Shown here one piece after another: positions 1-64,000 of a stretch of DNA of 64,000 bases. How positions within the stretch are numbered: position 1 is the first letter of the stretch; every line of letters begins with the position of its first letter. Position numbers and translations under genes: made by a program. The stretch comes from Candidatus Avidehalobacter gallistercoris (GTDB lineage Bacteria; Bacillota; Dehalobacteriia; UBA4068; UBA4997), in the NCBI GenBank assembly GCA_018715045.1, contig DVMH01000022.1, positions 10,291-74,290 of the forward strand. The letters are read 5' to 3'. Under the pieces are notes generated by a model that was given only the letters and a program-made list of their open reading frames with translations, had not been told where the DNA came from and searched no databases.

Positions 1-75
1 AAAGCCGTCGTTCTGATGTTCGGCCAGATCCAGCAGCATACGCAGTGCATAGCGCCCCTTGGTGGATATTTTCAT
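1..75 (-). CDS. Rrf2-family transcriptional regulator (N-terminal 25 aa only; rest lies beyond window start)
   Basis: Reverse complement of 1-75 reads MKISTKGRYALRMLLDLAEHQNDGF, the typical Rrf2/IscR/CymR N-terminal wHTH signature. GAGGTGA SD lies 6 nt upstream of the ATG (complement of 81-87). Confidence 0.5.
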   Translation of the reverse strand, partial: MKISTKGRYALRMLLDLAEHQNDGF

Positions 76-197
76 ATTTCTCACCTCTTTGCCTAATAAT
101 AACATATATTTACTGGGTTTTCAAGCGGCGTTGGACAGCAAAATTTGCCGTATGCCAAGCGCACAGAAATAAATGTTAACCTTGATACAAAAAAATA

Positions 198-226
198 TTG
201 ACAATTGTTCCGGCAGCGGTTAAGAT
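198..226 (+). promoter_or_regulatory. Sigma-A-type promoter (-35 TTGACA, 17-nt spacer, -10 TAAGAT) upstream of the BioY-like/bioW/bioF genes
   Basis: TTGACA at 198-203 and TAAGAT at 221-226, read directly from the sequence. Confidence 0.4.
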
Positions 227-230
227 AGAT

Positions 231-263
231 TTGTAAATTTTATCAGAAAGGACTGGTTTGCAT
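231..263 (+). promoter_or_regulatory. Candidate BirA operator (bioO-like imperfect inverted repeat TTGTAAATT-N15-GGTTTGCAT) just downstream of the -10
   Basis: Half-sites resemble the Firmicute BirA box TTGTAAACC...GGTTTACAA (7/9 each). Position overlapping the promoter and preceding biotin genes fits BirA repression. Confidence 0.3.
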
Positions 264-282
264 ATTTAACGGGCAAAACAAG

Positions 283-786
283 GTGCGGGCGTTGACCATG
301 ATGGCGGGGCTGGCGGCGGGGCTGGCGGTGTTGGGCAGTTTTAAGCTGCCGGGGCTGCTGCCGGGAACTGAATTCCAGCTTTCTGCGCCCTTTGCGGTGG
401 CTCTGGCGGCTTGTTTGGGCTTTAAGCGTTATTTTGTGATCGGTGTTCTGGCCAGTCTGCTTAACTTTATGCTGGGTACGCATACTTTGTTGAATGTTGT
501 GGTGGCGCTGGTTTTCCGGGTGACGGCGGGCGGTTTGCTGGCTTTGGCGGGCGTAAGAGGCCTAACGGTTTTTCTGGCCGGGCCGCTGGGTACGGCGGCG
601 GCGCGGCTGGTGCTTTCGGCTCTGCTCGGCGTCAGTCCTTGGGTGTTGATCGGGGCGGCGGCGCCGGGTATGCTGCTGACGGCGGTGGCGGCATTGGCGC
701 TTTACCCACTGTTAAGGCGGCTGTTGGCAGGCCTGTATGGCGAGGGGGTATTATTGCCCCCGGTTAAAGGAGGAAGGCAAAAATGA
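283..786 (+). CDS. Small polytopic membrane protein, possibly a BioY-family biotin transporter S-component (tentative)
   Basis: 167-aa hydrophobic ORF with Gly/Ala-rich TM segments. Weak BioY-like pattern GSFKLPGLLPG...QLSAPFAVALAACLG. Overlaps the bioW start by 4 nt (ATGA), indicating an operon. Start (GTG 283 or ATG 298) is uncertain. Confidence 0.45.
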   Translation: MRALTMMAGLAAGLAVLGSFKLPGLLPGTEFQLSAPFAVALAACLGFKRYFVIGVLASLLNFMLGTHTLLNVVVALVFRVTAGGLLALAGVRGLTVFLAGPLGTAAARLVLSALLGVSPWVLIGAAAPGMLLTAVAALALYPLLRRLLAGLYGEGVLLPPVKGGRQK

Positions 787-1514
787 GGCGGTTTAGTATC
801 AAAATGCGCGCCTCAAAGGGTACGGAGCATATTTCCGGTGCGGAGAAAATCGTGCGCGAGGACGAGCTGGCGGCTTACTGTACCCGCCTGCTGAATCGCG
901 CCCTACAGCACGGCAAGGGCAGCCCTGATTTCATCAATTTGAAAATGGAGGCTGTGAATGAGGCGGATATTATGTATTTGCCGGCGCTGCCGGTGACCAC
1001 GCTTACGGCTGACACGCCGGAGGAGGGTATGCTTCTGGTGCGGGCGCAGTTGGAACGGCTGGGCATCCGGCGGGTGGACGAGATATTGCAGATCTGGCGG
1101 CAGAGTTATGCCATGCGCGGTGCAATCCTGTTGGACGTGGATACGTTGGAGCGGTTAGAGCCGGATCATCAGCGCGGCGTGCGCGCTACATATATGGATG
1201 CCGAGGGGGCTGATGAAGCTGCCTGCGGCGGCAAGAATCATTTTAATGAAGCGCTGGTGCTGGCCACTAAGGTGGTGAACCACCCGAATATCGTGGCGGA
1301 ACTTTGTATCTCAGACGATCCGGATTATGTGACCGGATATGTTGCCGCGCGGAAGATCGGTTATGTGCGTATCACCTGCTTAAAGCCGCTGGGCAGCCCG
1401 GACGGCGGGCGGGTGTTTCTGTTCCGGGGTAGGGCGGCAGAGCTGGCCGGCTGTCTGGATTATTTGCAGCGGCAAAAGGTGCTGGTGCGTTTTAACGGGG
1501 AGGCGAAGGTATGA
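783..1514 (+). CDS. bioW: 6-carboxyhexanoate--CoA ligase (pimeloyl-CoA synthetase)
   Basis: Translation aligns along its length with B. subtilis BioW (RMRAS...HISG.E..., VVAELC.SDDPDYVTGYVA..K.GY.RI). GGAGGAAGG SD precedes it. Confidence 0.9.
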   Translation: MRRFSIKMRASKGTEHISGAEKIVREDELAAYCTRLLNRALQHGKGSPDFINLKMEAVNEADIMYLPALPVTTLTADTPEEGMLLVRAQLERLGIRRVDEILQIWRQSYAMRGAILLDVDTLERLEPDHQRGVRATYMDAEGADEAACGGKNHFNEALVLATKVVNHPNIVAELCISDDPDYVTGYVAARKIGYVRITCLKPLGSPDGGRVFLFRGRAAELAGCLDYLQRQKVLVRFNGEAKV

Positions 1515-2665
1515 ACAAATGGCGGCGTTATGCCGATGAACTGGCGGAATTGCAGGCTAAGGGGCTTTATCGCACCATCAACGTGCTGGAGAGCGCGCAA
1601 AGCTCGCATGTGCGCTATCAGGGGCGCGATATGCTGATGTTGGCGTCCAACGCTTATCTGGATATGTGCAGAGACCCGGAGGTTAAGGCGGCGGCAGCGG
1701 CGGCGCTGGCGGAATTCGGGGTGGGGAGTGGCGGCAGCAGGCTGCTGACCGGCACTTCCACACCGCACGCCCGGCTGGAGCAGACTTTGGCGCGCTTTAA
1801 GGAACGGGAGGCGGCGCTGGTGTTCAACAGCGGTTTTGCCGCCAATTCCGGCATTATTCCCGCGCTGACCAAGGCGGGCGACCATATTTTCAGCGACGAG
1901 CTGAACCACGCCAGCATTATTGACGGCTGCCGCCAGAGCAAAGCGCAGACGGTTATTTACCGCCACAACGACATGGCCGATCTGGCGGCGAAGCTGGCGG
2001 CAAGCGGCGCCAAAAGCGGCCTGATCGTCAGCGACGCGGTGTTCAGCATGGACGGCGATATCGCTGACTTGCCGGAACTGCACCGGCTGGCGGAGCAAAG
2101 CGGCCTGCTGCTGATGCTGGACGAGGCTCATGCCACCGGCGTTATTGGGGCGCGGGGGCGCGGCATTGAGGAGCATTTCAACATGTCCGGCAGCGTGGAC
2201 ATTCTGATGGGCACGCTGAGCAAGGCTTTCGGCGCGGAGGGCGGCTATGTCTGCGGCAGCGCCGTGCTGATTGATTATCTGCGCAACAATACCCGCAGCT
2301 TTATTTTTTCCACCTCGCTTTCGCCGCTGGTGATGGCGGCGGCTGGACGGGCGGTGGAACTGTTGGAGCAGCAGCCGGAGCGGGTGGCGCGGCTGCAGCA
2401 GAACGTGCGGGTGTTTACGGCGGCGCTGCATGCCAAAGGTGTGGCGGCGGATTCGCAGACGGCGATCATTCCGATTTTTGTTGGTGATGAGGAACGGGCT
2501 CTGGCAGTCTCAAAGCGGCTGTTTGACGAGGGCTATTACATATCGGCCATCAGATATCCAACCGTTAAGCGCGGCGAAGCCATTTTGCGGGCGGCGCTGA
2601 TGTCGTCGCACACCGAGGCGGAACTGGAGCGGGCGGCGGCGGCGATCGCGGCGGCGCTTGCCTGA
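1511..2665 (+). CDS. bioF: 8-amino-7-oxononanoate synthase (KAPA synthase), PLP-dependent
   Basis: Class-II aminotransferase / KAPA synthase motifs: LASNAYL, SGFAANSGIIPAL, SMDGD, GTLSKAFGAEGGY (PLP-lysine). Start overlaps the bioW stop. Confidence 0.9.
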   Translation: MNKWRRYADELAELQAKGLYRTINVLESAQSSHVRYQGRDMLMLASNAYLDMCRDPEVKAAAAAALAEFGVGSGGSRLLTGTSTPHARLEQTLARFKEREAALVFNSGFAANSGIIPALTKAGDHIFSDELNHASIIDGCRQSKAQTVIYRHNDMADLAAKLAASGAKSGLIVSDAVFSMDGDIADLPELHRLAEQSGLLLMLDEAHATGVIGARGRGIEEHFNMSGSVDILMGTLSKAFGAEGGYVCGSAVLIDYLRNNTRSFIFSTSLSPLVMAAAGRAVELLEQQPERVARLQQNVRVFTAALHAKGVAADSQTAIIPIFVGDEERALAVSKRLFDEGYYISAIRYPTVKRGEAILRAALMSSHTEAELERAAAAIAAALA

Positions 2666-2802
2666 GTACAGAAAACATATATAATAACTGCCGCCGGGTA
2701 TGCTGCCGCCGGCGGTTATTGTTTGCGCGGGCTTGTCTAAGCGCGGTAAATAGCATATAATAGTAAGTAATCTGGCAGTATATGATACGGAGGTTTTATT
2801 AT

Positions 2803-4179
2803 ATGGAAAATAAAAATGCATTTTTATCGTACAACAAGAAAGCCATGCAGGAGCTGGAACGGGTAGCGGCGGGTTACCGTGATTTCCTTTCCCGTGGCAA
2901 GACTGAACGGGAGTGTGTCAAGCTGATTGTTCAGCAGGCTGAGGCGGAGGGTTATCGTAATCTGGCTGATCTGACGGCGGCGGGCGCTGACTTAAAGGCG
3001 GGCGATAAGGTGTATGCTGTCTGTATGAAAAAGGCGGTGGCATTGTTCAAAATCGGTGCTGAAGGGCCTGAGAAGGGCATGAATATCCTGGGTGCGCACA
3101 TAGATTCGCCACGGCTGGACATCAAACAGAATCCGCTGTTTGAGGACGGCGAGCTGGCTTATTTGGACACGCACTATTACGGCGGTATCAAAAAATACCA
3201 GTGGGTGACGCTGCCGCTGGCGCTGCATGGCACTGTGGTAAAAAAGGATGGCACGGCAGTTGATATCGTGATTGGCGAGGATGCGTCCGACCCGGTGTTC
3301 TGCGTGACGGACTTGTTGATCCATCTGGCACAGGAGCAGCTGGAGAAAAAGGGCGCGCGCGTGGTGGAGGGCGAGGATCTGAATATACTCGTCGGCAATA
3401 TGCCGCTGCCAGGCGAGAAGAAAAAGGCCGTGGCTGCCAATGTATTGCATCTGCTGAAAGAGAAGTACGACATCGAAGAGGCTGATTTTATCTCCGCCGA
3501 GCTGGAGGCCGTTCCTGCCGGGGCGGCGCGCGAGGCCGGTTTTGACGGCAGCATGATACTTTCATATGGCCAGGACGACCGTTCCTGCGCCTATACATCG
3601 CTGCTGGCCATGCTGGAGACGGCTGACATTCGCCGCACGGCCTGCTGCTTGCTTGTGGACAAGGAGGAAATCGGCAGCGTGGGTGCGACGGGTATGCAGT
3701 CGCATTTCTTTGAAAATGCGGTAGCTGAGGTGCTGGAGCTTTGCGGTGAATATTCCGAGTTGAAGCTGCGTCGGGCTCTCAGAGACAGCAAAATGCTTTC
3801 CTCCGACGTTAGCTCAGCTTATGATCATGCCTATGCCGCGGCGTTTGAGAAACAGAACGCAGCTTATCTCTCGCACGGGGTGGTGTTTAACAAATTCACC
3901 GGGGCACGAGGCAAATCCGGCAGCAACGACGCCAACGCCGAGTATCTGGCTTATATCCGCCGCGTGATGGACAACGCGGATGTGCATTACCAGACGGCGG
4001 AACTGGGGCGTGTCGATCTGGGCGGCGGTGGTACCATCGCGTATATTCTGGCTCTTTACGGTATGGAGGTCATCGACAGCGGTGTGCCGGTGCTGAGTAT
4101 GCACGCGCCGTGGGAAGTGACTAGCAAAGCGGATATTTATGAGGCGTACAAGGCGTATAAAGCGTTTTTAGAGGCTTGA
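2803..4179 (+). CDS. M18-family aminopeptidase
   Basis: About 458 aa. The N-terminus (NKNAFLSYNKKAMQELERVAAGYRDFLSRGKTERE) and length match Firmicute M18 aminopeptidase 1. SD ACGGAGGT precedes ATG 2803; the track ORF starts 21 nt earlier. Confidence 0.8.
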   Translation: MENKNAFLSYNKKAMQELERVAAGYRDFLSRGKTERECVKLIVQQAEAEGYRNLADLTAAGADLKAGDKVYAVCMKKAVALFKIGAEGPEKGMNILGAHIDSPRLDIKQNPLFEDGELAYLDTHYYGGIKKYQWVTLPLALHGTVVKKDGTAVDIVIGEDASDPVFCVTDLLIHLAQEQLEKKGARVVEGEDLNILVGNMPLPGEKKKAVAANVLHLLKEKYDIEEADFISAELEAVPAGAAREAGFDGSMILSYGQDDRSCAYTSLLAMLETADIRRTACCLLVDKEEIGSVGATGMQSHFFENAVAEVLELCGEYSELKLRRALRDSKMLSSDVSSAYDHAYAAAFEKQNAAYLSHGVVFNKFTGARGKSGSNDANAEYLAYIRRVMDNADVHYQTAELGRVDLGGGGTIAYILALYGMEVIDSGVPVLSMHAPWEVTSKADIYEAYKAYKAFLEA

Positions 4180-4521
4180 TTTTCTGAAAGCTATTGCCAC
4201 AGGCAGTGCGGCATTAATTGCTCAGAACATACCGCTGAACGAGCTTTAGAAGCATTTGGGAAATAGGTTGCAAGCGTCTGATATGCGTGATGTGTAAGGC
4301 GGGCTTCAGAAGCTATATTGCCTGCCCTATACTCAGGCAGCACGGGGTGTATTGCTATAATTTCGTGTGCGGCTACCGCTATTATGCAGTCGTGTGTGAC
4401 GGAAGTTTCAGCGCATTTTGCCGGACTGCCAGCGGCCAAAACTGAAAGCCTTGGCCGCTGGCATAAAAGAGCCTTCCCAGCATAGACTTTAACAAAGTTT
4501 AGGCTTGGGGAGGCTATTTTC

Positions 4522-4785
4522 ATGCAGGAATATATCGCGAAGCGTGTGTTGGAAATCAGCAATTACATAATTGAAAGCAAATCTACCGTACGGCAGACGG
4601 CGGGCGTTTTTGGCGTCAGCAAAAGCACCGTACATAAGGACGTGACCGAACGTCTGCCGCTGTTGAATGAGGTGGTGGCCGGGCAGGTGCGGGAGATTTT
4701 GGCCAACAACAAAGCGGAACGGCATCTTCGGGGCGGTATGGCGACCAAGCGGAAATATGAGCATTTGGCTGAGGGCGCTGAATAG
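4522..4785 (+). CDS. spoIIID: Stage III sporulation transcriptional regulator SpoIIID
   Basis: The 87-aa product matches B. subtilis SpoIIID almost residue-for-residue in the HTH (GVSKSTVHKD.TERLP...IRHLRGG.ATK.KY). Confidence 0.9.
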   Translation: MQEYIAKRVLEISNYIIESKSTVRQTAGVFGVSKSTVHKDVTERLPLLNEVVAGQVREILANNKAERHLRGGMATKRKYEHLAEGAE

Positions 4786-4815
4786 CGGAAATTTGTGGAA
4801 ATTTGCGGAAAAAAC

Positions 4816-4857
4816 GGCCGCAGGGCTTTCCTTGCGGGCGTTTTTTTGCTATAATAT
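4816..4857 (+). terminator. Rho-independent terminator after spoIIID
   Basis: GC-rich imperfect hairpin GGCCGCAGGGCTTTCCTTGCGGGC followed by TTTTTTT. Confidence 0.5.
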
Positions 4858-4904
4858 AAAACCTAAGGCAGTAAATGGGTGATAGGTATAAGGAGGATTT
4901 AACC

Positions 4905-7463
4905 ATGCGTTGGAACGCAAAGATTGGGGTCGTGTTGGCGGCGCTGTTGTTGACGCTGCTGGCGGCTAGTCCGGCTTTGGCTTATACGGCGGCGTATTTT
5001 TATCCGCAGCAGTATGCCCTTGGGCCAGGGGTGACATATTACGATGTTGCAGCGGAAAACGAGCTGGGCGCGCAGCGGCTGCATTACATTGAATATCAGC
5101 CGAGTGAGAGCGTGCAGCCTATTGTGGCGTATGGCCGGGGTTTTTACGGCCGTTCGTCGATCGGTTATGTGGCGGATTATCTGAAAGATGATTTGGGTTA
5201 CGACGTGCTGGCCGGGTTCAACGCCGATTTCTTTAACACTAACAGCGGCGTTCCCATTGGTATCGTGATTCAGGACGGTAAGCTTATTACTTCCGCCGGC
5301 GGGGCGTATGCCGTGGGGTTTCGCGATGACGGCAGCTATATATTCGGCAAGCCAGTGCTGAATATGTACGTGAATGGCCCTCGTGGCGGCGTAACAGTGG
5401 AGAACCTGAACAAGACGCGCTCCTCTTACACCGTAAACCTTTACGATCACAACTGGGGTGATAAGACCCGGTTGGACAAGCCCGGCACTAATGTGGTGCT
5501 GGAGAAAATTGACGACGTCGACCCGTATATTGGCTGCTCGATACGTTGCCGTGTCGTTTCGGTGCGGGAGGAAACCGGCTCTACTGCGATTCTTCCCAAC
5601 CAGATGGTGCTGACTATTGCGGCCACAGGGGATGCGACGAAGCTCGGCATTTTTGCAGCGGGCGACGAGGTAACGCTGACCATTTCTGCGTCTGACCCGG
5701 CCTGGAAAGAGGCCGTTTATGCCGTGGGCGGCAAAAGCCTGCTGCTGAACGGCCAGATTGCGGCGGGAGATAGCCCCACTGGTAATGCGGCGCGGACGGC
5801 GATCGGTTTTCGGGCGGACGGCTCAATGTTCTTTCTGGAGAATGACGGACGTCAGACCGATTACAGCGTTGGTTTATCCCCTGCTGTGCTGGCGCGTGAG
5901 ATGAGCAGCCTTGGCGCGGTAAACGCACTTAATCTGGACGGCGGCGGCTCTTCGGTGATGGCGGTGCGTCGGCTGGGACGGGAGATTGGCGTGGTCAATT
6001 CTCCTTCGGACGGGCAGCCGCGTCTTTGCGCCAATTATATCTTTCTGATTAATAAGCAGGACAAGGAAAGCTCTGCCAGCGTCCTGCAAATCGAGGCCGG
6101 ACGGCGTTATCTGCTGGCTGGTTCGGAATTGGCGCTTCGGGCGGTGGGTTTGAACGCGGCATTGGACGCAGCCAGCTTGCCTGATTATGTGGACTGGGAA
6201 GTGACTGAGGGCGACGCCGCAATTGAGGAGACCGGCGACGGCGCGTCTCGGCTTACAGCTGGCGATACGGCAGGCAAGGTGACTTTTCGTGCCGTTTGCG
6301 GCGATTTGACCGCGGAGCAGAATGTTTATGTGCTGAAATCCGTCGGTCAACTGCAAATTATGCAAGGCGGCACAGCGGTTTCTACTCTGAATGTGTTGCC
6401 TGGCGATGAGGTAACGCTCTCCGCTGCGGGCGTTTATAAGGGCGAGGCGGTAGCGCTGGATAATCGCGGGCTAACGTGGTCGGTATCCGGCGATATTGGA
6501 ATGATCGACGAGAATGGAGTTTATCACGCGGGCGGTAAAGATACATCTGGCCAGATTATCGTGCAGGCGGGCAGTACCACGGCGCGTCTGGTGGTACTGC
6601 AACAGGCGGCAGGCAACGGTATCACCATTGTGGGCGTCAATCTGCCCACTAATGTGGCCAGCGGCGCCAGCGCCTCGTTCAGCTTCCGTGTGGCGGTAGG
6701 CTATGGCAGTGAGTTGCCGGATAAAGATGGATTGACACTGACGCTTGATGGCCAGCCGGTTGATTTCAACTATGCCTGGGGTACGGGGATTGTAACGTGT
6801 GAAATATCCGGCCTGGCTGACGGTCAGCACCGCCTGACGCTTCTGGCCTGTGACGAGACGGGCGATTTGACTCGCAAGTCGTTGACGTTTACTGTGGGCG
6901 ATAAGAGCGCTGAGCTAAAGTATACCGATGTGCCTGCCGGGCATTGGGCGGCGGAAAATATTGCCTACCTTTCGGCGCGCGGCTTGATGCAGGGAGAGAC
7001 GGACGCGGCGGGTAATCTTACGTTTAATCCCAGCCGCAACCTGACTCGTGCCGAGTTTGCCGTTATCGCGGCGCGCTATTTGAAACTGGATACCTCGCAG
7101 GAGGTGAGCCTGCCTTACGCCGACCGGGCGGATATTCCCGGCTGGGCGCTGGGCGCTATCCGCGCCGTTTATGCCGAGGGTATTATGACTGGCGAGGACG
7201 TGAAAGGAACGATTTATTTCTATCCGCGCAACAACATCAGCCGTCAGGAGGCAATGGCCGTGATCAGCCGTATTTTGGGCGAGGGCTATGCTGCGGGCGA
7301 GCAGACTTTTGCTGACGGCGACACTATCAGCGACTGGGCCAAAGAGCACGTTTCACGCCTGGTAACGCTGGGCTTCGTGGGCGGCTATGAGGACGGCACG
7401 ATCAAACCCCTTGCTAATATTACCCGTGCGGAAATCGCCAAGATTCTGTTCAATTTGTATTAA
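4905..7463 (+). CDS. Secreted S-layer-homology (SLH) protein with phosphodiester glycosidase (DUF2233-like) and Ig-like domains
   Basis: Signal peptide MRWNAKIGVVLAALLLTLLAASPALA. Phosphodiester-glycosidase-like motifs (GFRADGSMFFLENDG...ALNLDGGGSS). C-terminal SLH repeats (YTDVPAGHWAAENIAYLSARGLM..., LTRAEFAVIAARYL). AAGGAGGA SD precedes ATG 4905. Confidence 0.75.
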   Translation: MRWNAKIGVVLAALLLTLLAASPALAYTAAYFYPQQYALGPGVTYYDVAAENELGAQRLHYIEYQPSESVQPIVAYGRGFYGRSSIGYVADYLKDDLGYDVLAGFNADFFNTNSGVPIGIVIQDGKLITSAGGAYAVGFRDDGSYIFGKPVLNMYVNGPRGGVTVENLNKTRSSYTVNLYDHNWGDKTRLDKPGTNVVLEKIDDVDPYIGCSIRCRVVSVREETGSTAILPNQMVLTIAATGDATKLGIFAAGDEVTLTISASDPAWKEAVYAVGGKSLLLNGQIAAGDSPTGNAARTAIGFRADGSMFFLENDGRQTDYSVGLSPAVLAREMSSLGAVNALNLDGGGSSVMAVRRLGREIGVVNSPSDGQPRLCANYIFLINKQDKESSASVLQIEAGRRYLLAGSELALRAVGLNAALDAASLPDYVDWEVTEGDAAIEETGDGASRLTAGDTAGKVTFRAVCGDLTAEQNVYVLKSVGQLQIMQGGTAVSTLNVLPGDEVTLSAAGVYKGEAVALDNRGLTWSVSGDIGMIDENGVYHAGGKDTSGQIIVQAGSTTARLVVLQQAAGNGITIVGVNLPTNVASGASASFSFRVAVGYGSELPDKDGLTLTLDGQPVDFNYAWGTGIVTCEISGLADGQHRLTLLACDETGDLTRKSLTFTVGDKSAELKYTDVPAGHWAAENIAYLSARGLMQGETDAAGNLTFNPSRNLTRAEFAVIAARYLKLDTSQEVSLPYADRADIPGWALGAIRAVYAEGIMTGEDVKGTIYFYPRNNISRQEAMAVISRILGEGYAAGEQTFADGDTISDWAKEHVSRLVTLGFVGGYEDGTIKPLANITRAEIAKILFNLY

Positions 7464-7480
7464 AGCATAACTCTTAAGCA

Positions 7481-7526
7481 CGTCCTCCTGACGATGGGTG
7501 TTGCCCACGGCGGGAGGGCGTTTTTT
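7481..7526 (+). terminator. Probable intrinsic terminator downstream of the SLH gene
   Basis: 8-bp stem CGTCCTCC...GGAGGGCG (one G·U pair) with a long loop, followed by TTTTTT. Confidence 0.35.
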
Positions 7527-7682
7527 GCTGGACGGCGCTTTGGGAAAAGTGTCGCATTTGGCATAGACAGCCGCCGAAATATCTGCTATAATCTAATAGG
7601 TTAGGATAAAAATGCCTGTGGCTGGGAACGCCTGCGGGCTTTTTTGGCGTTAAAATGATTAATCCGGCACGAGGTGACGCGC

Positions 7683-8186
7683 ATGACGGAAGCATTGCGC
7701 CCGGCGTTTAGGAACGCGGATTGGGCGACGAAAATTGAGTATATCAATGAAAACGAGAATTTCTACTATTCTGACGGTATCGAGCTGGTGGATTTTGGAC
7801 CTGGCTTTGCCACGATGATCATGCCGCTTTTGCCCCGGCATTTGAATTTGCAAGGCAATGTGCACGGCGGCTGGCTGGCCACGATGGTGGGGCAGGCAGC
7901 GGGCAAGGCGGCCATGTCCTACGGCTATTTTGTGACGCCGGAGCAGCTTTCGCTGAATTATCATACCACTTGCAGCGGCGGCACGCTGCATGCCAAGGCC
8001 AAGGAGAAAAACCGCGGCAAACATCTGGGCATTTACACTGTGGACGTGACGGACGACAATGACAAGCTGATTGTTTCCGGCACGGTGACTCTGTTTATTC
8101 AGGATAATGAGATTGACTTCCCGCGCGAGAAACGTAACGTGGCCGGACTGAATTTTGCGTCCGGCAGACAGGAGGATATGCTATGA
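7683..8186 (+). CDS. PaaI-family hotdog-fold thioesterase
   Basis: Core motif NLQGNVHGGWLATMVGQAAG (the HGG motif of PaaI/YbgC thioesterases). About 167 aa. Overlaps the argS start (ATGA). GAGGTGA SD precedes ATG 7683. Confidence 0.75.
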   Translation: MTEALRPAFRNADWATKIEYINENENFYYSDGIELVDFGPGFATMIMPLLPRHLNLQGNVHGGWLATMVGQAAGKAAMSYGYFVTPEQLSLNYHTTCSGGTLHAKAKEKNRGKHLGIYTVDVTDDNDKLIVSGTVTLFIQDNEIDFPREKRNVAGLNFASGRQEDML

Positions 8187-9871
8187 ATTGGTTGGAGGAA
8201 ACGCGGCAGGAGCTGCGCAAGGATTTGACGCAGGCGGCGGAAGCGGCGAGAGCAGCGGGGGAGATATCCTTTGAGACAGTGCCGGATTTTGTGATCGAAC
8301 GCCCGCGTGAAAAGGCGCACGGCGATTTCGCAGCTAACATGGCAATGCTTATGTCACGGCAGGCGAAAATGCCGCCTCGAAAAATTGCTGAAGCCATTTT
8401 GGCACACTTATATAAGGAAGAAACGCCCCTGTGGGTTGAGAACGTTGAGATTGCAGGAGCCGGATTCATTAACTTTCGCATGCAGGCGCACTGGCTGACT
8501 GACGGCCTGGCGGATGCGGTCGGGCAGGGTAAAAGCTTTGGCGAAAGCAATGCCGGCGGCGGCCAAAAGGTGAATGTTGAGTTTGTTTCGGCTAACCCTA
8601 CTGGTGAACTGCACCTGGGCAACGCGCGCGGCGCGGCTATTGGCGACAGCCTGGCGAATATCATGCAGGCGGCTGGCTATGACGTAACGCGGGAGTATTA
8701 TATCAACGACGCGGGCAAGCAAATTGAAAACTTCGGTCTCTCTTTGGAGGCGCGATATTTGCAGCAGTTTGAACAGAACGTACCTTTCCCGGAGGATGGC
8801 TATCACGGCGAGGATATTATCACCACTGTCAAGGAATATATTGCGGCGGAAGGTGATAAACTGCTGGAGACTCAGCCGGCGGAACGACAGGCGGAGCTGA
8901 TCCGCTATGCGCTGGCCAGAAAGATCGGCGCGATCAGAGAGGCATTGGCGCATTACGGCGTGGAATATGATGTGTGGTTCAGCGAGCAGACTTTGCATGA
9001 CGGCGGCGAGGTGCTGGGCGCGGTACAGAAGCTCAAAGAAGAGGGTGCGGTCATCGAGCAGGACGGCGCGCTTTGGTTTGCGGCGGACAAATTCGGCTGC
9101 GAAAAGCCGGAGGTGCTGGTGCGCGCCAATGGTATACCCACTTATTACGCGGCGGATATTGCATATCATAAAAACAAATATGAGCGAGGGTTTACCCGTC
9201 TGATTAACATCTGGGGGGCGGATCACCATGGTCATGTAGCGCGGCTTAAGGCGGCGCTTTCGGCGCTGGGCTATCCGGCGGATGAGCTGGAAATTATTTT
9301 AATGCAGCTGGTGCGTCTGTTCTCCGGCGGGGAGATTATGCGTATGTCGAAGCGGGCGGGTACTTATGTGACGCTGGAGGAGCTGCTTGCCGAGGTGGGC
9401 AAAGACGCGGCGCGTTTCTTCTTCGTCATGCGTTCGGCGGACAGCCAGATGGATTTTGACCTTGATTTGGCCAAGAGCCAGTCGATGGACAACCCGGTTT
9501 ATTATGTGCAGTATGCCCATGCTCGTATCAACAGTATTATCAATCAGGCGGCGGAACAGGGTATTCAGCTGGCCGCCTTGGAGAACGTTAACTTCGGCCT
9601 GTTGACGGATGAAACAGAGCGTGATCTGCTGCGGCGGCTACTGGAGCTGCCGGATGAAATTGCTCAGGCAGCGGTACAGGAAGCTCCTCACCGTATTGCG
9701 GCATATGTGATGGAGCTTTCCGCTCTGTTTCACAGTTTTTACGGCGCCTGCCGTGTGCTGGGTGTGGAGCAGGATTTGCAGGCGGCGCGCCTATGGCTCT
9801 GCCGGGTGACGGCAGACGCGGTGGCAAAATGTCTGGGTCTGCTGGGCGTTTCCGCTCCACAGAAAATGTGA
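8183..9871 (+). CDS. argS: Arginine--tRNA ligase
   Basis: Class-I HIGH motif context (PTGELHLGNARGAAIGDSLANI), 562 aa, C-terminal anticodon-binding domain. Confidence 0.95.
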   Translation: MNWLEETRQELRKDLTQAAEAARAAGEISFETVPDFVIERPREKAHGDFAANMAMLMSRQAKMPPRKIAEAILAHLYKEETPLWVENVEIAGAGFINFRMQAHWLTDGLADAVGQGKSFGESNAGGGQKVNVEFVSANPTGELHLGNARGAAIGDSLANIMQAAGYDVTREYYINDAGKQIENFGLSLEARYLQQFEQNVPFPEDGYHGEDIITTVKEYIAAEGDKLLETQPAERQAELIRYALARKIGAIREALAHYGVEYDVWFSEQTLHDGGEVLGAVQKLKEEGAVIEQDGALWFAADKFGCEKPEVLVRANGIPTYYAADIAYHKNKYERGFTRLINIWGADHHGHVARLKAALSALGYPADELEIILMQLVRLFSGGEIMRMSKRAGTYVTLEELLAEVGKDAARFFFVMRSADSQMDFDLDLAKSQSMDNPVYYVQYAHARINSIINQAAEQGIQLAALENVNFGLLTDETERDLLRRLLELPDEIAQAAVQEAPHRIAAYVMELSALFHSFYGACRVLGVEQDLQAARLWLCRVTADAVAKCLGLLGVSAPQKM

Positions 9872-9917
9872 AGCTTAAAACGGGAATTACAGTAAGGTAG
9901 ATTTTGAGGACAAAGCG

Positions 9918-11486
9918 ATGACAAAATATATCTTTTTTACCGGCGGGGTGGTTTCCTCGCTGGGTAAGGGGCTGACTGCGGCGTCGCTCGGCAAATTGCT
10001 AAAAGGGCGTGGCCTTAAGGTGGGCGTGCTGCGGCTGGACACTTATTTTAACACCGACAACGGACTGATGAACCCGTATCAGCACGGTGAAGTTTTCGTT
10101 ACCAACGACGGCATGGAGACGGATTTGGCGCTGGGACATTACGAGCGCTTTATGAATGTAAGCCTTTCAGGGCGCGCCTGCTCAACACTGGGACGCATTT
10201 ACCGTCATATTCTTGACCGTGAACGGGCGGGCGATTTTGGTGGCAACACTGTGCAGGTCATCCCCCATGTTACCAATGAGATTAAACGCACCATAACCAA
10301 CGATTTGGCCGATTGGGCTTTTGATGTGATTATTGTGGAGATCGGCGGCGTGGTGGGCGATATTGAATCTCTGGCTTTTCTGGAGACGATTCGTCAGATG
10401 CGGCGCGATCTGGGGCGTGAAAATACTCTGTTCGTTCATGTGGCGCTGGTGCCGTATCTGCATGTGGCGGGCGAAGCAAAAACCAAACCGGTGCAGCACA
10501 GCGTGAAGACGCTCAGAAGCCTCGGCATCCAGCCGGATGTTATCGTCTGCCGCACCGAGGTGGAGTTGGAACAGAGCGCTGTTGATAAAATTTCGCTTTT
10601 CTGCGATATTGATAAACAGGCGGTTATCCAGCAGCTTTATACGGACAATGTGTATGAATTGCCGTTAAGCCTGCATCGGCAGGGTTTGGACAAAATTGTG
10701 GCTGAAAAGTTGGGTTTTGCTCCGGCTGACGCCGATATTCGCGGCTGGGAGGAATTTTATCAGCGCTCTTTGGCTAATAATAAGGTGGTGAAGCTGGCGT
10801 TGGTTGGTAAATACACAGCGCTGCCCGACGCCTATATCAGTTTGGTGGAGGCTTTGCACCACTGCGCCATAAATTTGGGGCTTTCGGCTGAGATAGAAAT
10901 GCTGGCTGCGCAGGATATTACAGCGGATAACGCGCAGGAAAAACTTTCCGGCTATGCGGGGATTGTAATACCGGATGGTTTTGGCACCCGCGGGGCGGAC
11001 GGTATGATCGCAGCCGCAGGCTATGCCCGGACTCATGATGTGCCGCTGCTGGCCCTCGGCATGGGGATGCACGCTGCCGTGGTGGAGTTTGCCCGGAATG
11101 TGGCTCATATTCCCGCCGCCATGCCGGAAAGCGGCCAGGCCGATGTGCTGTTTGACGCGCGGGGCAAGGCCAGACAAGGCGGCACGCTGGAAAGCGGTCT
11201 TGCCGGGGTGGCCTTAACCGCAGGCAGCCGGGCGGCGCAAATTTACGGCCAGCCGGAAATTTTAGAGCGTCACCGTCACCGCTACGTATTAAAAGAAGAT
11301 GTGGAAGCGGAACTGGCGGCAGCCGGGCTGAACCTTTCCGGACGTTCGGCGGAGGGAGGCTTTGTGGAAATTGTGGAGCTAACCAATCACAAGTGGTTTA
11401 TGGCCTGCCAGTATCACCCGGAATTTTTGTCACACCCGGAACGTCCGCACCCGCTGGTGACGGATTTCTTGCGGACACTGGCATAA
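9918..11486 (+). CDS. pyrG: CTP synthase homolog with atypical active-site residues (see finding)
   Basis: N-terminal P-loop GGVVSSLGKG, IGGVVGDIES and GEAKTKPVQHS match PyrG. The C-terminal class-I GATase domain is present, but the GxCxGxQ motif reads ALGMGMH and HRHRYE reads HRHRYV. Confidence 0.8.
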   Translation: MTKYIFFTGGVVSSLGKGLTAASLGKLLKGRGLKVGVLRLDTYFNTDNGLMNPYQHGEVFVTNDGMETDLALGHYERFMNVSLSGRACSTLGRIYRHILDRERAGDFGGNTVQVIPHVTNEIKRTITNDLADWAFDVIIVEIGGVVGDIESLAFLETIRQMRRDLGRENTLFVHVALVPYLHVAGEAKTKPVQHSVKTLRSLGIQPDVIVCRTEVELEQSAVDKISLFCDIDKQAVIQQLYTDNVYELPLSLHRQGLDKIVAEKLGFAPADADIRGWEEFYQRSLANNKVVKLALVGKYTALPDAYISLVEALHHCAINLGLSAEIEMLAAQDITADNAQEKLSGYAGIVIPDGFGTRGADGMIAAAGYARTHDVPLLALGMGMHAAVVEFARNVAHIPAAMPESGQADVLFDARGKARQGGTLESGLAGVALTAGSRAAQIYGQPEILERHRHRYVLKEDVEAELAAAGLNLSGRSAEGGFVEIVELTNHKWFMACQYHPEFLSHPERPHPLVTDFLRTLA

Positions 11487-11692
11487 GTTCAACCGTACGT
11501 TAGCTGCGTTGTTATAAGGTTTATAACGCGGAGAATAATATCTTCGCCTTTCAATGCCTGCTCCGGTGAGGTTTGGATAACGCTTTTCCCTATAATTTGG
11601 CAGTTCCCGGAGTCACAGAGTTTTATTGAAGTCCTGTCAGAAATACTGATTTTAGTTTAATTCTCAATTATTTTTTATAAGGAGAAATCGTT

Positions 11693-12805
11693 TTGAATAT
11701 CAACGGTGAGTATAGTTATAGATTGCTGGAAGATACTCCGGAAAATGTGCGCCTGTTTAACGATTTTGTGGCGGCTCACCCCAAGGGGCACGTGCTGCAA
11801 AGCTGGCAGTGGGGCGCGGTGAAGCAGCCGGCCTGGCAGCCGCTGCATCTGGTGCTGGAAAAGGACGGCAATGTTGTAGCGGCGGCGTTGATTTTGCAGC
11901 GTAAACTACCTGCAGGCCTCGGCAACATTTTCTATTCGCCGCGCGGCCCGGTGTTGGATATCGACGATACAGCGCTGTGGCGGGCCACAGTGGCCGCCGT
12001 GCGGGCTCTGGCCAGGGAACACGGGGCGATCTATTGGAAGATTGATCCCGATATTGATATTGATTTCCCGGCGGCAGCCACATGGCGGGAGCGCCTAAAA
12101 GAGAGTGGCTTCGTAACGGCGGGGCAAGGCGAGGGCTTCGAGGGAGTACAGCCGCGCTTTGTCTTCCGGCTGGATATCAAGCCGGAGGTTGACGAACTGC
12201 TGGCGGCCTGCCACCAGAAAACGCGTTATAATATCCGTCTGGCGGGGAAAAAGGGCGTTGAGATTGTGACGGCGGCGGGGCGTGAAGCGTTGCCAGAGTT
12301 TTACCGTATTTTGACGACGACGGCCAGCCGCGACCATTTCCTTATCAGGCCATACAGTTATTTTGAGCGTTTCTATGACAATCTGCACCCCGCCGGGCTT
12401 TGCGAGCTTTTCATGGCCTATTACGAGGGGGAGGCGATCGCGGGTACGCTGGCTTTTCGCATGGGCGACAAATCGTGGTACATCTACGGTGCAAGCGCCA
12501 ATTCGCACCGCAATCTGATGCCTAACTATGCAATTCAATGGACGATGATCGAGTGGGCAAAGGCGCAGGGTTGTACGATGTATGATTTTCGCGGAGTGCC
12601 AGGCCATGTGCCGGAGGATCACCCGCTTTATGGTCTGGTCAAATTTAAAAAGGGCTTTGGCGGCAAATACACCGAGTTTATTGGTGAATATGATCTGCCG
12701 TTTAAGCCTGGTAAATACTGGTTATACAACCTTTTGGAGCCGGTCTATCAGAAAAATGTGCGGCGCTTGATTAACCTGAAAAAGCGGCTTAAGGGCGGCA
12801 AATAG
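11693..12805 (+). CDS. FemAB-family peptidoglycan interpeptide-bridge aminoacyltransferase (FemX-like)
   Basis: 370 aa. N-terminal region resembles FemABX (HVLQSWQWGAVKQ...WQPLHLVLEKDG...) and the C-terminal part resembles a GNAT-like fold (FERFYDNLHPAGLCELFMAYYEGEAIAG). TTG start with AAGGAGA SD. Confidence 0.7.
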   Translation: MNINGEYSYRLLEDTPENVRLFNDFVAAHPKGHVLQSWQWGAVKQPAWQPLHLVLEKDGNVVAAALILQRKLPAGLGNIFYSPRGPVLDIDDTALWRATVAAVRALAREHGAIYWKIDPDIDIDFPAAATWRERLKESGFVTAGQGEGFEGVQPRFVFRLDIKPEVDELLAACHQKTRYNIRLAGKKGVEIVTAAGREALPEFYRILTTTASRDHFLIRPYSYFERFYDNLHPAGLCELFMAYYEGEAIAGTLAFRMGDKSWYIYGASANSHRNLMPNYAIQWTMIEWAKAQGCTMYDFRGVPGHVPEDHPLYGLVKFKKGFGGKYTEFIGEYDLPFKPGKYWLYNLLEPVYQKNVRRLINLKKRLKGGK

Positions 12806-12820
12806 CGGGGCGGTGAGGAT

Positions 12821-13984
12821 ATGAGTGTGGTGCCGGAGGGGCTCTCCCACTGGATCGAGGTTGATTTGGATAAGCTGGCAGCCAATTTTTCCGCTGTGCA
12901 GGATCTGGTGCAGACGCCGGTTATCGCGGTGGTGAAGAACGACGCCTACGGCTTTGGTGCGGTGGAATGTGCCAAAACGTTTGTTGCAGCTGGTGCGGCT
13001 ATGCTGGCGGTGACGACGCTTTCCGAGGCTTTGGAGCTGCGTGAGGCTGGCATTACCGCTCCGGTGTTGGTGTTTCTGCCGCCGCAGGCAGACGAGGCGG
13101 CCTATTTTGCGGAATATGGCTTGACGGCTACGCTGGACGGCATTGATACGTTACAAAGGCTGGCGGCAACTCCCGGACTGGCGTGTCATCTGAAGTTGAA
13201 CACCGGCATGAACCGCTTTGGTGCGAATATGTCTGAATTGCCGGAGCTGTTGCGGGCGTTGGCTGACTGTTCGAATGTACGCCTGACGGGTGTGTATTCG
13301 CATCTGGCAACGGCGCTGGAGCATGACGAGGCGTTTGCCAGACAGCAACTGGCGGAGTTTAGCAGGCAACGGGAGCTGATCATGCAGGCGGGTTTTAAAG
13401 GCGTGTGTTTTCATCTGGCCAACTCGGCTGGGGCGCTGAAGTTTCCGGCAGCGCGGTTTGATGCGGTGCGTTTGGGCTCGGTGTTATACGCCCAGTTGAA
13501 TCTGGCGCGGCAGTTTGGTGTTACTTTGGCCGAGCCGTTTTGTGCTAAGGCTAAGGTGGCGGCGGTGCGGGAGCTTGCTCCTGGCGATACCGTGGGCTAT
13601 GGACGCGAATTTGCCGCCAAACGTTCCATGCAGGTGGCGGTGGTGCCGTTTGGCTATGGCGACGGCTTTGGTGTGCAGGCGGGGGCTCGCCCCATTACCG
13701 TGAAAGACAGTGTGCAGACGCTTTCCCGCAATCTGGGCAAGCTGGCTCTTGGGCGGTATCACCGCTTTGTGTATTATCAGGATAAGACCTTGGAAGTGCT
13801 GGGGCGGGTGGCGATGCAGACGCTGCTTTGCGACTGCACAGGGCTTGATATCAAGGTGGGCGACGTGGTGAAGGTACCGCTTAGAAGAACGGCGGCGTCA
13901 GCGCGTATCCCGCGTGTCTATCTGCGCAGTGGGGCGGTTTGCGCGGTGCGTTCTCCGTTGGCAGCAGTTTTTCGCCGTGGTTAG
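12821..13984 (+). CDS. alr: Alanine racemase
   Basis: PLP-lysine motif AVVKNDAYGFG near the N-terminus, about 387 aa. Confidence 0.9.
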   Translation: MSVVPEGLSHWIEVDLDKLAANFSAVQDLVQTPVIAVVKNDAYGFGAVECAKTFVAAGAAMLAVTTLSEALELREAGITAPVLVFLPPQADEAAYFAEYGLTATLDGIDTLQRLAATPGLACHLKLNTGMNRFGANMSELPELLRALADCSNVRLTGVYSHLATALEHDEAFARQQLAEFSRQRELIMQAGFKGVCFHLANSAGALKFPAARFDAVRLGSVLYAQLNLARQFGVTLAEPFCAKAKVAAVRELAPGDTVGYGREFAAKRSMQVAVVPFGYGDGFGVQAGARPITVKDSVQTLSRNLGKLALGRYHRFVYYQDKTLEVLGRVAMQTLLCDCTGLDIKVGDVVKVPLRRTAASARIPRVYLRSGAVCAVRSPLAAVFRRG

Positions 13985-14058
13985 GCGTCTAAACTTGAAA
14001 TTTCGCCAAAAACCCAGTAAAAAAGCACTTGTTTCAGGGGGAAAAAAGCAAAAAAGGC

Positions 14059-14087
14059 TTGAAACTTCGTTTGCCTGGTGTTAGAAT
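14059..14087 (+). promoter_or_regulatory. Strong sigma-A promoter for hbs (-35 TTGAAA, 17-nt spacer, extended -10 TGtTAGAAT)
   Basis: Read directly from the sequence; sits about 75 nt upstream of the HU start. Confidence 0.45.
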
Positions 14088-14161
14088 ATATATGATTTTA
14101 CGTTTGTATGCTCGTAGCGCCAGAAGAAGCTGCGCAGAGCAATAATATTTAGGAGGATTTA

Positions 14162-14440
14162 ATGATGAACAAAACCGAATTGATTAATGCTATCGCGGCG
14201 GAAGCGGAAATCAGCAAAAAGGACGCCGGCAAGGCTCTGGAGGCCTTTGTAGACGTGGTAACTAATAGCTTGAAGAAAGATGACAAGGTTCAGCTGATCG
14301 GCTTTGGCACTTTTGAAGTGCGTGAGCGCGCTGCTCGCGAGGGTCATAATCCGCAGACCGGCAAGAAGATCACCATTGCAGCTGCCAAGGTGCCTGCGTT
14401 TAAGGCTGGCAAGGCTTTGAAAGACGCCGTGGCGAAATAA
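14162..14440 (+). CDS. hbs: DNA-binding protein HU
   Basis: 92 aa with the canonical HU sequence ([11 protein letters not shown]...[44 protein letters not shown]). Confidence 0.95.
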
Positions 14441-14518
14441 GCAGGCAAAACTATTTCGGCTTTGGTAGAGGAGAGGCGGCAGCTTCTCCTCTTTTCTTCA
14501 TCTGTCAGGAGGAACGTT

Positions 14519-14794
14519 ATGCGATTGGATAAATTTTTAAAAGTTTCACGCCTGATTAAGCGCCGCACAGTGGCCAAGGATGTGAGCGGCGCAGGCAAAA
14601 TTCTGATCAATGGACGACCCGCCAAGGCGGCTAGTGATGTGAAAGCGGGGGATAAGCTGACACTGCTTTTCGGTCGTCGTGAAGTGGAACTGGAGGTTTT
14701 GGAGGTTGCCGAAACCAAGCGCGCTGACCAGGCGCAGGAGATGTATAAAATTCTGCGCGAGGAGAATATCGCCTCTGAGGATCAGAGCTTCTGA
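14519..14794 (+). CDS. yabO: S4-domain RNA-binding protein (YabO/Hsp15-like)
   Basis: MRLDKFLKVSRLIKRRTVAKD is an S4 domain. AGGAGGA SD lies 6 nt upstream of ATG 14519; the track ORF begins earlier at TTG. Confidence 0.8.
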   Translation: MRLDKFLKVSRLIKRRTVAKDVSGAGKILINGRPAKAASDVKAGDKLTLLFGRREVELEVLEVAETKRADQAQEMYKILREENIASEDQSF

Positions 14795-14874
14795 TCAGGG
14801 ATTGTGACAAGCATACGCCAAGCTGTCGCCGCATATAATGCAGCAAGCGCAATCTGAGAGGGGCGTATGCTAAT

Positions 14875-15159
14875 ATGAAGGCGGAAACAAATGGTAACGC
14901 CGGTGAGAACACCATACTGATCACCGACCGCAAGATGCTGGAGCTGCACGGTGTGCTGCGGGTGGAGGATTTTGATAACGAACAGGTCAATCTTGAGACA
15001 ACACAGGGCCGGCTGGTGGTGCGCGGGCGGAATCTGCATGTGGCGCAACTGCTGCTGGAAAGCGAAGAGCTTTCGCTTGAAGGCGAGATCGATAGCCTGA
15101 GTTTTGAAGAAACTCCTGGCAAAAAACGCAGCCGCCTGCTGGCTCGGCTGACCAAATAG
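14875..15159 (+). CDS. yabP: Sporulation protein YabP
   Basis: KMLELHGVLRVEDFDNEQVNLETTQGRLVVRGRNLHVAQLLLE matches the YabP family. Conserved position after yabO. Confidence 0.8.
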   Translation: MKAETNGNAGENTILITDRKMLELHGVLRVEDFDNEQVNLETTQGRLVVRGRNLHVAQLLLESEELSLEGEIDSLSFEETPGKKRSRLLARLTK

Positions 15160-15744
15160 ATGGACAGGGCGGAATTTCAGGCCGTGCAGCTGGTGTTGGC
15201 CTTTGTGCTGGGAGTGGGTCTCGGCATATTTTACGACGTTTACCGGGTGTGGTTCCGCAGAACGCAGGCTCGTGCGGTCAAGGGGCTGGGTGATATCATT
15301 TGGTGGCTGGCGGCGCTCGGGCTGGCTGCTTGGGCATTTTACCGCATAAACTCGCTATCGCTCAGGGCAGCGCCGCTGGCGCTGGCGCTTTTGGGGGTGG
15401 CGGTGCAACAGTGGTTGGTGAGCCCTTGGGCGTTTCCGTTGTTGCAACGTTTCTGTCATGCGGCGGAGCGATTTTTGGGCTGGGTGATGCAGCTTTTGCA
15501 GCGTGCGGTGGCGTTTATGCTACTGCCGCTGGTTTGGCCGGTGGAATTGGTCTTTCGCCTGCTGCTGGTGTTGATGCATCTGGTTCGCCGCCTGATGAAC
15601 TTGCTGGAACGGATTTTGCGGTGGCTGTTTGCGCCGCCTGTGCGCTTTTTGCGGCGGGTGGGCGGCGCAGTTAAGCGGCGGCTAAAGCGGCTTTTGGTTT
15701 CCACACCCGATGAACAGTCGGATGAGCTGGTGGAAGATACATAA
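15160..15744 (+). CDS. yabQ: Spore cortex biosynthesis membrane protein YabQ
   Basis: N-terminal TM helices and a variable basic C-terminal tail; position between yabP and divIC. Confidence 0.65.
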   Translation: MDRAEFQAVQLVLAFVLGVGLGIFYDVYRVWFRRTQARAVKGLGDIIWWLAALGLAAWAFYRINSLSLRAAPLALALLGVAVQQWLVSPWAFPLLQRFCHAAERFLGWVMQLLQRAVAFMLLPLVWPVELVFRLLLVLMHLVRRLMNLLERILRWLFAPPVRFLRRVGGAVKRRLKRLLVSTPDEQSDELVEDT

Positions 15745-15840
15745 AAATTTGCGATTACCTGTTGATTTTACCCCGGCGCTTGTTATATAATTAAAGATAA
15801 TTGAGCGTGTTAGTGTAATTTTTGGTGCAAGGGGACAGAT

Positions 15841-16176
15841 ATGAGCAAGAATAAACCGCGCCGCAGACTCAGGATCAGCACATTGGTGTTGCTTTGCTGT
15901 TTTGTGGTGGCTGCGTTTGCTTATGCCAACCAGTTTGTGAAGTTGCAGCAGCTACAGGAGAAGAAGGCGTATTATGCCGCTGTGTATGAGGACTTGCAGG
16001 AGCAGAACGCAGAGTTGCTGGAGACCCGGGCGCTTATCAACGACGAAACTTATATGGAGCGTTTGGCACGCCAACGCTTTAAATTGATCAAACCGAATGA
16101 ATATCTGGTGCTGCCGGCGGAGACTAATGAGGACGTTGAGGCATATGCCGGAGTGGACGATAACAACATACATTAA
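15841..16176 (+). CDS. divIC: Septum formation initiator (DivIC/FtsB family)
   Basis: Single N-terminal TM segment followed by a coiled coil (QQLQEKKAYYAAVYEDLQEQNAELLET). Confidence 0.75.
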   Translation: MSKNKPRRRLRISTLVLLCCFVVAAFAYANQFVKLQQLQEKKAYYAAVYEDLQEQNAELLETRALINDETYMERLARQRFKLIKPNEYLVLPAETNEDVEAYAGVDDNNIH

Positions 16177-16202
16177 GAGCGCTTGAGGAGGATTTGTAAC
16201 GC

Positions 16203-16556
16203 ATGACTATTGCTGAAGGCGATATCTGCACCGGCGTGGTGACGGGTATAACCAAGTTCGGCGCGTTCGTGAAGCTAGACGAGCAGACCACTGGTCTGGT
16301 ACATATTTCCGAGGTGGCGGATACTTACGTGAAAGAGGTCGCCGATTTTATCAGTGTGGGCGACGAGGTTAAGGTCAAAGTGTTATCGTTGAACGCTGAC
16401 GGTAAAATCGGCTTATCCATTAAAAAGGCCGTAACGCCGCCGCGTGACAATGCAGCTAAAAACGAGCGCTTTGAGAATAAACTGGCCGAGTTTATGAGGA
16501 ACAGCAACGAAAAATTGAGTCAGTTAAAAAAACATCAAGAAGGCCGCCGCCGTTAG
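16203..16556 (+). CDS. yabR: S1-domain RNA-binding protein YabR
   Basis: S1 domain (GDICTGVVTGITKFGAFVKL...GLVHISEVADTYV...DEVKVKVL). Confidence 0.85.
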   Translation: MTIAEGDICTGVVTGITKFGAFVKLDEQTTGLVHISEVADTYVKEVADFISVGDEVKVKVLSLNADGKIGLSIKKAVTPPRDNAAKNERFENKLAEFMRNSNEKLSQLKKHQEGRRR

Positions 16557-16627
16557 CTGTGGCTTACTGAAATCGAGGAAAGGCATCCGCCAGGTGCCTT
16601 TCCTTTTTGAATGAGAGGGGAGTTTTG

Positions 16628-17494
16628 ATGCGGGCAGCAATTGATATCGGCAGCAACACCGTGCGTCTATTGATCGGCGAGGTGCATGGTGGCAGGGTGC
16701 AGGTGAAGCATCAGCAGCTTTTCACTACACGGCTGGGTGAAACAGCGGTGGGGGGGAGGTTATCCCTCCGCGGGCGCTCCAAGACTATAGCGGCTCTAAA
16801 GGAATTTGCCGCTGTTATGCAGTCAGAGGGTGTGCGTGAGGCGCCGATCGTGGCGGCTACCAGTGCGGTGCGTGAGGCCGCCGACGGCGCGGATTTTCAG
16901 GCCGAGGTACAGCGTGAGCTGGGGTGGGATCTTCGCATTTTAAGCGGCGAGGAGGAAGCAGCCTGCTCTTATGCCGGAGCAGCCTCGGTTGGGCAGGGCG
17001 ACGCGGCGATTATCGATGTGGGAGGCGGCAGTACCGAGCTTATCTGCCGCCAGCCTGACGGCACGATCCGTGGCCGAAGTGTTAAGGTGGGTGCGGTGCG
17101 GCTATATCTGGGTGAGGTGCAGGAGGCCGATTTGCCGGTGATTCTCTCCGGTTTGCTGCCGGTTTTGCCAAGAAACGGCAAAGCAAGGCAGTTTATCAGC
17201 GTGGGCGGCACCATCACTCTGCTGGCGGCGCTTCTGGCCGGAATCACCGTATATAGCCGGGAGGCAGTTTCCGGGCGGGTGGTAACGCTGGCGGAACTGC
17301 AAAATTTGCAGGCGGAGCTGCTGCCGCTTTTGCCCGCTGAACGTTTGCAAAAATATCCAATGCTTTCCGGGCGGGAGGACGTTATCTGCGCCGGGATTAC
17401 GATATATTTGCAGCTGGCAGCATTGCTGCAAACCACTGAATTTGTAGCCAGCGACGCTGGACTGCTGGACGGCCTGTTATTGCAAAATCAGTAA
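16628..17494 (+). CDS. Ppx/GppA-family phosphatase (exopolyphosphatase-like, N-terminal domains)
   Basis: AAIDIGSNTVRLLIGEV is the Ppx/GppA actin-like fold start. GAGGGGAG SD precedes ATG 16628. Confidence 0.65.
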   Translation: MRAAIDIGSNTVRLLIGEVHGGRVQVKHQQLFTTRLGETAVGGRLSLRGRSKTIAALKEFAAVMQSEGVREAPIVAATSAVREAADGADFQAEVQRELGWDLRILSGEEEAACSYAGAASVGQGDAAIIDVGGGSTELICRQPDGTIRGRSVKVGAVRLYLGEVQEADLPVILSGLLPVLPRNGKARQFISVGGTITLLAALLAGITVYSREAVSGRVVTLAELQNLQAELLPLLPAERLQKYPMLSGREDVICAGITIYLQLAALLQTTEFVASDAGLLDGLLLQNQ

Positions 17495-17550
17495 AATTTC
17501 TACATGAAATTGCGCGAAAATTGTGTTAAAATAAAAGGAGAGCGAAAAAA

Positions 17551-18495
17551 ATGACGGATTCTGAAGCCAAAATTTATGATGCTGCAACAGTGAAAAAGCT
17601 GGCGTTGCATGTTTCCGTCGTGAGCTTGGCGGTCAATATTGTGCTGTCGCTTGGGAAACTGGCGGCAGGCATTATCGCTTCCTCAGGCGCGATGATTTCT
17701 GATGCGGTACATTCGGCTTCCGATGTGTTCAGCACGCTGATGGTGATGTTTGGAGTTAGTATGTCAGCCAAGGAGGAGGACGCCGACCATCCTTACGGTC
17801 ATGAGCGCATGGAGTGCGTAACAGCGTTGCTGCTGGCGCTGCTGTTGTTTGCCACCGGTCTGGGCATTGGTATCAGCGGCGTCAAAAATATCTCTCTGGC
17901 GCTGGCGGGCGAGCTGGCCGCGCCGGGTGTGCTGGCGTTGGCGGCGGCAGTGATTTCTATCGCCGTCAAGGAATGGATGTTTCACTATACCAAACGAACG
18001 GCAAAGCGTACTAATTCCGGTGCGCTGATGGCTGACGCCTGGCATCATCGCTCCGATGCGCTTTCGTCTATTGGCAGCTTTGCAGGCGTACTGGGGGCGC
18101 GTTTGGGCTGGCCGGTGCTTGATCCGGTGGCGGCGCTCGTGATATGTCTGTTCATTCTGAAAGTGGCGTATGACATTGCCATGGATGCTTTTGACAAGAT
18201 GGTTGACCATGCCTGCTCGCCTGAGATGGTGGATCAGATCCGAGAGTTGATTTTTGCTACTGATGGCGTGGAAACGCTGGACGATTTGAAAACGCGGCGT
18301 TTTGGCAATAAAAGCTACGTGGATATTGAAATCGGCGTCGACCCAACACTTTCAGTGGTGGCGGCGCACGATATTGCCGAAGCTCTGCATCAACGCATAG
18401 AGCAGGAGCTGCCGGAGGTGAAGCACTGCATGGTGCATATCAATCCGAATCTGGCTGGGCATAGTGAGGGGTGCGACGCTAAACAAGAGGTGTGA
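17551..18495 (+). CDS. Cation diffusion facilitator (CDF) family metal efflux transporter
   Basis: Six TM helices; signature SDAVHSASDV...HPYGHERME; C-terminal cytoplasmic domain. Confidence 0.85.
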   Translation: MTDSEAKIYDAATVKKLALHVSVVSLAVNIVLSLGKLAAGIIASSGAMISDAVHSASDVFSTLMVMFGVSMSAKEEDADHPYGHERMECVTALLLALLLFATGLGIGISGVKNISLALAGELAAPGVLALAAAVISIAVKEWMFHYTKRTAKRTNSGALMADAWHHRSDALSSIGSFAGVLGARLGWPVLDPVAALVICLFILKVAYDIAMDAFDKMVDHACSPEMVDQIRELIFATDGVETLDDLKTRRFGNKSYVDIEIGVDPTLSVVAAHDIAEALHQRIEQELPEVKHCMVHINPNLAGHSEGCDAKQEV

Positions 18496-18498
18496 TAA

Positions 18499-19410
18499 AT
18501 GAAAACTTTGATTACGCGCAGTTTAAAACTGACCCCGCAGGAGCAGACCTATCTGACCGGTCTGGGGCTGGAGATAACCTTTCATGCGGACGAAGCCGCC
18601 CAGGTTTCTGAACCGGAGCAGTATGAGGCCGTGATAGCCTACGATTTGTTCCGCGCCAATCCGCTGGAAAAGTTTGTCAATCTGAAATATTTGCAGATAA
18701 CCTCGGCGGGGCTGGATCATTTGCCTTTGGCGGAGATAAATCGCCGCGGTATCGTGCTGAAGAATGCACGCGGCGTATATAGCGTGCCAATTGCTGAGTT
18801 TGCCTTGTGCAGCGTTTTGCAGCTTTACAAAAAATCTCGTCAGTTTGCAGCGGCGCAGGCTGCTCATCGTTGGCATCGGCTGCGCGGTATACAGGAGATT
18901 GCAGGAAAAACTGTCTGTGTGGTAGGCGTGGGCAGTATTGGCAACGAGATTGCCAAACGTTTTGCCGCTTTTGACGCCGAGGTTACCGGCGTGGACATTG
19001 CGCGGGTGAAATCGCCGTATTTTGCTGAAGTGATGCTGGCGGACAGGCTGGAGGAGGCGTTGAGCCAGGCGGATATTGTAGTGCTGACGCTGCCGTTGAT
19101 GCCGAGCACCCGGCATATGTTTGATGCGGAGCGCCTCTCTGCTATTAAGCCGGGCGCGGTGTTTGTTAATGTGGCGCGTGGTTCGCTGGTGGATGAGGCG
19201 GCGCTGGTGGACGCGCTGCAAAGTGGGCGGCTTGCGGGGGCGGTGCTGGATGTTTTTGAGCAGGAGCCGCTGCCGGAGGATAATCCGCTCTGGGATATGC
19301 CAAACGTTATTGTTACGCCGCACAATTCATTCCTTGCCGAGAGCAACAGCCAAGCCATGTTTCGCGTGGTTTCAGCGAATCTCAGAGCATATATGGCCGG
19401 ACAAAATTGA
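18499..19410 (+). CDS. D-isomer-specific 2-hydroxyacid dehydrogenase family protein (NAD-binding)
   Basis: Rossmann GxGxxG motif (VCVVGVGSIGNEIAKRF), a catalytic R-x-E/D-x-H-like arrangement and VARGSLVDE. Confidence 0.8.
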   Translation: MKTLITRSLKLTPQEQTYLTGLGLEITFHADEAAQVSEPEQYEAVIAYDLFRANPLEKFVNLKYLQITSAGLDHLPLAEINRRGIVLKNARGVYSVPIAEFALCSVLQLYKKSRQFAAAQAAHRWHRLRGIQEIAGKTVCVVGVGSIGNEIAKRFAAFDAEVTGVDIARVKSPYFAEVMLADRLEEALSQADIVVLTLPLMPSTRHMFDAERLSAIKPGAVFVNVARGSLVDEAALVDALQSGRLAGAVLDVFEQEPLPEDNPLWDMPNVIVTPHNSFLAESNSQAMFRVVSANLRAYMAGQN

Positions 19411-19462
19411 AAAAATGCTGAAAAAATAGCGCCGCAGGAGTAGCTCCTGCGGCGTGTTGCTT

Positions 19463-20488
19463 TTATAAATATTGGCGTAATGCCGCTATATCTTCCGGTG
19501 TGGTTGACCAACAGGTTGCCAGCCGTACTGCCGAGTGATTATCATCTACTTTTTCCCAGAACGAGACAGCAACGTGCTGCTGTAATTCGGCCAGCTTAGC
19601 ATTTTCCAATATGATAAACTGCTGGTTGGTGGGGGAGTTCAGCAGGAAGCGGCAGCCCGCTTCGCACAGGGCTTGCTTCAGTTGCTCAGCCATCGCAATA
19701 GCGTGGCGTCCGATTTCCAAATATAGCCCGTCAGTGAATAGCGCATCGAATTGCACGCCCAGCAGCCGTCCCTTGGCCAACATAGCTCCATGCTGTTTAG
19801 TCATGGTGATGAACCCCGGCGGCGTAAACTCTGGCTTGAAGACAACCGCTTCGCCGCAAAGTGCCCCTGCTTTGGTACCGCCGATGTAAAAGGCATCACA
19901 GAGTGTGGCAATATCTGTGAGTGTCACGTCGGCATCGTAGCTGGCAAGCGCGTAGGCCAGACGCGCCCCGTCCATAAACAGCGGTATTTTATAGCGGCGG
20001 CAGATTTCGGCAAGAGCTGTTAACTCCGCCTTGCTGTACAGTGTGCCATATTCCGTGGGGTGGGATATGTAGACCAGACCTGGATAGACCATATGATCAT
20101 GATTGGCGTCGGCGTAGAAATCTTCCAGATAGGCGTATAGCTCAGCTGGGGCGATTTTGCCCTGATGGTGCGGCAGCGGCAGCACTTTGTGGCCGGTATA
20201 TTCCACCGCTCCTGCTTCATGAGCGTTGATGTGCCCGGTGATCGCGGCCACTGCGCCCTGATAAGGCGCCAGCATGGTGGCGATAATGACGGCGTTGGCC
20301 TGCGTGCCGCCGGACAGGAAGAAAACGTCTAACCGGTTATTGCCGCAGGCGGCGCGAATCTTATCTGCCGCCGCGGCGCAGTATTTATCCGTACCATAGC
20401 CGGGCAGCACTTCAGTATTGCTCTCCAGCAGGCGTTGCAAAACCTTGGGATGTGCGCCTGTTATATAATCGCTGGCAAAAGAAATCAT
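19463..20488 (-). CDS. Threonine aldolase family protein (low-specificity L-threonine aldolase, PLP-dependent)
   Basis: MISFASDY...GAHP..., SGGTQANAVIIA and GGTKAGAL match LtaE/beta-eliminating lyase. Confidence 0.8.
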   Translation of the reverse strand: MISFASDYITGAHPKVLQRLLESNTEVLPGYGTDKYCAAAADKIRAACGNNRLDVFFLSGGTQANAVIIATMLAPYQGAVAAITGHINAHEAGAVEYTGHKVLPLPHHQGKIAPAELYAYLEDFYADANHDHMVYPGLVYISHPTEYGTLYSKAELTALAEICRRYKIPLFMDGARLAYALASYDADVTLTDIATLCDAFYIGGTKAGALCGEAVVFKPEFTPPGFITMTKQHGAMLAKGRLLGVQFDALFTDGLYLEIGRHAIAMAEQLKQALCEAGCRFLLNSPTNQQFIILENAKLAELQQHVAVSFWEKVDDNHSAVRLATCWSTTPEDIAALRQYL

Positions 20489-20726
20489 ATTTTTTCCTCC
20501 TTTATAGATAAAGCTGGCTTAGAAATGCAATAGCACACCATTTGCATTTTTATAATACTTTTGTAATCGCGGCATAGATTTTAAACAGCTTGCTCGCTAA
20601 AAGCCTTCTTCCTGGAATTTGGCGCGCTTTGCGCTCTCTGACTGAGGGTGTAATATCGCAGCTTTGGCTTGTAACACAAGAGCTGGCAAAAAATCGCAAA
20701 TTTTGATTCTCGATTATTTTTGATAT

Positions 20727-20759
20727 AAAAAAAGAGCTTCCATTTGGAAGCTCTTTTTG
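20727..20759. terminator. Bidirectional intrinsic terminator (perfect 9-bp palindrome AGAGCTTCC/GGAAGCTCT flanked by A- and T-runs) directly 3' of tRNA-Leu
   Basis: AAAAAAGAGCTTCCATTTGGAAGCTCTTTTT, read from the sequence. Confidence 0.55.
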
Positions 20760-20847
20760 TGGTGCGGATGAAGGGACTTGAACCCCCACGAAGTCAACCC
20801 TCACTAGAACCTGAATCTAGCGCGTCTGCCAATTCCGCCACATCCGC
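20760..20847 (-). tRNA. tRNA-Leu (anticodon CAG), type II with long variable arm, encoded CCA
   Basis: Reverse complement GCGGATGTGGCGGAATTGGCAGACGCGCTAGATTCAGGTTCTAGTGAGGGTTGACTTCGTGGGGGTTCAAGTCCCTTCATCCGCACCA. 7-bp acceptor stem, anticodon loop TTCAGGT, TΨC arm GGTTCAAGTCC. Confidence 0.9.
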
Positions 20848-20993
20848 AGGTACTTATATATAATAGCACGAAATCAGTCGCTCGTCAAGCATTTCAGCTG
20901 ATAATTTTTGTGTGAATTTACGAAAAAAATTATAGGTGGGCGCAAAAAAACGGGCGCAGATTTTTTGCTGCTCTGCGCCCGCCTGTCATGCAA

Positions 20994-22103
20994 TTAATAA
21001 ACCGTCACAATATAAAGCGCATCCTGCGTGTCGTTTCCGGCCACGTAAAGCAGCGTCTTATTGTCAGTGCTCCAGCAGACATCCTTGACGTTTTGATCGG
21101 ATATCTGATATATACGCTGCTCCAGCGGATAGCCTAAAAACAAATTGCCCTCATTGTTGGTGAACAGCAGTTTAGAGGAATCCGGCGACCAAGCAAGGAT
21201 ATTGCCACCGCTCTCGGAGGTCAGCTGGAAAACATCGCCGTCCAACAGGGATATCCACACGCCGTCAGTGCTGTTCTGCGCCAACATTGTGCTATCAGGT
21301 GACGTTACCAGCGTGGTGCTGTCCACCGGGGCGGTTGTCGAGGTCAGAAGCTGCGTCACGCCGGGCAGATCGCTTTTTGCGGCCTGCACCGAAGCCTGCG
21401 GCTCGCCGGCGTTTGCCAAATCAACTCGCCAGGAATAGGCATTCACGTTGTCCGCTGTGTAGAAAACGGCGTTTTTATCGGCAAAGCCGGGCTGATAAAT
21501 ATGGCTGTTTTCTACTTCCGCCACCAGGCGGGTAGCCAAAGAATCTTTCATTTCTATGCCGTAAGCTGTGCGAGGCAGGATCAGCTCGCCGTCCTGCACC
21601 TCTGCCGGCGGTTCCTGGTCAGATACAGGCGTTGGTTCTGTCTGTTCCGGCGTGGTCATGATGTCCGCAGCAGGTGTCTGCATTACTGGCGCATCAGATG
21701 TGTTCGTTGTATCAGGTTCTCTCGATGCGGTAGTTTCCGGCGTTTGAACCGACTGTTCAGCCTTGTCTGGCTCCGGTGCGGTGAATAATGGCTGCTCTGC
21801 AATTTGCAGCGGCTTGGCAGCAGGAACCGCCGGCTGGTCGGCTGAGGGAGCTGCCACAGCTACGAACAGCAGCAGGGCGGCTGCACATGAGGCTGCGCCC
21901 AGCGCGAAGCGGCGGAACGGGAAGCGTATCACCTTGGGAGAAGCTTGTGCTGGCTGTTCTGTGGCGATTGCATTCATCACACGGCTGGAAAAATCGCAAG
22001 GAGGTTCAACGGGCTTTAAGCTGGCCTTAAGCAATTCTTCAAAAGCGTCGTCGGATAGCGCCTGGTTTAATCGGTCGTCAAGCTTTTTGGCCATGCCCTT
22101 CAT
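20994..22103 (-). CDS. Anti-sigma factor: N-terminal cytoplasmic domain, one TM segment, extracytoplasmic Pro/Thr-rich linker and C-terminal beta-propeller-like domain
   Basis: Lies directly downstream of, and co-oriented with, the ECF sigma gene. TM segment FALGAASCAAALLLFVAVAA. C-terminal TolB/WD40-like repeats (NILAWSPDSSKLLFTNNEGNLFLGY). Confidence 0.6.
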   Translation of the reverse strand: MKGMAKKLDDRLNQALSDDAFEELLKASLKPVEPPCDFSSRVMNAIATEQPAQASPKVIRFPFRRFALGAASCAAALLLFVAVAAPSADQPAVPAAKPLQIAEQPLFTAPEPDKAEQSVQTPETTASREPDTTNTSDAPVMQTPAADIMTTPEQTEPTPVSDQEPPAEVQDGELILPRTAYGIEMKDSLATRLVAEVENSHIYQPGFADKNAVFYTADNVNAYSWRVDLANAGEPQASVQAAKSDLPGVTQLLTSTTAPVDSTTLVTSPDSTMLAQNSTDGVWISLLDGDVFQLTSESGGNILAWSPDSSKLLFTNNEGNLFLGYPLEQRIYQISDQNVKDVCWSTDNKTLLYVAGNDTQDALYIVTVY

Positions 22104-22162
22104 CTCCTTTCATTTTTGTGTTCATATTGACAATGTTAAGTGGAAAGTCAGGAAAGCTTTGG

Positions 22163-22723
22163 TCAGCGCAGCAAGTCTTTCAGGCGTTGCTGTAATTGCT
22201 TCTTGCCGCGAAACAGTCGCGTTTCCACTGTGGAAATAGGCAAGTTCAGCACGTCGGCAATCTGCTGGTAAGACATATCCTCGATATAGCGCAGATAAAT
22301 TACGTCACGGTAATTATCTGGCAAACCGGCGATGGCCTGATCGATACTCTGACGGATCTCTCTGTTCAGGTAATCCTGCTCTGGCTCGCTTGCCCCGGTT
22401 TTGACCTCGTCGCCGAAATATTCCTCCGCCCTTTCCACCGGAATGACGTTGGCGGGCTTCTTGGCGAGCGCGTTCAGGCAGGTGTTCTGCGCCACGCGAT
22501 ACATCCAGGAGAAAAATTTTTTGCCCGGGTCATATCGTCTCAGCTGACTGTAAATCCTTAAAAAGGCCTCCTGCGCCAGATCAGCGGCCTCGTCATAATC
22601 GCCGATCAGGCGGTAAGCCATGCTGAAGATCTGCTTTTCATAACGCTTCACCAATTCGGCAAAAGCATCTTTATTACCCTGCTGAGCCAGCCGGGCCAAA
22701 TCTTCATCAAGGAGGTTATTCAT
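22163..22723 (-). CDS. ECF-type RNA polymerase sigma-70 family factor
   Basis: Region 2 (DEAADLAQEAFLRIYSQLRRYDP...FFSWMYRVAQN) and region 4 (YRDVIYLRYIEDMSYQQIADVLNLPISTVETRLFRGKKQL). Confidence 0.9.
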   Translation of the reverse strand: MNNLLDEDLARLAQQGNKDAFAELVKRYEKQIFSMAYRLIGDYDEAADLAQEAFLRIYSQLRRYDPGKKFFSWMYRVAQNTCLNALAKKPANVIPVERAEEYFGDEVKTGASEPEQDYLNREIRQSIDQAIAGLPDNYRDVIYLRYIEDMSYQQIADVLNLPISTVETRLFRGKKQLQQRLKDLLR

Positions 22724-23031
22724 CTATTCTTCCTCCTACGCTATAATTACAGGCAGACCAGCCAAAAACTTGCAGGACGGTGGCAAAAAATTCTACCTGC
22801 ACAACTATTCTATCTCTTGTTAATTTATTATTGTACCATATTCATGTGTAATATGTCACTAGGTTGGAGCAAAAAATAATTAAGCAATGCGCGAAATACC
22901 GTTTCTTCCGTTTGTTAAAGATATGTAAAAAGCGTTGTGAGTGGGCGTCGTTTATGCTATACTATACATTAGAAAAATTATAAGCAGTTATACCCTGCTG
23001 GGGCAGATTTCTGACACGGGGGTGAGACACT

Positions 23032-24951
23032 GTGCAGGCATACCGATTGTTGGACGAGAAGGCCGCTTATCTTTATAACAGGGGCGAATACTTTCACGCC
23101 TATCATTCTTTGGGTGCGCATCCGCAAGAGATTGATGGGGTTCGGGGTACTGGTTTTGTCGTGTTTGCACCAAAGGCTTCTGCGGTAAATGTGGTTGGCG
23201 ATTTTAACGTATGGTGCGGCGAGGGTTTTGCCATGCAGCCGCTGGAGGGCGGCTTTTGGCAGCTTTTTGTGCCGGGCGTTGCTCCGGGCGCGTTATATAA
23301 ATACTGTATAACTACGCAGGACGGGAGAGTGCTTTATAAGGCCGACCCTTTTGCTTTTGCTTCTGAGAAAAGGCCTGGTACTGCCAGCCGGGTGGCGGAT
23401 ATTTCCGAATTCCGCTGGCATGATGCGAAGTGGCTTGCGGCACGGCGTAAGCATTCGCATTTTGAGCGACCGATGAATATTTATGAAATGCATCTGGGCA
23501 GCTGGCGGCGGCATGATGCAACGACGGATAACCCGGAGGGTTTTTGGGATTATACCGAATTGGCCGAACAGCTGCCGCCATATCTTAAGAAAATGGGCTA
23601 TACCTATGTGGAATTTATGCCGCTGATGGAGCATCCGCTGGACGATTCCTGGGGCTATCAGATTACCGGCTATTTTGCGCCTACCAGTCGCTTTGGTGAG
23701 CCGCAGGGTTTAATGCACCTGATCGACGCGCTGCACCAGGCTGGTATCGGCGTAATATTGGACTGGGTTCCGGGACATTTCTGCCGCGACGAGCAGGGGC
23801 TGGCGGAATTTGACGGCACGCCGCTTTATGAGGCGGAGGATCATGCTGTTTGGGGAACGTATAAATTCAATTTTACCAAATCTGAAGTGCAGAGTTTTCT
23901 GATCAGCAACGCATTTTTCTGGCTCGAGCAATATCATGCCGACGGTATTCGGGTGGACGGCGTGACCAGTATGTTATATCTGAACTTTGGCGTGGATAAT
24001 CCGGCTAAGAAGCGTTATAATCCTGACGGCAGCGAGGAATGTTACCCTGCTTCGGCGTTTATTCGCAAATTGAACCAAACGGTGAGTTCCTATTTCCCTG
24101 ATGTATTTATGGTGGCGGAGGAAAGCACCGCCTGGCCGTTGGTTACCTATCCTCCCTCGGCGGGAGGGCTGGGCTTCCATTATAAATGGGATATGGGCTG
24201 GATGAACGATACCCTGCGCTATATGAGTATCGATTTCCCCGGGCGGCCATACAACCACCGGCTGCTGACGTTCTCAATGATGTACGCGTTCAATGAGAAT
24301 TTTATCCTGCCGCTTTCGCATGACGAGGTGGTGCATGGCAAATGTTCGCTGATCGGGCGAATGCCAGGCGATTATTGGCGGCAGTTTGCGGGTCTGCGTT
24401 TGCTTTATATGTATCAGCTGACGCACAGCGGGGCAAAACTTAATTTTATGGGCAGTGAGATAGGCCAGTTTATCGAATGGCGTTTTGCCGAGCAGTTGGA
24501 ATGGTTTCTGCTGGATTATCCGGCGCATTTGGCGCACCAGCGGTTTGTGGCGGCGGCCAATCAGATTTATTTGAAAGAAAGGGCATTATGGCAGCAAAAC
24601 TATGCCTGGGAGGGTTTTGTATGGGAAGAGGCGGACAACGAGCAGCAGGGCGTGCTGATCTTTCGGCGGCAGGGCAGGAGAGCGCGCGATTTTCTGCTGG
24701 TAATATTGAATTTTCAGCCGCAAACATATTACGATTACTCTGTGGGTGTGCCGCACGGCGGCAGGTATAGCGAGATATTAAACAGCGACGCGGCGGATTT
24801 TGGCGGCAGCGGCAAAATCAACCCGCAGGAGATTCGCGCGGTCAAACTGCCTAAATTATGCGGCGAAGCGCAGCTTATGCATGGGCAGCCCTACGCGATA
24901 AAACTGACGGTTCCTCCACTGGGCGGGGTTATAATTAAGCCTCATTCCTAG
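23032..24951 (+). CDS. glgB: 1,4-alpha-glucan branching enzyme
   Basis: 639 aa; GH13 branching-enzyme motifs (GYTYVEFMPLMEHP...SWGYQ, DWVPGHF, HYKWDMGWM). GTG start. Confidence 0.9.
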   Translation: MQAYRLLDEKAAYLYNRGEYFHAYHSLGAHPQEIDGVRGTGFVVFAPKASAVNVVGDFNVWCGEGFAMQPLEGGFWQLFVPGVAPGALYKYCITTQDGRVLYKADPFAFASEKRPGTASRVADISEFRWHDAKWLAARRKHSHFERPMNIYEMHLGSWRRHDATTDNPEGFWDYTELAEQLPPYLKKMGYTYVEFMPLMEHPLDDSWGYQITGYFAPTSRFGEPQGLMHLIDALHQAGIGVILDWVPGHFCRDEQGLAEFDGTPLYEAEDHAVWGTYKFNFTKSEVQSFLISNAFFWLEQYHADGIRVDGVTSMLYLNFGVDNPAKKRYNPDGSEECYPASAFIRKLNQTVSSYFPDVFMVAEESTAWPLVTYPPSAGGLGFHYKWDMGWMNDTLRYMSIDFPGRPYNHRLLTFSMMYAFNENFILPLSHDEVVHGKCSLIGRMPGDYWRQFAGLRLLYMYQLTHSGAKLNFMGSEIGQFIEWRFAEQLEWFLLDYPAHLAHQRFVAAANQIYLKERALWQQNYAWEGFVWEEADNEQQGVLIFRRQGRRARDFLLVILNFQPQTYYDYSVGVPHGGRYSEILNSDAADFGGSGKINPQEIRAVKLPKLCGEAQLMHGQPYAIKLTVPPLGGVIIKPHS

Positions 24952-24989
24952 TATACATAAACAATGCTTTTAAGGAGGCTGTAAAATAG

Positions 24990-27431
24990 ATGACAGAAAC
25001 GATGGGTACGAGGATATTCCAGGACAAAGCCGAGTTCGTGCGGGAATATAAAAACGAATTTCTGCGCTCAGTGGCCGAACCTTTTGAAACCTGCGACAAG
25101 CAGGGAAAATATGCGGCGCTGGTGCGGCTGATTGCAGGCAAAGCGGCAATCCTTTCGTCAGAGACGCAGCAGCGGCATCAGGACAATTCTGCCAAGCAGG
25201 TCTATTATTTTTCAATGGAGTTTCTGATTGGGCGGCTGCTTCAAAATTACCTTTTGAATCTGGGCGTTACAGACATTGTGCGGGAGGGGCTGGCGGAGCT
25301 TGGCGAGGATTTGGACGAGCTTTGCGCCTGTGAGCGTGATCCCGGTCTCGGCAACGGTGGCCTGGGGCGTTTGGCAGCCTGTTTTTTGGACTCTTTGGCC
25401 TGTTTAGGCCTGGCGGGATATGGCATGGGTATCCGCTATCGTTACGGCCTGTTTCGCCAGCGTATTGTGGACGGCGCCCAGCATGAGGAGCCGGACGACT
25501 GGCTGGCCTATGGCTTCCCGTGGGAGCTTTGCAAGCAGGAGGATGCGGTGGAGGTGCGCTTCGGCGGCGAGGTGCAGCGGCAGTATCATGACGGGCGGCT
25601 GTTCTTTCGCCATCATGGCTATAAGGCGGTGCGCGCCGTGCCGTATGACGTGCCGATAGTCGGCTTCGGCAATAGTACGGTGAATAAACTCCGCTTATGG
25701 TCGGCGCAGCCAGTGCAGGAAAAACTTGATCTGGCGGCTTTTAATCGGGGTGATTACAGTGCCGCTATGCGCGACCGCAATGACGTAAAGGCCATCACCT
25801 GCATTTTATACCCTGATGACAGTACCGATGCCGGCAAAGTTCTGCGGCTGAAGCAGGAATACTTTTTCACTTCGGCGGGCTTGCAGTCGATTTTGAATCA
25901 GTATAAGGAACGGTTCGGTAGTGCGGCGTGGGATGAATTCCCGCAGCGGGTGGCGGTGCATATTAATGACACGCACCCTGCTCTGGCCGTGCCAGAGCTG
26001 ATGCGTCTGCTGGTTGATGAAGAGAACGTTGGCTGGGACGAGGCATGGCGCATAACTACCAGCACTATCTCCTACACCAATCACACGGTGCTTCCTGAGG
26101 CGCTGGAGAAATGGGCGATTGATCTGGTGCGGACGCTGCTGCCCCGTGTGTATATGATAATTGAAGAAATTGACCGCCGCTACCGTGAGAGCTTCGCGGG
26201 AGCGGATGCGGGCTGGCAGGAGCGTCTGAAAGCCACCGCTGTGCTTTGGGATGGTCAGGTTCGTATGGCGAATTTATCCGTTATTGGCAGTCATGCCGTT
26301 AACGGTGTTGCCGAATTGCACACCGAGATATTAAAGCATGACGTTTTGCGAGATTTTTATCAATTGACGCCGGAAAAGTTCCAGAATAAGACTAACGGAG
26401 TCAGTCATCGCCGCTTTTTATTGGCGGCTAATCCTGGTCTTTCCCGCCTGATTGACGAGGCTATCGGCGATGACTGGCAGAAAGACGCGGATGAGCTGGA
26501 AAAACTGCTGCCCTATGCGGCTGACGCCAAATTTCAGGCGGATTTTGCCGCTGTAAAGCGGCAGAACAAGCAGCGTCTGGCCGAATATGTGCGAAGAAGC
26601 AGCGGCGTGCTGCTTGATCCGGATGCAGTTTTTGATGTGCAGGTAAAGCGTATCCATGCCTATAAGCGGCAGCTGTTGAATGTGTTTAAGATTATGCATC
26701 TGTATAACCTGTTGAAGTCTGGCGAGGCGGCCGATTTGCCGCCAACCTGTTTCATTTTTGCCGGCAAGGCGGCGCAGGGTTATGCGTTTGCCAAAGAGGT
26801 TATCAGGCTGATTTGCAGCGTGGCCAGCCTGGTGAACAGCGACCCCATCTGCCGCGGACATTTGCAGGTGGCGTTTATTGAGAATTTTAACGTCAGCACG
26901 GGCGAGATTATCTATCCGGCTGCCGACATCAGCGAACAGATATCCACTGCCGGCAAGGAGGCCAGCGGCACTGGCAACATGAAGTTTATGTTTAACGGCG
27001 CGGTGACGCTGGGAACTTTGGACGGCGCTAATATTGAGATTCTGGAGCGTGTGGGTCGCGATAACATCTGCATTTTTGGCCTGACAGCAGAGCAGGTCAT
27101 GGATTATTATCTCTCCGGCGGTTATCTGGCTTTTGACGAATGTAAGAACGACGCACGACTGAAAAGACTGACTGAGCAGCTGGTTGACGGTACGTTTGCT
27201 GCGGCTGGCGGCGATTTCTGGGGGATTTATGACCCGTTGCTGCGGAATAATGACGAATACTTTGTGCTTAAGGATTTCGGCGCGTATCTGGCGGCCTGGC
27301 AGCAGGTGGCTGGCTGGTATCAGCAGCCGGATCTTTGGCGGCAGATGGCCGTGACTAACGTTGCAAAAGCGGGTTATTTCAGTAGTGATCGCACTATCCG
27401 GGAATACGCGCAGGATATCTGGCATCTGTAA
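24990..27431 (+). CDS. glgP: Glycogen/alpha-glucan phosphorylase
   Basis: 813 aa; YFSMEFLIGR, the PLP-lysine region EISTAGKEASGTGNMKFMFNGA and TSISYTNHTVLPEALE. Confidence 0.92.
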   Translation: MTETMGTRIFQDKAEFVREYKNEFLRSVAEPFETCDKQGKYAALVRLIAGKAAILSSETQQRHQDNSAKQVYYFSMEFLIGRLLQNYLLNLGVTDIVREGLAELGEDLDELCACERDPGLGNGGLGRLAACFLDSLACLGLAGYGMGIRYRYGLFRQRIVDGAQHEEPDDWLAYGFPWELCKQEDAVEVRFGGEVQRQYHDGRLFFRHHGYKAVRAVPYDVPIVGFGNSTVNKLRLWSAQPVQEKLDLAAFNRGDYSAAMRDRNDVKAITCILYPDDSTDAGKVLRLKQEYFFTSAGLQSILNQYKERFGSAAWDEFPQRVAVHINDTHPALAVPELMRLLVDEENVGWDEAWRITTSTISYTNHTVLPEALEKWAIDLVRTLLPRVYMIIEEIDRRYRESFAGADAGWQERLKATAVLWDGQVRMANLSVIGSHAVNGVAELHTEILKHDVLRDFYQLTPEKFQNKTNGVSHRRFLLAANPGLSRLIDEAIGDDWQKDADELEKLLPYAADAKFQADFAAVKRQNKQRLAEYVRRSSGVLLDPDAVFDVQVKRIHAYKRQLLNVFKIMHLYNLLKSGEAADLPPTCFIFAGKAAQGYAFAKEVIRLICSVASLVNSDPICRGHLQVAFIENFNVSTGEIIYPAADISEQISTAGKEASGTGNMKFMFNGAVTLGTLDGANIEILERVGRDNICIFGLTAEQVMDYYLSGGYLAFDECKNDARLKRLTEQLVDGTFAAAGGDFWGIYDPLLRNNDEYFVLKDFGAYLAAWQQVAGWYQQPDLWRQMAVTNVAKAGYFSSDRTIREYAQDIWHL

Positions 27432-27475
27432 ACGTAAGTATTGTTGAGAGTTTTGAGTGAGGGAGGTTTTCTTTG

Positions 27476-28636
27476 ATGAGCAAAAAAGAATGTCTGGCTA
27501 TGCTGCTGGCGGGCGGCCAAGGCAGCCGTCTGGGGGCGTTGACCAGAAAAATCGCCAAGCCGGCTGTTTCGTTCGGCGGCAAATACCGTATCATTGATTT
27601 CAGCCTAAGCAACTGTGTTAATTCCGGTATTGATACCGTGGGTGTGCTGACGCAGTATCGGCCGCTGATGCTGAATTCCTACATCGGTACTGGCGCGCCC
27701 TGGGATTTGGATGAGGCCGCAGGCGGTGTTTTCGTGCTGCCGCCGTATGCTACGCAGGACGGCGCGGAATGGTATAACGGTACTGCGGATGCGGTGTATA
27801 AAAATTTGGATTTTATTGAAAGCTATGACCCGGAATATGTGCTGATCATCTCCGGAGACCACCTTTATAAGATGGACTACAATCTGATGCTGGATTTCCA
27901 CAAGCAAAGCGGTGCGGAACTTACCGTTTCTGTCATTGAGGTGCCGCTGGAGGAAGCTGGACGTTTCGGTATCATCACGGCGGCGGCAGACGGCAAAATC
28001 GAGAAGTTTACTGAAAAGCCTGCCAATCCGGACAGCAATCTTGCCTCGATGGGGATCTACATATTCAACTGGCCAACGTTAAAGCAGGCGCTGTTGGCTG
28101 ACGCTAAACTCAGCGAGTCTGATCATGATTTCGGCAAGAACGTGATCCCCATGCTTTTAGCCGAGGGGAAACGCCTTTATGCCTATGCCTTTTCCGGCTA
28201 CTGGAAAGACGTTGGCACGATTGAAAGCTATTATCAGACCAGCATGGACCTGCTGCGTGAGGACAGCGAGTTTGACATCTTCTCTGGCGGGCAGCGCATT
28301 TTCAGCAATTCCAACATCTATCCGCCGCATTATGTGGGCGAGAATGCTGTCATTGAAAATGCCGTGGTTTGCAATGGCTGCACTGTGCTGGGTGAGGTGA
28401 AAAACTCTATTGTCAGCTCTGAGGCGTATGTGGGCGCAGGGGCTAAGGTGGAAAACGCCATACTTCTTCCCGGCGCACGGGTGGAAAACGGCGCCCGCGT
28501 CATGCGCGCTATCGTGGGCGAGGGCGCGGTGATTGAGATGAACGCTTATTTCGGCAGCATGGAAGAGACCGAGCCTGTGCAGGTCTGCGGCGACGGCGAG
28601 CATATCAAGGACGATTTGTGGAGCAGGGGGTATTAA
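27476..28636 (+). CDS. glgC: Glucose-1-phosphate adenylyltransferase
   Basis: [13 protein letters not shown]...[25 protein letters not shown] matches GlgC. GGGAGG SD precedes ATG 27476. Confidence 0.92.
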
Positions 28637-28637
28637 A

Positions 28638-29741
28638 ATGAGCGGCAGAATTCTAGGACTGATTTCCTGCAACTATAATAACGACGCGTTTGGCAGCCTG
28701 ACTGCTGAACGAGGTATGGCGGCGCTGCCTTTCGGCGGACGCTACCGCGTGCTGGATTTTCCTCTTTCCAACATGGTGAACTCAGGCATACGCACGATCG
28801 GGCTGATTACGCCCTATCATTACCGCGCCATTATGGATCACGTCGGCGTGGGCAAGGAATGGTCGCTGAACCGCAAAAGCGGCGGTATGTTCATTCTGCC
28901 GGGCTCGATTTACGGACTGAAGAATATGCGCTCTACATTTCTTCTGCGCGACATAATTCAGAATCGTGCTTTTTTGGAGCGCGGCGATGAGGAATATGTC
29001 CTCGTTTCCGGCAGCCATAAGGTGTATAATATGGATATGCGGCCGCTTTTTGCGGCTCACCGTGCTTCTGGCTGTGATGTGACGCTGCTTTATAAACAAA
29101 CGGATGACGCTGAAAACCACAAAGAAAGCTATCTGATACTGGACGGTGACCGGGTCAAGGGCTTTGCAGCCGAGGCGCAGGGCAGCGCGGCTTGCTTTAT
29201 GGACTGCTTCATCATTAACCGCGAGCTGCTGCTTAAGTTTATCGAATGGTATAAGGCGCTGGGTTATCTGGATGTGATGGATATTATGGCGGAGAACCTG
29301 CCGAACCTGAACGTGGGTGCTTATCCGTTTGAGGGTTACCTGGGTCAGATGAACAATATCCGCGATTATATGGCCTGTTCGCAAGACCTGCTGCGTGAGG
29401 AGGTACGGCGAGAGGTGTTCTCTGCCGAGCATAAGGTTTGCACCAAAGCTCAGGATAACCCGCCCGCCAAATACGGCGTAAATCCCCTGGTACATAATGC
29501 GCTTGTGCCCACTGGCTGCATTATTGACGGCACGGTGGAAAACAGTATTCTGTTTCGCGGTGTTAAAGTGGGAGAGGGGGCGGTTGTCCGAAACTGTGTC
29601 ATCATGCAGAAAACCGTGGTGGAAGCGGGTGCAGTGCTGGAAAATGTCATCTGCGATAAATATGTGACCGTTAGCCGTGGCAACAAGCTGTTCGGTACGT
29701 CTGCCAAGCCGTTGGTGATACCCAAGGGAAGCGAAATTTAA
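28638..29741 (+). CDS. glgD: Glucose-1-phosphate adenylyltransferase regulatory subunit GlgD
   Basis: Paralog of GlgC lacking the GGxGxRL activator-site glycine run (ALPFGGRYRVLDFPLSNMVNSGI); sits immediately after glgC, as in Firmicutes. Confidence 0.85.
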   Translation: MSGRILGLISCNYNNDAFGSLTAERGMAALPFGGRYRVLDFPLSNMVNSGIRTIGLITPYHYRAIMDHVGVGKEWSLNRKSGGMFILPGSIYGLKNMRSTFLLRDIIQNRAFLERGDEEYVLVSGSHKVYNMDMRPLFAAHRASGCDVTLLYKQTDDAENHKESYLILDGDRVKGFAAEAQGSAACFMDCFIINRELLLKFIEWYKALGYLDVMDIMAENLPNLNVGAYPFEGYLGQMNNIRDYMACSQDLLREEVRREVFSAEHKVCTKAQDNPPAKYGVNPLVHNALVPTGCIIDGTVENSILFRGVKVGEGAVVRNCVIMQKTVVEAGAVLENVICDKYVTVSRGNKLFGTSAKPLVIPKGSEI

Positions 29742-29777
29742 TTTAAGTGAATTACATTGAAACGGGTGAAATAAAAT

Positions 29778-31235
29778 ATGGTAAAAAGCAAAAATGCGCC
29801 GCGGGTTTTGTTTGCCAGCTTTGAGGCCGAGCCTTTCGGTAAAACCGGCGGCCTGGGCGAGGTGGCGGGGAGCCTGCCACAGGCGCTGAAACGGGCTGGT
29901 GCGGAGGTGCGCGTAATACTCCCGAAACTGCCGACTATGCCGGAAAGGCTTGCAGCGCGGCTTCAGCACGTGGCGGATTTTAAGCTGCCGCTGGGCTGGC
30001 GCTGGCAGTATTGCGGCGTTGAGCGGCTGGACTATAAGTATCAGACCTATTATTTCATCGATAATGAGTATTATTTTAAGCGCGGCGCTTTCTATGGCTA
30101 TGACGATGACGCCGAGCGCATCGCCTTTTTTGCCAAGGCGGTGCTGGAGGCTTTACAGTATATCCCGGATTTTCAACCGCAGCTTATCCACTGCAACGAC
30201 TGGCATACCGCGCTGGTGCCGGTGCTGCTTAGGGAGCAGTATATGCAGGCCGCGGGCTATAGTGGGATCAGAACGCTGTTTTCAGTGCATAATCTGAGAT
30301 TTCAGGGTAAATATGACCCCAATTTTTTGGGCGACGTATTGGGCTTGGCGGATAAAAAGCCCGCGCGTGATCAGCTTATCCGCGATGGGGCGCTGAATTA
30401 TATGTTGGGAGGGATCTGCTATGCCGACCGTCTGCTTACAGTGAGTCCCACCTATGCGGAGGAGATTTGTACGCCCGCTTTTGGCGAAGGGCTGGACGAT
30501 GTGTTCCGCCGTCGTGGGAATGTGCTGGCCGGCGTGTTAAACGGTATTGACGTTAAAACATATGACCCGGAGCGTGACAAATTTATTCCGGCCTGTTTCA
30601 GCGCTGCCAAAATGACCGGCAAGGCCGCCTGCAAAGCTGCCGCACAGCGCGAGTTCAACCTGCCGGAGCGGTCTGATTTGCCTATGTTGGTGCTTATAAG
30701 CCGTCTGACTGAGCAGAAAGGGCTTGACCTGCTGCTGCATATTCTGGGCGAACTGCTGGAGCAACCGGTGCAGGTGGCGGTACTGGGCGTTGGTGACCAA
30801 AAATATGAAAATGCTTTTCGCTGGTTTAACGATAAATATGAGAATTTTGCCTGCCGTCTGCAATTTGACGACCGGCTGGCGCATTTGCTTTATGCTGGGG
30901 GCGACGCTCTGTTGATGCCATCAAAATTCGAGCCATGCGGGCTGGCGCAGATGATTGCCATGCGCTATGGCACGTTGCCCATTGTGCGGGAAACAGGAGG
31001 GCTTAAAGATAGCGTCACACCTTATAACCAATATACTGGTGGAGGCACGGGCTTCAGCTTCGCCAATTATAACGCGCATGAGCTGCTGTTTACGGCAAAA
31101 ATGGCATTGAGTGTTTATTATGACAGCCCCAAGGTGTGGCGCCGTCTGCAAAAGCAGGCAATGGCGCAGGATTTCAGCTGGAACCGTTCGGCGGAAAAGT
31201 ATGTTGAAATTTATAAACAATTATTAAGCGAATAA
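29778..31235 (+). CDS. glgA: Glycogen synthase (ADP-glucose type)
   Basis: FASFEAEPFGKTGGLGEV...LP; GT5 family C-terminal motifs (PSKFEPCGLAQMIAMRYGTLPIVRETGGL). Confidence 0.92.
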   Translation: MVKSKNAPRVLFASFEAEPFGKTGGLGEVAGSLPQALKRAGAEVRVILPKLPTMPERLAARLQHVADFKLPLGWRWQYCGVERLDYKYQTYYFIDNEYYFKRGAFYGYDDDAERIAFFAKAVLEALQYIPDFQPQLIHCNDWHTALVPVLLREQYMQAAGYSGIRTLFSVHNLRFQGKYDPNFLGDVLGLADKKPARDQLIRDGALNYMLGGICYADRLLTVSPTYAEEICTPAFGEGLDDVFRRRGNVLAGVLNGIDVKTYDPERDKFIPACFSAAKMTGKAACKAAAQREFNLPERSDLPMLVLISRLTEQKGLDLLLHILGELLEQPVQVAVLGVGDQKYENAFRWFNDKYENFACRLQFDDRLAHLLYAGGDALLMPSKFEPCGLAQMIAMRYGTLPIVRETGGLKDSVTPYNQYTGGGTGFSFANYNAHELLFTAKMALSVYYDSPKVWRRLQKQAMAQDFSWNRSAEKYVEIYKQLLSE

Positions 31236-31250
31236 CGGAGATAATGCTTG

Positions 31251-34200
31251 ATGAGGCTTTTGCATGATTCCCACCGGGCGGAGTATCGCTCGCCTTTCGG
31301 TGCGCTGCCGCTGGGCAAGAGTTTAACTCTCTCTCTGGATGTTTGGGACGAGGATACCGAGGATGGTGGCTGGCTAACGGACGCCAAGCTGCGTGTTTGG
31401 CGTGAAGGACGGGGTGAAGAACTGCTGACGCTTACCCCTCAGATTTTAAGTGAAAATTACCGCCGTTTCAGCGTAACCATGCCGCCGGAGGAGGAACCGG
31501 GGCTGTTTTGGTATTATTTTATGTTGCAAGAAGCTTCGGGCAGTCTGCTTTTTTATGGCAACAATGCGGCGCACATGGGCGGCGTGGGAGAGATGAACCT
31601 CTCCGAACCCTGTTCTTATCAGGTGACGGTTTATCGACCAGAAGTTACTCCCGCCTGGTATCGGCGGGCGGTGTGCTATCAGATTTTTCCCGACCGTTTC
31701 TGCCGGGGCGATGATTGGCAGGACTGTCAGCGGCGGGCGGCAGCGGCTGATTGGCTTGGTTCCTGCCGCGTAGTGCAGCAAAGCTGGCATGACAAGCCGT
31801 TTTACGGCTATGACGACAAGGGGCGTGTGGTGCGCTGGCCATTTTTTGGCGGCAATCTTGCGGGTATTCGAGATAAGCTGCTGTATCTGAAAAGTCTCGG
31901 GGTGACGGCGGTTTACCTGAATCCTATCTTCCGTGCTACCTCCAATCACAAGTACGATACAGCGGATTATCGCCAGATCGATCCCAGTTTCGGTACGGAA
32001 GAAGACTTTGAGCTTCTTTGCGCGGCGGCGGCCAGGCTTGGTATCCGTATTATTCTGGACGGTGTGTTCAGTCACACCGGCGAGGACAGCCGTTATTTCA
32101 ACAAATTTGGCAATTATCCTGACCTGGGCGCGTATCAAAGCGAAGAATCGCTCTATTATTCGTGGTATAAATTTAAGAATTACCCGGAGGAATACGCCAG
32201 TTGGTGGGGTGTTTCTGCTTTGCCTGAGGTGAATGAGCAGGATGAAAGTTACCGCCGTTTTATGCTTGGTGAGGACGGTGTGGTGCGGTATTGGCTGCGG
32301 CATGGCGCTTCGGGCTGGCGGCTGGATGTGGCTGACGAACTGCCAGACGCGTTTATTCGGGATTTGCGGCAGGCTGCCAAGGCGGAAAAGCCGGACTCCC
32401 TGATTCTGGGCGAGGTGTGGGAGGACGCAAGCAACAAACGGAGCTATGGCGATCTGCGCTCCTATTTGCTGGGCGGCGAGCTGGACGCGACAATGAACTA
32501 TCCGTTCCGGGATCGTGCGCTGGCTTATCTTATGGGCGAGCAGAGGGCAGATGATTTGGCAGCGGCGCTTATGAGTCTGAAAGAGAATTATCCGCCGGAG
32601 CATTTCGCCGCGGCGCTGAATCTGCTGGGTTCACATGATACGCCGCGGGTGCTGACGGTGTTGTCAGGCGCTGTGGAGCCTGCCGACAAAATTGCGGCGG
32701 AGTATTTTACGCTTACGCCGGAACAGCGGGCATTGGCTAAAAGCCGTCTAAAACTACTTGCGCTCATGCAATTTGCTATGAGGGGTGTGCCGCACATTTA
32801 TTACGGCGACGAGGCGGGACTGGCTGGCTTTGCCGACCCATTTAACCGTGCGCCTTATCCATGGGGCGATGAGGATGATGAGCTGCTGGACTGGTACCGT
32901 CGCTTGAGCCGCCTGCGTGGAGAATACGATTTGCTGGTGGACGGAGATTTTCAACCGCAGGCGCTCTCACCGGACGTTTATGCCTGCCGCCGTTATTGGA
33001 CGGATAGCGATGAGAATCATGATGAGAATAATATAGAAGAAATCTGGTTGGTATGCAACCGATTGGGCGAGCCTCAAGAGGCCAAAGTGCCGCTTTCTGC
33101 TGCTTTCGGCTGGGGTATTGAGCTGCTTTCCGGCGAAGAAACGGATGTAAAAGGAGGTTTGAGTCGAATGCTGCCGCCTTATGGGGCGGAAATTTGGTTA
33201 TTCCGCTCTGCGGCGCCGCAGCCAATCAAACTTCCCCGTATGGCAGGCGTGCTGTGCCCAGTGTTGGCGCTGCCGACTTCCGAGGGGGGCTGGGTCTCTT
33301 CTTGCCGTCGTTTCGTGGATTTTCTGACTTTGGCTGGACAGAAATTGTGGCAGGTACTGCCGCTTAACCCGGTGGCGGAAAGCTTATCCCCCTACACGCC
33401 GCTTTCAGTGTTTGCAGGGCAGGAGCAGCTGGCGGCAGAGCTTTTGCGGTGTGTGGACTGGAGCGCCGAGCCGTCGGAGGAGTATTTTGAGTTTTGTCGT
33501 AATAACGCTGACTGGCTGGACGATTACGCTCTGTTTGCCGCTATCTGCGAGGCACGGGCGGGGCTGCCCTGGCAGCGCTGGCCACAGGCAGAGCGTGAAC
33601 GCGAGGATGTACCGCGTCTGATGGCCGCTTATGCTGAGGGGATGGAGAATTGCCGCCGCCGGCAGTATCTGTTCCGACGCGAATGGCATACTGTGAAAGA
33701 CTATGCTAACAAGCATGGCATACGTATTATCGGCGATCTGCCCATCTATCCTGCAGCGGCTGGAGCAGACGTTTGGGCGCACCGCGATTTGTTCCTGCTG
33801 GACGAGGCTGGTTATCCGCTTCTTTCCGCCGGTGTGCCGCCTGATTATTTTGCCGCCAGGGGACAGAACTGGGGTAACCCGCTTTATAACTGGGAAGCCA
33901 TGCGCCAGGATAACTACCGTTGGTGGCGTCGGCGTTTTGAGCTGGCGCTGGAGGATTTCGATTACCTGAGGCTTGATCATTTTCGCAGCTTTGCCGCTTT
34001 CTATGCGATACCGCAGGGCGAGGACGCAACGCAGGGATGCTGGCTGAAGGGGCCGGGGCATGGTTTTTTCCGCAGTATCGAGCGTGAACTGGGGCGTTTG
34101 CCTTTGCTGGCTGAGGATCTGGGCTTCCTGGACCGCGAGGTGTATAACCTGCTGCGGCTGGCAGCATACCCAGGTATGGCCGTTTATCAGTTTGAGCCGG

Positions 34201-34523
34201 AAAGAATTGCGGACGCGGCGTATCTCTCCGGGCGTGTTCTATATAGCGGTACGCATGATAACCAGACTTTGGCGGGCTGGCTTTCTGCCAGGGGTGGCGT
34301 GCCGGCGGTGGAGCGCGAACGGCAGGTGATAAATGAGCTTTATCAGAGTCAGGCGCCGTGGGTGATAATACCTTTGCAGGATATGTTCTCGTTGGGCGAT
34401 GAGGCGCGTCTGAACGTGCCGGGACAGGCCGAGGGCAACTGGCGCTGGCAGGCGGACTGGCAGCAATTCAAGCTGACGCTGGCGGCGGAGTATCAGAAAA
34501 TGGCCAAAAGTGCCGGACGTTAA
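31251..34523 (+). CDS. Two-domain protein: N-terminal GH13 alpha-amylase-family catalytic domain fused to C-terminal GH77 4-alpha-glucanotransferase (amylomaltase, MalQ-like)
   Basis: GH13 conserved regions I-IV (DGVFSHT; GWRLDVADE; LGEVWED; LLGSHDTPR). From about residue 660, RMAGVLCPVLALPTSEGG...FVDFL..AGQKLWQVLPLNP...SPY matches the MalQ N-terminus, and the rest matches GH77 (GDLPIYPAAAGADVW...NWGNPLYNWEAM). A single uninterrupted 1091-aa frame. Confidence 0.8.
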   Translation: MRLLHDSHRAEYRSPFGALPLGKSLTLSLDVWDEDTEDGGWLTDAKLRVWREGRGEELLTLTPQILSENYRRFSVTMPPEEEPGLFWYYFMLQEASGSLLFYGNNAAHMGGVGEMNLSEPCSYQVTVYRPEVTPAWYRRAVCYQIFPDRFCRGDDWQDCQRRAAAADWLGSCRVVQQSWHDKPFYGYDDKGRVVRWPFFGGNLAGIRDKLLYLKSLGVTAVYLNPIFRATSNHKYDTADYRQIDPSFGTEEDFELLCAAAARLGIRIILDGVFSHTGEDSRYFNKFGNYPDLGAYQSEESLYYSWYKFKNYPEEYASWWGVSALPEVNEQDESYRRFMLGEDGVVRYWLRHGASGWRLDVADELPDAFIRDLRQAAKAEKPDSLILGEVWEDASNKRSYGDLRSYLLGGELDATMNYPFRDRALAYLMGEQRADDLAAALMSLKENYPPEHFAAALNLLGSHDTPRVLTVLSGAVEPADKIAAEYFTLTPEQRALAKSRLKLLALMQFAMRGVPHIYYGDEAGLAGFADPFNRAPYPWGDEDDELLDWYRRLSRLRGEYDLLVDGDFQPQALSPDVYACRRYWTDSDENHDENNIEEIWLVCNRLGEPQEAKVPLSAAFGWGIELLSGEETDVKGGLSRMLPPYGAEIWLFRSAAPQPIKLPRMAGVLCPVLALPTSEGGWVSSCRRFVDFLTLAGQKLWQVLPLNPVAESLSPYTPLSVFAGQEQLAAELLRCVDWSAEPSEEYFEFCRNNADWLDDYALFAAICEARAGLPWQRWPQAEREREDVPRLMAAYAEGMENCRRRQYLFRREWHTVKDYANKHGIRIIGDLPIYPAAAGADVWAHRDLFLLDEAGYPLLSAGVPPDYFAARGQNWGNPLYNWEAMRQDNYRWWRRRFELALEDFDYLRLDHFRSFAAFYAIPQGEDATQGCWLKGPGHGFFRSIERELGRLPLLAEDLGFLDREVYNLLRLAAYPGMAVYQFEPERIADAAYLSGRVLYSGTHDNQTLAGWLSARGGVPAVERERQVINELYQSQAPWVIIPLQDMFSLGDEARLNVPGQAEGNWRWQADWQQFKLTLAAEYQKMAKSAGR

Positions 34524-34544
34524 AGTTTTAAGGGGGCAAAAGAG

Positions 34545-36104
34545 ATGAAGATAACCGATAAACCGAACTGGCAGCTTTATCTGGATGAGGCAAGCGGTCT
34601 TGCGCTGGATTTTGGCGGGCTGCGGCAGCCGCTTGATTTGGCGGCATATGCAGAAAAGTGCGAACATGCGCTGGCCGCCATGCAGTCGCTGGAGGCGGGC
34701 GCTATTGCCAACCCGGACGAGGGACGCATGGTAGGGCATTATTGGCTGCGCCGGCCGGAAATTGCTCCCACGCTGCAAATCGCTGCTGAGATCACTGAAA
34801 CGCAGCAAAAAATCAGTGATTTTGTGCAAAAAATACACACAGGCGCTATCGTGGGCTGCACAGGACATCCGTTCACACAGGTTTTGGTCATCGGTATCGG
34901 CGGCAGCAGTCTGGGACCTGTGTTTGTTTCGCAGGCGCTTAAGTCGCAGCAGGATAAGATGAGGTTATATTTTATCGACAACACTGATCCAGACGGCATG
35001 GACAGCGTTTTTGCCGCGATTGGCGGGCATGATGCGCTGGCACAGACGCTGGTCATAGTTATCAGCAAAAGTGGCGGCACAATCGAGACGCAGAACGCCC
35101 TGGTTGAAACACAGGCGATGTTTGCCTCCGAGGGTTTGGATTTTTATGCCAACGCCGTGCGTATAACCCAGCGGGGCAGCGGTTTTGATACCGCTCCCGA
35201 CGCGGAGAAATGGCTGGCCGCTTTCCCGATGTGGAACTGGGTTGGCGGACGCACCTCGGTGCTTTCCGCTGTGGGGTTGCTGCCGCTGGCATTACAGGGT
35301 GTTGATACCGGGGCGTTGTTAGCCGGGGCGGCAGTTTGTGACGAGCTTGGCCGTGCGGAACCTGCTGCTAATCCTTCGCTGCTGCTGGCGCTGTTCTGGC
35401 TCAGTGAGACGCGGGGCGAGGGTGGCAGTTTGCTGGCAGTGCTGCCTTATAAAGACCGTCTAATGCTTTTGGCTAAATACTTGCAGCAGCTGGTGATGGA
35501 ATCGCTCGGCAAGGAGTTTGATCTGGCTGGGCGTGAGGTAAGGCAGGGTTTGGCGGTGCTTGGTAATAAGGGTTCCTCCGATCAGCATTCCTATGTGCAG
35601 CAGCTGGTGGCGGGGCCCCGGAATGCTTTTGTGGTGTTCATAGAGGCTCTTTCTGACCGGGAGGGCGCTTCTCCTGTCGTGCGGGAGGCGAGCACCAGCG
35701 GTGATTATTTGCAGGCGTTTCTGCTGGGAACCAACCAGGCTCTTTATGACCACGGCCAAAGCAGCGTTATCATCACTGTGCCGGAGGTTTCGGCTTATTA
35801 TGTCGGTATGCTGATTGCGCTATTCGAGCGCGCTGTGGGCTTCTATGCAGATTTTGTCGGCGTCAATGCTTATCATCAGCCGGCCGTGGAGTTCGGTAAA
35901 AAGGCGGCGGGAGATATCATCAGCCTGAAGAACCAGGCGTATCAATACCTTGCGGCGCGCCCGGGCGAGGCATATGACGCGGCGGCACTGGCCGGATTGC
36001 TGGGCGCAAGTGAACGGCAGCTTTGGCATATACTCAGGCATTTGGCGGCCAACCATGCTGAGATCAGTGAGCAGCACGGCGGATTTCTGTATGTGTCGGA
36101 ATAA
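34545..36104 (+). CDS. pgi: Glucose-6-phosphate isomerase
   Basis: 519 aa; SIS-domain motifs (VLVIGIGGSSLGP, ISKSGGTIET) and a C-terminal catalytic region (GNKGSSDQHSYVQQL). Confidence 0.85.
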   Translation: MKITDKPNWQLYLDEASGLALDFGGLRQPLDLAAYAEKCEHALAAMQSLEAGAIANPDEGRMVGHYWLRRPEIAPTLQIAAEITETQQKISDFVQKIHTGAIVGCTGHPFTQVLVIGIGGSSLGPVFVSQALKSQQDKMRLYFIDNTDPDGMDSVFAAIGGHDALAQTLVIVISKSGGTIETQNALVETQAMFASEGLDFYANAVRITQRGSGFDTAPDAEKWLAAFPMWNWVGGRTSVLSAVGLLPLALQGVDTGALLAGAAVCDELGRAEPAANPSLLLALFWLSETRGEGGSLLAVLPYKDRLMLLAKYLQQLVMESLGKEFDLAGREVRQGLAVLGNKGSSDQHSYVQQLVAGPRNAFVVFIEALSDREGASPVVREASTSGDYLQAFLLGTNQALYDHGQSSVIITVPEVSAYYVGMLIALFERAVGFYADFVGVNAYHQPAVEFGKKAAGDIISLKNQAYQYLAARPGEAYDAAALAGLLGASERQLWHILRHLAANHAEISEQHGGFLYVSE

Positions 36105-36121
36105 TAGGGGGTACAAGCAGT

Positions 36122-37123
36122 ATGAGCACGTTTCAGCAGGCGGATTGGCCGGAAAAGATCCGCTATATGAACGAATACGATAACTTTGCCCGGCTTTATG
36201 GTATCAGGCTGGTGGATTATAATGTGGGCTTTGCGCATATGCAGATGGAGGTGCAGGCGCAGAGTATGTATTTGAATTCGCAGGGGCGGATACATGGCGG
36301 CTGGCTTTCGGCCATGCTGGTTATCGCTGGGGGAAAGGCCGCGCGTTCTTATGGGCAGGAGGTGCGGATAATCGAGCTGACGATGAATTATTACCGCGGC
36401 GTGTCAGGCGGTTTGGTGAACATATTTGCTACTGAGAAGCATCGCAACTGCCACATCGCCGTCTATGATGTGGAAATGCGCACGGCGGATGGGAAATTGG
36501 TGGTGGCGGGGGTGACGACGTTTGTGCTGTTGGACGAGCCGGTTTCCTATCATCTTTTGCCCAAACCAACGGCCACGCATTCTTTTGCACGTGAATTTCC
36601 TATCTGGCCGGAGGAGCGGGCTGACCTGCATGCTGAGATTCCTGGGCTGCGTGCCTGTTTTCGCGATTCCGATTGGCCGGCCAAACGCGTTTACATGAAT
36701 GAGAACGAGAACCTGTTTTATTCCGAGAACATCACGGTGACGGAATACGGCAAGGGGCTGTGCCGTGCTAAGCTTGACCCGCTGCTGCCGCGGCATTTTG
36801 ACGCGCGGGGCAAGTTGGAGCCGGCCTGGCTGGCGGTGGTAATGGATCCGACCATAGGCAAACCTTCGCTTTCCATGGGTGAGTTCAGTCTTACTGCACA
36901 GATGAGCATCAGCTTTTTCAGTGTGGATACGGTGGGTGGCCTGTTTGCTGAGGGGCATGAGCGCAGCCGGGGTGAGCATTTCAGCGTCTGCGAGGGAGAA
37001 ATACTGGACTCTCGCGGCCAGCTTTTGGCCAGCGGCGCTTGCACTATGTATCTGCGCCATACCGAGATAGATTTCCGGCGCGAGCACCCGCTGAATTATC
37101 CTGAAGGGCCGGAGGGCGCGTAA
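36122..37123 (+). CDS. Tandem (double) PaaI-like hotdog-fold thioesterase
   Basis: Two repeats, each resembling the 7683-8186 protein: ADWPEKIRYMNEYDNF...GRIHGGWLSAMLVIAGGKAA, then SDWPAKRVYMNENENLFYSENITVTEY.... Confidence 0.7.
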   Translation: MSTFQQADWPEKIRYMNEYDNFARLYGIRLVDYNVGFAHMQMEVQAQSMYLNSQGRIHGGWLSAMLVIAGGKAARSYGQEVRIIELTMNYYRGVSGGLVNIFATEKHRNCHIAVYDVEMRTADGKLVVAGVTTFVLLDEPVSYHLLPKPTATHSFAREFPIWPEERADLHAEIPGLRACFRDSDWPAKRVYMNENENLFYSENITVTEYGKGLCRAKLDPLLPRHFDARGKLEPAWLAVVMDPTIGKPSLSMGEFSLTAQMSISFFSVDTVGGLFAEGHERSRGEHFSVCEGEILDSRGQLLASGACTMYLRHTEIDFRREHPLNYPEGPEGA

Positions 37124-37270
37124 GCCTGGCAAAATCATGATTGAGTTTTTTTCTAAAATTACCGCCATAGACGCTATTTCAGCGCTGATGAATTAGTGGC
37201 TATCGGCGGTGATTAGGAGTTAAAGAGCAGATTATCGTTATTTTTCTGGATGGTAAAGAGATATAAGTAT

Positions 37271-37306
37271 AAAAATCCCCGGACTGAAATCAGTACGGGG
37301 ATTTTT
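37271..37306. terminator. Bidirectional intrinsic terminator (AAAAATCCCCG-loop-CGGGGATTTTT) between the hotdog gene (+) and tRNA-Pro (-)
   Basis: Perfect 7-bp GC-rich stem flanked by A5 on one side and T5 on the other. Confidence 0.6.
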
Positions 37307-37391
37307 ATGTCCATCTTTTTAGAGTTGGTTATACAGTAGGTTATTGATAAACGCCTGCATACTGCAAACCGTGCTAAATTAAGGGCTTTTT

Positions 37392-37468
37392 TGGTCGGGA
37401 TGACAGGATTCGAACCTGCGGCCCTCTGGTCCCAAACCAGATGCGCTACCAAACTGCGCTACATCCCG
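37392..37468 (-). tRNA. tRNA-Pro (anticodon TGG), encoded CCA
   Basis: Reverse complement CGGGATGTAGCGCAGTTTGGTAGCGCATCTGGTTTGGGACCAGAGGGCCGCAGGTTCGAATCCTGTCATCCCGACCA. Cloverleaf with anticodon loop TTTGGGA. Confidence 0.9.
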
Positions 37469-37607
37469 GAGTATAATTAATATTATATGTCAAACAGCGC
37501 GGCTTGTCAATCTTGTTGTAGCAGTCTTGATAAATTCTGCTAAAAGATTTATAATAGAACAAGGCTTTATTTCAGCGGTCTTAATGCTGTGGTGGGAGGT
37601 TTATTTT

Positions 37608-38777
37608 ATGGATATGAAAAAGTATCTGAATCGTCAGGTGGCGGCTATTCAGCCATCAGCGATTCGTAAGTTTTTTGATTTGGCGGCGACGATTCCCGAT
37701 GTGGTATCGCTTGGTATTGGTGAACCGGATTTTGCTACGCCCAAACAGTTTTGCGACGCGGGCTACCGCAGTATGCTGGAAGGTAAGACGGGATATTCGC
37801 CGAACCCTGGTATTTTGGAGCTGCGGCAGGCAATTTCCAATTATCTGGCCGGTTTGATCGGCGTTGAATATGACCCGTATAATCAAATTGTGGTCACGGT
37901 TGGCGGTTCAGAGGCGATTGATGCGACTTTCCGCGCTATCATAGAGCCAGGAGACGAGGTTATTATTCCCGAGCCGGCGTTCGTTTCCTACGCGCCCTGC
38001 GTGGAACTGGCCGGCGGCAAGGTGATACATCTACCGCTTACGATGCAGGAGGGTTTCAAGCTTTCACCAGAGCGTCTGGAGGCCGCCATTACGCCGAAAA
38101 CTAAGGCTGTGGTGTTGAATTTCCCCTGCAACCCGACCGGCGTGGTGATGACACAGGAGGAGCTTAACGCGCTGGCTGCGCCGCTGATCAAACATGAGGT
38201 GCTGGCTATTTCTGATGAGATTTATGCCGAGCTGCTCTATGACGGGCGCAAGCACGCCTCGATTGCCGCCGCGCCCGGTATGCAGGATTTGACAGTACTG
38301 ATCTCTGGTTTTTCCAAGTCGCTGGCGATGACCGGCTGGCGTATCGGTTATGTTTGCGCTAACCCGGAGCTTTTGAATGGTATCTACAAGATCCACCAGT
38401 TTTCGATTTCCTGCGCCAGCACCACGGGGCAATATGTGGCGCTGGAGGGCATAGCCCGCGGGCATGCAGAGGTGGAGCGCATGGTTGAGGAATATGACAA
38501 ACGGCGTCAGTTTATTATCCGGCGGTTTGCTGAGATCGGTCTTCCGATGTGCGAGCCGGACGGCGCTTTTTATGCTTTTCCGCAGATTTCAGGCACTGGT
38601 TTATCTTCTGGCGATTTCTGCGAGCAGCTGCTGAAGCAGGAAAAGGTTGCGTGTATTCACGGTTCAGCTTTTGGTGACAGCGGCGAGGGCTTTATCCGAT
38701 GCTCGTATGCTACATCCATGGAAAATATTGCCAGAGCCTGCGACGGCATTGATCGCTTTGTGAACGGACTGAAGTGA
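37608..38777 (+). CDS. Pyridoxal-phosphate-dependent aminotransferase, class I/II (aspartate/aromatic aminotransferase-like)
   Basis: N-terminus (IQPSAIRKFFDLAATIPDVVSLGIGEPDFATP) and the PLP-lysine region SGFSKSLAMTGWRIGY. GGGAGG SD precedes ATG 37608; the track ORF extends 27 codons upstream. Confidence 0.85.
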   Translation: MDMKKYLNRQVAAIQPSAIRKFFDLAATIPDVVSLGIGEPDFATPKQFCDAGYRSMLEGKTGYSPNPGILELRQAISNYLAGLIGVEYDPYNQIVVTVGGSEAIDATFRAIIEPGDEVIIPEPAFVSYAPCVELAGGKVIHLPLTMQEGFKLSPERLEAAITPKTKAVVLNFPCNPTGVVMTQEELNALAAPLIKHEVLAISDEIYAELLYDGRKHASIAAAPGMQDLTVLISGFSKSLAMTGWRIGYVCANPELLNGIYKIHQFSISCASTTGQYVALEGIARGHAEVERMVEEYDKRRQFIIRRFAEIGLPMCEPDGAFYAFPQISGTGLSSGDFCEQLLKQEKVACIHGSAFGDSGEGFIRCSYATSMENIARACDGIDRFVNGLK

Positions 38778-38787
38778 GGCGAGAGCG

Positions 38788-39540
38788 ATGATAATCGAGA
38801 CTGACGAAGATTTGGCGAAGCTGCAAAAAATCGGACGCATTTGTGCGCTGACGCTGCAAGAAATGCTGGCCGCAGTGCGGGCAGGTATGACTACTAAAGA
38901 GCTGGACGAAATGGGCGGCAAGATCCTTGCGCGTTATGGGGCGACATCCGCGCCGATGGCGGTTTATGATTTTCCTGGCTATACTTGTATCAGTATCAAC
39001 AACGAGATTGCACATGGTATTCCAGGCGACCGTGTAATCAAGCCGGGAGATATGGTGAATATTGACGTATCTGCCGAGTTGGACGGCTATTTTGGCGACA
39101 ACGGGGCGACGATGCTGGTGGGCAGCGGCGACCGCATGGGGCAGCGGCTGTTGAAAGCTTCTAAAGAGGCTCTGGCTAACGCGATAACGGCGGCGGTGGC
39201 GGATAGACCTTTGAACCATATTGGCCGTGCGATCGAGAACACGGCGCATCGTCACGGGCTGAAGTTGATCCGTAATCTGTGCGGCCACGGCGTGGGCCAT
39301 ACGCTGCATGACGAACCGGAAATGATTGACAATTATTACGATCCGCGTGACAAACGGCGTCTGGCAGAGGGGCTGGTTATTGCCATTGAGCCGTTCATCA
39401 GCGAGCAGGAGAACATGGTAATGCAGAGCAAGAGAGATGGCTGGACGCTTTACACGCCGCACGGTACGCGTGCCGCGCAGTTTGAACACACTATTGTGGT
39501 AACAAAAAAGCGCCCAATCATTTTGACGCAGGCCGACTAA
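38788..39540 (+). CDS. map: Type I methionine aminopeptidase
   Basis: 250 aa; metal ligand context (GDMVNIDVSAELDGYFGD, LCGHGVGHTLHDEP, IAIEPFISE). Confidence 0.92.
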   Translation: MIIETDEDLAKLQKIGRICALTLQEMLAAVRAGMTTKELDEMGGKILARYGATSAPMAVYDFPGYTCISINNEIAHGIPGDRVIKPGDMVNIDVSAELDGYFGDNGATMLVGSGDRMGQRLLKASKEALANAITAAVADRPLNHIGRAIENTAHRHGLKLIRNLCGHGVGHTLHDEPEMIDNYYDPRDKRRLAEGLVIAIEPFISEQENMVMQSKRDGWTLYTPHGTRAAQFEHTIVVTKKRPIILTQAD

Positions 39541-39587
39541 GACGCGGGCTTTCGGCATATTTTATAATGAAAAGGGAGGTAGATTTT

Positions 39588-40091
39588 ATGGTATTTCAAA
39601 AGGTGAAACTGACGGATTTGAGCCTGAACCCGTTTGGGGCGATTGGAGAGGACTGGATGCTGGTGACGGCGGGCGACGAGCAAAAGGCCAACACCATGAC
39701 GGCCAGTTGGGGTGGTCTGGGCGTGCTTTGGGGCGAGGACGTGGCATTTGTATTTATCCGTCCGCAGCGCTATACCAAGGAATTTATGGATGCAAAAGGC
39801 TGCTTCTCCCTGAGCTTTTTTGACGGTTATAAGCAGGAAATGGGTCTGCTGGGCAGTGTTTCCGGCCGTGATCGGGATAAAATTACCGAGTCGGGGCTGC
39901 ATTTGACCATGCTGGATAATGTTCCGGCGTTTGAGGAAGCGCGGCTGGTGCTGGTGCTGGACACGGTTTATACCGATGAGATCAAACCGGAGAAACTGCC
40001 GCCGGAAATGGTTGCAAAGTGGTATCAGAACAAGGACTTTCATACTGTTTATGTGGCCAGGATCCGTGCCGCTTACTGCTGTGAGGACTAA
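39588..40091 (+). CDS. Flavin reductase-like domain protein (FMN-binding split-barrel)
   Basis: Pattern NPFGAIGEDWMLVTAGDEQKANTMTASWGGLGVLWGEDVAFVFIRPQRYT matches the flavin reductase-like domain. AAAGGGAGGT SD precedes ATG 39588. Confidence 0.65.
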   Translation: MVFQKVKLTDLSLNPFGAIGEDWMLVTAGDEQKANTMTASWGGLGVLWGEDVAFVFIRPQRYTKEFMDAKGCFSLSFFDGYKQEMGLLGSVSGRDRDKITESGLHLTMLDNVPAFEEARLVLVLDTVYTDEIKPEKLPPEMVAKWYQNKDFHTVYVARIRAAYCCED

Positions 40092-40159
40092 GCGCGTTTT
40101 AATTCAATCAGACAAAAACCGGGCATTTCCGCAGGGGAGCGCCCGGTAATTTTTATGTT

Positions 40160-40858
40160 TTAATAATGCGCTTTGCGGCGCAGGCGGCGTTCGCGCTCTT
40201 TTTGCCTCTGGCTTTTGATGGCACGATTGATCAGGTAAGGTATCAGAGAAAGCACAAAACCCAACAGAGCGGAGCCAGCTGTCAGAATGATTTTAAGCAG
40301 AAGCATGGTGAATTTGAACTCTGAAAGCTCAAATAGATGCAGTGAGACAGCGATGCTGGTGGCCAGATATGCGCCGGCGATGACATAAACTGGCATAAGG
40401 CTTTGACGCTTGACCACCGCGCCCGCCCAAAAGCTGCCGCAGAAAACGGCCAGGCAGTACATAGCAGTGCTGGCGTAGACATTAACGTCGCCGGGGAGCC
40501 CGCGCGAGAAGCAATATGTACCATACAACCCCGTGGCGGCCAGAAGAACAACGGCAGAGACAAACAGTCCTGAAATAATGGCGACGATGACTGGCGGACG
40601 TTTTGGTTTGCCACGATTTGTGGCGGTGCGCCGCGTTTTCGGTGGATCTTCCTGCGGCGGTTCCGGCCGGGGAACAGGCTTGGGCGGCGGTGGAGCATAC
40701 TTTGGTGTTTCTGCCTTGCGCTCGGCTTCCCGCGCCAAATTGCGGCGGGCACGCTCCAGAGATGATACGTGCAGCAAAAAATCGCCCGCATCGCTTGCCA
40801 GAGCAGGGGCATGTTTGCTATAATCAATACTATAATTATTCAGGCTGATATTTTTCAT
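40160..40858 (-). CDS. Hypothetical membrane protein: cytoplasmic N-terminus, Pro-rich basic linker, four predicted TM helices
   Basis: 232-aa ORF in coding-like GC; PPPPKPVPRPEPPQEDPPKTRR linker followed by hydrophobic segments. No recognisable family. Confidence 0.55.
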   Translation of the reverse strand: MKNISLNNYSIDYSKHAPALASDAGDFLLHVSSLERARRNLAREAERKAETPKYAPPPPKPVPRPEPPQEDPPKTRRTATNRGKPKRPPVIVAIISGLFVSAVVLLAATGLYGTYCFSRGLPGDVNVYASTAMYCLAVFCGSFWAGAVVKRQSLMPVYVIAGAYLATSIAVSLHLFELSEFKFTMLLLKIILTAGSALLGFVLSLIPYLINRAIKSQRQKERERRLRRKAHY

Positions 40859-40962
40859 GCTTGCACCATATTACAAAAAACTCTATAAAATTATTAAATT
40901 CGCGATGGGCGACGGTTTTTCCTGCTCGTATGATAAGATTTGCCGCGCTGCCGGGGAGGTAT

Positions 40963-42138
40963 ATGATGGAAGAACAAAAACTGCTGTTGTTTGCCGGTCT
41001 GCTGGAGGACGATTTTGTGCGCGCGCTGGCGAGGCATGATGATAACGCTGCTACGCGAGCGCTGTGTCAGCAACTTTGCAAGGGCGGGTTGGGCTGGCGC
41101 CCGGTGGAAAATTACGTGCTTTGGCTACTGTTGAAAGAGCCGAGTCTGCTTGCTTTGCGGGCGGCGGCGGGAGAGTATCTTGCCGCGTCATTAATGGCTC
41201 AGGCGGCGGTGGAGATAGCCGTGCTGCAAGGATGGCTGCAAGCTTGTCATAAGCCGGACTGGTTACAGAGTGCTGACGACCCGGATTGGCTGCCCGACAG
41301 TCTGACATCATGGGTGACGGATCAGGCTGATCATGTAGCTGAGAATCTGGCAGGTTTTTACCAGCGCTTTGGGTTTGGCGAGCTGGCGCTGCACCGTGTT
41401 TGGCGCTGGGATGGCAGGCTTACGCCTGTGCATGATTTTGACGCGATTACTCTTTCCGATTTGATTGGCTATCAAAGCCAGAAAGAAGAGGTGATGCAGA
41501 ACACCCGGCTTTTTGTGCGCACCGGGCGTGGCAATAATCTGCTGCTTTACGGAGCGCGCGGCACCGGCAAGTCTTCCCTGATCAAGGCGGTGGCGAATGA
41601 ACTGGCAGCAGAGGGGCTTTGTCTGGTGGAGCTGCCGCTTGACCGCATTGCCGATTTGCCGCATTTGCAGGCAGTGCTTAGCCGTCAGCCGCGTCATTAC
41701 ATTATTTATATCGACGATCTTTCGTTTGAGAAAGCTGATCAGGATTATAAACTGACCAAGGCGGTTCTGGAAGGAAGTGTGGCCGCTCTTGGCGGAAACG
41801 TGTTGATCTATGCCACTTCTAACCGGCGGCATTTGATCGTGGAGAACTGGCAGGATCGCGAGGGCGCGCGGCATGAAAACGGCGAGGTGCGCGCTGCCGA
41901 TAGCATGAGCGAGAAGCTTTCGCTGGCTGACCGCTTCGGCCAGACGGTGTTATTTACCACGCCGAATCAGGAGGAATATCTGCGCATTGTGGCTGCCTTG
42001 GCGGAGGCGGACGGTGTAACGCTGCCCCAGGCGGAGCTTAGGGAAAGGGCGCTGCAATGGGCTCTTTGGCAGAATGGTTGCAGCGGACGCACGGCGCGGC
42101 AGTTTGTGAACAGCCTTACGGCAGGGGGTGTGAAATAA
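40963..42138 (+). CDS. DUF815-family P-loop ATPase (AAA-like)
   Basis: Walker A (LLLYGARGTGKSSLIKAV) and Walker B (HYIIYIDDLSFE). GGGGAGGT SD precedes ATG 40963; the track ORF start (40861) would abut the divergent gene. Confidence 0.65.
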   Translation: MMEEQKLLLFAGLLEDDFVRALARHDDNAATRALCQQLCKGGLGWRPVENYVLWLLLKEPSLLALRAAAGEYLAASLMAQAAVEIAVLQGWLQACHKPDWLQSADDPDWLPDSLTSWVTDQADHVAENLAGFYQRFGFGELALHRVWRWDGRLTPVHDFDAITLSDLIGYQSQKEEVMQNTRLFVRTGRGNNLLLYGARGTGKSSLIKAVANELAAEGLCLVELPLDRIADLPHLQAVLSRQPRHYIIYIDDLSFEKADQDYKLTKAVLEGSVAALGGNVLIYATSNRRHLIVENWQDREGARHENGEVRAADSMSEKLSLADRFGQTVLFTTPNQEEYLRIVAALAEADGVTLPQAELRERALQWALWQNGCSGRTARQFVNSLTAGGVK

Positions 42139-42431
42139 TGGAGCTTAACTGGCAGGCGCTGGCACTGGGCGCAGTTAGTTTCCTGATCATTGGTTTGTTC
42201 CACCCACTGGTCATCAAAGGGGAATATTACTTTGGCAAGCGCATTTGGCCGCTTTTTGCGCTCTTTGGCGCGGGTTTTTTGGTGCTGGCGTTGCTGCTTT
42301 CTTCTGCCTTTTGGGGTACGGTGGCCGCGCTGGTGGCTTTCTCCTGTTTTTGGAGCATTAAGGAACTCTTTGAGCAGGAACAGCGGGTGCAGCGTGGCTG
42401 GTTTCCTGCTAATCCCAAGCGGACAAAATAG
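42139..42431 (+). CDS. Small integral membrane protein (about 97 aa, three TM segments), translationally coupled to the upstream ATPase
   Basis: Its ATG immediately follows the TAA stop of the ATPase gene; hydrophobic segments LALGAVSFLIIGLF, LFALFGAGFLVLALLL, VAALVAFSCFW. Confidence 0.5.
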
Positions 42432-42866
42432 AAAGCTTGTTATGCATATATATAGCAATAGAAATCAAAAATGCTATACAGTAAAACCTGGCAGCACAGG
42501 CAGAAAAGCGAGATGTCCTGGTCAATAGAGAGAACTGCCGGAATAAAAACAACAGCAGTTACGCTTACTTTTTCAAGTACGCTTTTGGCAACTATGCCAA
42601 ATGTTGTATTGTCAGCAATGTTTGGTTGCCTGTCAAGCTGTTTTGCACGCCTGCTTAAAAATGATATTCGCGATTGTTTAGTCAATTTTGTGCTGTACCT
42701 TTATTAGAAATAATACGATTTATTTTTCATACTTTCGGCAATATTAACTTACGCACTAAATTATAACTCATATGAGATATGCTGTCAAGTTCAAGTTAAT
42801 ACTACAATATATTTCAAATAAGTTATAAAATTAAGTTAGTAAACGCCGGAGGGGGTGTGCAGGCAT

Positions 42867-43175
42867 ATGGATATCATTGGCAAGCTGCGGCATCTCATGG
42901 AGCAGAAGGGCTGGACGGAGTATCGGCTGGCTAAGGAGGCCGGGCTGTCGCAGTCTACCATAGCCAATATTTTTCACCGCCAAACATTGCCTTCGATTCC
43001 GACTCTGCAAACGCTTTGCCAGGCATTTGGCATAACACTCAGTCAGTTTTTTGCCGAAAATGAACCGGTGGCTTTGTCTGCTGAGCAGACGAAAATGCTT
43101 GCCGCGTATTCCTGTCTGACGCCTAAGCGGCAAAAGCTGGTTGCTGCAATGATAGAGGAACTGCAGATAAAATAA
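42867..43175 (+). CDS. XRE-family helix-turn-helix transcriptional regulator
   Basis: HTH_XRE signature (LRHLMEQKGWTEYRLAKEAGLSQSTIANI). GGAGGGGG SD precedes ATG 42867. Confidence 0.75.
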   Translation: MDIIGKLRHLMEQKGWTEYRLAKEAGLSQSTIANIFHRQTLPSIPTLQTLCQAFGITLSQFFAENEPVALSAEQTKMLAAYSCLTPKRQKLVAAMIEELQIK

Positions 43176-43210
43176 AGCCCTGCCATTAGGCAGGGCTTTT
43201 TGTTTATACC

Positions 43211-43870
43211 TTAGTATGCTATTATCAATCCATCAATGCGCTGGAAATCGTTATCGGTGATGACATAATAGCCGTCGTCATCCTGTGCTATCTGTACCGA
43301 AATGGTCTCCGGGTCAAGATAGCTGATATTGTCAAGGCGGGCAGAAATCAGTGTCACAATTTCGTGCGACCAGGCTCGTTCAAACTCTTCGTCGGTATAA
43401 AGATCAAACTCACCGGTATCCAGACGGTTCTGCCAGCTGTCAAGGAACGCATCGCTGTCTTCATCGGTGAACTTCTGTATAATGTCCATCGGGTAAATCG
43501 TCAGCTCCACCAGATAAGTGTCGCTGTTGCGGGTAACTTCGCCTACCTCATATTTGCTGTGCTGGTATATCTGCTTATACATATCGAGAATCTCCTGCTG
43601 CGCGCTAATGTTCAGCGCGTTCCAGTCCACATCGAAATAATCGCAGAAGAAAGCCGCCTCGGTTTCTATACCTTCTTGATAGGTTGCCTCGGCCTCTTCC
43701 CGGGTCATTTCAACCGAAGCCAGATATTCCTCGTCGTATGTACCCAGATAGATAACGTCCAGATTGCCTTGCAGCAACGCCTTTGCGTCGAAACCACCGC
43801 AGGACGTAAGCGAGAGCAGCCCCAGCAGCAATATGCTCACCAAAGCTGTAAGGCGTGTTTTTTTCATCAT
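43211..43870 (-). CDS. Hypothetical lipoprotein
   Basis: Signal peptide with lipobox (MMKKTRLTALVSILLLGLLSLTSC); acidic mature domain; GC about 50%, lower than surroundings. Lies 15 nt downstream of the tyrS stop. Confidence 0.6.
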   Translation of the reverse strand: MMKKTRLTALVSILLLGLLSLTSCGGFDAKALLQGNLDVIYLGTYDEEYLASVEMTREEAEATYQEGIETEAAFFCDYFDVDWNALNISAQQEILDMYKQIYQHSKYEVGEVTRNSDTYLVELTIYPMDIIQKFTDEDSDAFLDSWQNRLDTGEFDLYTDEEFERAWSHEIVTLISARLDNISYLDPETISVQIAQDDDGYYVITDNDFQRIDGLIIAY

Positions 43871-43885
43871 TTTAATTCGCCTCTT

Positions 43886-45121
43886 CTAGTTTTTAATCGT
43901 TACTTGATGATAGACCTTTTTGCCCTTGCGCAACAGCAGTTTGCCATCGGAAAAATCCGCCGCCGTAATCAGTCGGGTGTGGTCAGACACACGCTCGCCG
44001 TTCAGATAAACGCCACCGTCGGCAATAAGACGCCGCCCTTCACCGTTGCTTTTGATCAGGCCGCATAGAGTCATAAGTCTCAGAATATCCATTTCCGCCA
44101 GCTCTGCCGTTGCAAATTCAGTGCCGGGCAAGTTGTCGCCTGCCGCTGCGCCGCCAAAAAGCTGACGGCTGGCTGTCTCGGCTTTGTCGGCCTCGTCTTT
44201 GCCATGTACCAGCCTGGTCACTTCATAGGCCAGCTTCTGCTTGGCTTCGTTAATGGCGGAGTCTTTAAGCGCACCCAAACGGCGCACCTCGTCCATCGGT
44301 AGAAATGTCAGAAGCGCCAGACAGTTGGCCACGTCGGCGTCGTCGATGTTGCGCCAGTATTGATAAAATTCGTAGGGTGAGGTTTTGTTAGCGTCCAGCC
44401 AGAGGGCGCCGCTTTCAGTTTTGCCCATTTTCTTGCCCTGGCTGTTGGTCAGCAGCTTAAACGTCAGTCCGTAGACCTGTTTGCCGTCCATACGGCGATT
44501 CAGTTCGACTCCGCCAATGATGTTGCTCCATTGATCATTGCCGCCCATTTGCATCTGGCAGTTATACTTGCGCTGCAACATCACAAAGTCATAGCTCTGC
44601 ATCAGCATATAGTTGAACTCGAAAAACGACAGACCGCGTTCCATGCGGTTTTTGAAACATTCCGCCGCCAGCATTCGATTGACAGAGAAATGCACTCCCA
44701 CCTCACGGATAAAATCGACGTAATTCAAGCTCAGCAGCCAGTCTCCGTTATTTACCATAATGGCGCGGTTGGGGATATCGCTGTCAAAGTCAATAAAACG
44801 ACTCATCTGCTTTTTGAATTTGGCGATATTGTCCAAAATGGTCTGCTGGGTCATCATTTTGCGCATATCGGTGCGGCCAGAGGGGTCGCCAATCATGCCG
44901 GTGCCGCCGCCAAACAGAGCGATAGGGCGATGCCCCGCCCGCTGCATATGCGCCATTACCATGATTTGAATAAAATGGCCGACATGCAGGCTATCCGCCG
45001 TGGGGTCGAAGCCGATGTAAAACGTCACGCTTTCGCGCCCCAGCAGGTCACGTACGCCGGGGTCGGTGTATTGCTCGATAAAGCCGCGTTCTTCCAGTAA
45101 ATCGTATACGTTGCTTGTCAT
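43886..45121 (-). CDS. tyrS: Tyrosine--tRNA ligase
   Basis: Class-I motifs HVGH (...[15 protein letters not shown]) and KMSKS (KMGKTESG), with a C-terminal S4 domain. Confidence 0.92.
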
Positions 45122-45144
45122 GAAACAAATTGCTCCTTCAGAAT

Positions 45145-46095
45145 TTAGTCAAACAGACGGCTGACTGACATATTCTCGTGAATACGCAGGATGGTTTCGC
45201 TTAACAGGGGGGCGATGGAAACCGTCTGGATTTTATTGCTTTCGCCGCAGATCTCAGGACGCAGCGGAATGGTATTGGTAGTCAGCACCTCCTTGAGCGC
45301 CGATGCGTTAATGCGCTCCAGTGCGGGCGGAGTGAAAATAGCGTGGGTGCAGCAGGCGTAAACCTCGTTGGCGCCCGCCTGGTCGCGCAGGAAGTTGGCG
45401 CCCTGTGAGATCGTTCCTGCCGTGTCGATCATATCGTCCACCATAATAACATTCTTGCCGGAAACATCGCCGATTACACCCATAACCTCTGATTTATTTG
45501 GCTCTGGGCGGCGTTTATCAATGATTGCCAGCGAGCAGTTCAGCCGCTCCGCCAGATTGCGGGCGCGGGTCACGCCGCCGATATCAGGCGAGGCCACCAC
45601 CAGATTGTCAATGTTTTTTCTTTTATAATATTCCGCCAGGATGGGCACGGCTGGCAGATGATCCACCGGAATATCAAAGAAGCCCTGAATTGCGTTGGTG
45701 TGCAGATCCACCGCCACCATACGGTCCGCGCCGGCGGCTGTCAACAGGTTGGCCACCAATTTGGCTGAGATCGGATCGCGCGCCTTTTGCTTGCGCTCCT
45801 GCCGGGCATAGCCATAATACGGAATAACCGCTGTTACCGAGCTGGCCGAAGCGCGCTTCATCGCGTCTACCATGATCAAAAGCTCCATCAGGCTTTCGTT
45901 GACCGGGGTGCAGGTGGATTGAATGATGAAAACGTCGTTGCCGCGCACGCTTTCGCCGATCTCCAGACGCACCTCGCCGTCCTTAAAGCGGGATACCTTG
46001 GCCGACCCCAACTTTATTTGCAGATAATTGGCGATTTCCGTGGCCAGCGCCGGGTTAGCGTTGCCCGTAAAAATCTTTAATGCGGAACCACTCAT
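45145..46095 (-). CDS. prs: Ribose-phosphate pyrophosphokinase
   Basis: [20 protein letters not shown]...[24 protein letters not shown], and the PRPP-binding loop [12 protein letters not shown]. Confidence 0.95.
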
Positions 46096-46228
46096 GTTTA
46101 CTAATACCTCCCCTATAAAATAACCAAAATGCGCTGTCCGGAGGACAGACTTTTATACATATATAACATTCCGCAAAATTCGTCTTTTTCCTCTAAAATG
46201 AAGTACAAATTTAGCGGAAATCCGCAAT

Positions 46229-47629
46229 TTATTTCGCTGCTTTTTTTGCGGCCAGCGCCTTGGGGCTTTTTTTCTCAGCCCAGCCTTTGACTTCCTTTTG
46301 ATGCGAGCGTTCTACCGCCAGCGCTCCGGGGGCGACTTCACGCGTGATGGTGCTGCCTGCGCCTATGAACGCCCCCGTGCCCACCGTTACCGGGGCAATG
46401 AGATTGGTATTGCTGCCGATGAAAACGTCGTCGCCGATGGTTGTGCGATGTTTGCTGACGCCGTCATAGTTGCAGGTTATCGTGCCGCAGCCGATATTGA
46501 CGCCGCCGCCCATATCGGTGTCGCCGATGTAAGATAGGTGAGGCACCTTGCTGCCGTCGCCGATAACAGAGTTTTTGATCTCGGCAAAGTCGCCGATTTT
46601 TACGTTATTGCCTAATTTTGTGCCGGGGCGTAGATAGGCGAAGGGGCCGATATTGGCGTTATCGCCTACCGCTGCCTGAGTCAGCACGCATTTGGTAAGA
46701 TGGCAGCCTGCGCCCAGTATGCTGTCGGTAATGATACAGTCGCTGTCGATAACACAATTTGCGCCGATATGCGTATCGCCTCTCAACTGACAACCGGGGT
46801 AGATTACGGTATCCTGTCCAACTGTCACTTGCTGGTCGATGTAGCATGCGGCCGGGTTGATAAGCGTCACGCCGGCAAGCATCAGCTCTCGTGCCTTGCG
46901 ACGGTATAGCTCAGCGGCGGCAAATGCCAACTGCGTCCGGTCATTTACACCGGTTGTCTCCACCGGATCGGGTGTGGTAAAGGAGTCAATGTTCCCACCG
47001 TCTGCAGCGATAATTTTGATAACATCGGTCAGGTAGTATTCGCCCTGAGCATTATTGTTGGTAAGCCGGGCAAGCGCATTCTTCAGCACCGGAAATTTGA
47101 AGATATACGCTCCGGTGTTGATTTCCGTTATTGCTTTTTGCGCAGGCGTGGCGTCTTTTTCTTCAACGATTTCAGAGACGCTGCCGTTGTTGCTGCGGAT
47201 AATGCGGCCATAGCCGGTGGGGTCGGGCATTTGGGCGGTGAGGATCAGGCCATCCACCCCGGTTTTGCAGAATTCTTCCTGCATATTTTGCAGTGTTTCT
47301 GCCGTCAATAGCGGCGTGTCGCCGCAGACGATCAGAGCAGCTTCGCAATCGGCGGGGATATGGGGCAACGCCTGCTGTACGCAGTGGCCGGTGCCGAGCT
47401 GCGGCATTTGCAAGGCAAAATGCAGATTTTCCGCTCGGGGTAGGCTTTGGCGCACCTCCTCCGCGCCGTGGCCGACAACTATGCAGCAATCATCAATGCC
47501 AGCTGAACGTACCTGGTGCAGTACTTGCGCCAGCATGGTGCGCCCGCCTGCTTTATGCAGCACTTTGGGCAGTTTAGATTTCATACGCGTACCTTTACCT
47601 GCTGCCAGAATAATTGCAATAGTTTTCAT
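46229..47629 (-). CDS. glmU: Bifunctional UDP-N-acetylglucosamine pyrophosphorylase / glucosamine-1-phosphate N-acetyltransferase
   Basis: N-terminal LAAGKGTRMKS nucleotidyltransferase motif; C-terminal left-handed beta-helix hexapeptide repeats. Confidence 0.92.
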   Translation of the reverse strand: MKTIAIILAAGKGTRMKSKLPKVLHKAGGRTMLAQVLHQVRSAGIDDCCIVVGHGAEEVRQSLPRAENLHFALQMPQLGTGHCVQQALPHIPADCEAALIVCGDTPLLTAETLQNMQEEFCKTGVDGLILTAQMPDPTGYGRIIRSNNGSVSEIVEEKDATPAQKAITEINTGAYIFKFPVLKNALARLTNNNAQGEYYLTDVIKIIAADGGNIDSFTTPDPVETTGVNDRTQLAFAAAELYRRKARELMLAGVTLINPAACYIDQQVTVGQDTVIYPGCQLRGDTHIGANCVIDSDCIITDSILGAGCHLTKCVLTQAAVGDNANIGPFAYLRPGTKLGNNVKIGDFAEIKNSVIGDGSKVPHLSYIGDTDMGGGVNIGCGTITCNYDGVSKHRTTIGDDVFIGSNTNLIAPVTVGTGAFIGAGSTITREVAPGALAVERSHQKEVKGWAEKKSPKALAAKKAAK

Positions 47630-47905
47630 ATGTAATAGGCTCCTTTTTCTGTGCTTGATAAACTAAGTATAGCATAGTTTGAAAAAAAAATCAGCGTCAA
47701 AGCCAATTTTTTGCCAAAAAGGGCTGGTAAAAGCCCAAAAATAGAGTTATTATAAAGTGTACGGGCTGAATTGCCCAGTAATTCTGACTGAAAGAGGTGA
47801 AAGCTGTGGAGGGCGACCCTGGAAGTATTTATCGAATAACCAAAAAACAGGGGGCGAGCCGCCGCTGCTTTTAAGGCTTTCCCCTGACATAAGGAGGAAT
47901 GCCGT

Positions 47906-48847
47906 ATGCTGACAATATATCGTACTCCGCTTATCGGTGAAAATCAGATAATGGGCGAGGTGCAGCAAATGCAGAAGGGCGACTGGATAAACCTCGTTAA
48001 CCCCACGCCGGAGGAGATCCGCCAGGTTAGCGAGCAGACGGGCATTGACGAGGATTTTATCCGCTATCCCCTGGATGATGAGGAGCTGGCCCGCGTGGAA
48101 AGCGACGACGGCCAGATACTTATTATTATCAATGTGCCAATAACTACCAACGCCGCTGTGATTTATGATACCGTGCCGCTTGGTATTGTGCTGAATGACG
48201 AGTATATTGTTACCGTAAGTCTGACGGATCTGGAGCTTTACCGCAACTTCGCGGGCGGGCGTATCAAATCTGCCGCCACATTCAAAAAAACGCGTCTGAT
48301 ATTACAGATATTACAGTTGCAGACCAATATCTATCTGCGCTCGCTGCGCGACATCAACCGCCGTTATGAGGCGTTGGAAGTAAGACTTCGCCAGACGATG
48401 AACAACGAAGATCTGAACGGGCTGCTGAATCTGCAAAAAAGCTTGGTATACTTCACCACGTCGTTGCGTGCGAATGACAAGGTGATGGAAAAGCTGTTTC
48501 GCACCCGTACTATCAGAATGTATGAGGAAGACCGCGATCTGCTGGACGACGTGATCATTGAGAACAAGCAGGCGGTGGAGATGGCCGACATTTACACCAC
48601 GATTTTGAAAAACTCGATGGACGCACTGGCTTCAATATCCAACAATAACCTGAGCAAGGTGATGAACTTTCTGACGGTTATAACTCTGATGGTGGCCGTG
48701 CCGACGTTTATTACCAGCTTTTTCGGCATGAACCTGCCGATGCCGTTAGCGGCAAGCCCGCTGATGACGCTGGCGGTGCTGATATTCTGCCTGTTGGCTG
48801 GGCTGCTTTGTTTCATGCTGCTGCGGCACATGAATGCTATGAAATAA
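47906..48847 (+). CDS. corA: Magnesium/cobalt transporter CorA
   Basis: C-terminal two TM helices with the GMN signature (FFGMNLPMP). GGAGG SD. Confidence 0.88.
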   Translation: MLTIYRTPLIGENQIMGEVQQMQKGDWINLVNPTPEEIRQVSEQTGIDEDFIRYPLDDEELARVESDDGQILIIINVPITTNAAVIYDTVPLGIVLNDEYIVTVSLTDLELYRNFAGGRIKSAATFKKTRLILQILQLQTNIYLRSLRDINRRYEALEVRLRQTMNNEDLNGLLNLQKSLVYFTTSLRANDKVMEKLFRTRTIRMYEEDRDLLDDVIIENKQAVEMADIYTTILKNSMDALASISNNNLSKVMNFLTVITLMVAVPTFITSFFGMNLPMPLAASPLMTLAVLIFCLLAGLLCFMLLRHMNAMK

Positions 48848-48906
48848 AAACAGGATGGTATGAAGGCGCGTTTCCCACAAGGACAACATTAGAATCGTTC
48901 AAAGCA

Positions 48907-48943
48907 GTAAAGGCTGCCACAGAATTTCTGTGGCAGCCTTTAC
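48907..48943. terminator. Bidirectional terminator hairpin (perfect 16-bp palindrome GTAAAGGCTGCCACAG-aattt-CTGTGGCAGCCTTTAC) between convergent corA and the MarR-GT8 gene
   Basis: Read directly from the sequence; flanked by A/T-rich runs. Confidence 0.55.
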
Positions 48944-49086
48944 TCAAAGTTCAATATACCGCTAAAGATCGTGTTGCAGGAGATTAAAGTAACGGCGATA
49001 GATAACATAGAGCGTACACCAAAACGGTATCTCTGCGTTACTGGCTCCAGCAAAAATATATTTCGCTGATGATGTTATAGCAAAGG

Positions 49087-50406
49087 TTATTTCTTGGTGT
49101 CGGATTTTAACGGCAGGCCATATTCGTGATAGAAAGTATCCAGGATTCCGATATAATGGGGCTCCCATGGCTTGTTCTTGCCAAAATAGTGAATGACCAC
49201 GCTGTTTTCACGCACCCACTTGAGATTCAGCGTGGGGTTGGCTGGGTTGGCGTTGTAGAAAGCCAGGATTCTGTCGTTTATGTTGTAGAGCAGGGTGTCA
49301 AGAATCTTTACTCTATCCCCGTAGAGCGCAGTCAGAATGTCCTGATCAGGGAGGACAAGCAAGCGTTGGTTCTCGAGTCCATACTTCCGTATCTGGTCCA
49401 GATCCAAATGCTGCCGGAGCTGCGGGAGATTCATCAGCATGACCCCGGTGTTGATATAGGGAACATCTTTTTCAATTTTCAGACGGAATTTATTAAACTT
49501 CTGCAAAAAATCACCGGTATGTGTGCAGGCTGCAAACCAGTTACCAGCAAAATCGGTATGGTAAAGCTGCGTCAGCGGGTTGATCACCACCGTATCCACG
49601 TCCAGATAAAGCACACGATCCAAATCGCCGGGGAGCAGCAGGGGCGCTGCCAGGCGGTAATAGATTTGTTTCGGATACCGTGCTGTTTCCGGAAAACCTG
49701 CGAATAGATTTTCCGGAACATGGATGAACTGGAATTGGAACGGAGTTCCGGCCGCTTGCTGAACCGATTCTTTCATTTCGTCCGTTAAGTCGGAATGCAG
49801 GACATAGACCTGATAACGTCCGCCTCCGCCCCGTATCTGGATGGAGTGGAGGCAGCTGAGCAATAGTGGTATATATTTGTGGTTGATGGCGAATAGGAGA
49901 TTCATAGGCTTTCCATCAGTACTTTTTGCTGGCAGCTCCAAGGATGTGTGAGAGCCGGAGTTTTCCCGGAACTCATCTTTCAGAAAGGTTATATACTGTC
50001 TGAGAATGCGCAGGAACGTGAGCCGGTCATCCGGGGGTATCTGCTGAAACGCCCGCTGTTCCGCTTCGGTCATTGGCAGGACGATACTCTTGCCATAGGC
50101 CTGTCCTGTTGCGGTCAGATGGATATTTTTGCGGTTTCTGGTACCGGGAACCACCTCCAGAAAAGCATATCCTTTCCGTACCATCTGCGCGACCAGTGTG
50201 TTGACTGTCTGCTTGGAGAGCGACCAGACCTTGCAGATTTCTTTCTGAGATTGTTCTCCCTCAAACATGATCAGAGAATACCAGATCCAAAACTCATTCT
50301 CTGAAACGCCACATCGATTAATTGCCTGACGGTAGATCTCAAAAAACTCATTGAATTGCTGATTCAGGCTTTCTAACTGCTTATTGGCCATGTTGTCCAT
50401 ATTCAC
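49087..50406 (-). CDS. Fusion protein: N-terminal MarR-type winged-helix domain plus C-terminal GT8-family glycosyltransferase domain
   Basis: Residues about 1-140 carry a MarR wHTH (EQSQKEICKVWSLSKQTVNTLVAQMVRKGYAFLEVVPGTRNRKNIHLTATG). Residues about 175-439 carry GT8 motifs: NLLFAINHKYIPLLLSCLHS, the DxD motif YLDVDTVV, and YINTGVMLMNL. Confidence 0.7.
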   Translation of the reverse strand: MNMDNMANKQLESLNQQFNEFFEIYRQAINRCGVSENEFWIWYSLIMFEGEQSQKEICKVWSLSKQTVNTLVAQMVRKGYAFLEVVPGTRNRKNIHLTATGQAYGKSIVLPMTEAEQRAFQQIPPDDRLTFLRILRQYITFLKDEFRENSGSHTSLELPAKSTDGKPMNLLFAINHKYIPLLLSCLHSIQIRGGGGRYQVYVLHSDLTDEMKESVQQAAGTPFQFQFIHVPENLFAGFPETARYPKQIYYRLAAPLLLPGDLDRVLYLDVDTVVINPLTQLYHTDFAGNWFAACTHTGDFLQKFNKFRLKIEKDVPYINTGVMLMNLPQLRQHLDLDQIRKYGLENQRLLVLPDQDILTALYGDRVKILDTLLYNINDRILAFYNANPANPTLNLKWVRENSVVIHYFGKNKPWEPHYIGILDTFYHEYGLPLKSDTKK

Positions 50407-50494
50407 TCCTCCTGCAAGTATTCCGTTCTGTATCTTTTATTTTAGTCCTGTTTCGTACTCTTGTCAATGAGATTACAGAAAAGAAAAGGCGGTT

Positions 50495-51439
50495 TCAGCC
50501 CAGCAGCATACGGTCGGCGTAGATTGCCGCGCCCAGGGATACTGCTGCCGGGTCGGTGATCAAATAGATGGGGATTTTGGCCAGCGCCGCCGCGAACGGA
50601 CCGGGGATAACAAAACTATCAATGATTGCTGCCTCGTCCAGCAGGGGGGCGAGCTTCTGGCAGACGCCGCCCGCCAGATACACGCCGCCGCTGCACAGCG
50701 TAACCAGCGCCAAATTGCCCAGCGCTGATCCCATACAGCCGCTGAATAGCCGAACAGTCTGCAAAGCCAGTGCGTCGCCCTCCGTTGCCAGGGCGTTAAT
50801 AGCGTCCGGGGGCAATGGTGGCGAGTCCGGGCTGAGCGCTGTATAGATGCGTGAAAGCCCAGCGCCGGAAAGCAGCGTTTCATTGGTGATATTGCTACCG
50901 ATACTGGCGCATAAAGCAGCTTGAGCGGCATTGGCCGGGGCAAAGCGGCAATGCCCTGCTTCGGTGGGTATGGCCTGCCCGCCGGGGAGAAGTGCCGCTG
51001 CCCCGAAGCCGGTGCCGCAGGCGGCGGCCAGCTTTACGGTGCGGGTTTGGCTGTGCTCCGCCTGTGGGTTTAGATTTTTCAGCGCTGTTCCCGGCAGCCA
51101 ATTTATTGCGTGCGCCAGCGCTGCCAGATCGTTCAGCACGGTGAGACGGCTGCCTGAGGGCAATGCCTGCCTCAGCCTGCTAACGTCCAGCGTGCAGGGG
51201 TTGTTGGTCAGGCGCAGCGTGCCGTCTGCTCTTTCTGCTCCGGCAAAGGCAACAGCAGTGGCCTCGAGGTCGCAGGTGTCAGTCAGAAATTGGTGCAGGC
51301 GGGTGATCAGCTTCTGTTCGCTGGCATAATCGGTGGGGAATGCGGCTGTTTTCTGTAATATCGGCGCGGCGCAGGTACACTGCCAAAGCGTGATTTGCGT
51401 CTTGCTGCCGCCGATATCCAGTGTTAAAATCTGGGTCAT
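50495..51439 (-). CDS. glk: Glucokinase (Glk family, E. coli-type)
   Basis: LTLDIGGSKT near the N-terminus; TEAGHCRFAPANAAQAAL...SNETLLSGAGLSRIY matches the Glk region TEGGHVDFAP...ERVLSGPGLVNLY. Confidence 0.75.
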   Translation of the reverse strand: MTQILTLDIGGSKTQITLWQCTCAAPILQKTAAFPTDYASEQKLITRLHQFLTDTCDLEATAVAFAGAERADGTLRLTNNPCTLDVSRLRQALPSGSRLTVLNDLAALAHAINWLPGTALKNLNPQAEHSQTRTVKLAAACGTGFGAAALLPGGQAIPTEAGHCRFAPANAAQAALCASIGSNITNETLLSGAGLSRIYTALSPDSPPLPPDAINALATEGDALALQTVRLFSGCMGSALGNLALVTLCSGGVYLAGGVCQKLAPLLDEAAIIDSFVIPGPFAAALAKIPIYLITDPAAVSLGAAIYADRMLLG

Positions 51440-51596
51440 TATAACCTCCTGGTTAAAAGAATGTAAAAAAACCGCGTTTGCGGTTGCTATTTTGCTGTGA
51501 TTTGTTTAGAATTATAATAGTAAGGTTTGAGTATGTTAGTTTGATAATAACAGTTTAGCATATATGCGGCGTTTTGTCTAATAAGGAGGGGATTTT

Positions 51597-53354
51597 ATGC
51601 TGAGCAGGGAGGCTGCCAAACGCTATCAGGAGTGGCTGGAAGCGCCGTTTCTTAAGGAGGCGGATCGGGCAGAACTGAAGAATTTGACCGATGAAAAAGA
51701 GATCACCGACCGTTTTTACTGTGATTTGGAATTCGGCACGGGAGGCATGCGGGGCGAGCTGGGTATCGGCACTAACCGCATGAATATTTATCTGATCCGG
51801 CGGCTGACTCAGGCGCTGGCGGATACCGTAATTGAGCATGGCGGAGCGGCGCGCGGCGTGGCAATATCCTATGATTCGCGGCGTTTTTCCCGTGAGTTTG
51901 CGTCTGCTGCGGCGGGTGTGCTGGCGGCCAATGGCGTAAAGGCGTATCTTTTCTCGGAGCTGGCTCCTACGCCGGTGCTTTCATTTGCGGTGCGGTATAC
52001 TCAGGCTATGGCTGGTATTATGGTGACAGCCAGCCACAATCCCAAGCAGTATAACGGTTATAAAGTCTACTGGGAGGACGGCGGCCAGCTGCCGCCGGAA
52101 CAGGCGGATAAGATAATAGCCAAAATGGCCGAGCGCAACTCCTGGGAAGTGGCGGAAATGCCGCTGGATGAGGCGAAAAAGCGCGATTTGCTGGAAATGT
52201 TGGGCGGAACGCTGCATGACGCATATACCGCCAAGGTGAAAGAGCAGCTTCTGAATGTGGAACTTTGCGCGGCTAAGGGCGGCGAACTCAACATAGTTTA
52301 TACGCCGCTTTCCGGTACGGGGCGCAGGCCGGTGGAGCGTATTTTGATGGAAATCGGCTTTAAAAATCTGTACACCGTGGCGGCACAGGCTGAACCGGAT
52401 GAGGAATTTGCCACTGTGACCGTGCCGAATCCGGAGGACGCGGGGGCATGGGCGCTTTCTGAACAGCTGGCGGCCGATATTGAGCAGAACACGGGGCAAC
52501 CTGTCGATTTGCTGTTGGCCACCGATCCGGACGCTGACCGCCTTGGCGTTTGCTGCCGGCAGCCGGAGGGCGGATATCTGCGGCTTTCCGGCAATCAGGT
52601 TGGCGTACTGCTGGCTTATTATATCATCAAGCGTGAGAGTGAACTGGGGATTTTGCCTGAAAATGCGCTGGTGTTGAAAAGCGTAGTTTCCACCGCGCTC
52701 GCTAACCGTGTGGTGCAGTCGCTGGGCGTTGCCATTAAGGATGTGCCTGTTGGCTTTAAGTATATAGGAGAACAGATCAAGCTGCTGGAAGATGACGGGC
52801 GCGAGCAGGATTTTCTGTTCGGCTTTGAGGAGAGTCTGGGTTATCTGAAAGGTACTTATGCCCGTGATAAAGATGCGGTGATAGCGGCGGCGCTGGTGGC
52901 CGAGGCGGCGCTTTATTACCGCGCTCAGGGGCAGACGCTGTTAGATGTGCTGCGCGGGCTGTATCAGGAGTTTGGCTATTATCTGGACGCGCAGGTGGCG
53001 CGCAGTTTCCCCGGTATTGACGGCCGGGAGCAAATGCGGGAAATCCTGCAACGGCTGACGGCGGACAGACGTGATACTCTGGGCGGGCTCAATGTGGCCT
53101 CCCGGGAATATTATGCGCGGGGTGAGCAGCTGATAAACGGCAAAGTGAAGCCGCTTGATTTTCCCCAGGTGGATATGTTAGGGCTGACTTTTGCGGCGGG
53201 AGGCGGTTTTATCAAGGTACGTTCCAGCGGCACTGAGCCGAAGCTCCGTTTCTATTTCTGTGTCAGCGGCGTGGACGAGGAGGCGGCATCCGCTAATTTG
53301 CAGGCTGTGCAGAAGGAATTTTTCCAGCCGGTCAGTGAGTTTATCAAACTTTAA
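51597..53354 (+). CDS. pgcA: Phosphoglucomutase / alpha-D-phosphohexomutase family
   Basis: Active-site serine loop (MVTASHNPKQYNGYKV), FGTGGMRG, and the sugar-binding region FGFEESLGY. 585 aa, as in B. subtilis PgcA. Confidence 0.9.
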   Translation: MLSREAAKRYQEWLEAPFLKEADRAELKNLTDEKEITDRFYCDLEFGTGGMRGELGIGTNRMNIYLIRRLTQALADTVIEHGGAARGVAISYDSRRFSREFASAAAGVLAANGVKAYLFSELAPTPVLSFAVRYTQAMAGIMVTASHNPKQYNGYKVYWEDGGQLPPEQADKIIAKMAERNSWEVAEMPLDEAKKRDLLEMLGGTLHDAYTAKVKEQLLNVELCAAKGGELNIVYTPLSGTGRRPVERILMEIGFKNLYTVAAQAEPDEEFATVTVPNPEDAGAWALSEQLAADIEQNTGQPVDLLLATDPDADRLGVCCRQPEGGYLRLSGNQVGVLLAYYIIKRESELGILPENALVLKSVVSTALANRVVQSLGVAIKDVPVGFKYIGEQIKLLEDDGREQDFLFGFEESLGYLKGTYARDKDAVIAAALVAEAALYYRAQGQTLLDVLRGLYQEFGYYLDAQVARSFPGIDGREQMREILQRLTADRRDTLGGLNVASREYYARGEQLINGKVKPLDFPQVDMLGLTFAAGGGFIKVRSSGTEPKLRFYFCVSGVDEEAASANLQAVQKEFFQPVSEFIKL

Positions 53355-53516
53355 TACAAACGCCCTGCCGCTTTTTGGCTGGGCGTTTTTTATGGGAGAA
53401 TGCGGTGGATTTTGGCGAGTATATTTTCCTCCTTTCATGGGGAGTATCATGGATAAGAGCGGGTCTGAATAGCCGTACATAAGGCCGGCCTGCCAAAATC
53501 TGTGGGAGTGAGCAAA

Positions 53517-53870
53517 ATGTCGCTGAAACGGGGAGATATATTTTTTGCTGAGCTGAATCCGGTGCAGGGCAGCGAACAGGGGGGCGTGCGCCCTGTTCTG
53601 GTGGTGCAGAACGACGTGGGCAACAATTTCAGCCCGACTACTATAATACTTCCTATAACTTCCAAACTGAGCAAGGCCAAGCTGCCCACACATGTGGAGA
53701 TTTCCCGCCGTGAATCAGGCCTGTCGCGTGATTCGGTAGTGCTGGCTGAGCAGATACGCACCATTGACAAGGTGCGCCTGCAGCAGAAAGTGGCTTGTTT
53801 GAACGAAATTACAATGTCACGCATTGATCATGCGATGGAGATAAGCATGGGTATTGTTCCCACAACTTAA
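53517..53870 (+). CDS. ndoA: MazF/EndoA-type endoribonuclease toxin
   Basis: Roughly 65% identical over its length to B. subtilis EndoA (KRGD.YFA.L.PV.GSEQGGVRPVLV.QND.GN.FSPT.I...IT....KAKLPTHVEI......RDSV.L.EQIRTIDK.RL). GGGAG SD precedes ATG 53517. Confidence 0.85.
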   Translation: MSLKRGDIFFAELNPVQGSEQGGVRPVLVVQNDVGNNFSPTTIILPITSKLSKAKLPTHVEISRRESGLSRDSVVLAEQIRTIDKVRLQQKVACLNEITMSRIDHAMEISMGIVPTT

Positions 53871-53924
53871 ATGGCGGAATATTGACTCCCAACGCGGCAT
53901 ATAATTGCCGGGGAGGGGTGGAAG

Positions 53925-54596
53925 ATGTGTTTTGTTGGCGTGACCTGCGGCCGGCAGTGTGAGGATTTTATGCTCTCTGCGGCATATTTGAAAGCATTAA
54001 ATGATGTGGGGCTGCACGGGGTGATTCTCCCGCCGCAAACGGGCGATTTTGTGCTGCCAGAGGGAATCTCCGGCATTGTACTTTCCGGCGGGGGCGATCC
54101 GCATCCGCTGCTTTGGAACGAGGAGCCGCATAGCGACCTTGGCGAGGTAGACGCGGTGCGTGATTTGTGGGAGATCGCTCTCTGCCGGGCGGCGCTGGCG
54201 GCAGATCTGCCGCTGCTGGGTATCTGCCGGGGTATGCAGGTGCTTAATGTGGCTCTTGCCGGTACGCTCTGGCAAAATTTGCAGGAGCGAGGCGGTAACG
54301 TCTCACACTGGCAGACGGCGGATATGGCCTGCGGTTGGCATAATGTTGTCTGCCGGGGTAAACTCTCGGAAATTTACGGTGAAGCGCCGGCTAAAATGCG
54401 TGTGAATAGCCATCATCATCAGGGTATCAGGCTGCTGGGCGAAGGGTTAAGAGCTTGCGCCTATGCTATGGACGGTCTTATCGAGGGGATAGAGCTGCCG
54501 GAGAGGCGTTTTGCTCTGGGTGTGCAATGGCACCCGGAGCGTCTGGCGGCAGGACGGAAGCTTTTGGCATCTTTTGCGGCGGCCTGCGCGCTATGA
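53925..54596 (+). CDS. Gamma-glutamyl-gamma-aminobutyrate hydrolase family protein (peptidase C26, class-I glutamine amidotransferase-like)
   Basis: Catalytic Cys in GICRGMQ, HHHQ, and His in VQWHPE. Confidence 0.8.
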   Translation: MCFVGVTCGRQCEDFMLSAAYLKALNDVGLHGVILPPQTGDFVLPEGISGIVLSGGGDPHPLLWNEEPHSDLGEVDAVRDLWEIALCRAALAADLPLLGICRGMQVLNVALAGTLWQNLQERGGNVSHWQTADMACGWHNVVCRGKLSEIYGEAPAKMRVNSHHHQGIRLLGEGLRACAYAMDGLIEGIELPERRFALGVQWHPERLAAGRKLLASFAAACAL

Positions 54597-54710
54597 TTTT
54601 GGGAAAATTGGCCAAAGGGGCTTGAGCTTTGCCCGTCAAAAGTAGTATACTTAATGCGTGTTCCGCAGCTTTGGGAACGCGCATTATTATTTGGAAATGG
54701 CAGTGTGAAT

Positions 54711-55196
54711 ATGCAGAAGATTTCGGCTTATACCCCGGAGGACACGTTTAATTTCGGCCGCCGTCTGGGCGAGCATGTTCCTGCGGGAGCGTTTATTGCT
54801 CTTTGGGGCGAGATGGGCGCAGGCAAAACTCTGTTCTCGCAGGGATTTGCGGCGGGGCTTGGCGTTTGCGAACCGGTAACCAGCCCCACCTTTACGATTG
54901 TTAATGAATATGGCGGCGGTCGGCTGCCGCTGGTACATATGGATTTGTTCCGCCTTGCCAGTCTTGATGAGGTGTGGGAACGTGGCGTTTGGGAATATTT
55001 TGATGGGCTCGCTGTGGTGCTGGTGGAATGGCCGGAGGTGCTGGCGGAGGAACTGCCGGAGGATAGGCTGGATATTCGCCTGATCCGACGCTTGGACGGA
55101 GCAGGAGAGGAATGGCGGGATATTGAAATTGCTGCGTATGGCGAGCAAATTTGGCTGGAGGAGGCGTTATCCGATGGCGAAAATTTTAGGAATTGA
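54711..55196 (+). CDS. tsaE: tRNA threonylcarbamoyladenosine biosynthesis ATPase TsaE
   Basis: Walker A (ALWGEMGAGKT) then SPTFTIVNEY. The track ORF begins 19 codons earlier; the MQKIS start gives the usual length of about 160 aa. Confidence 0.85.
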   Translation: MQKISAYTPEDTFNFGRRLGEHVPAGAFIALWGEMGAGKTLFSQGFAAGLGVCEPVTSPTFTIVNEYGGGRLPLVHMDLFRLASLDEVWERGVWEYFDGLAVVLVEWPEVLAEELPEDRLDIRLIRRLDGAGEEWRDIEIAAYGEQIWLEEALSDGENFRN

Positions 55197-55893
55197 CGCG
55201 GCCGGCAAGGGGCTTTCACTGGCGGTGGCCGAGGGGGATAAATTGCTGGCTTCGGCTTGTTTGAACGTGGGTTTGACCCATTCGCAGCGCCTGCTGCCGC
55301 AGCTTGCCGCCATGCTGGACGCAGCTGCTCTGACTATGCAGGATATTGATTTGATAGCGGTGACCAATGGCCCTGGCTCTTTTACCGGGCTGCGAATTGG
55401 TTTGGCAACGGCCAAAGGACTGGCTGAGGGGCGGGGTATCAAGCTGCTGCCTGTCTCCACGCTGGAGGCGGAGGCTTATGCCGTGCGCGGCATGGGCGCA
55501 TACATCTGCCCGGTGCTGGACGCGCGGCGTAATGAAGTCTATACTGCGCTTTATACGCCGGAGGGGGCGGAGATTTGGCTGCCTGCCGCGCTTTCGCCGC
55601 AGGCTCTGGCCGAAAAACTGCGAGAATTTTTGTCTGGCAATTCACCGCATCAGGTGATTTTTGTCGGTGATGCGGCGGACTTATATATTGCACAAATGCG
55701 GCAAGAACTGCCGGGGGCGGTTCTTATCGCACCGCCGGAACGGCGGCTGTTCGGAGCGCTGGGCTGTGCTTTTCTGGCTGGCAAAAGACAAGAGGATGCG
55801 CTGCCGCCGGAGCGGGCAGAAGCGTTTTATCTGCGGCTTTCCGAGGCGGAGCGCAACCGCAATGCAAAACTTGCGGCGGAGGCGGACAAATGA
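55174..55893 (+). CDS. tsaB: tRNA threonylcarbamoyladenosine biosynthesis protein TsaB
   Basis: ILGIDAA...LSLAV.....L and NGPGSFTGLRIGLATAKGLA match the YeaZ/TsaB family. GGAGGAGG SD precedes ATG 55174. Confidence 0.85.
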   Translation: MAKILGIDAAGKGLSLAVAEGDKLLASACLNVGLTHSQRLLPQLAAMLDAAALTMQDIDLIAVTNGPGSFTGLRIGLATAKGLAEGRGIKLLPVSTLEAEAYAVRGMGAYICPVLDARRNEVYTALYTPEGAEIWLPAALSPQALAEKLREFLSGNSPHQVIFVGDAADLYIAQMRQELPGAVLIAPPERRLFGALGCAFLAGKRQEDALPPERAEAFYLRLSEAERNRNAKLAAEADK

Positions 55894-56360
55894 GCCTTGA
55901 TGGTGAAATGCTGCTGGAATTGTGCGAGTCGAACGCGGCGCTTTATTTGCCCCAGCTGCTGGCGATTGAAAATGAGGCGTTTGCCGAACCATGGAGCGAG
56001 ACGGCTTACCGGGCAGAAATAGCGCGCCCCATCTCGCACGTTTTGCTGCTGGTGCGGGAGGAAACGCTGCTCGGTTACGCCGGGTTCTGGCAGGTGCTGG
56101 ATGCGGCGGAGATCAACAATGTAGCGGTGGCCAGGCCTTGGCGCGGCGAGGGCTTGGGCTATCAGCTGCTTTCCGGCCTTTTGGATATGGCGGCGATTTT
56201 GGGCTGCTGCCGGGTCAATCTGGAGGTGCGGGCGGGCAATGCCGCGGCACAGGCGCTTTACGCCAAATGTGGCTTTACGGTTAACGGACATCGCCCTGGC
56301 TATTATGAGGACAACCATGAGGATGCGTTGCTGATGGGTTGCGAACTTAAAAAATACTAA
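55890..56360 (+). CDS. rimI: Ribosomal-protein-alanine N-acetyltransferase (GNAT)
   Basis: GNAT acetyl-CoA motif (VAVARPWRGEGLGYQLL); conserved position between tsaB and tsaD. Confidence 0.85.
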   Translation: MSLDGEMLLELCESNAALYLPQLLAIENEAFAEPWSETAYRAEIARPISHVLLLVREETLLGYAGFWQVLDAAEINNVAVARPWRGEGLGYQLLSGLLDMAAILGCCRVNLEVRAGNAAAQALYAKCGFTVNGHRPGYYEDNHEDALLMGCELKKY

Positions 56361-56375
56361 CGGAGGGTGCGGCAT

Positions 56376-57380
56376 ATGGTGAAGATTCTGGCGATTGAAA
56401 GCAGTTGCGACGAAACGGCAGCTGCGGTGATAACGGACGGTTACCAGCTGCTTTCCAACGTGGAGGCGACGCAGATACCTGTCCATCAGCTTTATGGCGG
56501 CGTGGTGCCGGAAATTGCCAGCCGCGAACATCTTAATGCTGTGGTGCCGGTGGTGCGGCGTGCCCTGCTGGACGCGAATCTGGCGCTGGCCGACTTGGAC
56601 GCAGTGGCGGTGACGCAGGGCCCTGGGCTTATCGGCTCTTTGTTGGTTGGCGTCAGCTATGCCAAAGCTCTGGCGTTTGCCGCGGGGCTGCCGCTGATTG
56701 CGGTGCACCATCTGGAGGGGCATATAAACGCGCCTTTTCTGGAACACCCGGAGCTTGAATTTCCCTATCTGGCGCTGGTGGTCTCCGGCAGCCACAGCGG
56801 GGTTGCGCTGGCCGAAAAGCCGGGCTATTATAAGCTGCTGGGGCAGAGCCGCGATGACGCTGCAGGCGAGGCATTTGACAAAATCGCGCGGGCGCTGGGG
56901 CTTACGTATCCCGGTGGGCCTGCTATTCAGCAGGCGGCCTTGACGGGCGAGCCGGTTTATGATTTTCCCTCGGCGTGGCTGGAGGGAACGTATGATTTCA
57001 GTTTCAGCGGGCTAAAATCCGCCGTGCTGAATTTCCTGAACCAAAAGCAGATGAAAGGCGAAACATATCGCGTGGCGGACGTGGCGGCTTCAGCACAGGA
57101 GGCTATCGTGCGTGTACTGGCGGAAAAGGCCGTGCGGGCAGCTCGGGAATATGAACGTGATACGATAGTGCTGGCGGGCGGCGTGGCGGCCAACCAAGCG
57201 TTGCATGAACGTGTACAGAGCTTGGCGCCGGAAATGCGGGTAATTTATCCCTCGCCCAAATTCTGCACCGATAATGCGGCGATGATCGGGGCGGCGGCGC
57301 TGGGTAAATTTGCTCGGGGCGAGTTCGCTGATTTTTCGCTGAACGCGGAGGCTAATCTGCCGCTTTATTTTTATGCGTGA
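56376..57380 (+). CDS. tsaD: tRNA N6-adenosine threonylcarbamoyltransferase TsaD
   Basis: ILAIESSCDETAAAV...; metal-binding HH motif (AVHHLEGH); GGVAAN. Confidence 0.92.
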   Translation: MVKILAIESSCDETAAAVITDGYQLLSNVEATQIPVHQLYGGVVPEIASREHLNAVVPVVRRALLDANLALADLDAVAVTQGPGLIGSLLVGVSYAKALAFAAGLPLIAVHHLEGHINAPFLEHPELEFPYLALVVSGSHSGVALAEKPGYYKLLGQSRDDAAGEAFDKIARALGLTYPGGPAIQQAALTGEPVYDFPSAWLEGTYDFSFSGLKSAVLNFLNQKQMKGETYRVADVAASAQEAIVRVLAEKAVRAAREYERDTIVLAGGVAANQALHERVQSLAPEMRVIYPSPKFCTDNAAMIGAAALGKFARGEFADFSLNAEANLPLYFYA

Positions 57381-57387
57381 GGTGACT

Positions 57388-57933
57388 ATGGATAAAAAAG
57401 AAGTTCGGCGGCAAATGCTCTCAATGCGGCGGTTGGTTACGCCGGAGGAGCAGCAGAAGGCCAGCGCCATAATTTGTGCCCGGCTATGGCGGCGGTTGGA
57501 GCAATATCCCTCTGGAGTAGTTTTGAGTTATCTTGCCTATGGGCGGGAAGTTGATCTGACTTTGCTTCACGAACGGCTGTGGCAGAGCGGGCGGCAACTT
57601 GCCGTGCCGCGCACGTTTGGTCTTGTACCGGGTGAAATGCGGGCGTCGCTGTACCGCAAAGGCGACGAGCGGATCAAGGTGGCGCTTGGCGTTTATGAGC
57701 CGCTCGGTACGCCGGAGGTGAATCCGGCGGATATCGGCGTGGTGCTGGCGCCGGGGGTGGCGTTTGATGTGCGGCTTAACCGGCTGGGTCACGGCAAAGG
57801 GTATTACGACCGCTTTCTGCCGAAGCTTTCGGCGGGGGCGCGGGTGATAGGCATAGCATATAAATGGCAGGTGCTGCCGGAACTGCCCGTAGAGCAGTTT
57901 GACCGGCCAATGGACGAGCTGGTGACCGACTGA
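57388..57933 (+). CDS. 5-formyltetrahydrofolate cyclo-ligase
   Basis: KKEVRRQMLSMRRLVTPEEQQKAS...; GVAFDVRLNRLGHGKGYYDRFL matches the MTHFS family. Confidence 0.8.
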   Translation: MDKKEVRRQMLSMRRLVTPEEQQKASAIICARLWRRLEQYPSGVVLSYLAYGREVDLTLLHERLWQSGRQLAVPRTFGLVPGEMRASLYRKGDERIKVALGVYEPLGTPEVNPADIGVVLAPGVAFDVRLNRLGHGKGYYDRFLPKLSAGARVIGIAYKWQVLPELPVEQFDRPMDELVTD

Positions 57934-58072
57934 CATGCGGAAAAACGGGTAAGTTGCCGATTAACCTCGCAATTTACCTGATTTTTTTGACGTTTTGGGG
58001 CAGGTTTGGCGGCGATTTTGCGGAAAAATAAGGTTTAAGAAAAACCGGACGGGGAAAAGAGGAGCACGAAGC

Positions 58073-59305
58073 ATGAAACAAACCTTAGAGCAGAAAATCA
58101 GCGGTGAACTGGCTGATATGGACTTAAGACCGGAGGCGCTTTCCGGTGTATTAAGCGAGATCATCAAAACACAGACGCTGTTCAGCGCGATTTGGGCGGT
58201 ACTTCCGCTGGACTTGGCTATCGTGGATGGTGATGGCAGAGTGCTTGCGGCCACGCCGCGGCTTTGGCGCGAGACGCTGGGTATAAAGCAGGATCTGCCG
58301 GGCGGTTTTCTTTCAGCGGCACTCTCCAACGTCAGTTTGGATGTGCAGACGATGGCTAAACTGGATAATGCTCTTTCAGAGGGGCTTGGTTTTGCGGGAA
58401 CTCTGAAGCTTAGAAGCGGCAAGAACCGTCTGCTGGTGAGCGCACAGCCGCTCACCAAGGCTGAGCCGGGCGAGGGAACATTTCTGGTGCGTTTGATGGA
58501 TGAAAAGGCCGCCCAGGCCTCAGATAAAAACTATCAGCAGGAAATCTTGCGTGAATACGAGGCCAATCTGCCGTTCGCCCAGATGGGCAAGGTGGCCGCA
58601 GGCGTGGCGCATGAATTGAAAAACAGTCTGCAGCTTTTCAGCGGCTCGGTGCAGATAATGCAGGCCAGCTATCCCGACGATCCCTCCGTGCAGGCGCATC
58701 TGCGCGTTATCAACGACGAGGTGGTGCGTTCCAATGAACTGCTGTACGGCTTTATGGGCATGGGCCGGCAGGAACATAACGTGACGGCCTATCAGTTGAA
58801 CGATTTGGTGTCGGAGGTGCTGCCGGTGCTGCAAGGTGAATGCCGCCTTAAGCGGGTGGAATTGAACGCTGATCTGGACGAGAGTCTGCCCAGGCTGAAG
58901 CTCGACCGCACCCGCATTAAGCAGGTTCTGATTAACTGCGTGATGAACAGCGAGCAGGCTATCATTGCCAGGCGGGAAAGCGAGCCAAGGTTTTGGGGTG
59001 AGATAACCATTATAACACGCTGGAACGCGGCGAACGCGGAGGTACGGCTAAGTATCAGTGATAATGGCGTGGGATTGACCGAAGAACAGCAGCGGCGTTT
59101 CTTTGAGCCTTTCTATACGTCTGCTAACGGCGGGCATGGTCTGGGCACTGCTATCAGCGAGGCGATCATTCAACTGCACGGCGGGCGTATGGAAGTCTCA
59201 GGTGCGCCCGGCAATGGCTGCTGCGTGACGCTGATTTTGCCGCAAAAGACCCGCTTTGCCGCTGACCCGGCTGATGTTTATACCGAGGTAGCCAAATTGA
59301 TGTAA
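58073..59305 (+). CDS. Soluble sensor histidine kinase (PAS-like N-terminus, HisKA + HATPase_c); no adjacent response regulator
   Basis: H-box AAGVAHELKNSLQ; G1/G2 boxes (ISDNGVGLTEEQQRRFFEPFYTS..GGHGLGTAI); no TM segments. GAGGAG SD precedes ATG 58073. Confidence 0.8.
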   Translation: MKQTLEQKISGELADMDLRPEALSGVLSEIIKTQTLFSAIWAVLPLDLAIVDGDGRVLAATPRLWRETLGIKQDLPGGFLSAALSNVSLDVQTMAKLDNALSEGLGFAGTLKLRSGKNRLLVSAQPLTKAEPGEGTFLVRLMDEKAAQASDKNYQQEILREYEANLPFAQMGKVAAGVAHELKNSLQLFSGSVQIMQASYPDDPSVQAHLRVINDEVVRSNELLYGFMGMGRQEHNVTAYQLNDLVSEVLPVLQGECRLKRVELNADLDESLPRLKLDRTRIKQVLINCVMNSEQAIIARRESEPRFWGEITIITRWNAANAEVRLSISDNGVGLTEEQQRRFFEPFYTSANGGHGLGTAISEAIIQLHGGRMEVSGAPGNGCCVTLILPQKTRFAADPADVYTEVAKLM

Positions 59306-59390
59306 TCCATGCCCCTTGACATAGATACCAAAACTTAGTATACTTATCGAAAAGGTAGGTAATAATTGTCGGTTAGGGGGCTGGATCATA

Positions 59391-61895
59391 TTGCGGAAAT
59401 TTAAGGTTATGGGCATGAGTTGTGCAGCCTGTAGCAGCCGGATAGAAAAGACTGTGTCAAATGTGCCGGGCGTATCCTCCTGCACGGTTAGCCTGCTCAC
59501 CAACTCTATGGGCGTAGAGGGTGAGGCGACGAGCGAAGCAATTATTGCGGCTGTGCGCGCGGCCGGCTATGATGCCGCAGTGGAGTGCGCTGCGGCGCAA
59601 ACGGCATCTGCGAATCAGGATTCCCTTAAGGATATTGAAACGCCGCGGCTGATGGCGCGCTTGCTGTGCTCGCTGGGCTTTTGGCTGGTGTTGATGTACG
59701 GCACGATGGGGAATATGCTGCTAAATCTGCCGCTGCCTGGGGTGCTGGCGGATAACCCGATCACCATGGCGTTGGCGGAACTGTTGTTGACTGTTATCGT
59801 TATGGTAATTAATCAAAAATTTTTTATTTCCGGCTTTAAGGGGCTGTTGCATTGCGCGCCAAATATGGATACGCTGGTGGCGCTGGGCGCGGCGGCGGCG
59901 TTTGTTTACAGCTTGTGCGTAATGTTTATGATGACGGTGGCTGAAGCTTCCGCCCAGGCAGCTTATCTGCATGAGTTATATTTTGAATCTGCCGCCACTA
60001 TTTTGACGTTGATAACACTGGGCAAAATGCTGGAGGCGCGTTCGAAAGGTAAGACGACGGACGCGCTGCAAAGCTTGCTGCGTCTTTCGCCTACCATGGC
60101 GGTGGTATTGAAAGACGGCGTGGAGCAGGACGTGCCGGTGCAGGATGTGCGGCAGGGCGACGTCTTTATCGTGCGGCCGGGCGAGCATATCCCGGTTGAC
60201 GGAGAGGTTTTGCAGGGCGCCAGCGCGGTGAATGAGGCGGCGTTGACCGGGGAGAGTATACCGGTGGAGAAAGCCCCCGGCGACGCGGTTTCTGCTGCCA
60301 CGGTCAACCAATCCGGGCATTTGACCTGCCGTGCCACCCGAGTGGGCGAGGATACGACGCTGGCACAGATCATTCGGCTGGTTAGCGACGCGGCGGCAAC
60401 TAAGGCCGAAATCGCCAAACTGGCGGACAGAGTTTCCGGCGTGTTTGTGCCGGCGGTTATTGCGATTGCTCTGGTGACGGCGGTCGTCTGGCTGGCTGTG
60501 GGTGAAAGCGTGGGCTTCGCGCTTGCGCGGGGCATATCGGTGCTGGTAATCAGCTGCCCCTGCGCTTTGGGGCTGGCTACGCCGGTAGCGATCATGGTAG
60601 CCAGCGGTATGGGCGCCAAGGCGGGCATTCTGTTTAAGACGGCCGCATCGCTGGAGGAAATGGGCAAAGCGGTTATCGTGGCGCTGGATAAGACAGGAAC
60701 GATTACCCGCGGTGAGCCGGCGGTGACGGATATTCTGCCGGAGCAGGGCGTCGCCGCGCAGGAGTTGCTGCGGCTGGCTGCGGCGCTGGAGGTTAAAAGC
60801 GAACACCCGCTGGCGAGTGCAGTGGTGCGCCGGGCGCAGGCGGAAGGTCTGATATCTGCACAGGCGGAGGATTTTACCGCTTTACCGGGGCTGGGTTTAA
60901 GCGGCACGTTAAACGGTAAGAAGCTGCTGGGCGGTAGCTTGGCGTATATCAGCGGAGAGACTGCATTGCCGCAGGCGGCGCGTCAGAAAGCGGAGGAACT
61001 GGCAGGCGCGGGCAAAACGCCGCTGCTTTTTGCGTATGACGGGCGGCTGCTGGGTATAATAGCCGTGGCAGACGTGATAAGAGAGGGAAGCCCCGCCGCT
61101 ATCCGTGAATTGCAGCAGCTGGGCTGTCGGGTGGTGATGCTGACGGGCGATAACGAGCGCACAGCGGCTGCTATCGGGCGCGAGGCCGGGGTGGACGAGG
61201 TGTTTGCTGAACTTATGCCTGCCGGCAAGGAGCAAATCGTGCGCCAGCTTGGTAAGCTCGGCAAAGTTGTCATGGTAGGTGACGGTATTAACGACGCTCC
61301 GGCGCTGGCTGCGGCGGACTTGGGCGTGGCTGTCGGCGCCGGAACTGATGTCGCCATCGACGCGGCGGACGTGGTGCTGATGAAGAACAGTCTGGCTGAT
61401 GTGGCGGCGGCGGTGCGCTTGAGCCGTGCAACGCTGCGGACGATCAAACAAAATCTGTTCTGGGCTTTTGCCTATAACGCGGCGGGCATACCGTTGGCGG
61501 CTGGCGTATTCATTCCTCTGTTCGGCTGGCAGCTGAACCCGATGTTCGCGGCGGCGGCCATGAGTCTTTCCAGCTTCTGCGTGGTGACCAATGCTCTTAG
61601 GTTAAACACGTTTAAGATGTATCCGCCGACTGATCGGGCAGAAATTGCACTGAAAAATACAACGCTAATTAAGGAGGAACCTAAAATGGAAAAGGTTTTA
61701 CACATTGATGGCATGATGTGCGGTAATTGTGAGAAGCACGTGAAGAAAGCGCTTGAGGCGTTACCGGGTGTGAGTAAGGTCGAGGCCAGTCATGTTGACG
61801 GCACGGCTGTGGTGACGATCTCCGGTGAGGTCAGCGACGAACAGCTTAAAAGCGCCGTGGCGGCCGAGGATTATACCGTCACTTCTATTGATTGA
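59391..61895 (+). CDS. copA: Copper-translocating P1B-type ATPase with N-terminal HMA domain and an additional in-frame C-terminal CopZ-like HMA domain
   Basis: [13 protein letters not shown] (HMA), [30 protein letters not shown]; C-terminal [19 protein letters not shown]... (second HMA) preceded in-frame by an AAGGAGGA SD and ATG. TTG start at 59391 with an AGGGGG SD. Confidence 0.85.
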
Positions 61896-61904
61896 AAAGC
61901 AAAT

Positions 61905-61940
61905 AAAAAAGTGCTTCTGGAGTAAGAAGCACTTTTTTAT
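61905..61940 (+). terminator. Rho-independent terminator after copA
   Basis: AAGTGCTTCT-ggagta-AGAAGCACTT followed by TTTTTATTTT. Confidence 0.65.
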
Positions 61941-62090
61941 TTTATGTGCCAAATCGATTTGGTGTTCCCGGCCTAAATCCTTGAATATCGAAATGAATAC
62001 AAAGAATAGATGCCAAGAAGTGAACGGATATGGGCATTTCTTATGGTTATACGCCAAAGATGATTTTCCACAGGTAGTTTAACCATCAAA

Positions 62091-62130
62091 ATAGAGCTAT
62101 CATCTGAATAGAGGCGGTAGCTCTATTTTT
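62091..62130 (+). terminator. Hairpin with T-tract (ATAGAGCTA-18 nt loop-TAGCTCTAT TTTT) in AT-rich spacer
   Basis: Seen directly; no convincing upstream gene, so function is uncertain. Confidence 0.3.
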
Positions 62131-62254
62131 GTACACGATAATCCGTGCAATATGGTATCATGGCTATAAAAATTTTTGCGAGATTTTTGTAAGATTTGAG
62201 TTCAAAAGTGGTGTATATAGGTGAAAGGGTAAAAATGAAAGTGAGGTGGGTTCA

Positions 62255-62662
62255 ATGGATGATGCGCAGATAGTCCAACTATACTGGGATAGAAGTGAGC
62301 AGGCAATCCCTGCTACAGCAGACAAGTACGGCAACTACTGTACTTCGATTGCCAAGAACATACTGGTAAACAAACAAGATGCAGAAGAATGTGTCAATGA
62401 TACATACTTGAACGCATGGAACTCCATTCCGCCGAACAGGCCGGGAAATCTCTCTACCTTTCTTGGGAAGATTACAAGGAACTTATCAATCAAACGCTAC
62501 AATCGCAATGCTGCGGACAAACGAGGCGGTGGTCAATTGCCGGTAGTTTTGGATGAAATGTTGGAACTGGTATCAGATACAGATAGTGTAGAGCAGGAGA
62601 TAGACCGCAGAGAACTTATATTCGTTTCCGCTTGCCGATTCCGTACCGGAAGAATTATTTGA
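62255..62662 (+). CDS. Sigma-70 region-2 (ECF-like) domain protein, possibly frameshifted/disrupted
   Basis: DAEECVNDTYLNAWNSIPP resembles ECF sigma region 2.2. Low GC. A second open frame with no start codon (62604-62861) continues downstream in another frame. GTGAGGTGGG SD precedes ATG 62255. Confidence 0.4.
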   Translation: MDDAQIVQLYWDRSEQAIPATADKYGNYCTSIAKNILVNKQDAEECVNDTYLNAWNSIPPNRPGNLSTFLGKITRNLSIKRYNRNAADKRGGGQLPVVLDEMLELVSDTDSVEQEIDRRELIFVSACRFRTGRII

Positions 62663-63048
62663 TGTCGTAGACCATCCTATTTTTGATATTGACGAACTGA
62701 CATTGGAAGCTGTCAGCCGCAGATCCTACTTTATCAACGAGAACATCGACACAGACGAAATCAGAATGACTTTCGGTGTCCGTTATGGGGATATTGTTGT
62801 AGATGTTACGACTAAGGGCGTATCGCCGGAATGGATTTATGAGCAGCTAATAAATATTTGAAAGCAAAGGTTGTATTCATTTTAGCTATAGTGGCTGAGT
62901 AAATGCCCTGAAAACTGAATACTGACACCAAAAGACAGCCGGGAAAATTTTCTATGCCGGCAAGCAGAAAGGAGCGCCCAACCATGATAAAAACTGGCGA
63001 GAAATCCCATGAGAAACTGCCCCATTAGTTGATAGCGGTAGCCTGACA

Positions 63049-63086
63049 GGAAAGAGGCTATTCCAATTTTGGAATAGCCTCTTTCC
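63049..63086. repeat. Perfect 16-bp inverted repeat (GGAAAGAGGCTATTCC-aatttt-GGAATAGCCTCTTTCC) 3' of the GltD-like gene
   Basis: Seen directly; no flanking U-tract, so it may be a terminator/processing hairpin or a protein-binding palindrome. Confidence 0.35.
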
Positions 63087-63177
63087 TATGTTACCTGATG
63101 AATAAATTTACATTTGGTCAAGCTAACCATATTCCGTGAACACAAAATGGAATTAGGAGTATTTTATTTGCGTGGGG

Positions 63178-64000
63178 TTACTGCCGTTCTTGCAGCAGCC
63201 TGTGCATATTGGCAGCTACGCGTTTGCCTGCTGTAACGGCGCTGACCACAGTCTTTGGTCCTGTCACCACGTCGCCTGCGGCGAAAACCATATTTTTGGT
63301 GGTCTGGCCAAACTCGTCTACCACCAAAAAGCCGTCTTCGTCCACCTCTAGACCGGTTGTGGAATCTACCAGGCGGCGACGCGGTCCCTGGCTGACGGCG
63401 ATAATCACCGAATCGGCCTCAACCTGCTGGCGCTCTTTGGATAAGCCGGTACGCTGACCGTTCTCGTCAAACAGCACCTGACTGAAAACGGGGCCCAGAT
63501 CGTTGATTTCCACCACTTGCAGGCCGAATTCCATCTCCGCCCCGTCCAACTGGGCGTACATTAAATCGCGCTTGCTGGCTTTGGCAACGAGAGATTTGGA
63601 GTATAAAACCACCTTTTGGGCGCCGTGGCGAAAGGCAGTGCGCGCTACGTCTATCGCGGTGTTGCCCATACCGATAACAGCGACGTTTTTGCCGAGCTGG
63701 TGCTGCTCAGGATTGGAGAGATAATCCAGTCCAAAGCGCACGTTGCCCCGGCTTTCGCCCTTTACGCCGAGTGTTCTCGGCCGCCAGACACCGCTGCCGA
63801 TAAACACGGCCTGATAATCATCACGGAACAGATCGTCGATACGGAGAGCGTTGCCGATGGTGGTGTTCAGGCGGATACCGACGCCAAGCTGTTCCAGCTT
63901 TTGTTTGAAGCGTGCCAGTATTGTCTTGGGCAGACGGAATTCCGGGATGCCATATTGCATAACGCCGCCGATCTTGTTCTTGGAATCGAATACCGTCACG
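63178..64000 (-). CDS. FAD/NAD(P)-dependent pyridine nucleotide-disulfide oxidoreductase, glutamate synthase small-subunit (GltD)-like; C-terminal part, N-terminus beyond window end
   Basis: VAVIGMGNTAIDVARTA (second Rossmann motif) and VFAAGDVVTGPKTVVSAVTAGKRVA, typical of GltD/PreT/sulfide dehydrogenase beta-subunit proteins. The ORF runs to the window edge. Confidence 0.7.
   Translation of the reverse strand, partial: VTVFDSKNKIGGVMQYGIPEFRLPKTILARFKQKLEQLGVGIRLNTTIGNALRIDDLFRDDYQAVFIGSGVWRPRTLGVKGESRGNVRFGLDYLSNPEQHQLGKNVAVIGMGNTAIDVARTAFRHGAQKVVLYSKSLVAKASKRDLMYAQLDGAEMEFGLQVVEINDLGPVFSQVLFDENGQRTGLSKERQQVEADSVIIAVSQGPRRRLVDSTTGLEVDEDGFLVVDEFGQTTKNMVFAAGDVVTGPKTVVSAVTAGKRVAANMHRLLQERQ

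Follow-up and report, generated by a model that had tools for sequence, protein, structure and literature searches.

An intact mazF (ndoA) ORF lies on the forward strand at positions 53517-53870 of the window (the whole 64-kb stretch of DNA that was analyzed), running from an ATG at 53517 to a stop codon at 53868-53870 and encoding a protein of 117 aa. Its upstream neighbor is the phosphoglucomutase gene pgm (51597-53354, + strand), which contains PGM_PMM domains I-IV, stands outside the mazF unit and is also the neighbor of mazF in relatives of 84-100% identity. The spacer between the two genes is exactly 162 nt long. It contains a terminator-like hairpin of pgm (53361-53391, + strand; stem 53361-53369/53377-53385, then six T), which a terminator scan detected as a match at 53369-53385 plus the T-run to 53391, and a Shine-Dalgarno region, GGGAGTGAG (53504-53512, + strand), that is placed 4-12 nt before the ATG and is invariant in all close relatives.

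Downstream of mazF, after 54 nt, is a gene assigned by Pfam to Peptidase C26/class-I glutamine amidotransferases (53925-54596, + strand). The terminator scan found no terminator-like site in this 54-nt spacer, and the amidotransferase gene is possibly co-transcribed with mazF. It was considered as an antitoxin in reverse gene order and rejected, as the adjacency is inconsistent: in relatives L175, L084, L087 and L089 the gene is either missing or has other genes between it and mazF, and TraX, UDG or tsaE takes its place in relatives. The tsaE-tsaB-rimI-tsaD cluster follows (54654-57380, + strand; Pfam TsaE) and is the conserved downstream neighborhood of the orphan mazF; it is near mazF in all relatives examined, including those in which alr is still upstream, and is downstream in all of them but L089, where it is divergent and upstream. 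The alr gene is the ancestral partner of mazEF and is unlinked in the window. As the first-pass annotation had stated, it lies about 40 kb upstream of mazF with hbs directly after it (12821-14440, + strand; alr 12821-13984 with Ala_racemase_N/C domains, hbs/HU 14162-14440), and it is still directly upstream of mazF in relatives L087, L177 and L179. Two ORFs antisense to mazF, on the minus strand at 53178-53693 and 53447-53824, had no family match and were treated as spurious, and a PADLOC defense-system search gave no match for mazF, pgm or the amidotransferase gene.

The MazF protein

The protein, which has the accession HIU10506.1, matches PF02452 (PemK_toxin) over residues 4-109 of 117 with an E value of 2.1e-34, and its nearest solved structures are the EndoA-type MazF proteins of B. 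anthracis, B. cereus and B. subtilis (7BXY, 4HKE, 4ME7, 4MDX; E 1e-42 to 7e-45). Identity to B. subtilis EndoA is 59% over 114 aa, which together with the Pfam match bears out the earlier description of the gene as an ndoA ortholog close to EndoA. Arg25 and Thr48 (B. subtilis numbering), reported to be essential for MazF activity (PMC10893535, PMC7354611), are both present and do not vary in any of the 162 aligned homologues. Apart from positions 46 and 51, which are taken up below, every residue that is invariant in 122 antitoxin-partnered MazF proteins is kept. The segments GSEQGGxRP, SPT, KLPTH and EQIRTIDK, typical of characterized UACAU(A)-cleaving MazF proteins, are all invariant. Clade-specific changes were found at three positions (V17Q, A46P and I51L).

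By these sequence features the gene belongs to the EndoA (UACAUA-type) subgroup of the MazF/PemK endoribonuclease family. The cut site of EndoA-type MazF is the 6-nt sequence U^ACAUA (bioRxiv 10.64898/2026.08.06.743204, PMC10893535). The window MazF likely has the same specificity because it is in the same subfamily as EndoA and has the same R25 and T48 and the same RNA-contact segments. The mazF coding sequence itself does not contain any TACAT.

Search for an antitoxin

Among 175 related loci, 126 have an EndoAI-type ORF ending 0-10 nt before mazF, so the absence of mazE at the present locus goes beyond what chance would give. In those 126 loci the antitoxin is always upstream in cis, within 600 nt of mazF and usually 0-10 nt from it. 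The claim that no antitoxin gene precedes mazF here held up, since a tblastn search, a six-frame HMM search and a small-ORF search were all empty within the 64-kb window. The tblastn search with MazE, EndoAI, ChpBI and Kis queries, which covered the window, had a best E value of 0.13. An HMM derived from 71 EndoAI-type antitoxins of related loci gave best E values of 9-25 in the six frames of the window, and the same HMM picks up a 37-aa mini-antitoxin of a relative at E 4e-13. Outside the large genes of the window there are 70 small ORFs, and none matches the RHH, AbrB/MazE or Phd families. Also, no hidden mazE was found in the 3' end of pgm or in any frame. The locus thus does not have the directly upstream, co-transcribed antitoxin gene of a type II mazEF module.

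The first-pass annotation had described the pgm-mazF gap as containing only a terminator-like hairpin and ORFs of at most 26 aa. The hairpin is there and ATG-initiated ORFs do not exceed 24 aa, but a TTG-initiated ORF of 35 aa is present at 53375-53482. This ORF has no Pfam match (nor does a 93-aa ORF) and is not conserved in relatives. More generally, no small gap ORF is common to the relatives, which speaks against a small peptide antitoxin there: MDKSGSE* is encoded in the window, a different ORF of 16 aa is present in L175, and L180, L001 and L084 lack any. The leader was also considered as a decayed mazE relic, since the frame 'PYIRPACQNLWE*' slightly resembled a GYMEMAKINL motif. This was unsupported, as a nucleotide profile built on 123 mazE 3' regions and run with nhmmer matched neither the window leader nor those of 36 orphan loci (the best match, at E 1.8, was elsewhere), and the Tyr-Met codons of canonical mazE are TACATG rather than TACATA.

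Orphan mazF in relatives

The identical locus was found on at least 22 independent contigs from different samples. Additionally, mazE is missing from relatives at 94, 91, 88, 87, 85, 84, 81, 80, 76, 73 and 70% identity, whose upstream contexts are of several different kinds. The sole exception among the relatives examined at 70-94% identity is one at 74% with a mini-mazE; mini-antitoxins of 37-60 aa occur in relatives. The dN/dS ratio of mazF is 0.04-0.12, with dS above 1. These comparisons indicate that the orphan state is not an artifact, is old and is under strong purifying selection, and the gene is in this sense a solitary mazF: a toxin gene that is conserved and selected without a cognate antitoxin gene in the window. 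The closest relative in a metagenome scan was only 71% identical, so that set was used only for the orphan-versus-canonical statistics.

Solitary toxin genes are often remnants, and it was considered whether mazF is a decaying or catalytically dead part of a former toxin-antitoxin pair, or whether mazE is masked by an assembly or sequencing error. The first idea is at odds with an intact ORF, a dN/dS of 0.04-0.12 that holds across species at saturated dS, and the retention of R25, T48 and the other family-invariant residues; the active site has none of the substitutions that had been named as a sign of a dead toxin. An error would have to recur on the 22 or more independent contigs and in the 11 diverged relatives, and neither the protein HMM nor nhmmer detected a frame-shifted mazE relic. 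Both versions of this explanation are hardly credible.

Ile51 is invariant in 122 of 122 partnered MazF proteins, including those with mini-antitoxins. Among orphans from several lineages it is replaced by L, M, R, H, K or T in 26 of 40, and the window protein has Leu51. Similarly, Ala46 is found in 122 of 122 partnered proteins and Pro46 throughout the clade of the window. Residue 51 belongs to the beta3-beta4 loop, for which contact with MazE has been reported (PMC10893535, PMC7354611), and its role as a MazE contact is taken from the statements on that loop in these two papers. The substitution pattern indicates that the MazE interface is relaxed in orphan MazF proteins.

This result bears on the possibility that MazF is neutralized by an inhibitor protein encoded elsewhere, either a diverged MazE or an unrelated regulator, the role proposed for MrpC toward MazF-mx of Myxococcus xanthus; in that case the locus would be half of a toxin-antitoxin pair. 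The search covers 64 kb of the genome, an Xre-type HTH ORF is present at 42855-43172, 10 kb from mazF, a distant regulator has been described for a solitary MazF (PMC4803016), and a recent preprint leaves such an inhibitor possible for Bacillota orphans (bioRxiv 10.64898/2026.08.06.743204). However, the window has no EndoAI-like sequence, all 126 antitoxins of related loci are encoded in cis, and the MrpC antitoxin claim is disputed (PMC4803016). A canonical MazE/EndoAI acting in trans is further disfavored because Ile51 is free to vary in orphans; with Leu51 in the window protein, this argues that no MazE-type helix binds. Taken as a whole, an inhibitor encoded elsewhere is considered unlikely.

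Promoter pattern and leader of mazF

A sigma-F-type (forespore) promoter pattern was found upstream of mazF at 53419-53448 (+ strand), with the -35 element GTATA at 53419-53423, a 15-nt spacer and the -10 element GGGGAGTATC at 53439-53448. It is one of only two matches to GTATA-N15-GGnnAnnnT in the whole window on both strands. The consensus for B. subtilis sigma-F is GTATA at -35 and GGNAANAMTR at -10 (PMC3416734 Table 4). The -35 element of the window is exact, and the -10 element fits 5 of the 8 specified positions of the B. subtilis consensus, which may not be that of the host. The -10 elements of relatives fit 5-8 of the 8 positions, and those of the distant orphans L113, L137 and L167 fit 8, 7 and 7, respectively.

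The pattern with spacers of 14-16 nt is present in 16 of 41 orphan upstream regions (0.2 expected) versus 2 of 122 canonical ones, though part of it was defined on these sequences ahead of the test on the others, and the orphan loci are not independent of one another in phylogeny (this motif and the leader site described below are each carried by roughly 3-4 lineages), so the raw motif counts overstate significance. All members of the orphan clade and three distant orphans have it 62-118 nt before mazF. Control spacings and scrambled -35 elements gave no orphan matches, which makes the spacing strictly 14-16 nt. A sigma-A-like promoter, in turn, was found in 37 of 122 canonical versus 3 of 41 orphan regions. 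Just 5' of the -35 element is a conserved block, GTGGATTTTGGCGA (53405-53418, + strand), that is invariant in two alignments (A1 and A3) of relatives with saturated synonymous sites and may represent an UP-like element or the site of a regulator. Sporulation genes occur in the lineage, and the window codes for SpoIIID (4522-4782), YabP and YabQ; a sigF gene is absent from these 64 kb. Based on its sequence, the predicted mazF promoter would be sigma-F/sigma-G-like.

A leader hairpin is predicted at 53459-53493 (+ strand) by both MFE and partition-function folds, with an outer stem GCGGG/CCUGC; its position near the 5' end of the mRNA assumes a transcription start near 53455. RNAalifold keeps a 4-bp outer stem with G-C, A-U and G-U variants and one compensatory change among about five independent sequences. 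In the apical loop of this predicted hairpin, 41 nt before the start codon, is TACATA (53476-53481, + strand), which as RNA is the U^ACAUA site. Its probability of being unpaired is 0.99 in the window and 0.84-0.99 across the subclade of the window. The site is retained in relatives L180, L001, L175, L182, L084, L093 and L087, and pairwise dS to the window is 1.0-2.4 for five of these and saturated for L087 (L182 excluded). Near-cognate sites are found at the same place in L177 (UACUUA) and in L085 and L091 (AACAUA), and these two sequences have been reported as weaker MazF substrates (PMC10893535). The leader of L089 has neither UACAUA nor a near-cognate site. In two of the distant orphans, L137 and L167, the promoter pattern is accompanied by UACAUA where the UTR is predicted to begin.

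TACATA is present in 12 of 40 orphan leaders versus 1.6 expected, about 7-fold, with the caveat on lineages given above. Canonical leaders are not enriched (7 of 122 versus 4.8 expected). TACATA was also considered as a sigma-A -10 element paired with a TTGATA/TGGATA-like block and rejected, since relatives differ in the spacing (11-21 nt) and there is no T at position 6. At gathering thresholds Rfam found no family in the leader and only two tRNAs in the window. Throughout the window TACATA occurs 15 times on the + strand (Markov-1 expectation 6.0) and 10 times on the - strand (expectation 8.4). Avoidance of UACAUA in the window was tested and rejected, as these 25 sites equal the median of permutations with the same base composition.

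The conserved leader with its exposed UACAUA, and the occurrence of mini-antitoxins of 37-60 aa in relatives, could point to a non-canonical antitoxin in the 162-nt gap, either a small peptide or the leader hairpin acting as a decoy or pseudo-substrate in a type III manner. However, a conserved small ORF and an Rfam match at gathering thresholds were both lacking in the gap, and one site on the toxin's own mRNA would be a stoichiometrically poor inhibitor that is destroyed by cleavage. Such an antitoxin is therefore regarded as quite improbable.

Another explanation is that the antitoxin is simply dispensable. A low-level MazF with a 6-nt specificity would not be toxic, and the leader motifs would be ordinary promoter and UTR sequences with no forespore specificity and no self-cleavage. 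In keeping with this, B. subtilis MazF has been described as regulating mRNA non-lethally, with a strict U^ACAUA site and a narrow regulon, and about 25% of MazF-bearing Bacillota have no recognizable upstream antitoxin (bioRxiv 10.64898/2026.08.06.743204). Also, many other orphan lineages in the sample have neither the promoter pattern nor the leader TACATA, and the -10 element of the window is an imperfect sigma-F match. However, this explanation does not account for a promoter pattern that is found with strict spacing in orphan rather than canonical regions, for cut-site enrichment in orphan leaders only, or for the persistence of both motifs at saturated dS. It is judged a minor possibility.

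Discussion

For a toxin without a cis-encoded antitoxin, the first-pass annotation had offered three explanations: an antitoxin encoded in trans, a non-canonical small antitoxin, and a toxin domesticated as a regulated RNase. A canonical MazE in trans and a small peptide in the gap are both disfavored by the data presented here. A domesticated RNase is favored because the orphan state is old and selected, the catalytic and RNA-recognition residues are intact, and the promoter pattern and UACAUA are conserved. The preferred reading, to which a probability of about 0.45 is given, is that the gene encodes a functional solitary MazF that has lost its antitoxin and acts as a sporulation-timed, self-limiting RNase.

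The model proposed here suggests an ancestral gene order of alr-mazE-mazF-...-tsaEBD, from which mazE would have been lost in the ancestor of a Peptococcaceae-like clade. The antitoxin may have shrunk first to its toxin-binding helix, as in the 37-aa mini-MazE left in one relative, and then vanished, and the separation of mazF from alr would have come later, in the genome of the window. Two cis-acting features may now stand in for the protein antidote. The first, the forespore-type (sigma-F/sigma-G-like) promoter GTATA-N15-GGGGAGTATC, would confine transcription of mazF to the developing spore. The second is the cut site in the loop of the 5' leader hairpin, where active MazF would cleave its own transcript at U^ACAUA. 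This cut would remove a protective 5' structure and lower MazF synthesis, resulting in negative feedback. A MazF that is self-limited and developmentally timed in this way could do without an antitoxin while remodeling the forespore transcriptome. The broader proposal is that in this gut Clostridia clade, and in at least one other orphan lineage, mazEF was turned into an antitoxin-free, forespore-only, self-capping developmental RNase that silences or remodels the transcriptome before dormancy. In this general form the proposal is speculative and rather doubtful.

The window MazF is in the same toxin subfamily as B. subtilis NdoA of the NdoAI-NdoA pair (EndoAI/EndoA, MazEF-bs) and its orthologues in Bacillus, Staphylococcus, Listeria and Clostridioides, and the ancestral alr linkage of that system is visible in relatives L087, L177 and L179. 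It differs from the B. subtilis system in that the window has no ndoAI/mazE and no alr upstream of mazF, Ile51 and Ala46 are replaced, the promoter pattern is sigma-F-type and not sigma-A-like, and the toxin's own cut site is in the leader. The mazEF genes of C. difficile also encode an EndoA-type MazF in a member of the Clostridia, and their transcription is sporulation-specific and sigma-E dependent (PMC3789822). However, that system is expressed in the mother cell and keeps mazE, whereas the pattern in the window is forespore-type and mazE is missing.

A mazE-less mazF that belongs to a developmental (sporulation) program is known from M. xanthus (PMC4803016, PMC2701414), though MazF-mx is of an unrelated MazF subfamily in another phylum. 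MazF-mx is controlled by MrpC, a transcription factor for which binding to the toxin has been claimed and disputed (PMC4803016), whereas the candidate controls at the present locus are a predicted compartment-specific promoter and a predicted self-target site. Cleavage by the toxin of its own mRNA as feedback has been reported for E. coli mazEF, where the sites are 3-nt ACA sequences in the coding region and MazE takes part in the loop (PMC5888573). By comparison, the self-cleavage proposed here would use a single 6-nt site within a hairpin of the 5' UTR, as the sole feedback.

Orphan MazF proteins in Bacillota, for example in Enterococci, were already known (Frenkel et al., bioRxiv 2026, 10.64898/2026.08.06.743204), and like the present one they are EndoA-type, have no antitoxin upstream and sometimes have alr adjacent. 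The present clade differs from them in being a Peptococcaceae-like lineage of the gut whose mazF is linked to tsaEBD. The preprint explicitly leaves the Bacillota orphans unexplained, and a term search of its text found no Ile51 relaxation, sigma-F-type promoter, leader UACAUA or mechanism of any kind.

EndoA-type MazF is a core gene in most Bacillota and has lately been re-read not as a poison but as a regulator that acts on mRNA with precision. The 2026 preprint left open why about one quarter of MazF-bearing species have no recognizable antitoxin, and this locus offers a testable answer for one group. Its relatives form a graded series from a full RHH-type MazE to a helix-only mini-MazE to none, the substitution of Ile51 may serve as a signature of release from MazE binding, and the putative forespore-type promoter and self-target site are cis features that could make an antitoxin unnecessary. 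If the preferred reading is true, it would show that a toxin-antitoxin module has been domesticated into a developmental regulator and would connect MazF with sporulation in abundant anaerobes of the gut, with compartment-specific transcription and self-cleavage replacing control by a protein antidote.

The mazF gene and its neighborhood

An intact open reading frame at 53517-53870 (+) encodes a 117-aa MazF and has the Shine-Dalgarno sequence GGGAGTGAG 4-12 nt 5' of its ATG. The protein is a full-length PemK/MazF domain (PF02452, E 2e-34) with 59% identity to B. subtilis EndoA, and its nearest solved structures are the Bacillus EndoA-type MazFs 7BXY, 4HKE, 4ME7 and 4MDX (E 1e-42 to 7e-45). Its sequence is identical to database entry HIU10506.1, which derives from a MAG of Candidatus Avidehalobacter gallistercoris (Peptococcaceae incertae sedis). 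The genes 3' of mazF are, in order, peptidase-C26/GATase, tsaE, tsaB, rimI and tsaD. On its other side mazF is adjoined by glucokinase (50495-51439, -) and phosphoglucomutase (pgm, 51597-53354, +), the latter being its 5' neighbor, and a complete glycogen cluster (branching enzyme, glycogen phosphorylase, two ADP-glucose pyrophosphorylase subunits and glycogen synthase) is found at 23032-31235 (+). Storage-polysaccharide metabolism is tied to sporulation in clostridia.

The first-pass annotation placed only a hairpin and ORFs of at most 26 aa between pgm and mazF. The gap does measure 162 nt and opens with a terminator-like hairpin and T-run (53361-53391), but it also contains a 35-aa TTG-initiated ORF (53375-53482), for which neither a family match nor conservation in relatives was found. 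The same annotation correctly located alr elsewhere (12821-13984), where it is directly followed by hbs/HU and then yabO-like, yabP, yabQ and divIC.

Absence of a recognizable antitoxin

Comparison of the window with MazE, EndoAI, ChpBI and Kis query sequences gave no match. In 80 genome loci that code for close relatives of this MazF, the ORF just 5' of mazF was then extracted; 71 of the 80 ORFs carry the toxin-binding motif G-Y-x-E-M-x-x-I-N-L, and these 71 antitoxins were used to build two HMMs, one of the whole sequence and one of the C-terminal helix alone. When all six frames of the whole window were searched as stop-to-stop segments of 12 aa or longer, the best E values were 9-25, which is noise. 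Since the EndoAI HMM scored a 37-aa mini-antitoxin from a related locus (L179) at E 4e-13, very short antitoxins would have shown up. RHH, AbrB/MazE and Phd families were found in 0 of 70 small ORFs outside the large genes of the window. The sole antitoxin-like fold class among its small ORFs is a 106-aa Xre-type HTH protein (42855-43172, +; HTH_3, E 1e-12), 10 kb from mazF, with no toxin-like gene noted beside it. A nucleotide profile of mazE 3' regions detected no frameshifted mazE relic in the mazF leader; an adjacent mazE hidden by error, raised in the first-pass annotation as a counter-case, was not found. Its claim that no antitoxin gene lies upstream of mazF is borne out in the window by the six-frame HMMs and the small-ORF family search, and the MazE/NdoAI/RHH/AbrB search it proposed returned no antitoxin there.

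A peptide or RNA antitoxin inside the pgm-mazF gap is unlikely, as the gap has no conserved ORF and no Rfam match. An unrelated inhibitor encoded elsewhere in the genome is still conceivable, given that the visible sequence amounts to 64 kb.

Probable stepwise loss of mazE

The identical MazF protein occurs on 136 contigs, and the order glk (reverse), pgm, mazF, GATase, tsaEBD was the same in 22 of the 22 contigs read. None of 11 related loci has an antitoxin ORF. In the closest of these, with 94, 91, 88 and 87% identity to the window MazF (L180, L001, L175, L182), mazF follows pgm, and at 85 and 84% (L084, L093) the order is pgm-mazF-traX-GATase-tsaEBD. At 81 and 80% (L085, L091) a divergent response regulator precedes mazF-GATase-amidohydrolase-tsaEBD; at 76% (L177) yjeF-alr is separated by 107 nt from mazF-GATase...tsaE; at 70% (L087) yjeF-alr is separated by 166 nt from mazF-UDG-tsaEBD; and at 73% (L089) mazF is divergent from a UDG-tsaEBD cluster. 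L179 (74%) has yjeF-alr, a 37-aa mini-MazE (MEEMIQGYLEMGALNLALAEDF...; L179 positions 2710-2823) consisting of the toxin-binding helix only, a 178-nt interval with a terminator-like hairpin, and mazF (3001-3360) followed by GATase-UDG-tsaE. Gene callers annotate another, unrelated 52-aa ORF beside mazF at this locus. L002 (71%) has a full RHH-type antitoxin of 98 aa.

Together, the alr-linked orphans, the mini-MazE of L179 and the full antitoxin of L002 suggest a stepwise history, which is likely to have started from an alr-mazE-mazF-...-tsaEBD order. In this history mazE would have shrunk to the toxin-binding helix and then been lost entirely, and mazF would have relocated behind pgm on the Avidehalobacter branch. 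Antitoxins of 40-72 aa without RHH, like S. aureus MazE, were seen in the Clostridia loci L003, L010, L016, L025, L078, L144 and L154, and those of L146 and L157 are truncated or degenerate; together with L179, these short or degenerate antitoxins span the range between full-length MazE and its complete absence in gradual steps. Between members of the orphan clade, pairwise dN/dS is 0.04-0.12, with dS from 1 to above 2 or saturated, which indicates that MazF has long been kept by selection without mazE. That the gene is a remnant, or its orphan state an assembly artefact, is contradicted by this purifying selection and by the replication of the arrangement across contigs.

An EndoAI-type ORF precedes mazF in 126 of the 175 loci gathered by genome, metagenome and look-up searches and is missing from about 46 (many with mazF directly after alr); 3 more loci lacking one are cut by a contig edge. 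An August 2026 preprint (Frenkel et al., bioRxiv 10.64898/2026.08.06.743204) surveyed ~3300 Bacillota species and found MazF in 80%; in 75% of these, a putative antitoxin lay upstream. Some genomes, Enterococci among them, had no antitoxin, and according to the preprint it "remains open" whether they encode a regulator away from mazF, as Myxococcus does.

Catalytic and interface residues

When 122 MazE-partnered MazFs, 40 orphans and B. subtilis EndoA were aligned, every column that does not vary among the partnered proteins proved likewise fixed in the orphan clade (among them R5, G6, GSEQGG, R25-P26, Q31-N32, G35-N36, SPT, I47-T48, K53, PTH, S73, E78-Q79, R81-T82, D84-K85, R87 and S110). These include R25 and T48, essential for catalysis (PMC10893535, PMC7354611), so the active-site substitutions considered in the first-pass annotation are absent and a dead toxin is excluded at the sequence level. 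However, Ile51, present in 122/122 partnered MazFs including the short or mini-antitoxin loci L003, L010, L016, L025, L078 and L179, is replaced by L, M, R, H, K or T in 26 of 40 orphans in many contexts, and Ala46, also 122/122, is Pro in 12/12 of the window's clade and in L049, although the orphan sequences behind both counts are phylogenetically non-independent. The window MazF carries Pro at 46 and Leu at 51, the latter position being part of the beta3-beta4 loop (Thr48-His59), which is described as a main MazE-contacting region (PMC10893535, PMC7354611). The simplest reading is that Ile51 is held by MazE binding in partnered MazFs and that this constraint is gone in orphans, which speaks against trans control by a canonical MazE.

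A putative sporulation-type promoter

Despite saturated dS, the leaders of the closest relatives (alignments A1 and A3) share, 5' to 3', GCGAAATTTGGCG, an invariant GTATA, GGGnA (invariant, 15 nt past GTATA), AAGAGCGG, TACATA, GCCAAAAYC and GGGAGTGAG. At such dS these non-coding blocks are themselves likely to be under selection. The GTATA-N15-GGnnAnnnT arrangement agrees with the consensus for sigma-F, the forespore factor of B. subtilis (-35 GTATA, -10 GGNAANAMTR; quoted in PMC3416734 Table 4). The GCGAAATTTGGCG block (53405-53418, +), immediately 5' of the -35 GTATA, is homologous in L180, L001, L175, L182, L084 and L093; it is an AAATT-N5-AATTT palindrome in L084 and L093 and could be a regulator binding site or UP-like element.

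GTATA-N14-16-GGNNANNNT has 2 matches in the window, both strands counted (~0.65 expected by chance), one just 5' of mazF (53419-53447) and the other (GTATACTTATCGAAAAGGTAGGTAATAAT, 59338-59366, +) 25 nt 5' of a gene for a heavy-metal P-type ATPase (59391-61895; E1-E2_ATPase and HMA domains). In the 160 nt 5' of the first gene of the unit, it was found in 16 of 41 orphan regions (shuffle expectation 0.2) and 2 of 122 canonical regions (expectation 0.5). Control spacers of 10-12, 18-20 and 22-24 gave no orphan matches and 3, 1 and 0 canonical ones, and the scrambled -35 elements ATATG and TAGTA gave no orphan matches and 0 and 1 canonical ones. Sigma-A-like promoters (at least 5/6 per hexamer) were found in 3/41 orphan and 37/122 canonical regions. 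Every member of the window's clade has the sigma-F-type pattern; L085, L091, L087, L089 and L177 were not used in defining it, yet carry it. It also occurs in the distant orphans L113, L137 and L167, whose -10 matches to the B. subtilis consensus are 8/8, 7/8 and 7/8, compared with 5/8 in the window.

The window encodes SpoIIID (4522-4782, +; PF12116, E 9e-40; 59% identity to B. subtilis SpoIIID, a small ORF), YabP (14875-15159) and YabQ (15160-15744), indicating that this uncultured gut lineage carries endospore-formation genes. A 138-aa ORF (62246-62659, +) with a Sigma70_r2 domain only (E 3e-9) may be either a fragment or a small sigma factor of the ECF type. Precedent for sporulation control of an EndoA-type MazF comes from C. 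difficile, whose mazEF operon is sigma-E dependent (PMC3789822), whereas the window pattern is of sigma-F type and predicted from sequence. The mazF promoter has probably, though by no means surely, switched to a sporulation-type sigma factor.

A candidate self-cleavage site

EndoA-type MazFs of B. subtilis, L. monocytogenes, S. aureus and S. thermophilum cut U^ACAUA (bioRxiv 10.64898/2026.08.06.743204, PMC10893535), with UACUUA, UACAUC and AACAUA as weaker substrates (PMC10893535). The window leader has TACATA at 53476-53481, 41 nt 5' of the ATG. It is kept in L180, L001, L175, L182, L084, L093 and L087, with varying flanks and distances to neighboring blocks, and its position holds UACUUA in L177 and AACAUA in L085 and L091. 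Counting 100-nt leaders, TACATA is present in 12/40 orphans (1.6 expected) and 7/122 canonical loci (4.8 expected), and outside the window's clade it is found in L156, L137, L148, L158 and L167. The antitoxin may simply be dispensable owing to the 6-nt specificity of the toxin, the leader motifs being ordinary, but this would leave the motif enrichments unexplained.

TACAT, the core of the MazF cut site, is absent from the window mazF coding sequence and ~2-fold depleted across mazEF/mazF coding sequences overall (44 observed, 87 expected). Most TACAT sites in mazE fall on the GY[MI]EM toxin-binding motif, exactly on its Tyr-Met/Ile codons in 25/124 canonical mazE genes (L002-L174), mostly as TACATG.

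If transcription starts ~7 nt past the -10, near 53455, the leader is 62 nt and is predicted to form a 5'-proximal hairpin (53459-53493) with UACAUA in the apical loop, unpaired with a probability of 0.99 in the window and 0.84-0.97 in L180, L001, L084 and L093. RNAalifold kept the outer stem with G-C, A-U and G-U variants, and this one compensatory change in few sequences gives weak covariation backing. In L137 and L167 the promoter pattern is accompanied by UACAUA where the UTR is predicted to begin. MazF cutting at this site would strip the 5' structure and triphosphate end. Firmicutes mRNA lacking 5' protection is expected to be open to 5'-to-3' decay (RNase J), and such exposure of mazF mRNA would place MazF under negative feedback. 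In E. coli, MazF cuts the mazEF transcript that encodes it (PMC5888573); self-cleavage by the window MazF is proposed from the leader site and is put forward tentatively. A sense-strand TACATA is also present inside tsaE (54934-54939, +), in the cluster directly 3' of mazF. Co-transcription or co-expression of mazF with tsaEBD would make the tsaE mRNA a target of MazF.

Interpretation

Solitary MazF is known from M. xanthus, and the window MazF is likewise solitary; the locus is an instance of the orphan EndoA-type MazFs noted in Bacillota in 2026 (bioRxiv 10.64898/2026.08.06.743204). The bare phenomenon is therefore already on record, but its explanation is not. The searched literature did not describe a graded MazE loss series, the signature at Ile51 and Ala46, a link between orphan mazF and a sigma-F-type promoter, or the toxin's own 6-nt site in a mazF leader.

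The window mazF is very likely a functional solitary gene. The fuller model, a selected, catalytically competent solitary MazF whose control has shifted in cis to a forespore-type promoter and self-cleavage, is given a probability of roughly 0.45; we infer all of its mechanistic steps, which are directly testable. Most likely, the mazF locus of this organism is no longer a toxin-antitoxin module.

Follow-up and report, generated by a model that had tools for sequence, protein, structure and literature searches.

Classical copZ genes are part of cop operons, as in csoR-copZ-copA of B. subtilis or copYZAB of E. hirae. Copper chaperones are thought to be absent from many bacterial genomes, and CopA(Z) of E. 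coli demonstrates that one can hide inside copA. There, a programmed -1 frameshift of the ribosome gives rise to CopA and CopA(Z) (Meydan et al. 2017; Drees et al. 2017; cited in PMC7558416 and bioRxiv 10.1101/2022.11.09.515450). H. influenzae possesses copA with tandem copies of copZ (PMC10187127). For P1B-ATPases with a metal-binding domain (MBD) at the C-terminus, the designation 'MBD+1' is in use (PMC10973460). CopA-type P1B-1 ATPases of Archaeoglobus fulgidus unite an N-terminal HMA domain, the ATPase core and a C-terminal HMA domain on one polypeptide, as does the protein described here. We know of no description, in the papers searched or elsewhere, of an internal ribosome-binding site or start in P1B-1 ATPases that have a C-terminal MBD. 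In-frame internal initiation as such is known for IF2 beta, ClpB-79, CheA-S and SpaO-C/YscQ-C, and we know of no pair of metal transporter and chaperone among these examples. It has also been addressed genome-wide (bioRxiv 10.1101/520783), and the literature searched held no metal transporter/chaperone pair made by internal initiation.

In a 64-kb stretch of DNA (hereafter the window) we identified a copA gene whose product ends in a second HMA domain (Table 1). Since this C-terminal domain has retained a conserved ribosome-binding site and a start codon for itself, pump and free chaperone are probably made from one gene. We propose that in-frame internal initiation provides a free CopZ-like chaperone besides the CopA-HMA fusion, and give this reading a probability of about 75%.

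Table 1 Features of the copA locus, with positions counted from the first nucleotide of the window
Feature	Position	Strand	Basis
Promoter-like TTGACA-17-TATACT 5' of copA	59316..59344	+	11/12 matches; position homologous to csoR-copA promoter of syntenic relative L093
ATACC-N8-GTAT, probably a degenerate CsoR operator remnant	59325..59341	+	Predicted; L093 has ATACCCCCCTATGGTAT there
SD-like TAGGGGG for primary start	59374..59380	+	Duplex -9.3 kcal/mol; relative L092 has TAGGAGG here
copA, full-length 834-aa Cu(I) P1B-type ATPase (stop codon included)	59391..61895	+	TTG start; ORF and Pfam
N-terminal HMA metal-binding domain	59391..59582	+	Pfam HMA residues 4-61; GMSCAAC at 59412-59432
CPC transmembrane metal-site motif	60555..60563	+	Motif match, aa 389-391
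DKTGT phosphorylation motif	60687..60701	+	Motif match, aa 433-437
Linker aa 740-765 (26 aa) from last TM helix to C-terminal HMA, also initiation region of internal ORF	61608..61685	+	pLDDT ~31, no secondary structure
Internal Shine-Dalgarno (SD) AAGGAGG in codons AAG GAG GAA (Lys-Glu-Glu)	61671..61677	+	Sequence; conserved position and codon choice
Internal in-frame ATG (Met766), first residue of HMA strand beta-1	61686..61688	+	Sequence and AlphaFold
C-terminal HMA domain, predicted 69-aa CopZ-like ORF (stop codon included)	61686..61895	+	Pfam, structure alignment, AlphaFold
Hairpin with flanking A and T runs, bidirectional intrinsic-terminator-like	61901..61942	+	6 nt past stop; predicted on - strand, symmetric AAATAAAAAAGTGCTTC...GAAGCACTTTTTTATTT

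The copA product shows the features of a P-type pump, with Pfam matches to E1-E2_ATPase (9e-57) and Hydrolase (2e-37) and, besides DKTGT, the core motifs TGES (aa 286-289) of the A domain and GDGINDAP (aa 630-637) of the hinge. The N-domain carries SEHPL (aa 470-474), and the transmembrane signature for Cu(I) is complete, comprising CPC (TM4), AYNAAG (aa 694-699; YN of TM5) and MSLSS (aa 724-728; MxxSS of TM6). The protein scores 577.9 bits against TIGR01511 (ATPase-IB1_Cu; cut-off 397), and its 658 bits against NF007952, the equivalog model of E. coli CopA, lie below the cut-off of 1316. Judged by these motifs and scores, it is a member of the P1B-1 subfamily and not an equivalog of E. coli CopA; ATP-driven export of Cu(I) is predicted. 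The TTG start agrees with the N-termini of homologues. According to Pfam, the protein begins with an HMA domain, continues with E1-E2 ATPase and HAD domains and closes with another HMA domain, and no stop codon lies between ATPase and C-terminal HMA. That a complete HMA domain is fused in frame to the C-terminus of CopA had been recognised in an earlier note on this DNA, and both Pfam and AlphaFold confirm it, with a length of 69 aa.

As a free protein, this HMA domain is predicted to have 7273 Da and a pI of 4.8. Its metal site GMMCGNC occupies aa 774-780, with the CxxC cysteines encoded at 61719-61721 and 61728-61730. The domain aligns end to end with solved HMA proteins of 66-69 aa, and its residues 5-67 align with the 69-aa NmerA (2kt2). 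The AlphaFold model of the full protein, based on an alignment of 24 sequences, is of moderate quality (mean pLDDT 67, pTM 0.45) and was used only for the C-terminal domain and the linker borders. It displays a beta-alpha-beta-beta-alpha-beta fold for residues 766-833 (pLDDT 82-88), preceded by the linker 741-765 with a pLDDT of ~31, and the HMA fold begins exactly at Met766. The scores against the curated CopZ equivalogs remain below the cut-offs (NF047957, 57.5 bits against 85; NF033795, 41.5 against 91; NF033794, 35.8 against 95), so that 'CopZ-like' denotes a functional analogy and not a family assignment. A foreign origin of the 3' module was considered and rejected, since GC3 of the HMA part (0.59) does not differ meaningfully from that of the core (0.61; 73 loci). 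The conserved SD and ATG, together with the split relatives described below, suggest that the domain may also exist as a free soluble protein.

The junction reads ATT AAG GAG GAA CCT AAA ATG. The earlier note was right about an SD ahead of the in-frame ATG; the gap from the end of GGAGG to ATG 61686 is 8 nt and not 7, a trivial correction. Among the 26 internal in-frame ATGs of the gene the junction ATG has the strongest SD pairing (-11.1 kcal/mol, next best -6.9), and the motif resembles true gene starts of the same genome, e.g. ATAAGGAGGATTTAACCATG. The 60 nt around the junction ATG belong to the least-structured 4% of the coding sequence. The structure of the junction RNA is not unusual (z = -0.96), and Rfam gave nothing above the gathering score at the junction, with weak matches on the terminator hairpin. 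In 64 kb, chance could account for a single in-frame GGAGG-N4-10-ATG within a long ORF, and another one is found in the window at 33168. What is beyond chance is the exact position of the junction signal at the domain border and its conservation in relatives.

Relatives were drawn from at least 592 species-level genome hits, mostly Clostridia, of which the best 80 were examined, with 79 scorable loci. Carriers in culture include Roseburia faecis JCM 17581 (L003), Enterocloster citroniae DSM 19261 (L045), Fusicatenibacter saccharivorans and Marvinbryantia formatexigens DSM 14469. An error of assembly or sequencing, or the loss of a stop codon in very recent times, had to be considered as the cause of the fusion, the true locus then consisting of copA and a separate copZ; the DNA stems from a metagenome-assembled genome, with P0001 as a 100% identical protein, and split versions are present in other lineages. 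Against this, the in-frame fusion without stop codon occurs in all 79 scorable species loci and all 120 best protein homologues, is shared by the closest relatives (89-91% and 69-70% identity), and the same protein or C-terminus recurs on 3 + 15 contigs of differing source (NCBI, Logan, ENA). The comparison of orthologs at the junction had been suggested in the earlier note, together with the idea of a copA/copZ pair that lost its stop codon and, as a possible refutation, a simple assembly error. Because the fusion is old and the rule, a local loss of the stop codon and an assembly error are rejected, and we regard an artefact as practically negligible. An ancient fusion of copA and copZ is a plausible origin. 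A stand-alone copZ-like ORF was found neither within 3.5 kb of copA in the 80 loci nor in the 64-kb window.

The start signals of the fused domain are conserved beyond the requirements of the protein sequence. The GMMC glycine is preceded by Met at -8 in 77 of 79 loci and in 119 of 120 proteins. Information content peaks at -15 to -8 (AAGGAGGA), and the remaining linker is near random. Inside the SD peak, the third codon positions -13 and -10 are G in 66 and 68 of 78 loci, respectively, and G at -13 is kept irrespective of whether codon -5 specifies Lys, Gln, Met or Glu. Codon -4 is GAG in 65 loci and GAA in 3, compared to 11 GAG and 63 GAA elsewhere in the same linkers (15% GAG, Fisher p 9e-25), and at codon -5 there are 41 AAG and 1 AAA, compared to 64 AAG and 205 AAA (24% AAG, Fisher p 3e-21); since the 78 loci are species representatives and phylogenetically non-independent, independent events are fewer than these p values suggest. 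Where Glu and Lys columns are invariant in other parts of the gene, GAG or AAG accounts for 28-85%, with one control Glu column (C.HCE) at 85% GAG. In synonymous resampling of the seven upstream codons the shift of the mean was clear (-9.4 vs -6.4 kcal/mol), with only 4% of loci individually significant because two codons alone carry the SD signal; per-locus resampling was replaced by pooled position-specific codon counts with local controls.

The codon counts bear on the view that SD and ATG are a silent, unused relic of an ancient copA-copZ fusion. C-terminal MBDs are recognised in some P1B-ATPases (PMC10973460), and at least two lineages (L068 and P0016/L094) retain the fused domain without internal SD and ATG, which indicates that the tethered domain has a value of its own and fits a relic. 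However, a relic should decay at synonymous positions, yet GAG and AAG are kept at 96-98% vs 15-24% in the neighbouring Glu and Lys codons, and the rest of the A-rich linkers has diverged to 39% pairwise identity, its indels reaching 41 codons. Elsewhere in these genes, internal ATGs also seldom have an SD-like motif at the correct spacing: a duplex of -8 kcal/mol or better is formed at 90% of the junction sites vs 1.6% of the control internal ATGs. The mean SD duplex amounts to -9.4 kcal/mol at the junction and -8.9 at the primary copA start, vs -2.5 at other internal in-frame ATGs (n=2032). Around the ATG, 60 nt fall into the least-structured 5% of the coding sequence in 73 of 78 loci, with a mean MFE of -2.5 vs -15.0 kcal/mol.

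A conserved SD-like sequence could instead cause an elongation pause via the anti-SD, so that the last TM helix inserts or the ATPase folds ahead of synthesis of the C-terminal domain. SD-mediated ribosome pausing has been proposed and is disputed. The motif lies 18-59 codons past the last TM helix, about when the helix exits the tunnel, in keeping with such a pause. Nevertheless, the distance to the helix varies by 41 codons, whereas the motif is fixed to the ATG, with 9 nt from the end of GGAG to ATG in 60 of 78 loci despite linkers of 18-59 aa, and the ATG itself is conserved.

In some relatives the module is separated from copA: a CGA to TGA change divides the two, their ORFs overlap at ATGA, or the module stands alone as a gene, and all of these forms carry the same SD and ATG. 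Split copA/HMA loci come from three samples (L085, L086, L087). L085 differs from the fused L006 (90% DNA identity) by CGA to TGA directly after the last TM helix; the HMA ORF is still in frame and differs by 17 synonymous and 4 non-synonymous changes. Thus, on these counts the HMA domain of L085, cut off from the copA start, survives under purifying selection, which is a further point against a relic; we consider the relic unlikely. L095 shows the ATGA overlap, L088-L090 have a 23-nt out-of-frame overlap, and L098 and L099 hold the module as a stand-alone gene with TTGACA just 5'. SD and ATG thus persist even where in-frame ribosomes from copA are lacking (L085, L095, L088-L090, L098), which also speaks against pausing, an explanation we hold to be highly improbable.

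In a representative library of 1.84 billion proteins, the top matches of the 69-aa domain were multi-HMA proteins and truncated CopA fragments, and relatives of 69-70 aa were revealed. Matches of 69-70 aa lie mostly on contigs <2 kb, are probably contig-truncated copA (the L098 sequence, for instance, begins 78 nt 5' of the ATG) and were not counted as split genes. L081, L082 and L097, with copA in several pieces, were left out as apparent indel errors, their contig names (e.g. ctg002801l) suggesting long-read assemblies.

The neighbours of copA in the window are a histidine kinase gene and a fragment with sigma-70 region 2 (Pfam). The earlier note had seen no CsoR or CopY regulator gene next to copA; for CsoR this holds, as tblastn detected neither a CsoR homologue nor a further HMA ORF anywhere in the 64-kb window. 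Among 70 relatives, at least 17 have csoR 5' of copA, as do L085, L093 and L094. In the syntenic relative L093, csoR separates copA from the kinase gene, so that its absence from the window is a derived loss. L093 carries ATACCCCCCTATGGTAT between -35 and -10, and the window has lost the G/C tract at the same place. Of a CsoR-regulated cop operon, marked by an adjacent csoR (PF02583) and by GC-rich pseudo-palindromic operators at the promoter, the window lacks csoR and shows only the degenerate ATACC-N8-GTAT. A hairpin similar to that of the window is present 3' of copA in L092.

Instead of the full-length mRNA, a separate short transcript from an internal promoter towards the 3' end of copA could be the source of a free HMA protein, which may be partly compatible with dual output by internal initiation. 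The stand-alone genes of L098 and L099 have the TTGACA mentioned above, and for E. coli the title of Drees et al. (2017; cited in PMC7558416) names differential transcript formation as having a part in the production of CopA(Z). On the other hand, a promoter scan detected no sigma-70-like site on the + strand of 59933-61895, and the SD is the sole conserved block 5' of the ATG. We consider a short transcript rather improbable.

We therefore return to internal initiation on the copA mRNA. The dual output of fusion and free CopZ suggested in the earlier note has strong comparative support from codon choice, SD strength, open mRNA and the same signals in split relatives. Translation from TTG 59391 would yield the 834-aa Cu(I)-exporting pump, with the N-terminal HMA and, on a flexible 26-aa tether, the C-terminal HMA. 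Independently, AAGGAGG (61671-61677) in the unstructured, A-rich linker would recruit 30S subunits, and initiation at ATG 61686, without a change of frame, would lead to a free Cu(I) chaperone of 69 aa and 7.3 kDa with the sequence of the tethered domain. Both the production of the small protein from the fused gene and its role as chaperone are predictions. With its MMCGNC site, the free chaperone would act as a buffer for Cu(I) in the cytosol and pass it on to the pump. The shared mRNA would couple chaperone to pump synthesis, with a ratio set by the two initiation sites; in the window the SD is imperfect at the primary site, where translation starts with TTG, and perfect at the internal site with its ATG. 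Ribosomes elongating from upstream could occlude the internal site.

The proposal resembles E. coli CopA(Z), since one copA would serve for the pump and for an HMA chaperone of ~70 aa identical to one of the pump's own MBDs, and both products would be under the same copper-responsive promoter. In E. coli, frameshifting ends translation early and so sets the first N-terminal MBD free as the chaperone, whereas here the C-terminal domain would be made by new in-frame initiation. The copA of the window codes for a single N-terminal HMA, its candidate chaperone lies in frame at the C-terminus, and the slippery heptamer CCCAAAG of E. coli is absent from the + strand of 59391-61895. The analogy to CopA(Z) drawn earlier thus stands for the outcome and fails for the mechanism. 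Frameshifting in E. coli and internal initiation here would be convergent solutions.

Compared to classical copZ, the module shares the size of ~69 aa, a GMxCxHC-type site, and co-transcription with copA, often under CsoR, but no stop codon separates it from copA and it falls below the CopZ equivalog cut-offs. For other P1B-1 ATPases with C-terminal MBD, such as A. fulgidus CopA, such signals are to our knowledge not described, whereas here SD and ATG are conserved at the nucleotide level. With IF2 beta, ClpB-79, CheA-S and SpaO-C the locus has in common an in-frame SD and start at a domain border and a short product that equals the C-terminal part of the long one; these cases, including YscQ-C, were shown experimentally, whereas conservation points to it for copA. 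The full-text literature searched, which includes few subscription journals, holds neither an account of a C-terminal CopA HMA with a start of its own nor a detection of both products by proteomics or ribosome profiling, and a copA with a probable internal chaperone start, common to many species of gut Clostridia, is apparently new to the literature.

More tentatively, and with somewhat less than even odds, we suggest that in a large clade of gut anaerobes, mostly Clostridia, the CopZ chaperone has no separate gene and is the internally initiated product of the copA 3'-end, possibly the main product in molar terms, with the two initiation sites dictating its ratio to the pump. Single-nucleotide changes would switch the module among fused, stop-separated, overlapping and stand-alone forms, always with the same ribosome-binding site, which would be a second, mechanistically independent invention beside the E. 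coli frameshift.

The function of MBDs in P1B-ATPases is still debated, and a domain that is both tethered and free would offer an experimental handle on it. The many 69-70-aa 'proteins' in databases, called from contig-truncated copA fragments, need careful interpretation. If our reading is true, the locus would show, as a clean example from nature, how genes fuse and split while the ribosome-binding site is retained, and internal initiation would be a second, convergent way of coupling the synthesis of pump and chaperone. If the C-terminal HMA is released internally, the annotation of many gut Clostridia as chaperone-less would be wrong, and the 834-aa model would under-describe the locus.

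The copA gene of the window runs as a single open reading frame from the pump into a C-terminal heavy-metal-binding (HMA) domain without an intervening stop codon, as the earlier note had described. Its TTG start is backed by the N-termini of homologues (MRKYKVSGMSC...), which also disfavour the 826-aa database model P0002 (downstream ATG start; window 59391-59417), a version that loses the first β-strand of the N-terminal HMA. Pfam recognizes an HMA (residues 4-61), E1-E2 ATPase and HAD, followed by another HMA at the C-terminal end. By its NCBIfam match (TIGR01511, 578 bits vs a cut-off of 397) the protein is a member of the copper-translocating P1B subfamily, and the Cu(I) signature motifs CPC, YN, MxxSS, SEHPL, DKTGT, TGES and GDGINDAP are complete. 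From the last TM helix (...VVTNALRLN) a linker of 26 aa leads into the C-terminal HMA, and the DNA at this junction reads ATT AAG GAG GAA CCT AAA ATG. It thus holds the Shine-Dalgarno (SD) sequence and in-frame ATG noticed before, with a spacer one nucleotide longer than the 7 nt given then. The C-terminal piece (69 aa, 7273 Da, pI 4.8) aligns over its full length with solved HMA proteins of 66-69 aa. AlphaFold predicts for it a confident beta-alpha-beta-beta-alpha-beta fold whose first residue is exactly Met766, preceded by an unstructured linker (pLDDT about 31). A terminator-like hairpin lies 3' of the copA stop codon.

Coordinates of the copA junction, of other window features and of the regions discussed in related loci (handles L088-L099)
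Feature	Position	Strand	Remark
copA ORF	59391..61895	+	834 aa, TTG start
Internal SD AAGGAGG	61671-61677	+	8-nt spacer to ATG
Internal in-frame ATG	61686	+	Met766, start of C-terminal HMA
Region compared for csoR and promoter	59306-59390		window
Region compared for csoR and promoter	L092:3914-4000
Region compared for csoR and promoter	L093:3537-3651
Large ORF with internal ATG	31248-34523		1091 aa, ATG at 33168
Low-GC stretch	61900-63150		about 1.25 kb
ORF with sigma-70 region 2	62246-62662		within low-GC stretch
Split copA/HMA junction	L088-L090: about 3990-4025
Split copA/HMA junction	L095:2990-3010
Tandem-HMA copA	L094:1501-4305		P0016, 934 aa
Stand-alone HMA gene and transposase	L099:309-1706 and 1966-2175

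An assembly error at the junction is refuted, since 3 + 15 contigs of differing origin share this CopA C-terminus and the fusion recurs in relatives. A protein identical to the window CopA comes from the MAG Candidatus Avidehalobacter gallistercoris, Peptococcaceae in the NCBI taxonomy, and all 120 best homologues (63-100% identity, about 830-860 aa, 100% query coverage) end in an HMA domain. When one genome per species was scanned with an alignment of the C-terminal 125 aa, at least 592 matches were confirmed, the best 80 of which were analysed as loci; they belong to Lachnospiraceae, Oscillospiraceae and other Clostridia, together with contigs labelled Synergistaceae, Senegalimassilia and Bulleidia. 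Among these best 80, copA reads through into the HMA domain without a stop in 79 of the 79 loci with locatable motifs. To judge from these relatives, the fusion is the rule and not an error.

The 64 kb of the window contain 32 instances of the pattern GGAGG-N4-10-ATG, most of them at real gene starts and a few inside long ORFs. The junction motif resembles the true gene starts of the same genome, and its ATG has the strongest anti-SD pairing of the 26 internal in-frame ATGs of copA (-11.1 vs -6.9 kcal/mol for the next). The window sequence alone therefore puts the signal only partly beyond chance; the decisive evidence comes from the relatives. As a separate observation, an ORF of 1091 aa, by eye alpha-amylase-family-like in its N-terminal and 4-alpha-glucanotransferase-like in its C-terminal part, holds an in-frame AAAAGGAGG-N10-ATG that does not seem to coincide with the boundary of these parts and probably arose by chance.

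In an alignment of diverse C-termini only two linker positions are invariant (HMA aside), Glu at codon -4 and the junction Met, the latter kept in 77/79 of the best 80 loci and in 119/120 best proteins. At a fixed place upstream the DNA reads AAGGAGG, AAGGAGA, CAGGAGG, GAGGAGG or ATGGAGG in almost every species. Information content across 78 of the best 80 loci is highest at bases -15 to -8, a stretch that takes in two third codon positions, -13 (G in 66/78) and -10 (G in 68/78), and the remaining linker is near random (39% pairwise identity, 77 distinct 30-mers among 78). In the same set, codon -4 is GAG in 65 loci vs GAA in 3, codon -5 AAG in 41 vs AAA in 1, and codon -3 GAA in 43 vs GAG in 3; elsewhere in these linkers Glu is encoded by GAG 11 times vs GAA 63 and Lys by AAG 64 times vs AAA 205. 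The corresponding Fisher p values of 9e-25 (Glu) and 3e-21 (Lys) overstate the number of independent events due to the kinship of the loci. Gene-wide, copA uses 53% GAG and 52% AAG, and in the CopA core the columns with invariant Glu or Lys range from 28 to 85% GAG or AAG. In this comparison codon choice switches exactly at the internal SD. Since G occupies base -13 irrespective of the residue at codon -5 (Lys, Gln, Met or Glu), the constraint acts on the RNA and not on the protein, and simple inertia is argued against because everything surrounding the motif has diverged.

The SD duplex at the junction averages -9.4 kcal/mol; in these loci the primary copA starts average -8.9 and 2032 further in-frame ATGs within copA -2.5. 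A value of -8 kcal/mol or better is reached at 90% of the junctions vs 1.6% of these controls. In 73/78 loci the 60 nt around the junction ATG rank within the lowest 5% of the CDS for structure, with a mean MFE of -2.5 vs -15.0 kcal/mol (window alone: -9.0 vs -18.1), and the second codon ends in A in 69/78. If the motif were an elongation pause, its position should follow the membrane helix; however, the gap from GGAG to ATG is 9 nt in 60/78 of these loci, whereas the distance to the last TM helix can be anything from 18 to 59 codons. Retention of the motif in split genes contradicts a pause as well.

Such split genes were searched with a 70-aa relative of the C-terminal HMA, which returned many gene calls of 69-70 aa, several of them on long contigs. 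Many others (P0175, P0271-P0386) come from contigs under 2 kb and are probably for the most part 3' ends of contig-truncated copA started at the internal SD/ATG, an artefact that also shows how gene-like this start looks. In three samples (L085, L086, L087) csoR is followed by a copA of 752 aa, an 81-nt spacer and a 69-aa HMA gene. This spacer is in frame and its DNA nearly identical to the linker of the fused locus L006, with 90% identity between L006 and L085 across 2.55 kb; CGA (Arg) in L006 is TGA in L085, and by this comparison one nucleotide separates the fused from the split state. The HMA ORF of L085 can be translated only from its own SD (aaaggaag) and ATG, and its synonymous to non-synonymous differences of 17:4 (core: 118:64) show that purifying selection persists.

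In a high-GC clade, L095 carries a separate HMA gene with an ATGA overlap with copA (SD aaaaggag), and in L088-L090 the HMA gene overlaps copA by 23 nt out of frame (SD AAGGAGGA). The clade has 63-71% GC with PMT-family and acylphosphatase genes in context; its HMA gene has 70 aa and a strong SD, and throughout the linker neither frame contains a stop. L098 and L099 hold a stand-alone HMA gene without copA (SD TAAGGAGG); in L099 it adjoins an oppositely oriented IS240-like DDE transposase, a hint that the module can move independently of copA. Since the split variants keep SD and ATG, these signals act as a true start in every case where the HMA module is not fused to copA. A silent relic is contradicted by locus L085 and by the synonymous-site conservation of the SD.

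Two fused proteins, from L068 and L094 (P0016), yet lack both SD and Met, so the tethered domain must have a function of its own. P0016 ends in two near-identical tandem HMA domains, and its lineage seems to have switched over to tethered domains entirely. Together with L013 (ATG displaced by one codon) and L021 and L022 (weak SD), they show that the internal start can be lost.

The gene order in the window is tsaD, 5-formyltetrahydrofolate cyclo-ligase, histidine kinase, copA and a sigma-70 region-2 fragment. The earlier note rightly saw no regulator next to copA: no CsoR homologue was found in the 64-kb window, nor is csoR part of the conserved synteny in the 89% identical relative L092. In L093 (69% identical) csoR is inserted between kinase gene and copA, and the promoter carries two CsoR-type boxes, ATACCCCCCTATGGTAT and TATACCCTTGGGGGGTATA; among 70 upstream neighbours in the best 80 species loci, at least 17 belong to the CsoR family. 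Window and L092 share a near-consensus promoter (TTGACA-17-TATACT in the window), with only a degenerate ATACC-N8-GTAT left at that place. This looks like a lineage-specific loss of csoR, and the window copA may be expressed constitutively or under control from another locus. Between copA and a gltD-like gene, a stretch of ~40% GC (flanks ~60%) contains an ORF whose sole domain is sigma-70 region 2. The syntenic L092 lacks this stretch, its next gene following 70 nt after copA, and the stretch resembles an insertion or a foreign-element remnant.

The established anatomy of the junction, its conservation at the nucleotide level and the fact that split relatives start from the same signals support, at odds of about three to one, that internal initiation yields a free CopZ-like protein in addition to the fusion, as previously proposed. 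The copA mRNA would be translated from two sites: the TTG, with an imperfect SD (TAGGGGG, -9.3), would give the pump with N- and C-terminal HMA domains, and the internal ATG, whose perfect SD (-11.1) lies in open, A-rich RNA, the free 69-aa protein. By analogy with the established CopZ/CopA delivery model (reviewed in PMC7558416), the latter may bind Cu(I) at CxxC and pass it to a metal-binding domain (MBD) or the entry platform of the pump, with which it would be co-regulated. No stand-alone copZ-like ORF was found in the 64-kb window or within 3.5 kb of copA in the best 80 loci, which fits a local chaperone. A separate internal transcript would not exclude internal initiation; a scan of the + strand of the 3' half of the window copA found no promoter-like site.

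In E. coli, pump and chaperone are known to derive from one copA (PMC7558416; bioRxiv 10.1101/2022.11.09.515450). The suggested analogy holds to this extent, but E. coli releases its N-terminal MBD by a -1 frameshift, whereas the window copA has an in-frame internal start before a C-terminal HMA and no E. coli-type slippery site on its coding strand. C-terminal MBDs on P1B-ATPases are already recognised (PMC10973460), and in-frame internal initiation yielding C-terminal isoforms is accepted in bacteria (bioRxiv 10.1101/520783). In the full-text literature covered, itself incomplete, no conserved internal ribosome-binding site releasing a CopA C-terminal HMA was found. A dual-output copA combines known kinds and is not categorically new; the fused copA with an internal start is widespread and directly testable.
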